From contig CALCTU010000123.1 of assembly GCA_937907045.1 (NCBI GenBank), positions 1 through 35,599 of the forward strand: a stretch of 35,599 nt of DNA, read 5' to 3'. The position numbers and the translations under genes are program-made. Positions within the stretch are counted from its first letter, which is position 1; each line of letters starts with the position of its first letter. This DNA comes from an uncultured Alphaproteobacteria bacterium. Its GTDB lineage: Bacteria; Pseudomonadota; Alphaproteobacteria; Rickettsiales; UBA6187. This document shows, piece after piece, positions 1-35,599 of the stretch. The notes under the pieces were generated by a model, which saw nothing but the letters and a program-made list of their open reading frames with translations, was not told the DNA's origin and did no database searches.

Positions 1-1
1 A

Positions 2-1438
2 GACAAAAAAATCCCTTATGCGTTAAAAGCAAAGCGAGTTGCTACAACGTTGGCAGAAAAATTAAAAGTACCCCCATTTTTGCAGGGTGAAGGTGTTATT
101 AATGTTGCATATGGTCGCCCAGAATCTGAACAAACACTAATAGATAGAAGAGTTTTTCAAAAACATGGTATTGATTTCAGGCGATTGACAAAACAGGATA
201 TTGCATCGTATGGATATAATTTCAAAGGTTCATTTGAAGAAAGGTTAAGAGAGTTCATTGATGTTATTAGGACTGACCATCAAGATTATGCAGATGATAT
301 TTTTGAGAGGTTGTTAAAAAAGTTAAATGTTCAATGCTCTAAAGAGCCTAGTGTGATGTTTGACCGGATATACCACCAATATCATACCAATGAGCGTGAT
401 TTCATTGATAAACTCAAAGAAGTGCAAGAATCATGTCGAAAAGCCAGGCCGTCACGCTTTCAAAGGCTGAAAGATTGGATGTATTCTCCTGGTGCACCAG
501 ATAAAAGGGCTGAGGCTCCAGTGAGGTGGTGGCCACCGGCTGTTGTTGATATTTATGACATCTATTCCGGTTTGTTCCGACTAGAACAAAAAGGTTCGGT
601 TTGGCTGATTGAAGGGGATTGTATTATTGACCCAAGAATATATACAAGGTTAGCCGAGATTATTGCTGATAATGGTGGTCAAATTAAGCATCAGATGATT
701 GAAGATGTTATTCGTGTTCCGGGTAAGGAATTTGTTGGCATAAAATACGCTAGTGGGGAATACGCTGCCTCACCAAGAGTGTATTTAACATTAGGTGCAA
801 ATACAAAATTTAAAGCTGAAAATGATATTGTAGAGGTTGAACCAACTGTGAATGGAGTTGGTTGGTCACTGGTGGTGTTGGTTGAGGGAGTTTCCCTTAA
901 GACATCGGCTAATATGGGTGGGTGTCATTTTACGGTTATTGGTACAACTGAATCAGATGGTAAACATTATTCATTACTCAAAGTTACCGGTGGCGGGCTC
1001 ATCACAGATGGGCAAGGAAAAGAGCCAAGAGGGGCTGCTGTTCAACATCTGGAATATATTTTAAATATAGCTGGGGGGCATGTTCTTAAAGATTTCGATT
1101 ATACAATCGTTCAGGCTAGATCATGTTCTCGTAGTGTAAATGCTACTAACAGTGTCAAAACTACATATGCAATGCATGATGATAAAGATAATAATCCTAT
1201 GTTGGCTATTTCTACTGGTTGGGGTGGAACCGGAGGTACAGAATCTCCCGCTGTTGCATTAGATGTTGCTGCCACTCAGATGTATCCAGATAACATATTA
1301 CCCAACAAATTGCCTTCCACTGAAGTAAAAAATCCCGAGTGCAAGCCAAATATGTATGGGTATTTAAAAAGGATTTTTAATGGAAATTGTGATCCCACTA
1401 AATTTCCTGATTCTGGTGGTGTTAGGAGGCCATTGTAA
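2..1438 (+). CDS. Hypothetical protein, probably 5'-truncated by the window edge; weak pattern-level resemblance to DAO-type FAD oxidoreductases
   Basis: The frame is open from nt 2 (DKKIPYALKAKRVATT precedes the TTG at 50), so the true start may lie upstream of the window. Stop is TAA 1436-1438. The segment WLIEGDCIIDPRIYTRLAEIIADNGGQI...VGIKYASGEYAASPRVYLTLGANTK loosely follows the substrate/FAD-domain pattern of DAO-family flavoenzymes. No GxGxxG is visible, so function is unassigned. Confidence 0.5.
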   Translation, partial: DKKIPYALKAKRVATTLAEKLKVPPFLQGEGVINVAYGRPESEQTLIDRRVFQKHGIDFRRLTKQDIASYGYNFKGSFEERLREFIDVIRTDHQDYADDIFERLLKKLNVQCSKEPSVMFDRIYHQYHTNERDFIDKLKEVQESCRKARPSRFQRLKDWMYSPGAPDKRAEAPVRWWPPAVVDIYDIYSGLFRLEQKGSVWLIEGDCIIDPRIYTRLAEIIADNGGQIKHQMIEDVIRVPGKEFVGIKYASGEYAASPRVYLTLGANTKFKAENDIVEVEPTVNGVGWSLVVLVEGVSLKTSANMGGCHFTVIGTTESDGKHYSLLKVTGGGLITDGQGKEPRGAAVQHLEYILNIAGGHVLKDFDYTIVQARSCSRSVNATNSVKTTYAMHDDKDNNPMLAISTGWGGTGGTESPAVALDVAATQMYPDNILPNKLPSTEVKNPECKPNMYGYLKRIFNGNCDPTKFPDSGGVRRPL

Positions 1439-3377
1439 CGTGGCGCTTACCACGAATTGCGGTTAGTGAGCTGCCATCAGATGAATTTTTTTTTTCGGTA
1501 ACATTTCCAAAAATAGTTCTTTTTGCAGGAAAGGTAATGGTTACGGCAGTTCCTTTACCAGCTTTGCTTTGAATATCAAGGGTGGCTTCGTGGGCGGTGA
1601 CATATGTTTTGATGAGCCATAAACCTAGGCCAATTCCTTCTTCTTTGCGGGCAAGCGAGCTATCAAGCTGAGTGAATTTCTCAGTAGCTTTCGGGATGTC
1701 CTCTTTTTTCATCCCAATGCCGTTATCTTGTACACTTAACGTGAGTTGGTGGCCCGATGTTTTTAAATGAACATGAACAGGGTGGTTTGGTGCAGAGAAT
1801 TTAATGGCATTATTAATTAGATGTAAGCAAATCTGTTCTAGGCGATGCCCATCTCCTCGAAGTTGAGGAATATTCTCTTCTATGGTGGTGTAAATAGGGA
1901 TCTTCTTCTCATTGGCTAGTTCGGATAATGTACTTAAAGCTTTATTTAATACATGCTCCATATCAACATTTGAGTGATTAAGGTCAATACCAGCGTCTGA
2001 TTCGGTTTTAGTAACATCTAAAATGTCGTTAATCAAAGACAATAAATGATTACCGGACTTGTATATGTCATTAACATATTCTTTGTAATGTTCATTAGAA
2101 ACGGGACCCAATATTTCACGCTTCATCATTTCGGAGTAGCCAATAACCGCGTTAAGAGGTGTACGCAATTCATGGCTAATACTAGCCAGAAATTCTGATT
2201 TTGCACGGCTTGCTTTTTCGGCTGTTTCTTTGGCAATGGTTAGTTTGTGGTCAATGCGCTGAATTTTATTCATCTTGCGTTGAAGTTCAATGAGCTGATG
2301 CGCTAGAACCGATGTTTCGTAAGATGGAGTTCTGGGTACTTGTGTAATTTTTTCGCCATTATTAACCTTCTCCGCTACTTCAGAAAGCATAGCAAGGGGT
2401 TTAATCATATAAAGGCGAAATAAATACATTAATACCAAAAAGAAAATGCCCAGAATAATAATTTCAAGAATACGAGGTGTCAGAAAGGTGCTGTACTCTC
2501 TTGCAAGGTAAGTATCGCTATAGCCAGTCAGGATAGTATAAGGGTATGCTGGCATATTGTAGGCGTGCGTATAAGTAATATTATTTTTAAAACTTCGTAT
2601 TGGATCGGGGAGTATTCCTACGCTAGTAAAATCCTGATTGAGAAAATCTTTTGTAGTGTCTGGAATTTTTTTGAAATGGTTGCTCTCAGGGTCCGTGTTA
2701 TTGTCAATCGACTGAAGAATAATGCGTTGATGCTGATCTAGGACAATATAGCTGACATTAGAAGATCCCATGATATGAGAGATGCGTTGTTGTAATTTTT
2801 CAATATTGAACTTTACTGCGATAATGCCTAAAAAATCATTGTTAGCATCAACGATTCCGGTGCCCGATGGTATGACCCATTCGCCATTAGTTTTTCCAAC
2901 ATCTGGTTTGGAAACGTTTAATATCCATGGATGAATTCTACTTTCGAACGTGTATTGTTGGTGAGATACATCCACAGGAGGGGTTATAATTCCTTCTTTG
3001 CTATTAACCATTTGCATGTTGTCAGCAGAGATCCAATCAAAAAGAGACCATGAGAAAGTAGTGTTTGTTTGCTGCATTCGATTTTCTTGAGAGGTGCTCT
3101 TAAAAAGCTGATAAATAAACTCAAGGTCATCAGGGCCGCGGTTTGCAATTTGATCTCCCATATATACGAGAATACGATTGGTAAAATCAAATGTTTCTGC
3201 AATGACGCGCTCTATTTGTTTGGTATCGTTGCTAAGTCGGTGCTGATGTTGTTCGTCAATTGATTGGCATATGAACCATGCTACAATGGTTGCTAAAAGC
3301 AGTAATCCAGCTACTGTAAAGCTAGCGAATAAAAAATAATCGCGCGAGATAGAGGGCTTTTTTATTTGTAGCTGCAT
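1422..3377 (-). CDS. Membrane sensor histidine kinase with Cache-like extracytoplasmic domain (orphan, no adjacent response regulator)
   Basis: 651 aa. TM1 is FLFASFTVAGLLLLATIVAWFI. A ~270-aa outside region has a Cache-like pattern (GEWVIPSGTGIVDANNDFLGIIAVKFNIEKL). TM2 is ILEIIILGIFFLVLMYLF. H-box SHELRTPLNAVIGYSEMM, N-box HLINNAIKF, G-boxes DNGIGM and GIGLGL. Confidence 0.85.
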   Translation of the reverse strand: MQLQIKKPSISRDYFLFASFTVAGLLLLATIVAWFICQSIDEQHQHRLSNDTKQIERVIAETFDFTNRILVYMGDQIANRGPDDLEFIYQLFKSTSQENRMQQTNTTFSWSLFDWISADNMQMVNSKEGIITPPVDVSHQQYTFESRIHPWILNVSKPDVGKTNGEWVIPSGTGIVDANNDFLGIIAVKFNIEKLQQRISHIMGSSNVSYIVLDQHQRIILQSIDNNTDPESNHFKKIPDTTKDFLNQDFTSVGILPDPIRSFKNNITYTHAYNMPAYPYTILTGYSDTYLAREYSTFLTPRILEIIILGIFFLVLMYLFRLYMIKPLAMLSEVAEKVNNGEKITQVPRTPSYETSVLAHQLIELQRKMNKIQRIDHKLTIAKETAEKASRAKSEFLASISHELRTPLNAVIGYSEMMKREILGPVSNEHYKEYVNDIYKSGNHLLSLINDILDVTKTESDAGIDLNHSNVDMEHVLNKALSTLSELANEKKIPIYTTIEENIPQLRGDGHRLEQICLHLINNAIKFSAPNHPVHVHLKTSGHQLTLSVQDNGIGMKKEDIPKATEKFTQLDSSLARKEEGIGLGLWLIKTYVTAHEATLDIQSKAGKGTAVTITFPAKRTIFGNVTEKKNSSDGSSLTAIRGKRHVTMAS

Positions 3378-3673
3378 GGGAAGTGTTACGCGGGTGAATA
3401 TTACTGGACAACAAATAAAACATCATACTAATGTTGGATTGAGCTCTAACATTGCAAAACCCATCCCCAAGATTATAGAAATGTGAGTAAAATTGTAAAC
3501 AGCTATTTACACAGTGTTGGAGAGAGTATAGGTTATTTTATGGTGGCGTAACGTATGCGCCCGTTATGCTACGCGAGATTCTGATAGATTTTTATATGTT
3601 TTTCTGAAAATATTTCTGATTTACTTTGTATTTGCGGTTTTATGTAATGTTTCGTAACAAGGGGTAAAATCTA

Positions 3674-4375
3674 ATGACGAATGCTGATTACAGCGAGGTA
3701 TTGTGTGCTGCGCGCAAAAAACAACAAAAAGCTATTGCTGATGCTGCGTCTGCGCTTAATATTAAGCCTGAATATCTTGAGGCAATTGAATCTGGTGATA
3801 CCGAAGGTATTGCTGGTAGGGTTTATTTATCGGGTTACATTAAATCTTATGCTAACTGGTTAGGTTTGGACGGTAATGAACTTGCTGCGCAGTTCAAGTT
3901 GTCTCAGCATGAGCTTAAACTACCTCAGCATCATGTTAAATCAGTTCAACATGGAAGTTTTGCTGGATCAGGTGCTGATCAATTTTATGCAATGATTCCT
4001 GATCGATTGGTGCTTGTGTTGAGTTTATCGTTATTGATAGCTGTTGCCATTGGGTGGCATATGACACATCAATCTAATGTATTAACCCCCAGATATCATC
4101 CGGTGATTGAATCTGTTGCAGTGAAGCAAGTAAACCCACTTCAGGAATTGATTGGCAAGGCATTGGTATTAAGTGCCAAAGAAGAGGTGGTGGTTACACT
4201 GACTCAAGGTGATAATATCACCAAGCAAGAACTGCTAACTGGTGATGTTATGTTTGTGACTTTATCCGAAGGTGATCGTCTTACAGCGGACAATCCAAGT
4301 CGTGTAGAGATTTTTACGGCTGACCAAGAAAGTAGCTTTATAGGGACATTAGAAAACGTGATGGGTGACTCTTAG
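3674..4375 (+). CDS. rodZ: Cytoskeleton/shape protein RodZ-like (HTH + TM + C-terminal DUF4115-like domain)
   Basis: The N-terminal HTH region ends in the RodZ-typical LEAIESGD...GRVYLSGYIKSYANWLGLD. There is a single TM (LVLVLSLSLLIAVAIGW). The C-terminal beta-rich part is LVLSAKEEVVVTLTQGDN..LLTGDVMFV..GDRLTADNPSRVEIF. Confidence 0.7.
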   Translation: MTNADYSEVLCAARKKQQKAIADAASALNIKPEYLEAIESGDTEGIAGRVYLSGYIKSYANWLGLDGNELAAQFKLSQHELKLPQHHVKSVQHGSFAGSGADQFYAMIPDRLVLVLSLSLLIAVAIGWHMTHQSNVLTPRYHPVIESVAVKQVNPLQELIGKALVLSAKEEVVVTLTQGDNITKQELLTGDVMFVTLSEGDRLTADNPSRVEIFTADQESSFIGTLENVMGDS

Positions 4376-4462
4376 TTTTCAATATTCTCTTAAAAAAGCA
4401 TGGTGTATATACCAATCACAGACGAAATTGTGAGCAACTTTATTTATGAGTAGCTCATGAAT

Positions 4463-4496
4463 GAGCCGATTTAGCGGCATAATCGGCTCATTTTTT
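4463..4496 (+). terminator. Rho-independent terminator candidate downstream of rodZ
   Basis: Perfect 9-bp stem GAGCCGATT (4463-4471) / AATCGGCTC (4481-4489) with a 9-nt loop. It is followed by A then TTTTTT (4491-4496). Confidence 0.5.
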
Positions 4497-4533
4497 CCTA
4501 TTTTTTGAGCCGATTTGATGGTGTAATCGGCGC
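4463..4533. repeat. Two direct copies of a 27-nt hairpin element (4463-4489 and 4507-4533)
   Basis: Copy 1 is gagccgatttagcggcataatcggctc and copy 2 is gagccgatttgatggtgtaatcggcgc. They match at 21/27 positions by my alignment. Both fold as stem-9 nt loop-stem. Copy 2 abuts the fic ATG at 4534. Confidence 0.55.
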
Positions 4534-5248
4534 ATGACCTACCACTGGAAGCTAAAAGACTGGCCTCATTTTACCTATGAACTTTCGGGTTTAGAGGAAA
4601 AATTACTTTTGTGTGCTCAATATTTGGGAAGATATGAGGGGCGTTTGTCTTCGTTGTCAAAAGAGTTGCACTTAGAATCAGTGCTAGAGATTATGGTGGT
4701 GGAAGCGGTTAAGACATCTGAAATTGAAGGTGAGTATATTAGTAGAACAGATATACGCTCATCCCTTTGAAGATGGAAATGGTCGTATTGGCAGAGCATT
4801 GTCGGAAAAAATATTAATTTATCATTCAAATTCATTTTTTCCAATATCATTGTCCAAGGCCATAGAATCCAAGAAAAAAATGTATTATGCCCAATTAGAA
4901 CAAGCGCAAAAGACATTGGATATGACCCAATGGATTACCTATTTTGTAGATGTTGTGTTACTAGCATTTGAACAAACTGAAGAGTGGACAGAGTTTGTTA
5001 TAAAGAAAGCGAATTTTTACGACACTTATGGATCATCTTTAAACGTAAGGCAGAATAAAGTCATTAGACGAATGTTGGATGAAGGGCCAAAAGGTTTCGA
5101 AGGTGGTATCAATGCCAAAAAATATATCTCTATTACGGGTTGCTCAAAAGCGACAGCCACGAGAGATCTGCAAAGTTTGTTAGCAATGGGAGTATTAAAG
5201 CATTTATCGGGTGCAGCCAGAGGTATACGTTATCAAATAGTCCTTTGA
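4534..5248 (+). pseudogene. Fic/DOC-family protein, disrupted (internal deletion plus frameshift)
   Basis: ORF 4534-4770 encodes a Fic N-terminal (DUF4172-type) region, MTYHWKLKDWPHFTY...SEIEGEYI. ORF 4724-5248, in another frame, starts almost directly at the Fic active-site motif HPFEDGNGRIGRAL and continues into a C-terminal wHTH-like part. The ~130 aa that normally separate SEIEGE from HPFxxGNGR are missing. The frame switches around 4750-4770. Confidence 0.75.
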
Positions 5249-5444
5249 TGGTATTTTCTAAAAATGACGTTACCCTATTTCATTAACGTAATAAGCGGAC
5301 GCTAGGTGTAACTGCATTTTTTAATAAATGCTGTTCTGCATTTTTTTCCTGGTTATTTATCGCTATACACCTTAGTATAAAACTATTAGTTGGACGTGCG
5401 GTAAGAGGTTTGACTGAGGCTGGCTTAGAGGTTACCAAGTTGGC

Positions 5445-7895
5445 GTGTTTCTTTTTTTAATCAGCGAGTTAATGAGCTCTATGCTTGGTAAGGTATTCGA
5501 TGCGCTGAAAAAGTTTAATGAACCAACATCTGATGTGATGTTGGAGTCCCCTGTTCCTGACTTTATTCCTTATGCATGTCACTTTGATAAAGAGACCATT
5601 CTAACTAAAAATGGTGAGTTGGTTCAAACCATCAAAATTACCGGTTTTTCAGGAGAAGTCATTGGTGCTGAAAAAACAGGATTACGATCGGTTGTCCGTG
5701 AGGCAATAAAAAACCATATTCCTGATGAACATTATGCTTTGTGGATTCACACTATTCGTAGAAAGCAAAGTTTGGATCCAGGAGGGCATTATAGCAACGA
5801 GTTTTCGCATTCACTAAATCAAGCGTGGAAAGCACGACACTCCTGGGGCAGTAAATACGTAAATGAAGTCTATATTTCTGTGATTAGAAGTGGGGCATCG
5901 GCACAAATGGTGGATGTTCAAGGGCTTCTTATGGCGTTGTCTAGCAAGTCATTAAATTATCATCATAGCAAGAAGCTAAACGCCATGAGCAAAGAGCTTA
6001 ATAACGTAACTGATGCTATGTTGGAAACCTTAGGTGGTTTTGGTGCAAGAAAATTATCCATTGTACAACATGAAGGCATTTCATATTCTCAGCCAGCCAG
6101 CTTTTTTGGAAAGATTCTTAACTTGGCAGATGTGCCCATGCCAGTTCCGGTAGAAGATTTATCTACCTATCTTGCTAGCAATCGTGTTGCATTTGGTTTT
6201 AACGCAACTGAGGTGCGAGGGCGTGCTGGTAAACGATTTGGTGCTATTTATACCATTAAAGAGTACCACGAAATACCGTCATCAGCATGGGATCAATTTT
6301 TACAATTGCCCATGGAATTTATTGTTACCCAAACACTTGATTTTGTGAATGCATCGGTTGCCCAGTCACAATTTAAACGCCAATATGATGTGCTGCAGGC
6401 AAGTGGTGCTGAAAAGTTGGCAAAGATCAGTGGACTACAAGAAATTATGCAGGGTGATACGGGCTCGCCACTTGATTTTGGACAAAGTCAGCTTACCATT
6501 ATGTTTATTGATGATGAGCTTGAAAAATTGAATAAAGACTTAGAAAATGCGGCGCAAGTGTTCCGGAACATGGGGATATTGGTTACCCGGCGCGATTTAC
6601 GATTAGAAGAATGTTTTTGGGCACAGTTACCAGCAAATTTCTCTTATATCTCGCGATCCAGGCCCATTGATACAAACAGGGTAGGAGGACTAGCTTCACT
6701 GTACAATTTCCCAGCTGGAAAACGTAAAGGAAATAAGTGGGGGGTAGCAACTACCGTATTTTATACGGATGCGGGTACACCATATTTCTTTAATTTTCAT
6801 GACGAACATTCAGGTCATACATCCATTATAGGTCCATTTGGTGCGGGTAAAACAGTCATCATGAATTTCTTGGTATCTGAGGCACAAAAATATAATGGAA
6901 AACTCTTCTTTTTTGATCAAGGACGTGCCTCTAAGGTTTTTATTAATGCGATTGGTGGACATTATAGCGTGATTAAGCCAGATGAAGCATCGGTAGATTA
7001 TGCATATAATCCATTGAACATTCTTAATATAGAAGACAGTAAAGTTAATCGCGACTATCTAAAGCGCTGGATGCTATTAATGGTTAGCTCACAGCAGGAT
7101 GAGATCTCTGATCAGGAGCGTGATATTTTAAGTAAGTCAATTGACTATATTGCTACCGTTACAAAAGACTACCGAGTACTTCGTCATGTTGTAGAATTTA
7201 TTCAGAAGCAACCCGATTCAGAGCGGCTGTTGCAGAGTTTGTCTCCCTGGGTGGGTAGTGGCAAATATGCGCACTTGTTTGATAATATGAGGCAAGATAG
7301 TGTGCCACTGGATGGTATGATTTATGGATTTGGTATGAGTCATATTATTGAGGATAAGGCGACATTAGGCCCTGTGTTATCGTATTTATTTCATCGTATT
7401 GAAATGGCATTAGATGGAACTCCTACTGTAGTGGTGTTGGATGAGGCCTGGAATTTAGTTAATAACCCAACTTTTGCTCCCGGTTTGGCTGATTGGTTAG
7501 ATCGTTTGGCCGCCAATAATGCTATTGTGATATTTGCCACCGAAAGCGTCGATAATGCTAGTAAAAGTCAGATTACGAATACCATTGTAGAGCGTATTGC
7601 GACTCAGATATTTTTACCGAATGTACAAGCATATAGTTCGAGTGTCGCATATAAAAAAATATGGGGGTTATCGCCCAATGAATTTGAAATGTTAACGTCT
7701 ATGACGGTACAAAAAAGACAATTTATGTTACGGCAAGGAGGGGATGCGGTGGTTGCTTCTCTTGATTTAGAAGGGATTAAAGAGCTTTCAGTCTTGTCAG
7801 GAAGTGACGAAAGTGTTAAAATGATGGAGGGGGCAATAGAAACCAAAGGTGATGACCCTGGAAACTGGCTACAAAGATTTTATGAGATGGCTTAG
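5445..7895 (+). CDS. virB4: Type IV secretion system ATPase VirB4/TrbE family
   Basis: The N-terminal VirB4 signature is FIPYACHFDKETILTKNGELVQTIKITGF. Walker A is GPFGAGKTV and Walker B is VVVLDEAW. Size is ~800 aa. The track start is GTG 5445, but ATG 5472 (MSSMLGK) is an equally plausible start. Confidence 0.9.
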   Translation: MFLFLISELMSSMLGKVFDALKKFNEPTSDVMLESPVPDFIPYACHFDKETILTKNGELVQTIKITGFSGEVIGAEKTGLRSVVREAIKNHIPDEHYALWIHTIRRKQSLDPGGHYSNEFSHSLNQAWKARHSWGSKYVNEVYISVIRSGASAQMVDVQGLLMALSSKSLNYHHSKKLNAMSKELNNVTDAMLETLGGFGARKLSIVQHEGISYSQPASFFGKILNLADVPMPVPVEDLSTYLASNRVAFGFNATEVRGRAGKRFGAIYTIKEYHEIPSSAWDQFLQLPMEFIVTQTLDFVNASVAQSQFKRQYDVLQASGAEKLAKISGLQEIMQGDTGSPLDFGQSQLTIMFIDDELEKLNKDLENAAQVFRNMGILVTRRDLRLEECFWAQLPANFSYISRSRPIDTNRVGGLASLYNFPAGKRKGNKWGVATTVFYTDAGTPYFFNFHDEHSGHTSIIGPFGAGKTVIMNFLVSEAQKYNGKLFFFDQGRASKVFINAIGGHYSVIKPDEASVDYAYNPLNILNIEDSKVNRDYLKRWMLLMVSSQQDEISDQERDILSKSIDYIATVTKDYRVLRHVVEFIQKQPDSERLLQSLSPWVGSGKYAHLFDNMRQDSVPLDGMIYGFGMSHIIEDKATLGPVLSYLFHRIEMALDGTPTVVVLDEAWNLVNNPTFAPGLADWLDRLAANNAIVIFATESVDNASKSQITNTIVERIATQIFLPNVQAYSSSVAYKKIWGLSPNEFEMLTSMTVQKRQFMLRQGGDAVVASLDLEGIKELSVLSGSDESVKMMEGAIETKGDDPGNWLQRFYEMA

Positions 7896-10800
7896 GGTAA
7901 CACAAGACGGTTCTATCGGTCTTGGTGTGTGGTTGCCCGTTTTAGCTGTATTGTATGTACTTGTTACTGTAACAAGCACCCCTGCTTTTGCCGGTAGGAC
8001 AAAAGAGGTGCGAGCCGGTAATGATACTACATTTAATCGTGCTACCATCGAAGTAACCTACGATGATCCGCTGTGGTTTGGATCGCATACTTCTACATTA
8101 ACACATGGTGAATGTAGTTGGATGGGGCATTTTTTAATCCGGGTATGTGCACGTCTTGCAGAACCTATTCCTGAAAAATTTCCAAATGATGCGGGTTATG
8201 ATCCGAACAATCCTGATAATAACCGGGGCAGAGAAAATTTTGGTAATAGAACTGGCCTAGAAGGTGATCCTCGTATTCAGCTTTGTGCGTATGAAGATCC
8301 GTGTGATGGTATGGATCCTCCGGATGGTATTTGCCTGTTATGGGAAAACAACATTAGTCCTTTTCATAAACATACTCCCAATCAAGATGCAATTAGTATG
8401 TCTAATGCCATTTTAATTGGTGGAGCAGCGGCCGTAGTAGCCGGTCCTTTTGGTATTGTTGCGGGTATGTTTACGGGAGCGATGGTGTCATTAATTACCT
8501 CGCATTTTAATCATGTTGTCATAGAAACGCTTGGCTGCGTGGATGTGCCAATGCCTCCTATGCCTCCTGAGTGGTGTAATGATTGCTGGTATGTGCCATA
8601 CTATCCAACACCTGAAATAGAATCTGCGCCAGATGCGACTTTCTTTGATCCTGCTGTTAAAATTACAATTTGTCAAAATAGTGAGAGCCTTCGTGACCCT
8701 AAGGAACTTGAAAAATGTTCACATGAGGACGCTGTAGTACTTGAATCATTTGAGTTGCATCCAAACTTGTCAAACATGACTATGAGAGATGGTAGGCCGC
8801 TATATAGAGAATGTAAGGTTCCTTCTGCTCCAAATGATTCAAGGAATTTTTGTGCTGAAGTTTCAACTGCACGACCTTGGGAAACATGTGTGTTTAGAGA
8901 AATGAGCGATGGTGACAGAGCGATGCTTGCTTGTGTAGACCGTCCGCCTGAAGGTCAAGGTATACCCAAGCCTACTATTTCTCAAGAAAGAGATACTTTT
9001 GATGGTGCCAGGGTAACCATTCAGTATCCTGATCCAGGTGAAGGAATCTTACAGCTTAGAGAAGATCCTGCGTTATTTGATGGAAAAGAGGAAACAGTAC
9101 CAAATCCTGATTGGACAGAACATTGTGGTTATTTACAGCAATATGAATTTTGTTTATTCCGCCCATGTGAAGGGGATGACGGAACATCAGGTCCAGGTAG
9201 TCAATGTGACAATTACGAAGATTATTTATGTGTGAGTGGTTATTCGCCGCCTTATGGTGTGGCCATCAATGTTAATACGGGGGATGTTATTGAGGGAACG
9301 CCAAACAAAGAGAATCCGGTAATTAATGCTGGAGAGGCGGAGTGGATTTATCAACCACCGTTTTGTTGGGAACGCGATCCTGTAACACTTGATTGTAAAA
9401 ACTATACTGGTGAGTGTTGTTCAATGGCGCCTGATCCAGAAGATCCTTCAGCGATAGTTGATACATGTCCAGGTATAGTAGGTCCTTATACAGACGAAGA
9501 AGGGATGTGTTTGCATTATGTGCCTCATGTGGGTGTGGATGTATATACGTTAGATACAGATCCAATTGATCCGGCATGTCCTACAACAACTGGAGAAACC
9601 GAGCCACTGGACTGTAGACCAAAAGAAACAGTGCGTCCATTGACCCCTAAAGAAATGGGGATGTGCCTTAGAGTGCCAGATTCAAATTTCTTAACGATTG
9701 AAAATGGTCCCACTACATTTGATTATAATGTACCAAATGCATGTGGACGAGTACAAGTGCGTATGTGGGCCGGTGGTGGCCGTGGCCATGCATCTGGAGG
9801 AGGAGATAGTAATGACTTTTCAGGTGGTTCTGGTTCGTATGCACAGCTTGAGTTGGACGTTGACCCGTTAGATACAATTGAGTTTGTAGTAGGAGGGGGA
9901 TCCGTAGGTGGCGGTAATTGGCATGGTTATCCTTCGTGCCTTGCAATTGCAGACGATCCACCCGTTGCGCTTAATTGTAATGATGTGGATGCCATTACAG
10001 TAAATCCAGGTAAAGGTCATAATGTTAGTGTGCCGGTGGATTCATATGGTATTGGAAATGCTGGTGTCTTGCCAGAAGGTTATGATTCAGGGGCATGGCG
10101 ATGGAAAGGTGAAGATTGTCAAACTGGTAATAGTAATGCTGGGTGTTACATTATGGACCAAACCCGACACGGATATTCAGGTGGTCATAGTGGAAATGGT
10201 ATTCATGGTCCAGCAGGTGGCAATACACCTCCGTGGTGGTGGTATATCAATAGAGCGCTTAGTGTGGGGCCGGCAGGGGTCAATTATCACTCGCGGTTTA
10301 GTGAAGGTTACATTGGCTGTTGGCCAGATGGGGTACGTCCTCATCCTCGCTCCATATACACAGAACTTCCAGATGAGCCGTTAAGGCCTGGAGGAGCCCA
10401 GCCACAATATACGGTTAATGTCAGTAGTTATGGTACAGTAGGTGATTTTGATGCTGTGACGGTAACGCCAATGGCAGAAACAATTTATTTTGGGAAGATT
10501 AATATTTCTGGCCAAGACGAGTTCTTTATACGCTCATATAATGTTGACGGCGAGCTTGAGGCAATACCAAGGATGTCGTCAGTTACACAGTCAGACGGGG
10601 GAGAAGGGTTTGAAATGCCAGAATCCAGTGGTGCTGACCCATATATCAAATTATCTGATCTGAAACCAAGCCAGGAGCTTGCCCTTGCCAGAAAACATTC
10701 TGTGTATAATGAACTGGCTGCAAAATTGGATAATTGGATTGCCGACCCATCGATTGCTGGTTTAACGGAAGATATTATTCAAGATACCCAAATTATTGCC

Positions 10801-11574
10801 GGTGGTCCGTTGGTGGGTGGTTTAAGTGTTGCTGCGTACGCTAATTTATCTGAGTTTGATGCAGTTGAGGCTGTTGCTGATACCTTATTTTATGCAAAAA
10901 TTGGTGGAGATTATTACTTGCGATCATACGACAATAGTAGTCCCCCAGAGTTATTGCCAATACCCGATACAGCAGGGTCTGCAGCCATGCATGTGGCACT
11001 AACTTCGTTAGACCCAATTACGGATCCTGCCGAAGAGGCAGAGGCTACTGAAAATGAAGCAGAAGCAAATGAGCTTGTTTCGGCATATGATGAGTTGATT
11101 GAAAATTTAGGTCAGTGGTTGTCTGGAAGTATTGGTACATCCCAAAGTAATCTTATTTTAAATGGATCACGTATTGTCACTGGTCTTAGTTTATATAAAG
11201 CTGAAGGTGCAACGGTTTTTGAGCATCGTTGGCCGGGTGCAGGGGGATGTTCTTGGGACGATCCAGATGATGAGCCGTGGGGACATGGTGCGCATGGTCG
11301 TGTGGAAATTAAATGTATTAAAGGTAGTGGCTTGATTATGGATCAAGTTCCGTGCCCTGCAACTACTCAAGTTGTTGGCTATTTAAATATAGAGACAAAC
11401 ACGTTTGAGATGGAAACATGTACGATGCCAGAAACGCCATATGGTTTTTATGCACCTGCTGGCTCATGTGAGAATACTGCATCTACTCCTGCTATATTTG
11501 ATGCATCTTTAGGGCATAGAGTCCGTGCATTTAGAGCACCTCCAATGTGTAATAACGGCTCATGGGTTTATTAG
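7849..11574 (+). CDS. Giant cysteine-rich secreted/envelope protein with a split glycine-rich (ALK/LTK-GRD-like) domain; function unknown
   Basis: 1,241-codon ORF overlapping the virB4 stop (7893-7895); the alternative start ATG 7882 (MRWLRV) gives a 14-nt overlap. The N-terminus is signal-peptide-like and ends TSTPAFA/GR. A second hydrophobic helix lies at nt ~8407-8500. I count about 40 Cys, and the protein is Pro/Asp/Gly-rich. The glycine-rich motif is FDYNVPNACGRVQVRMWAGGGRGHASGGGDSNDFSGGSGSYAQLELDV..IEFVVGGGSVGGG. Confidence 0.8.
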   Translation: MMTLETGYKDFMRWLRVTQDGSIGLGVWLPVLAVLYVLVTVTSTPAFAGRTKEVRAGNDTTFNRATIEVTYDDPLWFGSHTSTLTHGECSWMGHFLIRVCARLAEPIPEKFPNDAGYDPNNPDNNRGRENFGNRTGLEGDPRIQLCAYEDPCDGMDPPDGICLLWENNISPFHKHTPNQDAISMSNAILIGGAAAVVAGPFGIVAGMFTGAMVSLITSHFNHVVIETLGCVDVPMPPMPPEWCNDCWYVPYYPTPEIESAPDATFFDPAVKITICQNSESLRDPKELEKCSHEDAVVLESFELHPNLSNMTMRDGRPLYRECKVPSAPNDSRNFCAEVSTARPWETCVFREMSDGDRAMLACVDRPPEGQGIPKPTISQERDTFDGARVTIQYPDPGEGILQLREDPALFDGKEETVPNPDWTEHCGYLQQYEFCLFRPCEGDDGTSGPGSQCDNYEDYLCVSGYSPPYGVAINVNTGDVIEGTPNKENPVINAGEAEWIYQPPFCWERDPVTLDCKNYTGECCSMAPDPEDPSAIVDTCPGIVGPYTDEEGMCLHYVPHVGVDVYTLDTDPIDPACPTTTGETEPLDCRPKETVRPLTPKEMGMCLRVPDSNFLTIENGPTTFDYNVPNACGRVQVRMWAGGGRGHASGGGDSNDFSGGSGSYAQLELDVDPLDTIEFVVGGGSVGGGNWHGYPSCLAIADDPPVALNCNDVDAITVNPGKGHNVSVPVDSYGIGNAGVLPEGYDSGAWRWKGEDCQTGNSNAGCYIMDQTRHGYSGGHSGNGIHGPAGGNTPPWWWYINRALSVGPAGVNYHSRFSEGYIGCWPDGVRPHPRSIYTELPDEPLRPGGAQPQYTVNVSSYGTVGDFDAVTVTPMAETIYFGKINISGQDEFFIRSYNVDGELEAIPRMSSVTQSDGGEGFEMPESSGADPYIKLSDLKPSQELALARKHSVYNELAAKLDNWIADPSIAGLTEDIIQDTQIIAGGPLVGGLSVAAYANLSEFDAVEAVADTLFYAKIGGDYYLRSYDNSSPPELLPIPDTAGSAAMHVALTSLDPITDPAEEAEATENEAEANELVSAYDELIENLGQWLSGSIGTSQSNLILNGSRIVTGLSLYKAEGATVFEHRWPGAGGCSWDDPDDEPWGHGAHGRVEIKCIKGSGLIMDQVPCPATTQVVGYLNIETNTFEMETCTMPETPYGFYAPAGSCENTASTPAIFDASLGHRVRAFRAPPMCNNGSWVY
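10441..11205 (+). repeat. Diverged tandem duplication (~120-135 aa units) inside the giant ORF
   Basis: Unit 1 begins GDFDAVTVTPMAETIYFGKINISGQDEFFIRSYNVDGELEAIP and continues through ELALARKHSVYNELAAKLDNWIADPS...IIAGGPLVGGLSV. Unit 2 (from nt 10849) begins SEFDAVEAVADTLFYAKIGGDYYLRSYDNSSPPELLPIP and continues through EANELVSAYDELIENLGQWLSGSI...IVTGLSLY. Both units are Cys-free. Confidence 0.55.
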
Positions 11575-11688
11575 ACTTCTTGATGTCTTTCTTTGTCACA
11601 GAAACGGTATCTCACCTGCTATAAGGTGGACAGATGTACCTGATATGTGTTACTAATATCTCCCCAAAGAAGATAACAGGACCCCATT

Positions 11689-13545
11689 ATGATAGATTTT
11701 GCGTTGCCTGAGGCCTTCCATATGTGGACGGTGCTAGTGCTCATAGTATTTGCTATGGTTGGTTATTCTAGTGATAAGATACCTTTGGAAGTTACATCCG
11801 CAATGGTATTTGCTTCGTTGCTGGTCTTATTTGAGTTTTTTCCGCTGATAGATGAATTTGGCTATGTTCATATGGATGTAGCTAAAATATTTGCAGGCTT
11901 TTCTAACCCAGCGCTTCTTGCTGTACTTGGGCTTTTGGTAGTGGGGCAAGCGGTAGTGCAAACAGGAGCGTTAAATGAGGTTGCCAGCATTATTGCACGT
12001 ATTTCCCGGAACAATGCGCTCGTTTCGCTTGTACTTTGCCTTATTGTCGTTATGGGAATTAGCGCGGTACTGAATAATACTCCTGTGGTTGTCATATTTA
12101 TTCCCATCTTGGCTGCACTAGCAAAGCACCTGGATATTTCAGTTAGTAAAATAATGATTCCCCTATCTTATGCAGCTATATTGGGTGGAATGATGACATT
12201 GGTCGGAAGCAGCACCAATTTGTTGGTGTCAGGTACATTAGTTGATATGGGGATGCCAGCTTTAGGGTTTTTTGATTTTACAATACCAGGTTTAGTGTTA
12301 GCAACAGTGGGGTTTGTTTATGTTACGCTGATTGCTCCGCATCTACTGATAGATAGAGCATCATTAGCCAAAACACTGGTTGGTGGAGATGATGAGCGCC
12401 AGTTTATTGCCCAAGTGGAAGTGGATGCCACGTCTGATTTTGTAGGTAGGCACATCGCTAGTGCAAAACTTGAAGGTTATGATGAAATTACTATCCGGAT
12501 GGTTCAACGTGGTGAGCATGCTTATCTTCCACCATTTGACGAACATATGACTATACGCTCGGGTGATATTGTGGTTGTAGCAACAACTCGTACCGGTATT
12601 ACTCAACTATTAGAAAAACAGCCCGGTAGTTTGTTACAAAATATGCCTGGAGGTTTAGAGGTCGCTGATGATAGTGAAGGGGACCTCGTGCAGTCAGGGA
12701 TAAGTTTGGCTGAAGTAATCGTGACCCCTTCTTCTAGAATGATTGGAAGAAATCTCGAACAAGTTGGTTTTCACCATAGGCATCATTGTGTTGTGTTGGG
12801 TATACAACGTCAATCACGTGTTATTCGGTCTCGTGTATCGGAAATTAGGCTAGCAGCTGGAGACGTGTTATTGGTGATGGGTAAGCGTCAGGATGTAATG
12901 AATTTACAAGAAAGCAAAGACATACTCTTTCTTGAATGGTCTGCTCAAGAAATTCATTCTGGTAAAAAGGCTTGGGTTGCAGGGGGTATTTTGTCGGTAG
13001 TGGTAGGAACTGCAGCATTCGACATTGTTCCAATTGCAGTAGCAGCTTTTGTTGGTGCTGTATCGGTTATTGTAACGGGATGTTTGAATTTGCGACAAGC
13101 TAAACGTTCTATTGATAGTCAGGTATTAATGATAGTTGCTGCGTCGCTTGCCCTTGGAGCTGCATTACAAGAAACTGGTGGTGCCATATTTATTGCCAAG
13201 TCGTTGATAGGTTTCTTGGAAGGCGCTTCTGCTGTAACAATTATGTCTGTGTTGTTTGTATTAATGGCAGTTATTACAAATGTTTTAAGTAACAACGCTA
13301 GTGCAGTATTATTTACTCCCATTGCAGTAAGTGCAGCTCAACAGTTAGATGCAAACCCATTGATGTTTATTTTTGCGGTTATCTTTGCGTGTAACTGTTC
13401 CTTTATTACGCCAATTGGTTATCAGACAAACCTTCTTGTGATGGGTCCAGGGCATTATAAATTTTCTGATTTTATACGTTCTGGTTTACCGCTTGCACTT
13501 ATAATGTGGATCACCTATACCTTGTTTGCATTATCATACTTTTAA
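11689..13545 (+). CDS. SLC13/DASS-family anion permease with two central TrkA-C (RCK C-terminal) domains
   Basis: 618 aa. Two polytopic hydrophobic halves flank a soluble ~200-aa insert. The insert holds two TrkA-C-like repeats (GRHIASAKLEG..ITIRMVQRGE....GDIVVVAT and GRNLEQVGFHHRHHCVVLGIQR....GDVLLVMG). Confidence 0.8.
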   Translation: MIDFALPEAFHMWTVLVLIVFAMVGYSSDKIPLEVTSAMVFASLLVLFEFFPLIDEFGYVHMDVAKIFAGFSNPALLAVLGLLVVGQAVVQTGALNEVASIIARISRNNALVSLVLCLIVVMGISAVLNNTPVVVIFIPILAALAKHLDISVSKIMIPLSYAAILGGMMTLVGSSTNLLVSGTLVDMGMPALGFFDFTIPGLVLATVGFVYVTLIAPHLLIDRASLAKTLVGGDDERQFIAQVEVDATSDFVGRHIASAKLEGYDEITIRMVQRGEHAYLPPFDEHMTIRSGDIVVVATTRTGITQLLEKQPGSLLQNMPGGLEVADDSEGDLVQSGISLAEVIVTPSSRMIGRNLEQVGFHHRHHCVVLGIQRQSRVIRSRVSEIRLAAGDVLLVMGKRQDVMNLQESKDILFLEWSAQEIHSGKKAWVAGGILSVVVGTAAFDIVPIAVAAFVGAVSVIVTGCLNLRQAKRSIDSQVLMIVAASLALGAALQETGGAIFIAKSLIGFLEGASAVTIMSVLFVLMAVITNVLSNNASAVLFTPIAVSAAQQLDANPLMFIFAVIFACNCSFITPIGYQTNLLVMGPGHYKFSDFIRSGLPLALIMWITYTLFALSYF

Positions 13546-13562
13546 CAAGGGGTGGGCTGTAT

Positions 13563-13943
13563 ATGACTTCAGATAAGCCAAAAGGAGAACTTTCCATACG
13601 TGTCTTGGCTATGCCTGCAGATACTAATCCAGCAGGAGATATCTTTGGTGGGTGGTTATTGTCACAGATGGATGTGGCGGGTAATATTTTAGCCAAACGT
13701 ATTGCAAGTGGGCGAACAGTTACCATTGCTATTGACTCAATGTCTTTTTTAGAGCCTGTTTCAGTGGGTGATACATTATGTTGTTATACTCATGTAGAGC
13801 GTATTGGAAAAACCTCGATCACGATTATGGTTGAAGCCTGGGCGACGCCTCAATACACAGAAGAGTCAATAAAAGTAACAGAAGGCATTTTTACCTATGT
13901 GGCGATTGATGAAAATCGTAAGCCTCGTGTGATAAAGACTTAA
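13563..13943 (+). CDS. yciA: Acyl-CoA thioesterase, YciA-type hotdog fold
   Basis: IRVLAMPADTNPAGDIFGGWLLSQMDVAGNILAKRIA..GRTVTIAIDSMSFLEPVSVGD is near-colinear with E. coli YciA as I remember it. I chose start ATG 13563 (MTSDKPKGE) over track start 13506, which overlaps the permease. Confidence 0.8.
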   Translation: MTSDKPKGELSIRVLAMPADTNPAGDIFGGWLLSQMDVAGNILAKRIASGRTVTIAIDSMSFLEPVSVGDTLCCYTHVERIGKTSITIMVEAWATPQYTEESIKVTEGIFTYVAIDENRKPRVIKT

Positions 13944-13963
13944 ATTAATGGTAGGAAAGTGGC

Positions 13964-15061
13964 ATGAGTAACATTAGTCGCAGAGATATGATTTTAGGTC
14001 TTGGAGCTTTGGGAGCAACGTCTGTAGCAGTCTCAGCACTTCCATCTCCGGCGATTGCCAAAAATGTACGTCATTGGAAAATGGTATTGACGTGGCAGAA
14101 GGTTCTTCCAGGCTTAGGTACCGGAGCAGTAAGGTTAGCTAAGCGTATTGAATCACTTTCGGATGGAGCCATTAAAATAGATGTTTATGGTGGTGGTGAA
14201 TTGGTTCCTGCCATGGAAGTTTTTGATGCTGTTTCGCAAGGAACGGCTGACCTTGGACATAGTGCTCCTTACTATTGGCTAAATAAAAGCAAAGCAACGT
14301 CGTTTTTTTGTGGTGTACCAGGTGGTCTAACAGTGCAAGAACAAAATGGTTGGCTGTATTTTGGTGGAGGTAAAAAGCTTTGGGACGAGTTATATGCTCC
14401 TTTTGGAGTAGTTGCTTTCCCTGCAGGAAATACTGGTTGTCAGATGGGAGGATGGTTTAATAAAGAGCTGCGTACAGCAAGTGATATTAAAGGCCTAAAG
14501 ATGCGTATTCCTGGACTTGGAGGAGAGGTATTTACAAAGCTTGGTGGTAGTGCTCAGGTTATTCCACCTCAAGAATTATTTACTGCAATGCAGTCAGGTG
14601 TGATTGATGCACTGGAATGGGTTGGTCCATGGAATGATTTATCACTAGGGTTTCATCGTGTTTCAAAATATTATTATGGTCCTGCGTTCCAAGAGGGAGG
14701 TCCTACATTGGAATTATTGGTAAATAAGCAGGCTTTTGAAAATTTACCCAAACACCTGCAACAAGTTGTTAAGGTAGCGTGCGCTACAGAAAACGAACTC
14801 ATGACCGCTCAATATTATGCGAATAATATAAGATCGTTTAATATATTAAAAAACAAACATAAAGTTGATATAAGACGGTACCCTGATGATGTGATGAAGG
14901 CTTTCTTTACTATGGCCAAACAGGTAATAGCAAGTGTAGCTGAATTGGGAGATATTGAAAAACGTGTCTATGACTCGTATTTTGCATATCGTAAGAAGTC
15001 TATGGCAATGACACCATATACTGAGTTGGGTTTTTTAGAAGCACGTAGAAGGTTTGGATAA
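13964..15061 (+). CDS. TRAP-transporter periplasmic substrate-binding protein (DctP family) with Tat-type signal peptide
   Basis: Twin-arginine signal MSNISRRDMILGLGALGATSVAVSALPSPAIA/KN. It is a mature ~330-aa DctP-type binding protein (WKMVLTWQK...GGELVPAMEVFDAVSQGTADLGHSAPYYW). No DctQ/DctM membrane genes are adjacent. Confidence 0.75.
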   Translation: MSNISRRDMILGLGALGATSVAVSALPSPAIAKNVRHWKMVLTWQKVLPGLGTGAVRLAKRIESLSDGAIKIDVYGGGELVPAMEVFDAVSQGTADLGHSAPYYWLNKSKATSFFCGVPGGLTVQEQNGWLYFGGGKKLWDELYAPFGVVAFPAGNTGCQMGGWFNKELRTASDIKGLKMRIPGLGGEVFTKLGGSAQVIPPQELFTAMQSGVIDALEWVGPWNDLSLGFHRVSKYYYGPAFQEGGPTLELLVNKQAFENLPKHLQQVVKVACATENELMTAQYYANNIRSFNILKNKHKVDIRRYPDDVMKAFFTMAKQVIASVAELGDIEKRVYDSYFAYRKKSMAMTPYTELGFLEARRRFG

Positions 15062-15609
15062 TGGCGATTAATAAGTCCCTAAAATTAGTACTCGATATAG
15101 GTCCGATTATTTTATTTTTTGCGGCCTATAAGTTAAGTGACTTGTATGTGGCGACAGCTTTGTTGATAGGTACAACACTAATTACATTTGCGATAACCTA
15201 CGTCATAGAAAAGAAAGTACCCTGGATGCTGCTCTTTACAGCTATTCTTGTGGCAGTTATGGGAGGACTGACCATTGTGCTTCACGACGATACATTTATT
15301 AAAATGAAGCCTACATTCATTAATTTGCTGTTTGCAGCTATATTATTCGCGGGCTACGTTGCTGGCAAAGGGCTTCTACGATACGTGTTTGCAGGTTCAA
15401 TTACAATGAGTGATGATGCCTGGAAAATTTTTTCCCTGAGGTGGGCGTTATTTTTTGTTTTTGTTGCAATTATCAATGAATGTGTTTGGCGTTTGTTTGA
15501 TACTGACACATGGGTCAATTTTAAGGTGTTTGGCCTTATCACGCTCACAATGGTATTTTTGGCAACACAAATGCCATTTTTAAAGAAACATATGGATAGT
15601 CAGCAGTAG
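15061..15609 (+). CDS. yciB: Intracellular septation protein A (YciB/IspZ)
   Basis: 182 aa with five hydrophobic segments. Conserved stretches HDDTFIKMKPTFINLLFA and WVNFKVFGL match E. coli YciB as I remember it. Its start overlaps the preceding stop (TAATG, 15059-15063). Confidence 0.8.
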   Translation: MAINKSLKLVLDIGPIILFFAAYKLSDLYVATALLIGTTLITFAITYVIEKKVPWMLLFTAILVAVMGGLTIVLHDDTFIKMKPTFINLLFAAILFAGYVAGKGLLRYVFAGSITMSDDAWKIFSLRWALFFVFVAIINECVWRLFDTDTWVNFKVFGLITLTMVFLATQMPFLKKHMDSQQ

Positions 15610-15714
15610 AGTGCTATCGTCATTGACTAGGAATGGCCCAGGAATGCTTATTATAAGATTAAGTGCCTCGCCGCATTAGCGATGCGTGAAGTCAGAAAAG
15701 AAATGGGTATATCA

Positions 15715-16641
15715 TTAATTAGCGGGCATATCATCGGATTCTTCTGCTTTGGCAGCATAAGAACAAATGGCCCTGGTGCCATTATTTTCGTAGGATATGT
15801 TTAAGCCCATTAGTTTTGCCGTAGCAATTCCCCTGCCGTTAAGGTCGGTAAGACGAAGTGGATCAAAGTCCATAAACTGATCCCATTCAAACCCTTCACC
15901 TTCATCGTCAATAGTAATAGTGATTCTTTCTGGGGTTCGATGATAGTTGACGGTCACGCGTCTATCTTTATATGCAGGTAGGTCGTAGCGTAGTTGAACT
16001 TCTTCTTCCAACTTATTTTTTGAGAGCAACGTGTTTTTCTCTTCGTAATTTATTCCTAAGTTACCATGCTCAACAGCATTAATAAGAATTTCGGATAACG
16101 CAACACTAGTTTCGTCTGGATTGCTAGAATAGTATGATAGTACCCCTGCAAGGCGCTTTGCGTCCTCGATGGTTTTATATTTAAATTGGCCTTCCAGCAG
16201 TAAATGAGCAACCGCCTTTTCTTGTTTCATACTAGTACGAACATCATCGTGATGAACGTGGTCGCGGGCTGCAGCATGAACTAACGATACCATAACGCTT
16301 GGATCAAAAGGTTTTTCTAGGTAGTAATAGGCTCCTGCAGCAAGTCCTTGTTTAGTTTCTTGAACGCCAATATCACCGGTTTGGATAATAACAGGTACAT
16401 TACGAAGCACTTTATGAGACTTCATACGTTTGAGTACTTCCATACCATTCATACGCGGCATCATTTTATCTAGTAAAACAATGTCAATTTCTTCAGGGTT
16501 AGAATTCATGTAACCCCAGGCAACATCACCATCTTCAAAAGAAATACATTCAAAGCCTGCATCTTTTAGGTTCTTATTTAAAATTTCTAGGTTGATAACA
16601 TCATCATCAACCGCCATAACCTTAAGTGAATTTGACATCAT
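15715..16641 (-). CDS. Response-regulator receiver fused to an RsbW/SpoIIAB-like (HATPase_c_2-type) serine kinase domain
   Basis: REC: VMAVDDD..., phospho-acceptor context IVLLDKMMPRMNG, and LEKPF. C-terminal half: N-box-like SEILINAVEHGN, G1-like ITIDDEGEGF, G2-like NGRGIATAKL. There is no HisKA H-box, so this is the anti-sigma-kinase type, not a histidine kinase. Confidence 0.6.
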   Translation of the reverse strand: MMSNSLKVMAVDDDVINLEILNKNLKDAGFECISFEDGDVAWGYMNSNPEEIDIVLLDKMMPRMNGMEVLKRMKSHKVLRNVPVIIQTGDIGVQETKQGLAAGAYYYLEKPFDPSVMVSLVHAAARDHVHHDDVRTSMKQEKAVAHLLLEGQFKYKTIEDAKRLAGVLSYYSSNPDETSVALSEILINAVEHGNLGINYEEKNTLLSKNKLEEEVQLRYDLPAYKDRRVTVNYHRTPERITITIDDEGEGFEWDQFMDFDPLRLTDLNGRGIATAKLMGLNISYENNGTRAICSYAAKAEESDDMPAN

Positions 16642-16740
16642 AATTTTTTATCTCGTTGTCTTAAAATAGTGATCCTTTTATATAGGGATAACTATATTAA
16701 GACTTTTTAAAAGCAAAAGCTATGATTTTTATGAGATGTC

Positions 16741-16769
16741 TTGACATTGGTATAAACACCCCCATATTA
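16741..16769 (+). promoter_or_regulatory. Sigma-70-like promoter candidate for the peroxiredoxin gene
   Basis: TTGACA (16741-46), a 17-nt spacer, then ATATTA (16764-69), about 48 nt upstream of the ATG at 16817. Confidence 0.35.
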
Positions 16770-16816
16770 CCTGTTCACAATACATTATTTAATTCTTTCT
16801 CTAGGAGTAAACGACT

Positions 16817-17422
16817 ATGGCAGTATTAGTTGGCAAAGAAGCCCCAGATTTTACCGCAAATTGCGTGATGGCAGATAATACCATTAATGAAAAATTCAAT
16901 TTCAGGGATTATATCAAGGGAAAGCCGGCAATGTTGTTTTTCTATCCTTTGGATTTTACGTTTGTGTGTCCATCAGAGATTATTGCATTTAATAATCGTA
17001 TTGCAGAATTTAAAGAGCGTGGAGTAGAGGTGATTGGCGTGAGTGTTGATTCTCACTTTACACATATTGCTTGGAAAAATACGGACGTGAATAATGGTGG
17101 TATTGGCCAGATACAATTCCCGTTAGTGGCAGACCTTACAAAGCAGATTGCAAAAGATTATGACGTGCTTATTGAGGCTGCTGGTGTTGCATTGCGTGGT
17201 ACGTTCTTAATTGACAAAGAAGGCGTTGTTCGTCATCAAGTAGTTAATGACCTTCCTTTGGGGCGTAACGTTGATGAGGCTCTTCGTATGGTTGATGCGC
17301 TTGCCTTCCATGAAGAGCATGGAGAAGTGTGCCCAGCAGGTTGGAATAAGGGTAAATCTGGCATGAAAGCTGATAAAGAAGGTGTTGCTTCTTATTTAGC
17401 TGAAAATGCTGACGCGCTATAA
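16817..17422 (+). CDS. ahpC: Typical 2-Cys peroxiredoxin (AhpC/Prx1 family)
   Basis: Peroxidatic Cys motif FYPLDFTFVCPSEI and resolving Cys motif GEVCPAGW. 201 aa. Confidence 0.9.
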   Translation: MAVLVGKEAPDFTANCVMADNTINEKFNFRDYIKGKPAMLFFYPLDFTFVCPSEIIAFNNRIAEFKERGVEVIGVSVDSHFTHIAWKNTDVNNGGIGQIQFPLVADLTKQIAKDYDVLIEAAGVALRGTFLIDKEGVVRHQVVNDLPLGRNVDEALRMVDALAFHEEHGEVCPAGWNKGKSGMKADKEGVASYLAENADAL

Positions 17423-17431
17423 TCATTGTGA

Positions 17432-18430
<999 letters not shown>

Positions 18431-18586
18431 GGCATTTTTTGTTTTTTTAGTAGAGGGCTTAGGGCGCTATTTCTACTCGCTGGTAAGTACAGAGAAACTT
18501 ATTTTAAGAGATGTTTTGTAAGATACGGTTGCCTGTATAACCTACAGGTGAATATATTGTGCCTAAAAAAACGATTCTAAGAAAAA

Positions 18587-18763
18587 TTACGGATTGATTC
18601 CAATATTGCCGCTGCGGCTTTTGTCTGCCACTAAAGCTGCATCTAGCTCAGCAGAAGGGTCTGTAAGAGTTGCTGTTATAGCTTCTAACTTGCCATATTG
18701 AGCGTATAAGGCTTTCAGATCAATTTCTCTAAGATTAATTGGTGTATTATTGCTTTCAGTCAT
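18587..18763 (-). CDS. Small hypothetical protein (58 aa), translationally coupled to the upstream 105-aa ORF
   Basis: ATG 18763 lies 1 nt after the upstream stop (TAA-C-ATG on the minus strand). A GGGGGGAG Shine-Dalgarno sits 8 nt upstream. The track start at 18781 would overlap the upstream ORF. No recognisable motif. Confidence 0.45.
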   Translation of the reverse strand: MTESNNTPINLREIDLKALYAQYGKLEAITATLTDPSAELDAALVADKSRSGNIGINP

Positions 18764-18764
18764 G

Positions 18765-19082
18765 TTAAACGCTCCCCCCATGTTTAACTTGCTTGCAAGT
18801 ATCTATTGCTTTTTTGATTTGTGCAAGTGATTTCTCAATTTTACGTCTATTGAGCATACCAGGGCGTTTGCCAGTTTGTACAAAACGACGATATTCTTCG
18901 GCCAACACGTCGGTTGCCTCTTCGACTTGTTGAACAAGTGGTTCGATAAATTCAAGCTGAGCCATTGGGTTGGTAGTGGCTTCGTCCTCTACCGTATTAA
19001 TGAGATCCTCTGCGAAATCGTAAAATTTTACGATATCGCCATAGGCTGCTTCATGTTGCTCTTGTGTTACCGCTTTAGTCAT
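18765..19082 (-). CDS. Small acidic hypothetical protein (105 aa), predicted helical
   Basis: The ORF has its own promoter-like element upstream. The composition is helical and acidic (EDLINTVEDEATTNPMAQLEFIEPLVQQVEEATDVLAEEYRRF). No family recognised. Confidence 0.5.
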   Translation of the reverse strand: MTKAVTQEQHEAAYGDIVKFYDFAEDLINTVEDEATTNPMAQLEFIEPLVQQVEEATDVLAEEYRRFVQTGKRPGMLNRRKIEKSLAQIKKAIDTCKQVKHGGSV

Positions 19083-19132
19083 TGTAACGATTAATCTATT
19101 GTTATAAAAATATAAGATCCATCAAAACCCAC

Positions 19133-19161
19133 TATATACAGTATATTAGGCAGATTGTCAA
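19133..19161 (-). promoter_or_regulatory. Sigma-70-like promoter candidate for the two small ORFs
   Basis: The minus strand reads TTGACA (19161-19156), a 17-nt spacer, then TATATA (19138-19133), about 50 nt upstream of the ATG at 19082. Confidence 0.3.
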
Positions 19162-19252
19162 TGTTTATAGACTATTATAGCACAAAAATCAAATAAAATA
19201 TGTATTTTTGCTTAAAATGATGTAATTTTTTGATGCTATACGCTGTGATTGG

Positions 19253-21262
19253 CTAAATATCGAGTTTTTCCTTAAGGTCATTGCCCAATATTTCACTTTG
19301 TTGGGTAATGAATTTAAATCGTAGTTCTGGTTTTTTACCCATAAGCTCATTAACACGCGTTGCGGCAAATTCTTTAGCATCTTCATTGATGGTAACTCGT
19401 AATAAACTACGATTTTCAATATTCATTGTCGTTTCTTTTAATTGGCTTGGAGTCATTTCGCCCAGACCTTTAAATCTACTAATTTCTATTTGACCGCGTT
19501 TTTGTTCGAGCGCTTTGACGAGTTTATCTTTTTCTTGATCGGTATTCACATAATGTGCTTTTTGTTGATGTGTAATGCGGTACAGTGGTGGTTGTGCAAG
19601 GTATAAATGTCCATTATCGATAAGCTGTGGGGTAAACAAGTAGAAGTAGGTCATCAACAAAGATGCAATATGAGCGCCATCGACATCTGCATCGGTCATA
19701 ATAATCACTTTTTCATAACGCAAATCTTCATCTGTGTAATGATCCAGTACGCCGCATCCCAAGGCAAGATTCAAATCCTGAATTTCTTGATTGGCTGCAA
19801 TTTTATCTTTGGTAGCACTAGCAACATTAAGAATCTTGCCGCGCAGAGGTAATATGGCCTGTGTTTGACGGTCACGAGCCATTTTAGCTGAACCGCCAGC
19901 AGAATCTCCCTCTACCAAGAAAATTTCTGTGCCTTCAGGTGCTTGCCTGGTGCAGTCGGCAAGTTTTCCGGGTAAACGTAATTTTTGTACGGGACTCTTA
20001 CGTGCAATCTCTTTTGTTTGTCTACGTGCAAGGCGTTCTTCTGCTCGTTCTATAATGAACCCTAAAAGTTCTTTAGCACTTTGTTTATTGTGGCTAAGCC
20101 AATGATCAAAATGGTCTTTAACTGCATTTTCTACTAGTTTTACAACATGCCTATTGGAGAGTTTATCTTTAGTTTGGCCTTGAAATTGCGGTTCGGGAAT
20201 GAATAATGATAAGATACCAAAAATGCTGCCTGATACGTCATCAGCAGTTATATTTGAAGCTTTCTTATTACCAATAATTTCGGCAAAGTCTTTGATAGCC
20301 TTGAGTAAGCCATTTTTAAGGCCAGTTTCATGACTTCCACCCTGTGGTGTAATCACAGTATTGCAATAAGACTGAAATAGTGCATCACGTCTATAAATCC
20401 AGTGAACTGCCCATTCAACTCTTCCTTGTTTGTCTGCAAAGGTAGCTTCGCCGCAAAAGGGCTGATTGGCAACAGTTTCAGTGTCTTCGAGGGAAGCAGT
20501 GAGGTAGTCTTCCAATCCTTTAGGAAAGTGCAAGACATCCGTTTCTGGAACTTGTTGTTTTTTGTTGATGAGTTCAGGGTCACATGACCATCGAATTTCG
20601 ACTCCCTTGAATAAATAGGCTTTCGATTTTGCAAGTCGATAAAGTTTAAGTGGCTTAAAAGAAATGCCGTCGTCAAATATGTCTTTATCGGGCATAAATG
20701 TCACCTGGGTACCACTTTCTTTCTTGCGTTTAGTTGGGCCAATAACATTTAATTTTTCTACAACATTACCTTTCGAAAATACCTGCTTATACAGATTGCC
20801 ACCACGTTTAACTTCAACAATCATTTTTTCAGATAGTGCATTAACCACTGAAATACCTACACCATGTAATCCTCCAGAGGTTTCATAAACTTTATTACTA
20901 AATTTACCACCTGCGTGTAATGTGGTCATGATGACTTCAAGTGCAGATTTTTCTGGAAATTTAGGGTGAGGGTCTACCGGTATCCCGCGTCCGTCGTCGG
21001 TGATGGTGATGCTGCCATCTGCGTGCATGTGAAGTTCTATAAAAGTAGCATAGCCGGCAACGGCTTCATCCATACAGTTATCAAATACTTCTGAAACTAA
21101 GTGATGAAGAGCAATTTCATCGGTACCGCCAATATACATTCCAGGACGGTGTCTAACTGGTTCTAGGCCCTCAAGTACTTCAATATCATCGGCTGTATAG
21201 CTTTGATTGTCTGTGGGCTTGGATTTTTTTTGTGCGTTTGTGGATGAGAATAAGTCTGACAT
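19253..21262 (-). CDS. parE: DNA topoisomerase IV subunit B
   Basis: GHKL ATPase N-terminus (LEGLEPVRHRPGMYIGGT, EVFDNCMDEAVAG). Toprim EGDSAGGSAK, then PLRGKILNV and DADVDGAHI. At 669 aa it lacks the ~170-aa insertion typical of proteobacterial GyrB, which favours ParE. Confidence 0.82.
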   Translation of the reverse strand: MSDLFSSTNAQKKSKPTDNQSYTADDIEVLEGLEPVRHRPGMYIGGTDEIALHHLVSEVFDNCMDEAVAGYATFIELHMHADGSITITDDGRGIPVDPHPKFPEKSALEVIMTTLHAGGKFSNKVYETSGGLHGVGISVVNALSEKMIVEVKRGGNLYKQVFSKGNVVEKLNVIGPTKRKKESGTQVTFMPDKDIFDDGISFKPLKLYRLAKSKAYLFKGVEIRWSCDPELINKKQQVPETDVLHFPKGLEDYLTASLEDTETVANQPFCGEATFADKQGRVEWAVHWIYRRDALFQSYCNTVITPQGGSHETGLKNGLLKAIKDFAEIIGNKKASNITADDVSGSIFGILSLFIPEPQFQGQTKDKLSNRHVVKLVENAVKDHFDHWLSHNKQSAKELLGFIIERAEERLARRQTKEIARKSPVQKLRLPGKLADCTRQAPEGTEIFLVEGDSAGGSAKMARDRQTQAILPLRGKILNVASATKDKIAANQEIQDLNLALGCGVLDHYTDEDLRYEKVIIMTDADVDGAHIASLLMTYFYLFTPQLIDNGHLYLAQPPLYRITHQQKAHYVNTDQEKDKLVKALEQKRGQIEISRFKGLGEMTPSQLKETTMNIENRSLLRVTINEDAKEFAATRVNELMGKKPELRFKFITQQSEILGNDLKEKLDI

Positions 21263-21431
21263 GGTTTAATCATTAGGTGGCTTTATTTGTGGTGACTATA
21301 TAACCCCATCTATAGATAAGATGCTATAGATTTTTATTCGAAAGAAAGGTTTTTATCGTGAACATTGTTAAAAAAGTGCCTTGTATGGATTCGAATACCA
21401 TACTGACGGCGTAGCGAGGAGTAAAAATGCA

Positions 21432-22922
21432 TTATGCAAGTTCTGTTTCGGTGATGAAGTGCTCTTGCCCAAATGAAATGCACACACGCGTGCCTTTGTG
21501 GGGCTGACTTGTAATTGAAAATGACCCGCCCAGTATTTCGGTAAGCTTTTGTGTTAGCGGAAGTCCTAATCCGGTGCCATCAGAAGGTTGGGCTAGCTCG
21601 CTTTTAATTTGGCCAAAACGTTTGAGAGCTATTGCTAGTTCGTCATCAGTCATGCCTATTCCAGAGTCTTCAATAACAATAAGCAGGTGTTGTTGTTCTT
21701 TATTTTCGATGACATTAGTAGAAATAACAATATTGCCCCCCTGTGGAGTAAACTTGGTGGCATTGCCAAGAATATTAATCAAGATTTGCTTAAATCGTGT
21801 TTTATCTGTAACAAGTTCTGGTAGGTGTGGTGGCTGGTAGCGCACGTGTAATTGTTTTTCCTGAATGATGGGTGATAAAATTTGAATAGAAGCGGCTATG
21901 GTTTCACTAATGTTGATAGGTTGTTTTGTTACTGACATAAGGTTGGCTTCTATTTTAGACAAATCGAGTAAGTCATTAATTAAGCACAGTAGGTGTTTGC
22001 CTGATTGGTTAATATCTTGGGCATATTCAAGATATTTATCGTTATTCATTGGGCCTAACATTTGATTGGCTTGAATTTCAGAAAAATTAATAATGGCGTT
22101 CAGAGGGGTGCGGAGTTCGTGACTCATATTGGATAAAAATTCAGATTTGGCTTGGTTGGCCTGTTCGGCAACTTCTTTGGCAATATGGAGTGCATCGTTG
22201 GTGGTGGTAAGGCTATGATTGCGTTTTTCAATGTGTGCTAGCATTGTATTAAAACTTTCAACAAGAGAGCTAAGTTCGCATGATGCAGATTTTGTAGAAA
22301 GTGACGATGCTCGAATAGAATAATCTTGCTGCTGAGATATTTTTTTAGCTTTATTTACAAGGTCTGTAATAGGAGTTGTGACTTTGCTGTGTAACTTCAA
22401 TGCAAGTAAGTAGGATATAAAAAGGACACAGACTGCGATGATCGATCCTGTAACAAGTTGATTGTCAACAAAGGTGGTGATTTGGTTTACTTGTGAATAA
22501 ATATATAAAGTACCCACGGTAGTGTTTTGATCAGTAATGGGGTGAACGTAGGAAGCAAAGTTATTGTCGAATGTAAGTGAAGGGCGTGGAGGAACTTGAG
22601 GGCATGATTTTTTAGCATCTAGCTGGCGGTTTCTATAGGCCGTTATTAGTGAAAGCTCTTGGTTATACAGGCATGCCCCTGAAATTGTTTCAATAGAATT
22701 AAGGCTTGATAGGATGTCTATTTGTTGGTCATGGTGTATATTATGGACGTATATTTGAGAAACAAACGACGCTGTAGCATAAAGATGCTGGGAGATATGA
22801 AAGCGAATTTCACGTGCACCCGTTGCGATCATTGCAACGACACTCAGCACAATAGAAATGGCACTCACAGCCATAACAATGATAATCAGCTGTTGCCGAA
22901 TGGAAGATGGTAAAACTAGCAT
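21432..22922 (-). CDS. Membrane sensor histidine kinase (periplasmic CHASE8-like sensor, HAMP, HisKA, HATPase); orphan
   Basis: TM1 is LIIIVMAVSAISIVLSVVAMI. The periplasmic segment carries ACLYNQELSLITAYRN...TVGTLYIYS. TM2 is followed by a HAMP-like linker. H-box SHELRTPLNAIINFSE, N-box NILGNATKF, G-boxes DSGIGM and GTGLGL. Confidence 0.85.
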   Translation of the reverse strand: MLVLPSSIRQQLIIIVMAVSAISIVLSVVAMIATGAREIRFHISQHLYATASFVSQIYVHNIHHDQQIDILSSLNSIETISGACLYNQELSLITAYRNRQLDAKKSCPQVPPRPSLTFDNNFASYVHPITDQNTTVGTLYIYSQVNQITTFVDNQLVTGSIIAVCVLFISYLLALKLHSKVTTPITDLVNKAKKISQQQDYSIRASSLSTKSASCELSSLVESFNTMLAHIEKRNHSLTTTNDALHIAKEVAEQANQAKSEFLSNMSHELRTPLNAIINFSEIQANQMLGPMNNDKYLEYAQDINQSGKHLLCLINDLLDLSKIEANLMSVTKQPINISETIAASIQILSPIIQEKQLHVRYQPPHLPELVTDKTRFKQILINILGNATKFTPQGGNIVISTNVIENKEQQHLLIVIEDSGIGMTDDELAIALKRFGQIKSELAQPSDGTGLGLPLTQKLTEILGGSFSITSQPHKGTRVCISFGQEHFITETELA

Positions 22923-23197
22923 CTACAGTAAATTTTTTAGTCTCGTTTTTTAGGTGTAAACCACCATGTCATGGTTGAATCATAGCGCTTAAATATCGCA
23001 TTTCAATGTCTTTTTTGTTTTCGATCGTGAATAAAAGTGTAAATGAAAACACCATTTATTGGAGAGAAATGGCCTTAGATCATAAACTATGAGATTTTCG
23101 TGTTGCCTTGAGGTTGCAAATATACTAGGCTTAACTAATGTTCTGATTGAATTTAATCAGGCAGATGGGGTTTGATATTTATTTTCCAGGGAGGATC

Positions 23198-23551
23198 ATG
23201 ACAGAAGAAAATACGAATGAGGCTCAATCTGAATCAAGTCAGGAGTCGGTGGAAGCCAGTAAAGGTGGCTCTACTGAGGTAAAGCTTCCTCAAATGTGTG
23301 AAATATCAGATGCAAAGCAAATATATGACCTTATTAAAGAAGCAAATGCTAAGGGGAGTGAGGTTATTATTGATGCCTCTGAGGTAACGTCTCTGACAAC
23401 TCCATGTTTGCAAATTCTTATTTCAGCGTCTAGTCATGTGACTGAAGGGGGCGGCTCCTTTGTGATCAAAGGTGAAACAGATGTGTTTAGGAAATCTGTG
23501 TCTGATTTTGGATTATTTTCAAAATTACAGGAGTGGGGGTGTCAGGTATGA
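23198..23551 (+). CDS. Small STAS-domain protein heading the che operon (non-phosphorylatable type)
   Basis: ATG 23198 is preceded by GGGAGG. The STAS-like core is IIDASEVTSLTTPCLQILISA....SFVIKGETDVFRKSVSDFGL and lacks the DS[ST]G phospho-site. A small STAS ORF precedes cheY1-cheA in rhizobial che operons (from memory). The stop overlaps the cheY start (ATGA). Confidence 0.65.
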   Translation: MTEENTNEAQSESSQESVEASKGGSTEVKLPQMCEISDAKQIYDLIKEANAKGSEVIIDASEVTSLTTPCLQILISASSHVTEGGGSFVIKGETDVFRKSVSDFGLFSKLQEWGCQV

Positions 23552-23922
23552 GTCGTGTAGCGTTAACTGTGGATGACTCAAAAACCATCCGCCAAATGGT
23601 CTCTTTTACTCTCAAACAAGCCGGATTTGATGAAGTGTGGGAAGCAGAAGATGGGCGTCATGCTATTTCGGTACTTGGAGATAAGCACGTTGATATTATT
23701 ATTACTGACCTAAATATGCCAAATATGGATGGTTTTGAGTTATTGAGGCATTTACGTCAGGATCCCAATTACAAATTCATCCCTATATTAATGTTAACAA
23801 CTGAGGGTGATGATTCAAAAAAACAAAAGGGCAAAGATGCCGGTGCTACAGGTTGGATTGTAAAGCCGTTTGTTCCTGAAAAGTTAATAAAAGTTGTTAA
23901 AAAAGTTGCCAATATTGACTAA
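23548..23922 (+). CDS. cheY: Chemotaxis response regulator CheY
   Basis: Single REC domain: ALTVDDSKTIRQMV, phospho-acceptor context IIITDLNMPNMDG, LMLTTE, and GWIVKPF. Start ATG 23548 overlaps the upstream stop. Confidence 0.9.
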   Translation: MSRVALTVDDSKTIRQMVSFTLKQAGFDEVWEAEDGRHAISVLGDKHVDIIITDLNMPNMDGFELLRHLRQDPNYKFIPILMLTTEGDDSKKQKGKDAGATGWIVKPFVPEKLIKVVKKVANID

Positions 23923-23976
23923 CAGTTGGTTTATATTGGGGGGTAATTTATATAATTATGTTGGTGGGTATGAATC

Positions 23977-26166
23977 ATGATGGATGACTTAGATCAGTTT
24001 AAGGATACCTATATCACCGAATGCAATGAGCTTCTGGAGGATATGGAGGAGCGGTTGCTGGGTATTGATGAATCAGATCCTGATCTTGAAGACGTCAATG
24101 CAGTTTTTAGGTGTGCGCATTCTATTAAAGGTGGTGCTGGAGCATTTGGTTTGACCGAAATAGGTGGGTTCACCCATATTTTGGAAGAATTGTTGGATGC
24201 TATGCGTAATTCTGAAGTGCAGGTTACGCGTGAAATTATTGATTTATTGCTGGCATCTGCAGAAGTTGTTAAAGAAATGGTAGCAACGGTTCAGCAAGGG
24301 GATCCGGTTCCAGAAACGTTGGGTCAAGATTTGGCGATTGAATTAAGAAAAGTTGTTGCTGAACAGTCAGGTGGTGGAGCTGCATCAGAAGAAGCTCCTG
24401 CGGAAAGCTCGGAGGCTCCAGAAGAGGCACCGTCGAGTGATGCATCTTCAGACTCGTCTGCTCAAGATCCAAACCCCACAGGGACAAGGGAAGTTGAAAT
24501 TGGCATATATGATATAGAATTTAAGCCGCATAAAGGACTCTTTCTTACCGGTAATGAGCCTCTCTTTATTATTAGAGAGCTTAAGGAATTAGGGTCGTTA
24601 GAAGTTTATACGCAAATTGATGAACTTCCTGAGTTTGATAAACTTGAGCCAGAATCATGCTATGTTTGGTGGAAGTTTGTGTTAGAAGCGGAGGCAACTA
24701 CCGAAAAATTGACTGAAGTTTTTGAATTTGTAGAAGATGAGTGCGATTTAACAATAAACCGATTAGGGGGATATAGTAAGCAGGTTGAGTTAACAGAAGA
24801 AGAAAAGGCCGCGCAGCAAGCTGCAGTGGAAGCATCAAAAGAGCCACAAGAAAGTGATGACCAGGATAACAATGCCCCTCAAGAAGAGACTGCTGAAGAT
24901 AAACAAAAAGTTGAAGAAGAGAAAAAGCCTGCACCCGCTAAGGCCAAGAGTAATAAAGATAAAGCTGCCAAAGCTCCAGTGGCTGCTTCAATTCGTGTAG
25001 ATGTTGATAAAATTGACCGTTTGGTTAACTTGGTTGGCGAGCTAGTTATCAATCAGGCAATGATATCATCCCAGGCAGATAAACTACCAAAGGATAAGTT
25101 TTTTGGGCTATTAAATGGCATATCAGAACTGTCACAGCATATGGTTGAGCTTCAAGAAGCTGTGATGGCTGTGCGTATGATGCCAGTAAAATCAGTTTTT
25201 TCACGGATGTCGATGTTGGTTCGTGATTTAAGTGCAAAGTTAGGTAAGAATATCCGCATGGATATGGCGGGTGAGAATACGGAGCTCGATAAGACTGTTA
25301 TTGAGCAATTAACAGACCCATTAACTCATATGATACGAAATTCTGTGGACCACGGTATTGCTACGCCTGAGGTTCGCTTGGAGCAGGGAAAGCCTGAAGA
25401 AGGCGTCATAAAATTGACCGCAGAGCATTCTGGTGGACGAATTCTGATCCGTATAGAAGATGATGGTAATGGTATTGAAAGGCAGCGTGTCTTGGATAAG
25501 GCAGTCGAAAAAGGTTTGATTTCCGAAGATGCTGAACTGTCTGATCATGAAATTGATAATCTTATTTTTATGGCAGGATTTTCTACTGCTGAGGCTGTGT
25601 CAGACATTTCTGGTCGTGGTGTGGGGATGGATGTTGTCAGAAGAAACATAGAGTCATTGGGTGGTACTGTTACAATTGACAATAATCCAGGCGTTGGTAA
25701 TGCATTTATCATTGTATTGCCGCTTACTTTAGCAATTCTTGATGGTATGATTGTGCGTGTGGGTAATGAAAAATACGTTATTCCTATAGGTTCTATTGTT
25801 GAGACGCTAAGACCTTCTTCTGAAGATATCCAAAAGATTGCAGATAAAAGTGAGACGATCAATGTCAGGGGAGAGTTTGTCCCAATATTGTACCTCTATC
25901 AGCTCTTCAATATCCAGGATGCTAAACATACTATTTCGGATGGACTAGTGATCTTGCTAGAAAATGGTGATGACAAATTTGGCCTTGTGGTAGATGAGTT
26001 AATAGGACAACAACAGGTGGTTATTAAGAGTTTAGAAGAAAATTCTTTTGTCGTCCCTGGAATTTCAGCTGCTACCATCTTAGGTGACGGTAGGGTTTCT
26101 TTGATCCTGGATGTCGCTGGAGTAAGAAATATGGAGACCCCTATGGCGTTGGCTGAGGTGTCTTGA
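23977..26166 (+). CDS. cheA: Chemotaxis histidine kinase CheA (P1-P5, no C-terminal receiver)
   Basis: Hpt motif FRCAHSIKGGAGAFG, dimerisation region IRVDVDKIDRLVNLVGELVI, kinase N-box HMIRNSVDHGI, G-boxes DDGNGI and GRGVGMDVV. The C-terminal CheW-like P5 domain is present. Two acidic or Lys-rich low-complexity linkers separate the domains. Confidence 0.93.
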   Translation: MMDDLDQFKDTYITECNELLEDMEERLLGIDESDPDLEDVNAVFRCAHSIKGGAGAFGLTEIGGFTHILEELLDAMRNSEVQVTREIIDLLLASAEVVKEMVATVQQGDPVPETLGQDLAIELRKVVAEQSGGGAASEEAPAESSEAPEEAPSSDASSDSSAQDPNPTGTREVEIGIYDIEFKPHKGLFLTGNEPLFIIRELKELGSLEVYTQIDELPEFDKLEPESCYVWWKFVLEAEATTEKLTEVFEFVEDECDLTINRLGGYSKQVELTEEEKAAQQAAVEASKEPQESDDQDNNAPQEETAEDKQKVEEEKKPAPAKAKSNKDKAAKAPVAASIRVDVDKIDRLVNLVGELVINQAMISSQADKLPKDKFFGLLNGISELSQHMVELQEAVMAVRMMPVKSVFSRMSMLVRDLSAKLGKNIRMDMAGENTELDKTVIEQLTDPLTHMIRNSVDHGIATPEVRLEQGKPEEGVIKLTAEHSGGRILIRIEDDGNGIERQRVLDKAVEKGLISEDAELSDHEIDNLIFMAGFSTAEAVSDISGRGVGMDVVRRNIESLGGTVTIDNNPGVGNAFIIVLPLTLAILDGMIVRVGNEKYVIPIGSIVETLRPSSEDIQKIADKSETINVRGEFVPILYLYQLFNIQDAKHTISDGLVILLENGDDKFGLVVDELIGQQQVVIKSLEENSFVVPGISAATILGDGRVSLILDVAGVRNMETPMALAEVS

Positions 26167-26198
26167 TTATTTTTATGTTATCGTTTTAGGAGATTGCA

Positions 26199-26789
26199 AT
26201 GACAGATTTAGCTGTAAAAGAGAAAGTAATCGATGAAAATCAGGATGGTGAATCTTCTGTAGATAGAGGGAATCAAAAACAGTTTCTAAGTTTTGCTGCA
26301 GGCGAAGAAGAGTTTGCAATTGAGTTGATTAAAATACGTGAGATTAAAAATTACGGTGATCTAACTAGAATACCAAATGCACCAAGCTTCATGCGCGGAG
26401 TAATGAACTTGCGTGGTGCCGTGATTCCCATTTTTGATCTCAAGTTACGGCTTGATATGGGGGGGGTTAACTCAGACGAATCAAGTGTTGTTATTATTGT
26501 TGGGGTGATGGGAAAACAGATTGGTATATTGGTTGATTCTGTTTCGGATATACTGACCATTGATGCAAGTGAAATTGCTCCTGCGCCTAGGGTCGACTCA
26601 GGAAAGAAAGCTCAATGTTTAGAAGGGGTGATTGCTGTAAAGGGCAAAATGGTAGTTATTTTACAGTTAGAGCAATTATTTTCTGATGAAGTATTACGAG
26701 ATGCCAAAAAGGGTGACGTAACAAGTAACCATGTTAGCGCTTCTGATGCTGAGGTTTTAGAAGAACCTGCAAATATTGATGATGAATAA
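26199..26789 (+). CDS. cheW: Chemotaxis coupling protein CheW (with N- and C-terminal extensions)
   Basis: Core is FLSFAAGEEEFAIELIKIREIKNYGDLTRIPNAPSFMRGVMNLRGAVIPIFDLKLRL...GILVDSVSDIL. An AGGAG Shine-Dalgarno precedes the ATG. Confidence 0.88.
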   Translation: MTDLAVKEKVIDENQDGESSVDRGNQKQFLSFAAGEEEFAIELIKIREIKNYGDLTRIPNAPSFMRGVMNLRGAVIPIFDLKLRLDMGGVNSDESSVVIIVGVMGKQIGILVDSVSDILTIDASEIAPAPRVDSGKKAQCLEGVIAVKGKMVVILQLEQLFSDEVLRDAKKGDVTSNHVSASDAEVLEEPANIDDE

Positions 26790-26806
26790 AGGTTTGGGTT
26801 GCGCTT

Positions 26807-27658
26807 ATGGAAGGTGGCAATAAGGAATTTGACTTTTCAGATAAGGACTTTGAGTTCATCTCGGATATGGTGAAGTCACGGGTTGGCATTATGCTGCCAT
26901 ACAAAAAGAAGCAGATGGTATATGGAAGGCTTGTAAGAAGGCTTAGGGCATTAGGAATCCCAACATTTACAGAATACTGCAAACTATTAAGAGACGAAAA
27001 AAAAGCAGATGAAGAGTTAACACAGTTTGTTAATGCAATTACAACGAATCTTACGGGATTCTTCCGTGAGGCTCATCATTTTGAACATTTAAAGAGTTAT
27101 CTTCAGGATTTACAGCAATCAAAACAAAAGAGCAAAGAAGCTAGTTGTTTTAGATTGTGGTCGTCAGCGTGTTCCTCTGGACAAGAGCCCTACAGTATAG
27201 CAATGACAGTACTTAATTCTTTTCCTTCGATTGCGAACATAGATGTTAAAATATTAGCTACAGACATTGATACAAATATGCTTGATAGAGCCAAAGAAGG
27301 TATATACCACGAAGATGCTTTTTCTAAGGCTCCTCCTGGTTATATGAAAGAATATACAAGCTCTGCTTCTCAGGAAAGTGAAGGAATGCGTCAAGTAAAG
27401 CATTCGGTTAAAGATTTGATACGATTTAATCAGTTAAACTTGTTAAATGCATGGCCGATGAAAGGATTATTTGATGTTATTTTTTGCCGTAATGTAGTTA
27501 TTTATTTTGATAAAGATACTCAAAGGGTACTATTTGATCGTATGGCAGAAAAAATGCATATGGGGGCCATACTATATATAGGTCACTCTGAAAGTTTATT
27601 TAATATTTGTGACCGCTTTGAGTCTTTGGGGCAAACAATATACAGGAAAATAAAATAG
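26807..27658 (+). CDS. cheR: Chemotaxis protein methyltransferase CheR
   Basis: N-terminal helical domain (FEFISDMVKSRVGIML...TNLTGFFRE). The SAM-binding core is LWSSACSSGQEPYSIAM...ILATDID...FDVIFCRNVVIYFD. Confidence 0.9.
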   Translation: MEGGNKEFDFSDKDFEFISDMVKSRVGIMLPYKKKQMVYGRLVRRLRALGIPTFTEYCKLLRDEKKADEELTQFVNAITTNLTGFFREAHHFEHLKSYLQDLQQSKQKSKEASCFRLWSSACSSGQEPYSIAMTVLNSFPSIANIDVKILATDIDTNMLDRAKEGIYHEDAFSKAPPGYMKEYTSSASQESEGMRQVKHSVKDLIRFNQLNLLNAWPMKGLFDVIFCRNVVIYFDKDTQRVLFDRMAEKMHMGAILYIGHSESLFNICDRFESLGQTIYRKIK

Positions 27659-27668
27659 GGAAGAAGAA

Positions 27669-28727
27669 ATGGGAAATAAAATAAAAGTACTAATTGTTGA
27701 TGACTCTCTGTTCATAAGGCAGATGGTTACTAATATGTTAGAAAGCGAAGCAGATATAGAAGTTTTAGGTGCGGCGGTTGATCCTTATGAAGCAAGGGAG
27801 ATGATTAAAAAGCTAAATCCTGATGTTCTTACCCTGGACGTTGATATGCCTCGTATGGATGGTATTTCGTTCTTAGAGAAACTAATGAAGCTCAGGCCAA
27901 TGCCGGTTATCATGTTGTCTTCTTTAACACAAAAAGGAGCAGATGTTTCTATCCGTGCGTTGGAAATTGGTGCTGTAGATTATGTGGCAAAGCCGTTAGA
28001 GGGAAACATTGAAGATGCCTTTAAGTCACTAAAAGGAGAGTTGGTAGAAAAGATTCGAGTTGCTGCAAGCTCAAAAGTTCGTACTAATAGTAATAGGACA
28101 GCATCGGATAATGCCTCTGGTTCACAAAAAATACTTGAGTGTTCTGCTTCAAATATGAAGCGTAATATTATAGCTATTGGTGCTTCAACAGGTGGTGTTG
28201 AAGCGTTGAATTCTGTTCTTACCGTTTTGCCTGATAATTTACCTCCAATTGTTATTACGCAGCATATGCCGGCACAATTTACTAAATCATTTGCAGATCG
28301 TTTAAATCAGCAATGTAAAGTGTCAGTGTGTGAAGTTAAAGATGGTGAAAAGCTGGAGTCAGGTTGTGTTTATGTGGCACCAGGAGGGATGCACTTGAGA
28401 ATAAAAATGGTAGGTTCTTACTATAAAGCAGTGGTTGGAGGAACCGATAAGATATCAGGACATTGTCCATCTGTAGATGCGTTATTTAAGTCTGTTAGTG
28501 AAGAAGCCGGTGATAAGGCGCTAGGAGTGATACTTACTGGTATGGGAAGTGATGGTGCGGATGGTCTATTACACATGCACAATAAAGGAGCGATTACCTT
28601 AGGTCAAAATGAGGCAACTTGTGTGGTTTATGGTATGCCAAAAGCTGCATTTTCGGCTGGAGCTGTGCAGGAACAAGTTGCATTAGAAAAAATAAGTGAA
28701 AAAATAGTAGAAGGTGTAATGAAGTAA
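27669..28727 (+). CDS. cheB: Protein-glutamate methylesterase/response regulator CheB
   Basis: REC: VLIVDDS, VLTLDVDMPRMDG, VAKP. The methylesterase domain has IIAIGASTGGVEAL, ITQHMPAQFT and LTGMGSDGADGL. Confidence 0.92.
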   Translation: MGNKIKVLIVDDSLFIRQMVTNMLESEADIEVLGAAVDPYEAREMIKKLNPDVLTLDVDMPRMDGISFLEKLMKLRPMPVIMLSSLTQKGADVSIRALEIGAVDYVAKPLEGNIEDAFKSLKGELVEKIRVAASSKVRTNSNRTASDNASGSQKILECSASNMKRNIIAIGASTGGVEALNSVLTVLPDNLPPIVITQHMPAQFTKSFADRLNQQCKVSVCEVKDGEKLESGCVYVAPGGMHLRIKMVGSYYKAVVGGTDKISGHCPSVDALFKSVSEEAGDKALGVILTGMGSDGADGLLHMHNKGAITLGQNEATCVVYGMPKAAFSAGAVQEQVALEKISEKIVEGVMK

Positions 28728-28789
28728 TGTTTGTGTTATACTTAACGAGTAAGGACAAGCTTATGCTGCTGGGGGAGGGCTAAGTATAA

Positions 28790-29638
28790 ATGGCGGAAGT
28801 TGATATACGGTTACCTGCCGAAGATTTGTTACACAGCCTACTAAACCAAGGTATTTGTGATGATACTGATTACGTTAAAGATAGAGAGTCGCAAGTAGAG
28901 TGTGGCGATAATATTGAAGCTCTGAAGGAAAACGAATCAGGACAAGAAGATGATATTGATGACACTGTCCAAGACAAAAAATTGGACGATGCGGTTGTCG
29001 AATCGACTGCTATTGAAGATGAAAGAACAAAGTCTTTTAGGCAACATTTTATAAGCTTTATCAGGCAGCAAATGCAAGAAATTGTTGTGCTGACGGACGA
29101 CTCAATTTCGCAAGTGACTGAGAGTTTAATTAAGGTCCTTGAGCTGCTTTCTAATGATAAATCTTCCCAAGAGAAACGCCTTTTATTGGCGAGTGTAAAT
29201 GATATTTTGAGTAACCTTAGTCATTTGGTGTCAGATTTAGATGATACTCGTGTTTATGCGCTGAATCAAAGTTTGGTGCATGATAATCAAGACAATAACA
29301 CAGGTAAAACGATGCATAAGGCCTTGTTTGAGCTTACTAGGCGCTCTAATGAGGTGTTAGCACTAAACCAGCAGGTATTTAGTCTGGTTAGACAGGCCAA
29401 TGACTCCCAAAAAGATATTGTTATGTGTCATAAGTTACTTTTAAATATGATGACGTCTTTGCAATTTGGTGATAATGTTCGTCAACATATGATGGCGATA
29501 ATTGCGCTGCTGCCGGTATTGACGGATGTACTGGATCAACGATATTCAGTTGATCAGGCTCTGGTATATTGCCAAGAGAATATAGGCTTGTCTTCTGTTA
29601 AGAAGAAATTCACAGAGGCTATGCGTACGTTTTTGTAG
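28790..29638 (+). CDS. Hypothetical acidic protein in the che operon; candidate divergent CheZ-like phosphatase (DxxxQ motif)
   Basis: 282 aa, same strand, 62 nt after cheB. The N-terminus is acidic and disordered-looking; the rest looks helical. The motif LQFGDNVRQ (nt 29462-29485) has the same Asp-x3-Gln spacing as the CheZ active-site FQDLTGQ. No other recognisable domain. Confidence 0.4.
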   Translation: MAEVDIRLPAEDLLHSLLNQGICDDTDYVKDRESQVECGDNIEALKENESGQEDDIDDTVQDKKLDDAVVESTAIEDERTKSFRQHFISFIRQQMQEIVVLTDDSISQVTESLIKVLELLSNDKSSQEKRLLLASVNDILSNLSHLVSDLDDTRVYALNQSLVHDNQDNNTGKTMHKALFELTRRSNEVLALNQQVFSLVRQANDSQKDIVMCHKLLLNMMTSLQFGDNVRQHMMAIIALLPVLTDVLDQRYSVDQALVYCQENIGLSSVKKKFTEAMRTFL

Positions 29639-29669
29639 TTGTTTAATGGTATGATAAAAGAAGGTTGCC

Positions 29670-29975
29670 ATGGAGATAGAACATAATATAGAGTCTGATA
29701 CGCTGACTATTGCGTTAAGAGGAAAGTTTACATTTGCTGATCAAGAAGAGTTTAAGTCGTTGTTTTCTTCTTTGGAAGCGGATGACATAAAGCATTGTTT
29801 GATTGATTCTTCAGAGCTTGAATTTGTAGATTCTGCAGCTCTTGGATTGTTTCTTTTATTGCGCGAGCAAGCGGAGAAACATGATGTGAAGCTCGTACTA
29901 AAATCGCCTTCAGGGCAGGTTAAGCAGATGTTTGACTTATCCAGGTTTCCAGAGCTATTCACAATAGAAGATTAA
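29670..29975 (+). CDS. STAS-domain anti-sigma-factor antagonist (RsbV/SpoIIAA-like)
   Basis: 101 aa: DTLTIALRGKFTFADQEEF...LIDSSELEFVDSAALGLFLLLRE...KLVLKSPSGQVKQMFDLSRF. The phospho-site-type motif is DSAALG. Confidence 0.8.
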   Translation: MEIEHNIESDTLTIALRGKFTFADQEEFKSLFSSLEADDIKHCLIDSSELEFVDSAALGLFLLLREQAEKHDVKLVLKSPSGQVKQMFDLSRFPELFTIED

Positions 29976-30032
29976 TAAAATATTAATGATTTTTTGATAT
30001 GATTTGCTTTATGTATTAGGTAAAGGAGATCA

Positions 30033-31244
30033 TTGATTGTGAATTCATCAATAAGAAATATTGATAAAGATGAATTATACGCCACCATCAAACGCGATTC
30101 TAAGGTTTTGCTTGTTGATGATATGGAATTTAATATTCTTGCATTAGAAAATATACTCAAAACATCTGGTTTTCTTGATATAGAGAAAGCTAAAGATGGC
30201 AAAGAAGCTCTAGAAAAAACAAAAGAGATAAATCCAGACTTGGTTATTCTTGATATTGTTATGCCAGAGATTGATGGATATGGTTACTGTGAGCAGATAC
30301 GAAAAGAAGAAGAGTTCGCTAATTTACCAATTCTTGTACAAAGTGGTGTTAGTGACGCAGATGAAAAGAGGCGTATATTTGAAGTAGGGGCAACGGACTA
30401 TGTGTCAAAGCCTATTGACCCGGAAGAGTTAATAGCTCGTACATTGTCGCACCTTGAAAAGAATAGGTTGTTTAATGACTTAGAGCTGTCGAGAAAACGA
30501 ATGTCTGCAGAGCTTGAACAAGCTAAAGCAATGCAGAATATGTTGATGCCTTCTGATGATATTATCTCACAAGTACAAGCATCATATAATATAGAAATGT
30601 ATTCTTTATTTGAAACATCTTCAGAGCTAGGTGGAGATTTTTGGGGTGTTGAACCCATAGATGAACAATCATTTGCAGTTTATTGTACAGACTTTTCAGG
30701 TCATGGCGTGGCATCTGCTCTTAATACTTTTCGACTACATACTATTATGCAAGAAGATAATGATCTGAAATCGCAGCCTGACAAGTATTTGGATTACTTA
30801 AATGAGAAACTTTATCATTTGTTGCCTACTGAACAATTTGCAACAATGTTTTATGGAGTGATTGATGTAAAAGAAGACAAACTTCGTTACGTAACAGCTG
30901 GTTCAACCAAGCCAATTGTAATGCATAAAGATAATGGCTATGCTATCATTCCTGGAGATGGTTTTCCATTGAGTATACAAAAAGGAATACCGTACGACTT
31001 ACATGAAGTGGACTTTTATAAGAACGACCTTTTATTGCTATATAGTGACGCTCTTATTGAAACTCCTAGCTATCAAGGAGATCTTTTAACAGAGAAAGAT
31101 TTAGTGAAGATGGTAAAGAAAATGCAGGTCCATAGAAATCTTTACCCAGAAAACTTATTTAATACGTTGGTTCAAACGGTAAAAGACAATTTTTGGGATA
31201 ACATTACCGACGATTTGACAATTAATCTCTATTTTCGGACATAG
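30033..31244 (+). CDS. Response regulator with PP2C/SpoIIE-type serine phosphatase output (RsbU/HsbR-like)
   Basis: REC: VLLVDDMEFN, LVILDIVMPEIDG, YVSKPI. PP2C/SpoIIE motifs: ELGGDFWGV, DFSGHGVASAL, LLYSDALIE. AAGGAG lies at 30023-28. The start is either TTG 30033 or GTG 30039. Confidence 0.85.
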   Translation: MIVNSSIRNIDKDELYATIKRDSKVLLVDDMEFNILALENILKTSGFLDIEKAKDGKEALEKTKEINPDLVILDIVMPEIDGYGYCEQIRKEEEFANLPILVQSGVSDADEKRRIFEVGATDYVSKPIDPEELIARTLSHLEKNRLFNDLELSRKRMSAELEQAKAMQNMLMPSDDIISQVQASYNIEMYSLFETSSELGGDFWGVEPIDEQSFAVYCTDFSGHGVASALNTFRLHTIMQEDNDLKSQPDKYLDYLNEKLYHLLPTEQFATMFYGVIDVKEDKLRYVTAGSTKPIVMHKDNGYAIIPGDGFPLSIQKGIPYDLHEVDFYKNDLLLLYSDALIETPSYQGDLLTEKDLVKMVKKMQVHRNLYPENLFNTLVQTVKDNFWDNITDDLTINLYFRT

Positions 31245-31251
31245 TTTATTA

Positions 31252-31524
31252 TCAAACAATGCTGACAATTTTTTGAATATTGTGCGAAAGTAGAAGGGAC
31301 TTTACATTTTGTTGTAAGTTGCAAATGCTTAATGATTTGTTGTTCTCATCTGCGATATGCTTAGATAGAAGAATAAAACTAATGCCTACCGAGCCAAGAT
31401 AATCAACATCACTGAAATCGAGTATAATGTCATTCTCTTGGTCATCATTAAGTGCTCCGTCCATCACACTTACGACGCTCTGATAGTCGTTTGAAAGTAT
31501 CCTATGGTTTATAAGAATATTCAT
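31252..31524 (-). CDS. STAS-domain protein, divergent (anti-sigma antagonist-like)
   Basis: 90 aa: ILDFSDVDYLGSVGISFILLSK....LSICNLQQNVKSLLLSHNI. In the phospho-site region Asp is replaced (YLGSVG). Confidence 0.6.
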   Translation of the reverse strand: MNILINHRILSNDYQSVVSVMDGALNDDQENDIILDFSDVDYLGSVGISFILLSKHIADENNKSLSICNLQQNVKSLLLSHNIQKIVSIV

Positions 31525-31585
31525 AAATACCCGTTGGAAACGATTGCTTGATATAAGTGATCACGCTACCAAAGGTTTATCAGCT

Positions 31586-31900
31586 TTATGACTCACTGTC
31601 AACGATATCAAATATTTCTTGGAAGTTTGAAACCTCAATCATTTTTTTTACTTGTCCTTGAGGGTTTAGTAACCGAACTGTTACGGAGTGTTTGTCTGCA
31701 TGTGACTTTGTAAATAAAAGCATACCAATGGAACGCGAGTCAATAAACTCGGTCTGACTTAAATCAAAGTCAATATTATCACAATTATCAAATTCTAAGC
31801 TTTCAAACACTTGATTGAATTTTTCATGCGAGTGATAATCAAATCGTGTCGGAGTGAAAATGGTAAAATGCCTGTCTTGGGTAACTAGTTTAAATGTCAT
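31586..31900 (-). CDS. STAS-domain anti-sigma-factor antagonist (RsbV/SpoIIAA-like)
   Basis: 104 aa: FDLSQTEFIDSRSIGMLLF...VTVRLLNPQGQVKKMIEVSNF. It closely parallels the 29670-29975 protein (PSGQVKQMFDLSRF versus PQGQVKKMIEVSNF). Confidence 0.8.
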   Translation of the reverse strand: MTFKLVTQDRHFTIFTPTRFDYHSHEKFNQVFESLEFDNCDNIDFDLSQTEFIDSRSIGMLLFTKSHADKHSVTVRLLNPQGQVKKMIEVSNFQEIFDIVDSES

Positions 31901-31917
31901 GTCTGTAGCTCATTATT

Positions 31918-32382
31918 CTAGGGTTGTTTATCAATTTTTTGTTTACTATGGGCAAATTTTTTAGCTAATGAAAGTTCAATTTCATCTTCATCGCAAGCAA
32001 TTTCAATTAGTTTATTCCGGTAAATTTCAAAATGATCGAGTGTTTCTTGGATACGAGTTGCTGTAAATGGCTTTAAAATATATTCCATGGCACCATATGT
32101 TTGTGCTCTGGATACATCTTCAGGGGCTGCACTACCAGTTAAGATGATGCAATAAGCTTGAGGATCATCATCGGTTATAATTTTTAATAAATCCAAGCCA
32201 TTTCCATCCGGAAGGTTAATATCCAGAAAAGAGATGTGAGGTTTTCTTGAGTTGTAAAGATCAACACCTTCTTGATAGGTGGTCGCTGTCCTACAGTTAT
32301 GTTCTTTAAACGCAGAAAGAATAAGAGCACGGTATGTGTGGTTATCTTCAACAATTAGGATATCTAGGTCAAATGTTGCCAT
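31918..32382 (-). CDS. Stand-alone receiver-domain response regulator with short C-terminal helical tail
   Basis: ILIVEDNHTYRALI, phospho-acceptor context ISFLDINLPDGNG, ILTGS, and YILKPF. No DNA-binding or enzymatic output domain. Confidence 0.85.
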   Translation of the reverse strand: MATFDLDILIVEDNHTYRALILSAFKEHNCRTATTYQEGVDLYNSRKPHISFLDINLPDGNGLDLLKIITDDDPQAYCIILTGSAAPEDVSRAQTYGAMEYILKPFTATRIQETLDHFEIYRNKLIEIACDEDEIELSLAKKFAHSKQKIDKQP

Positions 32383-32513
32383 AAAAATACAGTTACAAAT
32401 TTATAAAGTACATAACAAGAAAATATAAGTAGCATAGCAAAATATTATTTCAACTAATAAATGCAGGCTATTTTATATTTGCAGTTAATAACATAAACAT
32501 TTGTTACGTAAGG

Positions 32514-33095
32514 CTAGTTTAGTGTTCGTATGGGAGATACATCCACTGCGTTTGGATGCTCACCATGCGGTGACACCATAGTGGGGGGAAGTTTGTCTTC
32601 TTGTGTTTTTGTGCATGACAATAAAGTTACGTCATATATAGGGTGTTCTAATGCTGAAAGGCCGCTGGAGGTAGCAAGCATCCAGCCATAAAATAATTGC
32701 TTCTTCTTTTCTCCTGGGATGTGTTCCCATATCTCTAACAATGCTTTGCTTTCGGGTTCATCTTCAATGGGGGCTTGCCAGCAACTTAATAGGCTTATTT
32801 CAAGATTACTAAATTTAATGGTTTCACCAATCGTAATGGGCAGTGTTGAGATGTGAGTGGTGATTTTATCTAGTCCCTGTAGTAGAGCTGAAGAAGTAAA
32901 ATGCTCTGGTTTGATAGACGAAATATGTTCTTGATAGGCTTCTATGGTTGCTTTGTTCTCTGCTTCGGATGAAGTATTGTCATCAGTTTGTTCCGGGGTT
33001 TCTAGAGAAGGAGTTAATGTTGTAGCTTCTGTAGCATGCGCACGAGGGCAAACTAACATTAGTACAACCAAAAAAATCACTGCTAATTGCATCAT
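32514..33095 (-). CDS. Secreted DUF2155-like protein (conserved alphaproteobacterial neighbour of NDUFA12)
   Basis: Start chosen at MMQLAVIFLVVLMLVCPRAHA (signal peptide) rather than 33161, which would overlap NDUFA12. The core LLQGLDKITTHISTLPITIGETIKFSNLEISLLSCWQAPIEDEPESKALLEIWE matches the DUF2155 pattern as I remember it. Confidence 0.6.
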   Translation of the reverse strand: MMQLAVIFLVVLMLVCPRAHATEATTLTPSLETPEQTDDNTSSEAENKATIEAYQEHISSIKPEHFTSSALLQGLDKITTHISTLPITIGETIKFSNLEISLLSCWQAPIEDEPESKALLEIWEHIPGEKKKQLFYGWMLATSSGLSALEHPIYDVTLLSCTKTQEDKLPPTMVSPHGEHPNAVDVSPIRTLN

Positions 33096-33120
33096 CGTTG
33101 CTTCCAACACAAGCGTTGTC

Positions 33121-33462
33121 CTAAGGCTTCCATGCCTCATAATCTCCGGAGGCAGGTGCACGTTTATTATCAGAATCCATATAGCCAGAAGGAAAATATG
33201 CTTTATCTGTTCCGGTTAAATTTTCATGATGATCCTTTTGCCACTTATAGCGCTGTGTAGGAATGTCATCGGTGGTATAATGAAGCCATCCATGCCATGA
33301 TGGAGGAACCTTTGAGGCTTCTGGTTTACCTGCATATAATACCATGCGCTTAACACGGCCCATACTGTCTTTTCGTGGTAGTGTATAATACTTATTGCCA
33401 AACTCATCTTCACCAACGGCTTTAGCAAAAAGTTTAGTGTATATACGAGTAGCAATGGTCAT
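33121..33462 (-). CDS. NADH:ubiquinone oxidoreductase subunit NDUFA12-family protein
   Basis: 113 aa: GEDEFGNKYY...RMVLYAGKPEASKVPPSWHGWLHYTTDDIP is the characteristic NDUFA12/B17.2 signature. Confidence 0.8.
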   Translation of the reverse strand: MTIATRIYTKLFAKAVGEDEFGNKYYTLPRKDSMGRVKRMVLYAGKPEASKVPPSWHGWLHYTTDDIPTQRYKWQKDHHENLTGTDKAYFPSGYMDSDNKRAPASGDYEAWKP

Positions 33463-33492
33463 AAGCTTAAACAGTCATATTTAATATAAAAA

Positions 33493-35073
33493 TTAAAACG
33501 CCAAACGTTTTGCGCAAATCACACTCGGTAACTTACCAATATTTACAAGTAACGTATCATCAATGGTGTTGTCAATTTCTAATAATGCTAGTGCACCGGT
33601 TTTCTTATCACCGCGCCCTAAATGGAAATTAGCAATATTAACTTTATTATCACCAAGTAATTTACCTAACTCTCCGATAAGGCCAGGTTTATCTTCATTA
33701 TTGATATAAAGCATATTCGTGCCAAGAGAAGCCTCTAAGCGTACGGATCCAACTTCAACAATGCGTGGTTTGTCATTAAATAAGGTTCCGGCAACGACTA
33801 CTTCACCTTTATCTGTTTTAATGGTTACCCGGATAAGTGTTTGGAAGCTGCTTTTCGTTGCTTCGCTCTTTGTTTCTTTCATTTCGATGCCGCGTTCTTT
33901 AGCAATAACAGGTGCATTGACCATATTGGCAGAAGTAACTGCGTTGCTAAGAATGCCTTTTAGAATAATGGAGCTAATAGGCTTGGTGTTGAGTTTGCAT
34001 ACGTTACCTTCAAAATCAATATTGATTGAAGTAATGCCATCATCAATAATTTGTCCTGAGAAGCTGCCTAGTTGTTCTGCTAGGTCAAGATAAGGTTTAA
34101 GTTTTGCTGCATCCTCTGCAGAAACAGATGGAATATTTAGTGCATTGGTTACCGTGCCATTAAGAAGGTAATCTGCCATTTGTTCGGCGACTTGAATGGC
34201 AACATTTTCTTGAGCCTCAGAAGTAGATGCACCAAGGTGAGGAGTACACACCACTTGCTCTAAGCCAAATAATACATTATCGGTAGCGGGTTCTTTTTCA
34301 AATACATCAAGTGCGGCCCCGGCAACATGTCCTGATTCAATTGCTTCTTTAAGGGCTGTTTCATCAATCAGACCACCACGAGCACAATTAACAATACGTA
34401 CGCCAGCTTTTGTTTTGGCGAGCGCTTCTTTGCTCAAAATATTTCTGGTAGCATCATTAAGCGGAGTGTGAAGGCTAATAAAGTCAGCTCTGGATAAAAG
34501 TTGATCTAACTCAACTTTTTCGATGTTAAGTTCAGCTGCGCGTTCAGCACTCAAAAATGGGTCATAGCCAATAACTTTCATTTTAAGTCCTTGGGCGCGG
34601 TCAGCAACAATAGAGCCAATATTACCACAGCCAATCAGACCTAAGGTTTTACTAGCAACTTCAACACCCATAAATTTTGATTTTTCCCACTTACCGGCAT
34701 GAGTAGATTCATTTGCAGCGGGTATTTTGCGTGCAACAGCCATCATCATGGCAATGGCATGCTCGGCAGTAGTAATGGAGTTGCCAAATGGTGTGTTCAT
34801 AACCACAACGCCATTTGCGGTGGCAGCGTTTTTGTCGATGTTGTCTGTACCTATTCCAGCACGACCAACTACTTTTAATTTTTTCGCAGCTTTGAAAACC
34901 TTCGGAGTAACCGTGGTAGCAGAGCGAATTGCCAGCCCGTCATAATCCTTAATAACGGCACATAGCTCATCTTCAGTCATGCCAGGTTTGACTAAGGTTT
35001 CAATGCCCGCTGCTTCAAAAATTTCTGCAGCTTTCGGGCTCATTTTATCTGATATAAGTACTTTAAATGTCAT
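33493..35073 (-). CDS. serA: D-3-phosphoglycerate dehydrogenase (long form with ASB and ACT domains)
   Basis: 526 aa. NAD motif GLIGCGNIGSIVA, catalytic region NCARGGLIDE...TPHLGAST, and a C-terminal ACT-like domain (MLYINNEDKPGLIGELGKLLGDNKVNIANFHLGR). Confidence 0.93.
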   Translation of the reverse strand: MTFKVLISDKMSPKAAEIFEAAGIETLVKPGMTEDELCAVIKDYDGLAIRSATTVTPKVFKAAKKLKVVGRAGIGTDNIDKNAATANGVVVMNTPFGNSITTAEHAIAMMMAVARKIPAANESTHAGKWEKSKFMGVEVASKTLGLIGCGNIGSIVADRAQGLKMKVIGYDPFLSAERAAELNIEKVELDQLLSRADFISLHTPLNDATRNILSKEALAKTKAGVRIVNCARGGLIDETALKEAIESGHVAGAALDVFEKEPATDNVLFGLEQVVCTPHLGASTSEAQENVAIQVAEQMADYLLNGTVTNALNIPSVSAEDAAKLKPYLDLAEQLGSFSGQIIDDGITSINIDFEGNVCKLNTKPISSIILKGILSNAVTSANMVNAPVIAKERGIEMKETKSEATKSSFQTLIRVTIKTDKGEVVVAGTLFNDKPRIVEVGSVRLEASLGTNMLYINNEDKPGLIGELGKLLGDNKVNIANFHLGRGDKKTGALALLEIDNTIDDTLLVNIGKLPSVICAKRLAF

Positions 35074-35096
35074 GTTTATTATCCTTTTGCTTAATG

Positions 35097-35599
35097 TTAA
35101 GCAGCCTTTGCATTACCATTTTGTTGATTAAATGCCCAATCGATCCATGGCAATAAGGCTTCAATATCCGAAGTTTCTACTGTGGCTCCGCCCCATATCC
35201 GAAGCCCCGCAGGTGCATCACGATAGGCGCCAATATCATAAGCAATGCCTTCTGCTTCTAGCATAGAAACAATTTTTTTTACACCATCTTGCTGTTCCTG
35301 TGGAGATAGTTGCAAGTAATCTTGGTCAACAATGTGAAGGCAAATAGAGGTGTTAGATAAGGTTTCTTCTTTTTCGGCCAAAAAGTCTACCCAGCTAGTT
35401 TTAGCTACCCAATTTTTGATAGCCGCTAAGTTAGCCTCGGAACGCTTAATAAGTGCATTTAGGCCACCAATGGATTCTGCCCATTTTAAGCCATCAATTG
35501 CGTCTTCTACTGCAAGCATTGATGGTGTGTTGATGGTAGCACCCTCGAAAATAGACAGGTCCACCTTGCCCTTCTTGGTCATGCGGAAGATCTTGGGCA
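35097..35599 (-). CDS. serC: Phosphoserine aminotransferase, C-terminal part (5' end beyond the window)
   Basis: The frame stays open to the window edge (PKIFR precedes the internal Met at 35582). The C-terminal region ...[11 protein letters not shown]...WIDWAF is typical of the alphaproteobacterial SerC type. It lies immediately upstream of serA. Confidence 0.8.

What the first reader, a model, noticed from the sequence alone, without database searches (positions are those of the whole stretch)
5445..11574. Orphan VirB4 ATPase translationally coupled to a 1,241-aa cysteine-rich secreted giant: candidate undescribed two-gene envelope module
virB4 looks functional (Walker A GPFGAGKT and Walker B VVVLDEAW are intact). 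It is not accompanied by any recognisable virB2/3/5/6/8-11, virD4 or relaxase gene in 35 kb. Upstream is a decayed fic gene and downstream a housekeeping permease. The virB4 stop (7893-7895) lies inside the start region of a 1,241-codon ORF, with a 14-47 nt overlap depending on the start chosen, which implies coupled expression. The partner has a signal-peptide-like N-terminus (TSTPAFA/GR) and one more hydrophobic helix (AILIGGAAAVVAGPFGIVAGMFTGAMVSLI). It has about 40 Cys by my count and many Pro/Asp. I can recognise no resemblance to VirB5, VirB6 or TrbL. By analogy only, a large Cys-rich envelope protein beside a VirB4-family ATPase recalls F-type TraN, the Cys-rich outer-membrane mating-pair stabiliser. 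It could be a surface adhesin or substrate of a scattered (Rickettsiales-vir-homolog-style) T4SS. It could instead be a domesticated remnant of an integrated element.
Basis: partly seen in the sequence, partly recalled or inferred. Interest (0 to 1): 0.8.

Follow-up and report, generated by a model that had tools for sequence, protein, structure and literature searches.

The report
Unnamed surface protein partnered with RvhB4-II
The "orphan" VirB4 is the RvhB4-II copy of the scattered type IV secretion system of free-living relatives of Rickettsia, and the 1,241-residue cysteine-rich protein joined to it belongs to an unnamed family that almost always sits right after this ATPase, so it is a good candidate for the adhesin this secretion system was thought to lack.

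Summary
ORF 5445-7895 is a full-length VirB4 with intact Walker A and B motifs. ORF 7849-11574 overlaps its stop codon and encodes a 1,241-aa protein with a signal peptide and 40 Cys. No other T4SS gene lies in the 35.6 kb.

The VirB4 is not really an orphan. Its relatives include two proteins that Lehman et al. 2024 list as RvhB4-II, the second VirB4 paralogue of the scattered Rickettsiales vir homolog (rvh) T4SS. The window looks like a motile, free-living basal Rickettsiales chromosome.

The giant belongs to an unannotated family (40 cluster representatives at E<1e-30). In 14 of 15 distinct loci the family gene lies 3' of VirB4: directly in 13, with ispA in between in one. At least seven different flanking contexts occur. 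VirB2 pilin genes lie directly 5' of VirB4 in six loci, and the two reading frames overlap in five.

The protein has a conserved, beta-rich, Cys-rich N-terminal module of about 550 aa with no Pfam, PDB or plasmid match. Its C-terminus is a variable glycine-rich domain like those of phage tail fibres and ALK.

Best reading (inferred): a Sec-exported surface adhesin that depends on RvhB4-II and occupies the virB5 slot. It is not homologous to VirB5, VirB6 or TraN.

The parts
4534..5248 (+). Split fic gene (pseudogene or frameshift). It is context only. It sits where virB2/TrbC lies in related loci such as L013.
   Evidence: Two ORFs in different frames: DUF4172/Fic_N at 4534-4770 and the Fic C-terminal part at 4724-5248. 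L013 has HK, HTH_25, TrbC, VirB4 and the giant in that order.
5445..7895 (+). virB4, the RvhB4-II paralogue of the rvh T4SS. The likely true start is ATG 5472.
   Evidence: Pfam and NCBIfam matches. It is 54.6% identical to the VirB4 on UBA6187 contig_46975 and 48% identical to MCD6035825. Both are listed as RvhB4-II in Table S1 of PMC11077975.
6831..6854 (+). Walker A motif GPFGAGKT (aa 463-470).
   Evidence: The motif is canonical in 11 of the 12 giant-linked VirB4s. L009 has the variant GPAKTGKT, which still fits GxxxxGKT. L012 has GKE.
7428..7451 (+). Walker B motif VVVLDEAW (aa 662-669).
   Evidence: L009 and L012 have EEAW instead.
7849..7895 (+). Overlap of the virB4 3' end with the start region of the giant ORF (14-47 nt, depending on the start chosen).
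   Evidence: The same kind of overlap occurs in L007 (38 nt), L008 (8), L010 (20) and L013 (59).
7849..11574 (+). Giant ORF 'X': 1,241 aa, 40 Cys, member of an unannotated family linked to RvhB4-II.
   Evidence: Every source that names a member calls it 'hypothetical protein'.
7849..7992 (+). Signal peptide, with predicted cleavage after AFA (aa 46-48).
   Evidence: Hydrophobic core at aa 19-48. N-terminal hydrophobic leaders occur in nearly all relatives. No SignalP tool was available.
7993..9648 (+). Conserved N-terminal module (aa 49-600): beta-rich, disulfide-rich, the signature of the family.
   Evidence: AF2 with a 68-sequence alignment gives pLDDT mostly 75-95. Nearly invariant residues include RxCxR, CAYEDPxDGxD, NHxV, GCxD and RP..P.P. 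There is no Pfam hit in 49 members, no PDB fold or sequence hit and no plasmid hit.
8284..8334 (+). Family signature motif CAYEDPCDGMDPPDGIC (aa 146-162).
8407..8496 (+). Gly/Ala-rich hydrophobic hairpin with GxxxGxxxG (aa 187-216). It is facultative within the family.
   Evidence: 31 of 44 members are hydrophobic here; 26 of 44 have a glycine-zipper pattern. AF2 predicts two helices with low pLDDT. There is a weak NCBIfam hit to E492 microcin at aa 185-243, E 0.045. One relative hits Pfam Gly-zipper_Omp.
9691..10251 (+). First part of the glycine-rich (Gly_rich_2 / ALK-TG / phage-fibre-like) domain (about aa 615-801).
   Evidence: PF21722 is found in 24 of 49 relatives. Foldseek on BFVD gives 24 hits with E<=1e-3, nearly all named ones glycine-rich-domain or collagen-like proteins of phages and giant viruses. 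In PDB the best-probability hits are the ALK/LTK TG domain, the Bxb1 tail tip and the Pam3 fibre.
10252..11223 (+). Insertion of about 325 aa, specific to this lineage, inside the glycine-rich domain. It holds a tandem duplication (aa 861-997 and 998-1116).
   Evidence: It is absent from P0002, P0003 and L004. pLDDT is below 50. Smith-Waterman score is 77 against a shuffle mean of 29.4, sd 5.1, z 9.4.
11224..11328 (+). Closing part of the glycine-rich domain (WPGAGGCS...GHGAHGRVEIKC).
   Evidence: Conserved columns G1129-C1155. pLDDT is 80-92.
11329..11571 (+). C-terminal four-Cys extension ending ...CNNGSWVY, shared by a subset of relatives.
   Evidence: It aligns with P0004 and P0005. The same pattern can be read in the printed sequences of P0008, P0025, P0032 and P0044.

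Best explanation
The two genes form the rvhB4-II islet of the scattered rvh type IV secretion system in a basal, probably free-living Rickettsiales bacterium. The ancestral layout is virB2 pilin gene(s), then rvhB4-II, then X. In the window's sub-clade the pilin gene is not adjacent.

Proposed mechanism:
1. rvhB4-II and X are co-transcribed and translationally coupled. The overlap is shown; the coupling is inferred.
2. X is exported by Sec and folded with many disulfide bonds in the periplasm. This is inferred from the signal peptide and the 40 Cys.
3. The conserved N-terminal module of about 550 aa docks X onto the outer part of the T4SS or onto its VirB2 filament. RvhB4-II still has Walker A and B motifs here. 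It supplies the VirB4-type energy for assembling the pilin and X. All of this is inferred, by analogy with the published VirB4-VirB8-VirB5-VirB2 assembly pathway.
4. The distal, fast-evolving and exchangeable C-terminal module binds a ligand on a target cell. That module is a glycine-rich fold like those of phage fibres and ALK, and other members carry LamG or other modules. The fold similarity and the modularity are shown; ligand binding is inferred.

On this reading X does the job of the pilus-tip adhesin VirB5, which the rvh system is said to lack, without being homologous to VirB5.
For: RvhB4-II identity.
- L004 is UBA6187 contig_46975, which Table S1 of PMC11077975 lists as RvhB4-II.
- P0218 is MCD6035825, also listed there as RvhB4-II. 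It is 48% identical to the window VirB4.
- The window encodes chemotaxis and two-component genes. That fits the published description of basal Rickettsiales.

Linkage.
- In 14 of 15 distinct loci the family gene lies 3' of VirB4.
- At least seven different flanking contexts occur.
- TrbC/VirB2 lies directly 5' of VirB4 in six loci.
- The two frames overlap in five loci.
- The virB2 plus virB4-2 islet is known in Anaplasmataceae.

Position. In a canonical operon, VirB5 (PF07996) lies 3' of VirB4.

Literature. The rvh system is described as having no VirB5 analogue.

Export and surface character.
- Signal peptides occur across the family, and members have 22-54 Cys.
- The C-terminal fold matches receptor-binding-type glycine-rich domains.
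- X diverges faster than VirB4: 24-38% against 38-57% identity to the window copies.
- C-terminal modules vary: Gly_rich_2 in 24 of 49 members and LamG_3 in one, while P0041, P0042 and P0043 carry unrelated C-termini.
Against: - There are no expression, localisation or interaction data.
- X has no detectable similarity to VirB5 in sequence (hhalign probability 0.06%; no PF07996 hit). Its predicted fold is beta-rich, not a helical bundle.
- One distant paralogue (P0047) has no VirB4 or TrbC within 8 kb.
- The rest of the rvh system, including virB2, was not shown to exist in the window's own genome.
- Part of the conserved adjacency could reflect shared descent.
- The sigma-70 and terminator scans were uninformative. 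A promoter-like site at 7794-7822 could allow independent transcription of X.
Confidence: 0.5

Rival explanations
1. X is a substrate, not a component. It would be a Sec-exported toxin or effector that the rvh T4SS releases from the periplasm, the route pertussis toxin takes. It might serve the bacteria-killing or anti-protist role proposed for the ancestral rvh system.
For: The signal peptide and many Cys point to a periplasmic intermediate. A glycine-zipper hydrophobic hairpin and a weak similarity to microcin E492 could mean membrane insertion into a target. The literature proposes a killing role for the basal rvh system. The C-terminal receptor-binding-like domain would also suit a toxin.
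Against: No catalytic or toxin domain was detected in 49 members. No adjacent immunity-like small gene is conserved across the loci. The glycine-zipper segment is missing in about 30% of members. The strongly conserved part is the N-module, not a payload.
Confidence: 0.2
2. X is an ordinary Sec-dependent surface or periplasmic protein with no functional tie to the T4SS. It stays next to rvhB4-II only through inherited gene order or chance co-transcription.
For: Several loci share HTH_25 upstream and IspA downstream, which is conserved housekeeping synteny. One distant paralogue is not linked to VirB4. In L003, ispA sits between the two genes.
Against: The pair survives while the flanks change completely in at least seven contexts. 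The linked VirB4s have diverged to 38-57% identity. The frames overlap in five loci. Even very distant members (P0041, P0042, P0065) keep the link.
Confidence: 0.15
3. X is a channel or mating-pair protein of a known type: a VirB6-like inner-membrane subunit, as in the expanded rickettsial VirB6 paralogues, or a TraN-like outer-membrane stabiliser.
For: It is large and lies downstream of a VirB4, like the rvhB6 genes after rvhB4-I. It is Cys-rich, as F-type TraN is (from general knowledge).
Against: No member hits TrbL/VirB6 or TraN in Pfam. X has at most one facultative hydrophobic hairpin, whereas VirB6 has five or more transmembrane segments (one search reports at least eight for Anaplasma VirB6). 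A canonical VirB6 is readily detected by the same Pfam scan. No T4SS structure appears among the Foldseek PDB hits shown. The VirB4 is of the P/rvh type, not the F type.
Confidence: 0.07
4. The pair is a domesticated remnant of an integrated conjugative element or plasmid.
For: A split fic gene lies directly upstream. VirB4 appears without the rest of a T4SS in 35 kb.
Against: GC3 of virB4 (0.34) and X (0.29) falls within the housekeeping range of 0.27-0.40. The higher total GC of X comes from GC2, that is, from amino-acid composition. There is no integrase, relaxase or coupling protein. The best plasmid VirB4 is only 33% identical, and the N-module is absent from 72,556 plasmids. The VirB4 is the vertically inherited RvhB4-II.
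Confidence: 0.03

Closest known systems
The rvhB2/rvhB4-II islet of the Rickettsiales vir homolog (rvh) T4SS, for example virB2 paralogues plus virB4-2 in Anaplasma and Neorickettsia
   Same: It uses the same VirB4 paralogue. The locus lies apart from the other T4SS genes. VirB2 pilin genes lie next to VirB4 in six related loci, as in Anaplasmataceae.
   Different: Published RvhB4-II proteins of classical Rickettsiales lack ATPase active sites. Here Walker A and B are intact, as in 10 of the 12 linked VirB4s. The published islet has no described third gene; here a conserved large secreted protein follows VirB4. The window itself has no adjacent virB2.
VirB5 family (VirB5, TraC of pKM101, TrwJ; Pfam PF07996), the minor pilin and pilus-tip adhesin
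   Same: The gene lies 3' of virB4. The protein has a Sec signal peptide. A surface or adhesive role is plausible.
   Different: There is no sequence similarity. X is five times larger, its predicted fold is beta-rich, and it is disulfide-rich. This is a functional analogy only.
Glycine-rich domains of phage tail fibres and minor tail proteins, and the ALK/LTK TG domain (Pfam Gly_rich_2, PF21722)
   Same: The C-terminal domain matches by fold. 24 of 49 relatives match the Pfam model.
   Different: It covers only the C-terminal third. In the window protein the domain is interrupted by an insertion of about 325 aa and falls below Pfam detection. In X it is fused to a T4SS-linked N-module rather than to a phage tail or a kinase.
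F-type TraN, the Cys-rich outer-membrane mating-pair stabiliser
   Same: It is a large, Cys-rich, Sec-exported protein encoded with a T4SS.
   Different: No Pfam or fold match was found. The T4SS type differs. No conjugation genes are nearby.
Expanded VirB6 paralogues of Rickettsiales, which follow rvhB4-I
   Same: They are large, variable, possibly surface-exposed proteins encoded directly after a VirB4 paralogue.
   Different: VirB6 proteins are polytopic and carry the TrbL domain. X has neither feature.

Membership tests
VirB4 / CagE / TrbE ATPase | CagE_TrbE_VirB domain and full-length similarity to VirB4 | tested here: met
   PF03135 scores 114 bits against a cut-off of 21. TIGR00929 scores 637.3 bits over residues 34-814, just under its curated cut-off of 643.1.
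VirB4 / CagE / TrbE ATPase | Walker A and Walker B nucleotide-binding motifs | tested here: met
   GPFGAGKT at aa 463 and VVVLDEAW at aa 662.
RvhB4-II (second VirB4 paralogue of the rvh T4SS) | Groups with proteins classified as RvhB4-II rather than RvhB4-I | tested here: met
   It is 54.6% identical to the only VirB4 of UBA6187 (contig_46975) and 48% identical to MCD6035825. Both are in the RvhB4-II column of Table S1, PMC11077975. No labelled RvhB4-I sequence could be retrieved for a direct contrast, and no tree was built.
RvhB4-II (second VirB4 paralogue of the rvh T4SS) | Locus separate from the other rvh loci; virB2 genes may be adjacent | tested here: met
   No other T4SS gene lies in 35.6 kb. 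TrbC is adjacent in six related loci. Literature.
RvhB4-II (second VirB4 paralogue of the rvh T4SS) | Degenerate ATPase active sites, as described for classical Rickettsiales | tested here: not met
   The motifs are intact here. They are degenerate only in L012 (GKE, EEAW) and partly in L009 (EEAW). This trait was described for derived lineages and may not define the paralogue.
rvh T4SS as a whole | The remaining rvh genes (virB3, several virB6, duplicated virB8 and virB9, virB10, virB11, virD4) are present elsewhere in the same genome | not testable with these tools
Their presence is inferred from the published rvh content of Athabascaceae and Mitibacteraceae.
VirB5 / TraC / TrbJ (PF07996) | Sequence similarity to the family profile | tested here: not met
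   No hit at E<=0.1 for the window protein. None in 49 relatives. hhalign of the family against a plasmid protein that matches PF07996 (AvhB5) gives probability 0.06%.
VirB5 / TraC / TrbJ (PF07996) | Small (about 220 aa) helical-bundle fold | tested here: not met
   X has 1,241 aa. The AF2 model is beta-rich, with one low-confidence helical hairpin in the N-module.
VirB5 / TraC / TrbJ (PF07996) | Gene 3' of virB4, and a Sec signal peptide | tested here: met
VirB6 / TrbL (PF04610) | Polytopic inner-membrane protein with the TrbL domain | tested here: not met
   No Pfam hit. X has only a signal peptide and one facultative hydrophobic hairpin.
F-type TraN | Match to the TraN family, and an F-type T4SS context | tested here: not met
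   No Pfam hit. No TraN structure appears among the top Foldseek PDB hits. The VirB4 is closest to the P/rvh type: TraC-F scores only 81 bits.
Gly_rich_2 (PF21722) | Match to the Pfam profile | tested here: inconclusive
   The window protein has no Pfam hit. However, 24 of 49 aligned relatives do, and the aligned region of the window model matches glycine-rich-domain proteins by fold.
Integrative conjugative element or plasmid remnant | Relaxase, coupling protein or integrase; atypical composition | tested here: not met
   None is present in the window. GC3 is typical of the neighbouring genes. The N-module is absent from the plasmid collection.

The most novel reading that the evidence does not exclude
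X is the missing pilus-tip or surface adhesin of the rvh T4SS, a non-homologous replacement for VirB5. RvhB4-II began as an active ATPase dedicated, with VirB2, to building that surface structure. When Rickettsiales became host-restricted, X was lost and RvhB4-II lost its ATPase motifs. That would explain the long-puzzling 'defective' second VirB4 of the pathogens.
Probability: 0.3. Interest if true: 0.8.

Novelty: new variant of a known kind. Interest (0 to 1): 0.62.

Why it matters
The rvh T4SS is the central host-interaction machine of Rickettsia, Anaplasma, Ehrlichia, Wolbachia and their relatives. Two of its features have stayed unexplained since 2009. First, the system has no VirB5 analogue. 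Second, it keeps a second VirB4 (RvhB4-II) that looks catalytically dead and has no known function.

In basal environmental lineages this paralogue keeps its ATPase motifs. It is also tightly linked, often with overlapping reading frames, to a conserved, exported protein whose tip resembles a receptor-binding domain. This gives a concrete, testable idea of what RvhB4-II was for, and of how the ancestral system contacted its targets.

It also defines a new protein module of about 550 residues with a confident predicted fold and no relative in Pfam, PDB or plasmids.

Tried and rejected
- The single-sequence word-indexed search found only two homologues. That badly understated the family. The exhaustive profile search was needed.
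- AF2 on the N-terminal part with 7 sequences was poor, pLDDT 53. The run with 68 sequences was usable.
- Foldseek against PDB gave nothing for the N-module. Only the glycine-rich domain matched, and weakly. A profile search of PDB sequences gave only the Pam3 fibre, at E 0.5.
- hhalign against a plasmid VirB5 was negative.
- tblastn of the N-module against 72,556 plasmids was negative.
- tblastn for a VirB2/TrbC remnant in the window, including the fic region, was negative.
- The promoter and terminator scan found fewer promoter-like sites than in shuffled sequence, and about as many terminator-like sites. It does not settle the operon structure.
- A BLASTP self-comparison of the insertion found no repeat. 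Smith-Waterman with shuffles did.
- The key 2010 rvh paper (PMC2863512) is not held.
- Literature searches for PF21722, Gly_rich_2 or a Cys-rich partner of virB4 found no description of this family.
- I considered and dropped these readings: VirB6-like, TraN-like, ICE remnant, and a conserved transmembrane anchor.
- I could not retrieve a labelled RvhB4-I for contrast.

Full report
OBSERVATION

The window has about 40% GC. It carries ordinary chromosomal genes:
- histidine kinases and response regulators
- a RodZ-like HTH_25 protein
- a CitMHS/TrkA_C permease
- a thioesterase, a TRAP solute-binding protein and IspA
- peroxiredoxin and thioredoxin reductase
- a GyrB/ParE-type topoisomerase subunit
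- a CheA-CheW-CheR-CheB cluster
- a STAS/SpoIIE partner-switching cluster
- SerA

ORF 5445-7895 is a full-length VirB4. PF03135 scores 8.7e-33, TIGR00929 scores 637 bits and PRK13898 scores 651 bits. Walker A is GPFGAGKT and Walker B is VVVLDEAW. A public gene call starts at ATG 5472 and gives 807 aa.

The virB4 stop codon, TAG at 7893-7895, lies inside ORF 7849-11574. The giant's possible starts are GTG 7849, ATG 7852 and ATG 7882, which overlap virB4 by 47, 44 and 14 nt.

The giant has 1,241 codons, 40 Cys, 107 Pro, 89 Asp and 128 Gly. It has a signal-peptide-like leader ending AFA/G and a second hydrophobic stretch at aa 187-216.

Upstream, fic is split into two frames. Pfam found no T4SS family in the 33 other main ORFs that were scanned, and a tblastn search for VirB2 was negative. 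The short ORFs that overlap larger genes were left unscanned.

THE VirB4 IS RvhB4-II, NOT AN ORPHAN

A scan of one genome per species found two relatives of the giant. One is in an 'uncultured Rickettsiales' MAG (L003). The other is on 'UBA6187_contig_46975' (L004). UBA6187 is an Athabascaceae MAG. That family is a basal, apparently free-living Rickettsiales lineage with flagella, chemotaxis genes and the rvh T4SS.

Table S1 of Lehman et al. 2024 (PMC11077975) lists contig_46975 as the RvhB4-II of UBA6187. That VirB4 is 54.6% identical to the window's.

A second, independent link comes from P0218. It is 48% identical to the window VirB4. It carries accession MCD6035825, which is in the RvhB4-II column of the same table.

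Published work describes the rvhB4-II locus as well separated from the other rvh loci. In Anaplasmataceae it is clustered with virB2 paralogues. A lone VirB4 among housekeeping genes is thus the expected picture for this paralogue.

Published RvhB4-II proteins of classical Rickettsiales lack ATPase active sites. Ten of the twelve VirB4s linked to a giant, including the window's, keep canonical Walker A and B motifs. L012 (GKE, EEAW) and L009 (EEAW) show decay.

I did not obtain a labelled RvhB4-I for contrast, I built no tree, and I could not search the window's own genome for the other rvh genes.

THE GIANT BELONGS TO A CONSERVED, UNANNOTATED FAMILY TIED TO THIS VirB4

The first search found only two homologues. 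An exhaustive profile search of 1.84 billion cluster representatives found more:
- 40 representatives at E<1e-30
- about 30 further proteins that match only the N-terminal module

Where a source gives a name, it is 'hypothetical protein'. The MAGs are labelled Rickettsiales, Alphaproteobacteria or Pseudomonadota, with a few fragments labelled Candidatus Poribacteria.

I looked up the genomic context of every member I could. A VirB4 lies 5' of the family gene in these loci:
- the window
- L001
- L002, which is the same place as L005
- L003 and L004
- L006, L007 and L008
- L009
- L010
- L012
- L013
- L018, where the contig starts inside the C-terminus of the VirB4 (tblastn E 3e-27)
- L019

That makes 14 of 15 distinct loci. 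In L003, ispA lies between the two genes.

The set includes very distant members: P0041 and P0042, which have a different C-terminus, and P0065. The one exception is P0047, a match to the N-module only, which has no VirB4 or TrbC within 8 kb.

The flanks differ widely: PhoH and a GHMP kinase; TauE and ThiG; a glycosyltransferase; phasin; cupredoxin and CitMHS; NadA; and HTH_25 with IspA.

A TrbC/VirB2 pilin gene lies directly 5' of VirB4 in six loci (L001, L004 with two copies, L010, L012, L013, L019).

The two reading frames overlap in five loci: the window, L007, L008, L010 and L013.

L013 has the order dCache kinase, an unnamed gene, HTH_25, TrbC, VirB4, giant. The window has the same order without the unnamed gene and with the split fic gene in place of TrbC. 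Its closest relatives (L003, L006, L007, L009) also lack the adjacent pilin gene.

The VirB4s are 38-57% identical to the window's, and the giants 24-38%. The partner therefore evolves faster.

ANATOMY OF THE PROTEIN

AlphaFold2 with a 68-sequence alignment gave mean pLDDT 68. Mature residues 1-750 score mostly 75-95. Numbering below is for the 1,241-aa precursor.

1. Signal peptide, aa 1-48.

2. Beta-rich N-terminal module, aa 49 to about 600.
   - Nearly invariant positions include RxCxR, CAYEDPxDGxD, NHxV, GCxD and RP..P.P, plus many Cys.
   - It matches nothing: no Pfam family in 49 members, no PDB fold at E<=1e-3, no PDB sequence and none of 72,556 plasmids.

3. Gly/Ala-rich hairpin with a GxxxGxxxG pattern, aa 187-216, inside the N-module.
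   - It is modelled with low confidence.
   - It is hydrophobic in 31 of 44 members that could be scored, and it is replaced by a short linker in several.
   - It is therefore a facultative insert, not a conserved membrane anchor.
   - One relative hits Pfam Gly-zipper_Omp. The window gives a weak hit to microcin E492.

4. C-terminal glycine-rich domain.
   - 24 of 49 relatives match Pfam Gly_rich_2.
   - By fold, the window model matches glycine-rich-domain proteins, minor tail proteins and collagen-like proteins of phages and giant viruses, with 24 hits at E<=1e-3 in BFVD.
   - It matches more weakly the ALK/LTK TG domain, the Bxb1 tail tip and the Pam3 fibre in PDB.
   - In the window protein this domain is interrupted by an insertion of about 325 aa with low model confidence.
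   - The insertion holds a tandem duplication, aa 861-997 and 998-1116 (z 9.4).

5. C-terminal four-Cys extension ending CNNGSWVY, shared with a subset of relatives.

Other members carry LamG_3 repeats (P0014) or unrelated C-termini.

HOW IT MOST LIKELY WORKS

Shown:
- X is a conserved partner of RvhB4-II and its reading frame often overlaps that of rvhB4-II.
- VirB2 is frequently adjacent.
- X carries features that point to Sec export and disulfide bonding.
- It has a conserved N-module and a fast-evolving, exchangeable tip that resembles receptor-binding domains.
- It occupies the slot that virB5 holds in a canonical operon. On pAtK84c the order is VirB2, VirB3, VirB4, a hypothetical gene, VirB5, a small ORF, then VirB6.

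Inferred:
- X is displayed on the cell surface or on the VirB2 filament through its N-module.
- RvhB4-II supplies the energy for assembly.
- The C-terminal module binds target cells.

This would give the rvh system, repeatedly described as lacking a VirB5 analogue, a non-homologous functional replacement. X is not a VirB5 homologue, nor VirB6 or TraN.

Rivals:
- A periplasm-routed secreted toxin or effector.
- An unrelated neighbour kept in place by synteny.
- A VirB6-like or TraN-like component.
- A remnant of a mobile element. This last is disfavoured because GC3 matches the housekeeping genes, no mobility genes are present, and the N-module has no plasmid relative.

NOVELTY AND VERDICT

The rvh system and its separate rvhB4-II islet are known. 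The conserved third gene, its N-terminal module and the intact ATPase motifs of RvhB4-II in these lineages are not described in any paper I could find.

I class this as a new variant of a known kind. The link to RvhB4-II is well supported. The adhesin or tip role is a reasoned hypothesis.

Noticed in passing
window 6831-6854 and 7428-7451; L009 and L012 VirB4: RvhB4-II here and in 10 of 12 linked loci keeps canonical Walker A and B motifs, whereas the literature says RvhB4-II lacks ATPase sites. L012 (GKE, EEAW) and L009 (EEAW) show what look like early stages of that decay.
   Followed up: partly
window 4534-5248: The fic gene is split into two frames (DUF4172/Fic_N, and the Fic core with an intact HPFEDGNGR). 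It sits exactly where TrbC/VirB2 lies in L013-type loci. The closest relatives (L003, L006, L007, L009) have neither fic nor TrbC there.
   Followed up: partly
window 10429-11196: Tandem duplication of a unit of about 120-137 aa (aa 861-997 and 998-1116) inside the lineage-specific insertion of the glycine-rich domain. Each copy is predicted to end in a long helix. Model confidence is low.
   Followed up: partly
window 11329-11571: A C-terminal four-Cys extension ending C-x-x-G-x-W-x-[FY] at the very C-terminus recurs in P0004, P0005, P0008, P0025, P0032 and P0044 but not in other members. A terminal aromatic residue recalls outer-membrane sorting signals, but this was not tested.
   Followed up: no
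window 7794-7822: A promoter-like site (TTGTCA, 17-nt spacer, TAAAAT, with an upstream TG) lies inside the 3' end of virB4, just before the giant's start. It could allow separate transcription. Overall the scan found fewer sites than in shuffled sequence.
   Followed up: no
window 15061-15609; L003 6500-7051; L006, L007, L009: ispA moves around the pair. It lies directly after the giant in L006, L007 and L009, and between VirB4 and the giant in L003. In the window it is 3.5 kb downstream, after CitMHS, a thioesterase and DctP. L012 also has CitMHS directly after the giant.
   Followed up: partly
L016 8001-12440 (P0047): A distant paralogue (1,479 aa) that carries only the N-module signature lies between a rhodanese gene and a peptidase M24 gene, with no VirB4 or TrbC within 8 kb. 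It is the only unlinked member seen.
   Followed up: partly
window 23147-32382: A chemotaxis cluster (STAS, CheY-like, CheA, CheW, CheR, CheB) is followed by several STAS proteins, a response regulator fused to a SpoIIE phosphatase, and further receiver proteins. This fits a motile, free-living basal Rickettsiales rather than an obligate endosymbiont.
   Followed up: no
window 18765-19082 (-), 28790-29638 (+), 35097-35582 (-): Three ORFs of 105, 282 and 161 aa have no Pfam match at E<=1e-5.
   Followed up: no
P0014, P0041, P0042, P0043 (relatives): The conserved N-module is fused to different C-terminal parts: LamG_3 repeats after the glycine-rich domain in P0014, and Cys-rich or unrelated regions with no glycine-rich domain in P0041-P0043. 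This is a modular make-up like that of phage fibres.
   Followed up: partly

Follow-up and report, generated by a model that had tools for sequence, protein, structure and literature searches.

The stretch of DNA analysed here (35,599 nucleotides from an uncultured alphaproteobacterium, referred to as the window) carries on its plus strand, from 23147 to 31244, genes in the order STAS, cheY, cheA, cheW, cheR, cheB, an ORFan, STAS and REC-PP2C, as read from open reading frames and Pfam domains (Table 1). The gaps separating cheB, the 282-aa ORF, the STAS gene and the REC-PP2C gene measure 62, 31 and 57 nt, respectively, and no terminator-like site was found between cheB and the REC-PP2C gene. 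A partner-switching-type module, composed of a phosphorylatable STAS protein and a REC-PP2C, is thus physically continuous with the che operon, as the original prediction had stated. The ORFs listed there all exist, and Pfam supports the domain assignments made for the three RsbV-type STAS proteins, the STAS at the che head, the REC-PP2C and the stand-alone REC; also the quoted motifs (DSAALG, DSRSIG and YLGSVG, with none in the che-head copy) are right. The lack of a sigma factor gene nearby was borne out as well, as neither a sigma-70-family domain nor a sigma factor gene occurs among the window ORFs of at least 100 aa.

Table 1. Genes of the che operon, the partner-switching module, the convergent operon and the candidate kinases in the window
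Position	Strand	Feature	Evidence
15715..16641	-	REC fused to RsbW-type GHKL domain (LvrC-like)	Pfam Response_reg 82.4 + HATPase_c_2 28.4 bits
21432..22922	-	CHASE8/HAMP-type sensor histidine kinase, divergent from che operon	Pfam HisKA + HATPase_c; CHASE8 and HAMP weak
23147..23551	+	CheS-like STAS, che operon head	Pfam STAS_2, 35.7 bits
23533..23922	+	CheY	Pfam Response_reg, 101.5 bits
23977..26166	+	CheA (Hpt, dimerisation, HATPase_c and CheW-like domains)	Pfam
26199..26789	+	CheW, single copy	Pfam CheW, 126 bits
26807..27658	+	CheR	Pfam CheR
27669..28727	+	CheB	Pfam CheB_methylest + Response_reg
28790..29638	+	282-aa ORFan in the slot of the soluble McpA-like receptor of relatives	no Pfam/NCBIfam match
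29670..29975	+	RsbV-type STAS, putative phospho-acceptor Ser55 (VDSAALG)	Pfam STAS 59.9 bits
30033..31244	+	REC-PP2C (RsbY/RsbU-type) serine phosphatase response regulator	Pfam Response_reg 97.6 + SpoIIE/PP2C 118.5 bits
31252..31524	-	Short, divergent STAS paralogue (70-90 aa), possibly degenerate	Pfam STAS 28.1 bits
31586..31900	-	Second RsbV-type STAS, Ser55 (IDSRSIG)	Pfam STAS 45.4 bits
31918..32382	-	Stand-alone receiver, first gene of convergent operon	Pfam Response_reg 77.2 bits

The che operon and its STAS-phosphatase tail

The STAS and receiver-phosphatase genes that end the che operon belong to a known system, of which they are an unremarkable example apart from some local peculiarities. 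In stage-1 F7 clusters, exemplified by V. cholerae cluster III and M. alcaliphilum, the order is anti-sigma antagonist, cheY, cheA, two copies of cheW, aer2-like, cheR, cheD, cheB, mcpA-like, anti-sigma antagonist and serine phosphatase (Ortega et al. 2020, PMC7184735). The relative order of the STAS, cheY, cheA, cheW, cheR, cheB, STAS and phosphatase genes is the same in the window and in 26 related loci with che and STAS genes, and the STAS protein is of the phosphorylatable RsbV type. Judged from sequence, 29670-31244 contains the conserved RsbV/RsbU-like genes that end an F7 chemosensory gene cluster of the ancestral type ('stage 1'); the cluster around it is reduced and has no receptors, and its host is a Rickettsiales-like alphaproteobacterium. 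The putative F7 class of CheA is read from gene order and from the parallel with Che4 of A. brasilense, which is F7 and has CheS (PMC6759762, PMC8561660). The novelty implied for the joining of che genes and a partner switch does not hold, as this order is that of the published cluster. Three features are local, namely the convergent REC-STAS-STAS operon, the loss of the receptors and of CheD, and the ORFan in the receptor slot.

The STAS protein of the tail scores 56.5 bits on TIGR00377, over the cut-off of that model, and its Ser55 aligns with the phospho-serine of SpoIIAA (MDSSGLG). A STAS homologue lies directly upstream of the REC-PP2C gene in 49 of 80 loci, and in 42 of the 63 that have at least 8 kb of upstream sequence. 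The REC-PP2C itself has more than 2000 homologues and matches the P. aeruginosa REC-PP2C structure 3EQ2 over its full length. In a 24-sequence alignment (A1), D202, D220, G223-H224-G225, D339 and D393-D394 are invariant, so that the metal-binding Asp motifs of PPM/PP2C phosphatases (D202, D220, D339, D393-D394) are kept, and the receiver residues D30, D74 and K126 are conserved. With 403 aa it consists of REC and SpoIIE domains only and is not of the three-domain CrsR/HsbR type, fused forms of 620-660 aa being found among the homologues. The adjacency to che genes is kept in 30 of the 63 related alphaproteobacterial loci with at least 8 kb upstream, and the che-linked arrangement is thus common in Alphaproteobacteria.

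The reduction of the cluster is best seen beside locus L084, one of the closest che-linked homologues, the REC-PP2C of which is about 46% identical to that of the window. From cheY on (its 5' end is cut), L084 has the stage-1 F7 order followed by DUF2155 and serA, as in the window, with cheW and cheR separated by a PAS-HAMP-MCP gene of 832 aa, cheR and cheB separated by cheD, a second MCP gene and a single cheW. In the window, cheR directly follows cheW and cheB directly follows cheR, and therefore the Aer2-like receptor gene present in relatives and cheD are both absent; an Aer2-like PAS-HAMP receptor, cheD, a second cheW-like gene and an McpA-like receptor were not detectable anywhere in it. 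As L084 has an Aer2-like receptor, cheD and a second MCP, the cluster of the window can be regarded as a reduced derivative of the stage-1 F7 type. The slot of the McpA-like receptor is occupied by the 282-aa ORFan, for which an exhaustive phmmer search over 1.84 billion representatives returned only itself. Its AF2 model is all-helical, but with a pLDDT of 40, and a weak collinear match to the slot-MCP profile near LQFGDNVRQ versus MQFQDRTxQ (hhalign E 0.02, probability 2%; hmmsearch E 0.21) would fit with the ORFan possibly being a decayed remnant of that receptor.

The STAS at the che head, which had been counted as a fourth paralogue of the partner switch, is doubtful in this role. An HMM of PP2C-linked STAS proteins gives it only 12.9 bits, versus 120 for 29670-29975, 105 for 31586-31900 and 34.8 for 31252-31524, and it has no DS phospho-site motif. 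It is followed by cheY, as its counterparts in related loci are, and its place in the operon is that of CheS in S. meliloti and, in stage-1 F7 clusters, that of the initial 'anti-sigma factor antagonist' (PMC12654446, PMC7184735). By these signatures it appears to be of a different family from the RsbV type, best matched by CheS, and not an RsbV-type phospho-substrate; as CheS is a CheA-binding accessory protein in S. meliloti (PMC12654446), the che-head STAS would be a CheS-like accessory of CheA outside the switch. The likeness consists in position, size class and the missing phospho-serine motif.

The convergent operon at 31252-32382 was found in no other locus examined. Its stand-alone receiver has just 12 database matches, the top one with 43% identity, and a STAS neighbour was seen in none of the three homologue contexts examined. 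Ser55 of the second RsbV-type STAS (DSRSIG) likewise aligns with the phospho-serine of SpoIIAA, and this protein shares 39% identity with the STAS of the tail, beyond which a search of 5.8 billion proteins gave no close relatives. The third STAS is N-terminally short, covering only profile positions 32-97, and is called as 70 aa in L081; in its YLGSVG motif, Gly-Ser45 replaces Asp-Ser, so that the Ser is kept and the Asp lost. Its stop codon and that of the REC-PP2C gene are 7 nt apart. The operon would be a lineage-specific addition that supplies a second Ser55 substrate and a truncated, possibly inert STAS, with the extra receiver serving as a phosphate sink or a further input.

A candidate STAS kinase in the window

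The original prediction held that no RsbW/SpoIIAB-type kinase is encoded locally, which is correct for 29670-32382 and the flanking genes but not for the window, as a REC domain fused to HATPase_c_2 is encoded 13 kb upstream of the STAS-REC-PP2C module, at 15715-16641. This REC-RsbW is the only HATPase_c_2 (PF13581) protein of the window, scoring 28.4 bits against a cut-off of 27.4, and contains NAVEHGN, DEGEGF and GRGIA as N-box, G1 and G2 motifs. With 134.5 bits it is also the sole match in the window to an HMM built from RsbW domains that adjoin REC-PP2C homologues or are fused with them, the approximately 57 seeds of which include the window's own domain. An RsbW-like domain is adjacent to or fused with the REC-PP2C in 55 of 80 loci, and close homologues of the REC-RsbW adjoin a REC-PP2C in L035, L042, L047, L048, L056, L059, L067 and L068, with full-length homologues beside STAS-REC-PP2C in L056 (2e-64) and L059 (1e-58). 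No adjacent RsbW-like domain was found in the clade of the window (L001, L002, L082, L084). Viewed from the REC-RsbW family, a PP2C or STAS of the module type lies within 6 kb in 16 of 80 loci. It is thus probable that the supposedly missing STAS kinase is encoded by 15715-16641, which is a candidate STAS kinase or anti-sigma partner by virtue of the adjacency seen in other genomes; as the window is a genome fragment, another RsbW-like gene could exist elsewhere.

The REC-RsbW in turn appears to have its own sensor. A histidine kinase is encoded within 6 kb of the REC-RsbW family in 41 of 80 loci, and directly upstream in about 25 of them. The kinase directly upstream of the homologue in L088 is 31% identical over its full length to the CHASE8/HAMP-type kinase at 21432-22922, and that upstream of the homologue in L152 also matches it full-length, L088 and L152 being the two closest Rickettsiales homologues of the REC-RsbW. 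Based on these two relatives, at 31% and 47% identity, 21432-22922 is likely the cognate kinase of the REC-RsbW. Both genes are on the same strand, 4.8 kb apart, with parE, a 105-aa ORF, trxB and ahpC in between.

Source of the phosphate and alternative readings

The best overall explanation, to which we give a probability of about 0.6, is a stage-1 F7 tail that works with the REC-RsbW kinase acting in trans. An RsbW-type kinase would phosphorylate the STAS protein of the tail on Ser55, and the REC-PP2C would take the phosphate off again, with an activity set by phosphorylation of its receiver Asp74. The kinase would be the LvrC-like REC-RsbW, which in turn probably answers to the CHASE8-type kinase as its response regulator. 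As kinase and phosphatase would be separately gated and oppose each other, the ratio of phosphorylated to unphosphorylated STAS would be set by two enzymes. Unphosphorylated STAS may then bind the RsbW domain and free whatever this domain holds, or the STAS protein may itself be the effector, as are HsbA, SypA and RbaV.

The original prediction had CheA phosphorylate the REC-PP2C, and perhaps the stand-alone REC, so that the che cluster would be a chemosensory-to-partner-switch relay, instead of or besides controlling motility. We regard this as a tentative possibility. The uninterrupted run of genes on one strand from cheB to the phosphatase speaks for it, as do the che link in nearly half of the related loci and in gammaproteobacterial F7 clusters and the grouping of the window's REC-PP2C in a mostly che-linked clade, and the same proposal has been made for Shewanella Che1 from gene organisation. 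However, a two-hybrid analysis in V. vulnificus found no interaction of CheA2 with RsbU (PMC10107281, data not shown there), and L082, which is the closest homologue of all, retains STAS-REC-PP2C yet has no che genes within 10 kb. In the sister clade and in the complete MAG OZ244955.1, an ordinary or hybrid histidine kinase is found directly upstream of the REC-PP2C instead, and the relay as first proposed was wrong about the missing kinase. The Vibrio result would also agree with a partner switch that is functionally independent of chemosensing, with a che linkage of purely historical or transcriptional nature and receivers fed by ordinary sensor kinases, for example 21432-22922 or 1422-3377, a dCache kinase. 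The window has two orphan sensor kinases, some REC-PP2C homologues accompany che clusters, others hybrid histidine kinases and others neither, and REC-RsbW homologues usually follow a histidine kinase. Nevertheless, such independence is not the likely case either: the order of che, STAS and phosphatase genes persists across Alpha- and Gammaproteobacteria, something difficult to account for if there were no functional coupling at all, and in the window no promoter-sized gap sets the module apart.

A further reading, that the cluster as a whole no longer signals and is decaying within a reduced genome, seems very improbable. In its favour, the cluster is missing an Aer2-like receptor, cheD, a second cheW and any recognisable McpA-like receptor, the receptor slot being filled by an ORFan, one of the STAS paralogues is shortened and without the Asp of its DS motif, and L082 has lost its che neighbourhood; but the other ORFs are intact, with zero frameshifts or internal stops across approximately 9 kb of che and partner-switch genes, and receptor genes may lie in other parts of the genome. 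Across the components, the motifs for catalysis, phosphate acceptance and ATP binding are conserved, with the exceptions of 31252-31524 and the che-head STAS. Rather unlikely, too, is that the window encodes a multi-input integrator, not characterised as a system, in which opposing receiver-bearing enzymes act on STAS paralogues next to the REC-STAS-STAS input and the receptor-less che genes. CheA would then feed the REC-PP2C and the CHASE8 sensor kinase the LvrC-like REC-RsbW, the lineage-specific operon would provide a further input and a branched output, and the receptor-shed che cluster would serve gene regulation or another non-motility role in a Rickettsiales-like, possibly host-associated bacterium.

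Comparison with known partner switches

As a discovery the locus is modest and leaves the picture of F7 and of RsbV/W/Y systems unchanged; the che weld has already been described and the missing kinase is not true of the window. It does indicate that such a switch may use a kinase encoded as a protein apart, gated by a receiver and served by its own sensor kinase. What the ancestral F7 system and its terminal RsbV/RsbU-like genes do is an acknowledged open question (PMC7184735), and so is the target of RsbV/W/Y-type switches in Alphaproteobacteria (PMC3999984). The stripped-down, receptor-less cluster offers a clean test of CheA versus an ordinary kinase as the driver of the phosphatase, and if CheA does phosphorylate the REC-PP2C, the minimal cluster would be a tractable way to answer what the ancestral F7 system is for.

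Unlike the stage-1 clusters, the window has no Aer2-like receptor, cheD, second cheW or recognisable McpA-like receptor, and unlike both stage-1 and stage-2 clusters it has the extra REC-STAS-STAS operon. The stage-2 form is known from che1 of S. oneidensis (PMC7184735), and the Shewanella locus carries CrsR/CrsA, the counterpart that has been studied, which control RpoS (PMC9855816, PMC6482189). CrsR is a REC-PP2C-kinase, whereas the phosphatase of the window has no fused kinase or anti-sigma domain. Alphaproteobacteria, the class of the window's host, are not known to have RpoS, the target of CrsR.

RbaV/RbaW/RbaY of R. capsulatus is an alphaproteobacterial set of RsbV, RsbW and REC-PP2C (Mercer & Lang 2014, PMC3999984), and also there the genes for kinase and phosphatase are not linked to each other, the neighbourhood lacks a sigma factor gene and no cognate sigma factor has been found. 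RbaW, however, is a stand-alone kinase encoded beside rbaV in a set that is not che-linked, whereas in the window the STAS gene is next to the phosphatase gene and the kinase has its own receiver domain. HptB-HsbR-HsbA of P. aeruginosa, which had been named as the nearest known logic, is an analogue, with a receiver-gated PP2C acting on a Ser-phosphorylatable STAS with non-canonical partners, but a looser one than CrsR/CrsA or RbaV/W/Y: HsbR is one polypeptide (REC-PP2C-kinase) fed by an Hpt protein from hybrid kinases, whereas the window has separate proteins with separate receivers, and the only Hpt domain among the window ORFs scanned is P1 of CheA.

For the REC-RsbW, the likeness is to Leptospira LvrC (PDB 9QIH; PMC13269768). 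The two have the same architecture of REC and Bergerat/RsbW-like domain, and LvrC matches 15715-16641 with 49 bits over residues 50-294, at a low sequence identity. A dedicated histidine kinase has LvrC as its response regulator, whereas the presumed cognate kinase of the window is not adjacent. For LvrC, an anti-sigma-like effector role is described, and neither STAS nor PP2C partners are reported.

Gene content of the partner-switch region

The region downstream of cheB was found to encode the open reading frames and domains that had been predicted for it, as seen from ORF calls and Pfam/TIGR00377 matches (see the table), and alignment with SpoIIAA together with motif inspection showed that the phospho-site motifs had been quoted correctly, so far as observation goes a largely right description. 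According to Pfam, the che operon consists of the head STAS gene followed by those of CheY, CheA, CheW, CheR, and CheB, and after cheB there are the slot ORF (282 aa), a STAS gene, and the gene of REC-PP2C, with gaps of 62, 31, and 57 nt. The SpoIIAA phospho-serine aligns with Ser55 in both full-length STAS proteins, the short STAS has retained the serine (Ser45) and carries a Gly in place of the Asp, and the head STAS has no phospho-site motif. At 31242-31254, the stop codons of REC-PP2C and the short STAS face each other at a distance of 7 nt and no terminator-like hairpin was seen between them, and therefore the two convergent transcripts could overlap. Promoter and terminator scans of the sequence were no better than those of shuffled sequence and thus carry no information on co-transcription. 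A tblastn search of a plasmid collection gave no match at E 1e-40.

Features of the window discussed in the text
Feature	Position	Strand	Evidence
Sensor histidine kinase	1422-3377	-	dCache-like N-terminus, HisKA, HATPase_c
174-aa ORF	4724-5248	+	Fic/DOC profile, partial
VirB4/TrbE-type ATPase and 1241-aa ORF	5445-11574	+	
REC-RsbW (REC + HATPase_c_2), 308 aa	15715-16641	-	PF13581 (RsbW/SpoIIAB family), 28.4 bits (cut-off 27.4)
Histidine kinase	21432-22922	-	
Head STAS	23147-23551	+	
Slot ORF	28790-29638	+	
STAS upstream of REC-PP2C	29670-29975	+	Pfam STAS, 59.9 bits; TIGR00377 above cut-off
REC-PP2C (receiver fused to SpoIIE/PP2C phosphatase)	30033-31244	+	97.6 and 118.5 bits
Short STAS	31252-31524	-	28.1 bits
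Convergent full-length STAS	31586-31900	-	45.4 bits
Stand-alone receiver	31918-32382	-	domain search

The convergent REC-STAS-STAS operon is an extra, lineage-specific element that is not conserved. In the set of 84 loci, STAS genes convergent to REC-PP2C on its 3' side occur only on the window's own contig and in L015 and L061, and in two further ones (L002, L084) the REC-PP2C gene runs straight into DUF2155 with no operon in between. The nearest homologues of the stand-alone receiver are found in unrelated phosphorelay contexts, none of them with a STAS neighbour. For the convergent full-length STAS, the database search returned no close relative; it is 39% identical to its neighbour and no closer to it than to homologues in other genomes, and therefore it is not a recent local duplicate. 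The head STAS had been counted as a fourth partner-switch paralogue, but on an HMM of PP2C-linked STAS proteins, on which the three others reach 120, 105, and 35 bits, it has a score of only 12.9 bits, and we do not regard it as one. Its gene position is that of CheS in S. meliloti, which consists of STAS alone, binds CheA, and changes how CheY is handled (PMC12654446).

A reduced, probably F7-type che cluster

The adjacency of che and partner-switch genes had been implied to be novel, but it has already been described and is no peculiarity of this window, as published cases and related loci show. In the che1 locus of Shewanella oneidensis, CrsR (REC-PP2C-kinase) and CrsA (STAS) make up a partner switch with RpoS under its control (PMC9855816, PMC6482189). 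Rickettsiales MAGs, Azospirillum, Terasakiella, Breoghania, Sneathiellales, and Kiloniellales have the recurring order STAS, cheY, cheA, cheW, (receptor), cheR, (cheD), cheB, (second receptor), STAS, (RsbW), REC-PP2C. Of the 63 loci in which the sequence extends 8 kb or more upstream, 30 are che-linked and 42 have a STAS gene directly upstream of REC-PP2C, and an RsbW-like kinase is adjacent or fused in 26 of the 30 che-linked loci. L084, one of the closest che-linked homologues, is cut at its 5' end and shows the full order from cheY on, with genes for a PAS-HAMP receptor, CheD, and a second MCP, and as in the window the module is followed by DUF2155 and serA. The Che4 cluster of A. brasilense belongs to F7 and includes CheS (PMC6759762, PMC8561660); the papers on it count nine che4 proteins, and downstream REC-PP2C genes go unmentioned. 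In Azospirillum loci (L038, L043, L053, L054, L055, L060, L064, L066, L074, L078, L080), the che-linked genes of STAS and RsbW precede two REC-PP2C genes in tandem.

Judged by gene order, the window would contain an alphaproteobacterial che cluster of the F7 type in reduced form, with an RsbV/RsbU-like tail. The cluster in the window contains no Aer2-like receptor, no cheD, and no recognisable MCP, and there is a single cheW. The position of the slot ORF is occupied in relatives by a soluble McpA-like receptor, and the slot ORF may be a decayed receptor: a profile comparison with these McpA-like proteins gave a weak collinear match around LQFGDNVRQ versus MQFQDRTxQ. The similarity is centred on QF(Q/G)DxxxQ. 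BLASTP gave no match to the McpA-like protein that L084 encodes, there is no Pfam or NCBIfam match (Pfam at E values up to 10 gave noise only), and an exhaustive phmmer search of 1.84 billion representatives retrieved only the slot ORF itself. Its single-sequence AF2 model is all-helical with a pLDDT of 40, which is too poor for a fold search.

A candidate kinase outside the module and its control

The original prediction had stated that there is no kinase, and this is true for 29670-32382 but not for the window, because REC-RsbW is encoded elsewhere in it; beyond overstating the novelty, the interpretation was thus wrong on the kinase. REC-RsbW came up when the remaining ORFs of the window were scanned with Pfam, and it has the motifs NAVEHGN (N-box), DEGEGF, and GRGIA. 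A locus search with the single REC-PP2C sequence yielded no confirmed relative and an alignment-based search was needed, by which 80 loci with REC-PP2C homologues were fetched; in 55 of them, an RsbW-like domain lies within about 2 kb of the REC-PP2C homologue. On an HMM of such adjoining or fused RsbW-like domains, REC-RsbW is the sole match in the window, with 134.5 bits, a score to which its own domain contributes as one of the about 57 seeds. Full-length homologues adjoin STAS-REC-PP2C pairs in L056 (2e-64) and L059 (1e-58), and such homologues are found directly beside STAS-REC-PP2C also in L035, L042, L047, L048, L067, and L068. The best full-length PDB match is 9QIH (49 bits over residues 50-294), named 'SenB' in the PDB, which is LvrC of Leptospira, an anti-sigma-like protein under receiver control that serves the kinase LvrB as cognate regulator (PMC13269768). 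On grounds of homology and gene neighbourhood, REC-RsbW is probably a receiver-gated RsbW-type kinase that is supplied in trans.

What controls REC-RsbW may be deduced from its own family, for which a search gave 80 loci from many phyla. A histidine kinase is encoded within 6 kb in 41 of them, directly upstream in about 25, and a PP2C or STAS of the module's type is near in only 16. Among the closest homologues are those of two Rickettsiales MAGs, L088 (47% identity) and L152, in which the kinase upstream of REC-RsbW matches the window kinase 21432-22922 over the full length. The L088 kinase is of the CHASE8-HAMP type, 31% identical to that of the window, and the operon encodes a TonB-dependent receptor, a YfiR-like protein, the kinase, and REC-RsbW. 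The window kinase, a CHASE8-type sensor, is divergent from the che operon and shares its strand with the REC-RsbW gene, which it precedes by 4.8 kb, with parE, a 105-aa ORF of no known function, trxB, and ahpC in between. We infer that the two probably constitute a split two-component pair. The second sensor kinase, 1422-3377, is an orphan with no adjacent response regulator, and it is a possible phosphodonor for the orphan receivers of the window. In one metagenomic lineage (L086/L087, 683-6510), a single phosphorelay cluster that includes Hpt proteins also encodes a REC-HATPase_c_2 protein, a hybrid kinase of 1455 aa, and a protein homologous to the stand-alone receiver (37% identity), and this co-location is a weak hint that the REC-RsbW and stand-alone receiver families can share one pathway.

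Phosphodonor and output of REC-PP2C

CheA, as had been proposed, is a possible phosphodonor of REC-PP2C, and the evidence points both ways. The genes from cheB to the phosphatase are continuous, with no terminator-like site in between (by a scan that was no better than shuffled sequence), and the che link is long conserved, but a two-hybrid analysis in V. vulnificus was negative for a CheA2-RsbU interaction (PMC10107281, data not shown there), and in the complete MAG OZ244955.1 it is a hybrid histidine kinase that precedes STAS-REC-PP2C; the kinase/REC-RsbW pair is about 550 kb away in that genome. Also L082, the closest homologue, speaks against CheA, as STAS-REC-PP2C is kept there and che genes are absent within 10 kb. 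This locus is on an ENA metagenome scaffold of 71.7 kb, its REC-PP2C is 48% identical to that of the window, and the pair is located near parE. Since the pair is kept at that place without che genes, L082 suggests that the partner-switch pair has outlasted a che cluster that was lost. REC-PP2C of the window falls, in a rough NJ tree, into a clade with L001, L002, L082, and L084, none of which has an adjacent kinase, and in the sister clade the link is to histidine kinases.

As predicted, no sigma factor gene was found among the window ORFs of 100 aa or more. Alphaproteobacteria are not known to have RpoS, the target of CrsR, and their general stress response is run by PhyR-NepR-EcfG (also discussed in PMC3999984). 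In this respect the window module is like the partner switch RbaV/RbaW/RbaY of R. capsulatus, where the phosphatase gene is unlinked, the cognate sigma factor was not found, and the role of effector appears to fall to the STAS protein (PMC3999984). All that leads from the genes to a mechanism, i.e. kinase identity, the pairing of kinase and regulator, the phosphodonor of REC-PP2C, and the output, we infer from homology and gene neighbourhood.

Two further regions of the window may be mentioned. The VirB4/TrbE-type type IV secretion ATPase (816 aa) is overlapped by 47 nt by the downstream 1241-aa ORF, which has no Pfam match, and this arrangement resembles that of the vir-homologue T4SS in Rickettsiales, where the VirB6-like proteins are large. 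The ORF 4724-5248 looks like a truncated Fic gene, because the Fic/DOC profile aligns to its N-terminus with no more than the final 25 positions; Fic genes are present near the STAS-REC-PP2C loci of L082 and L168.
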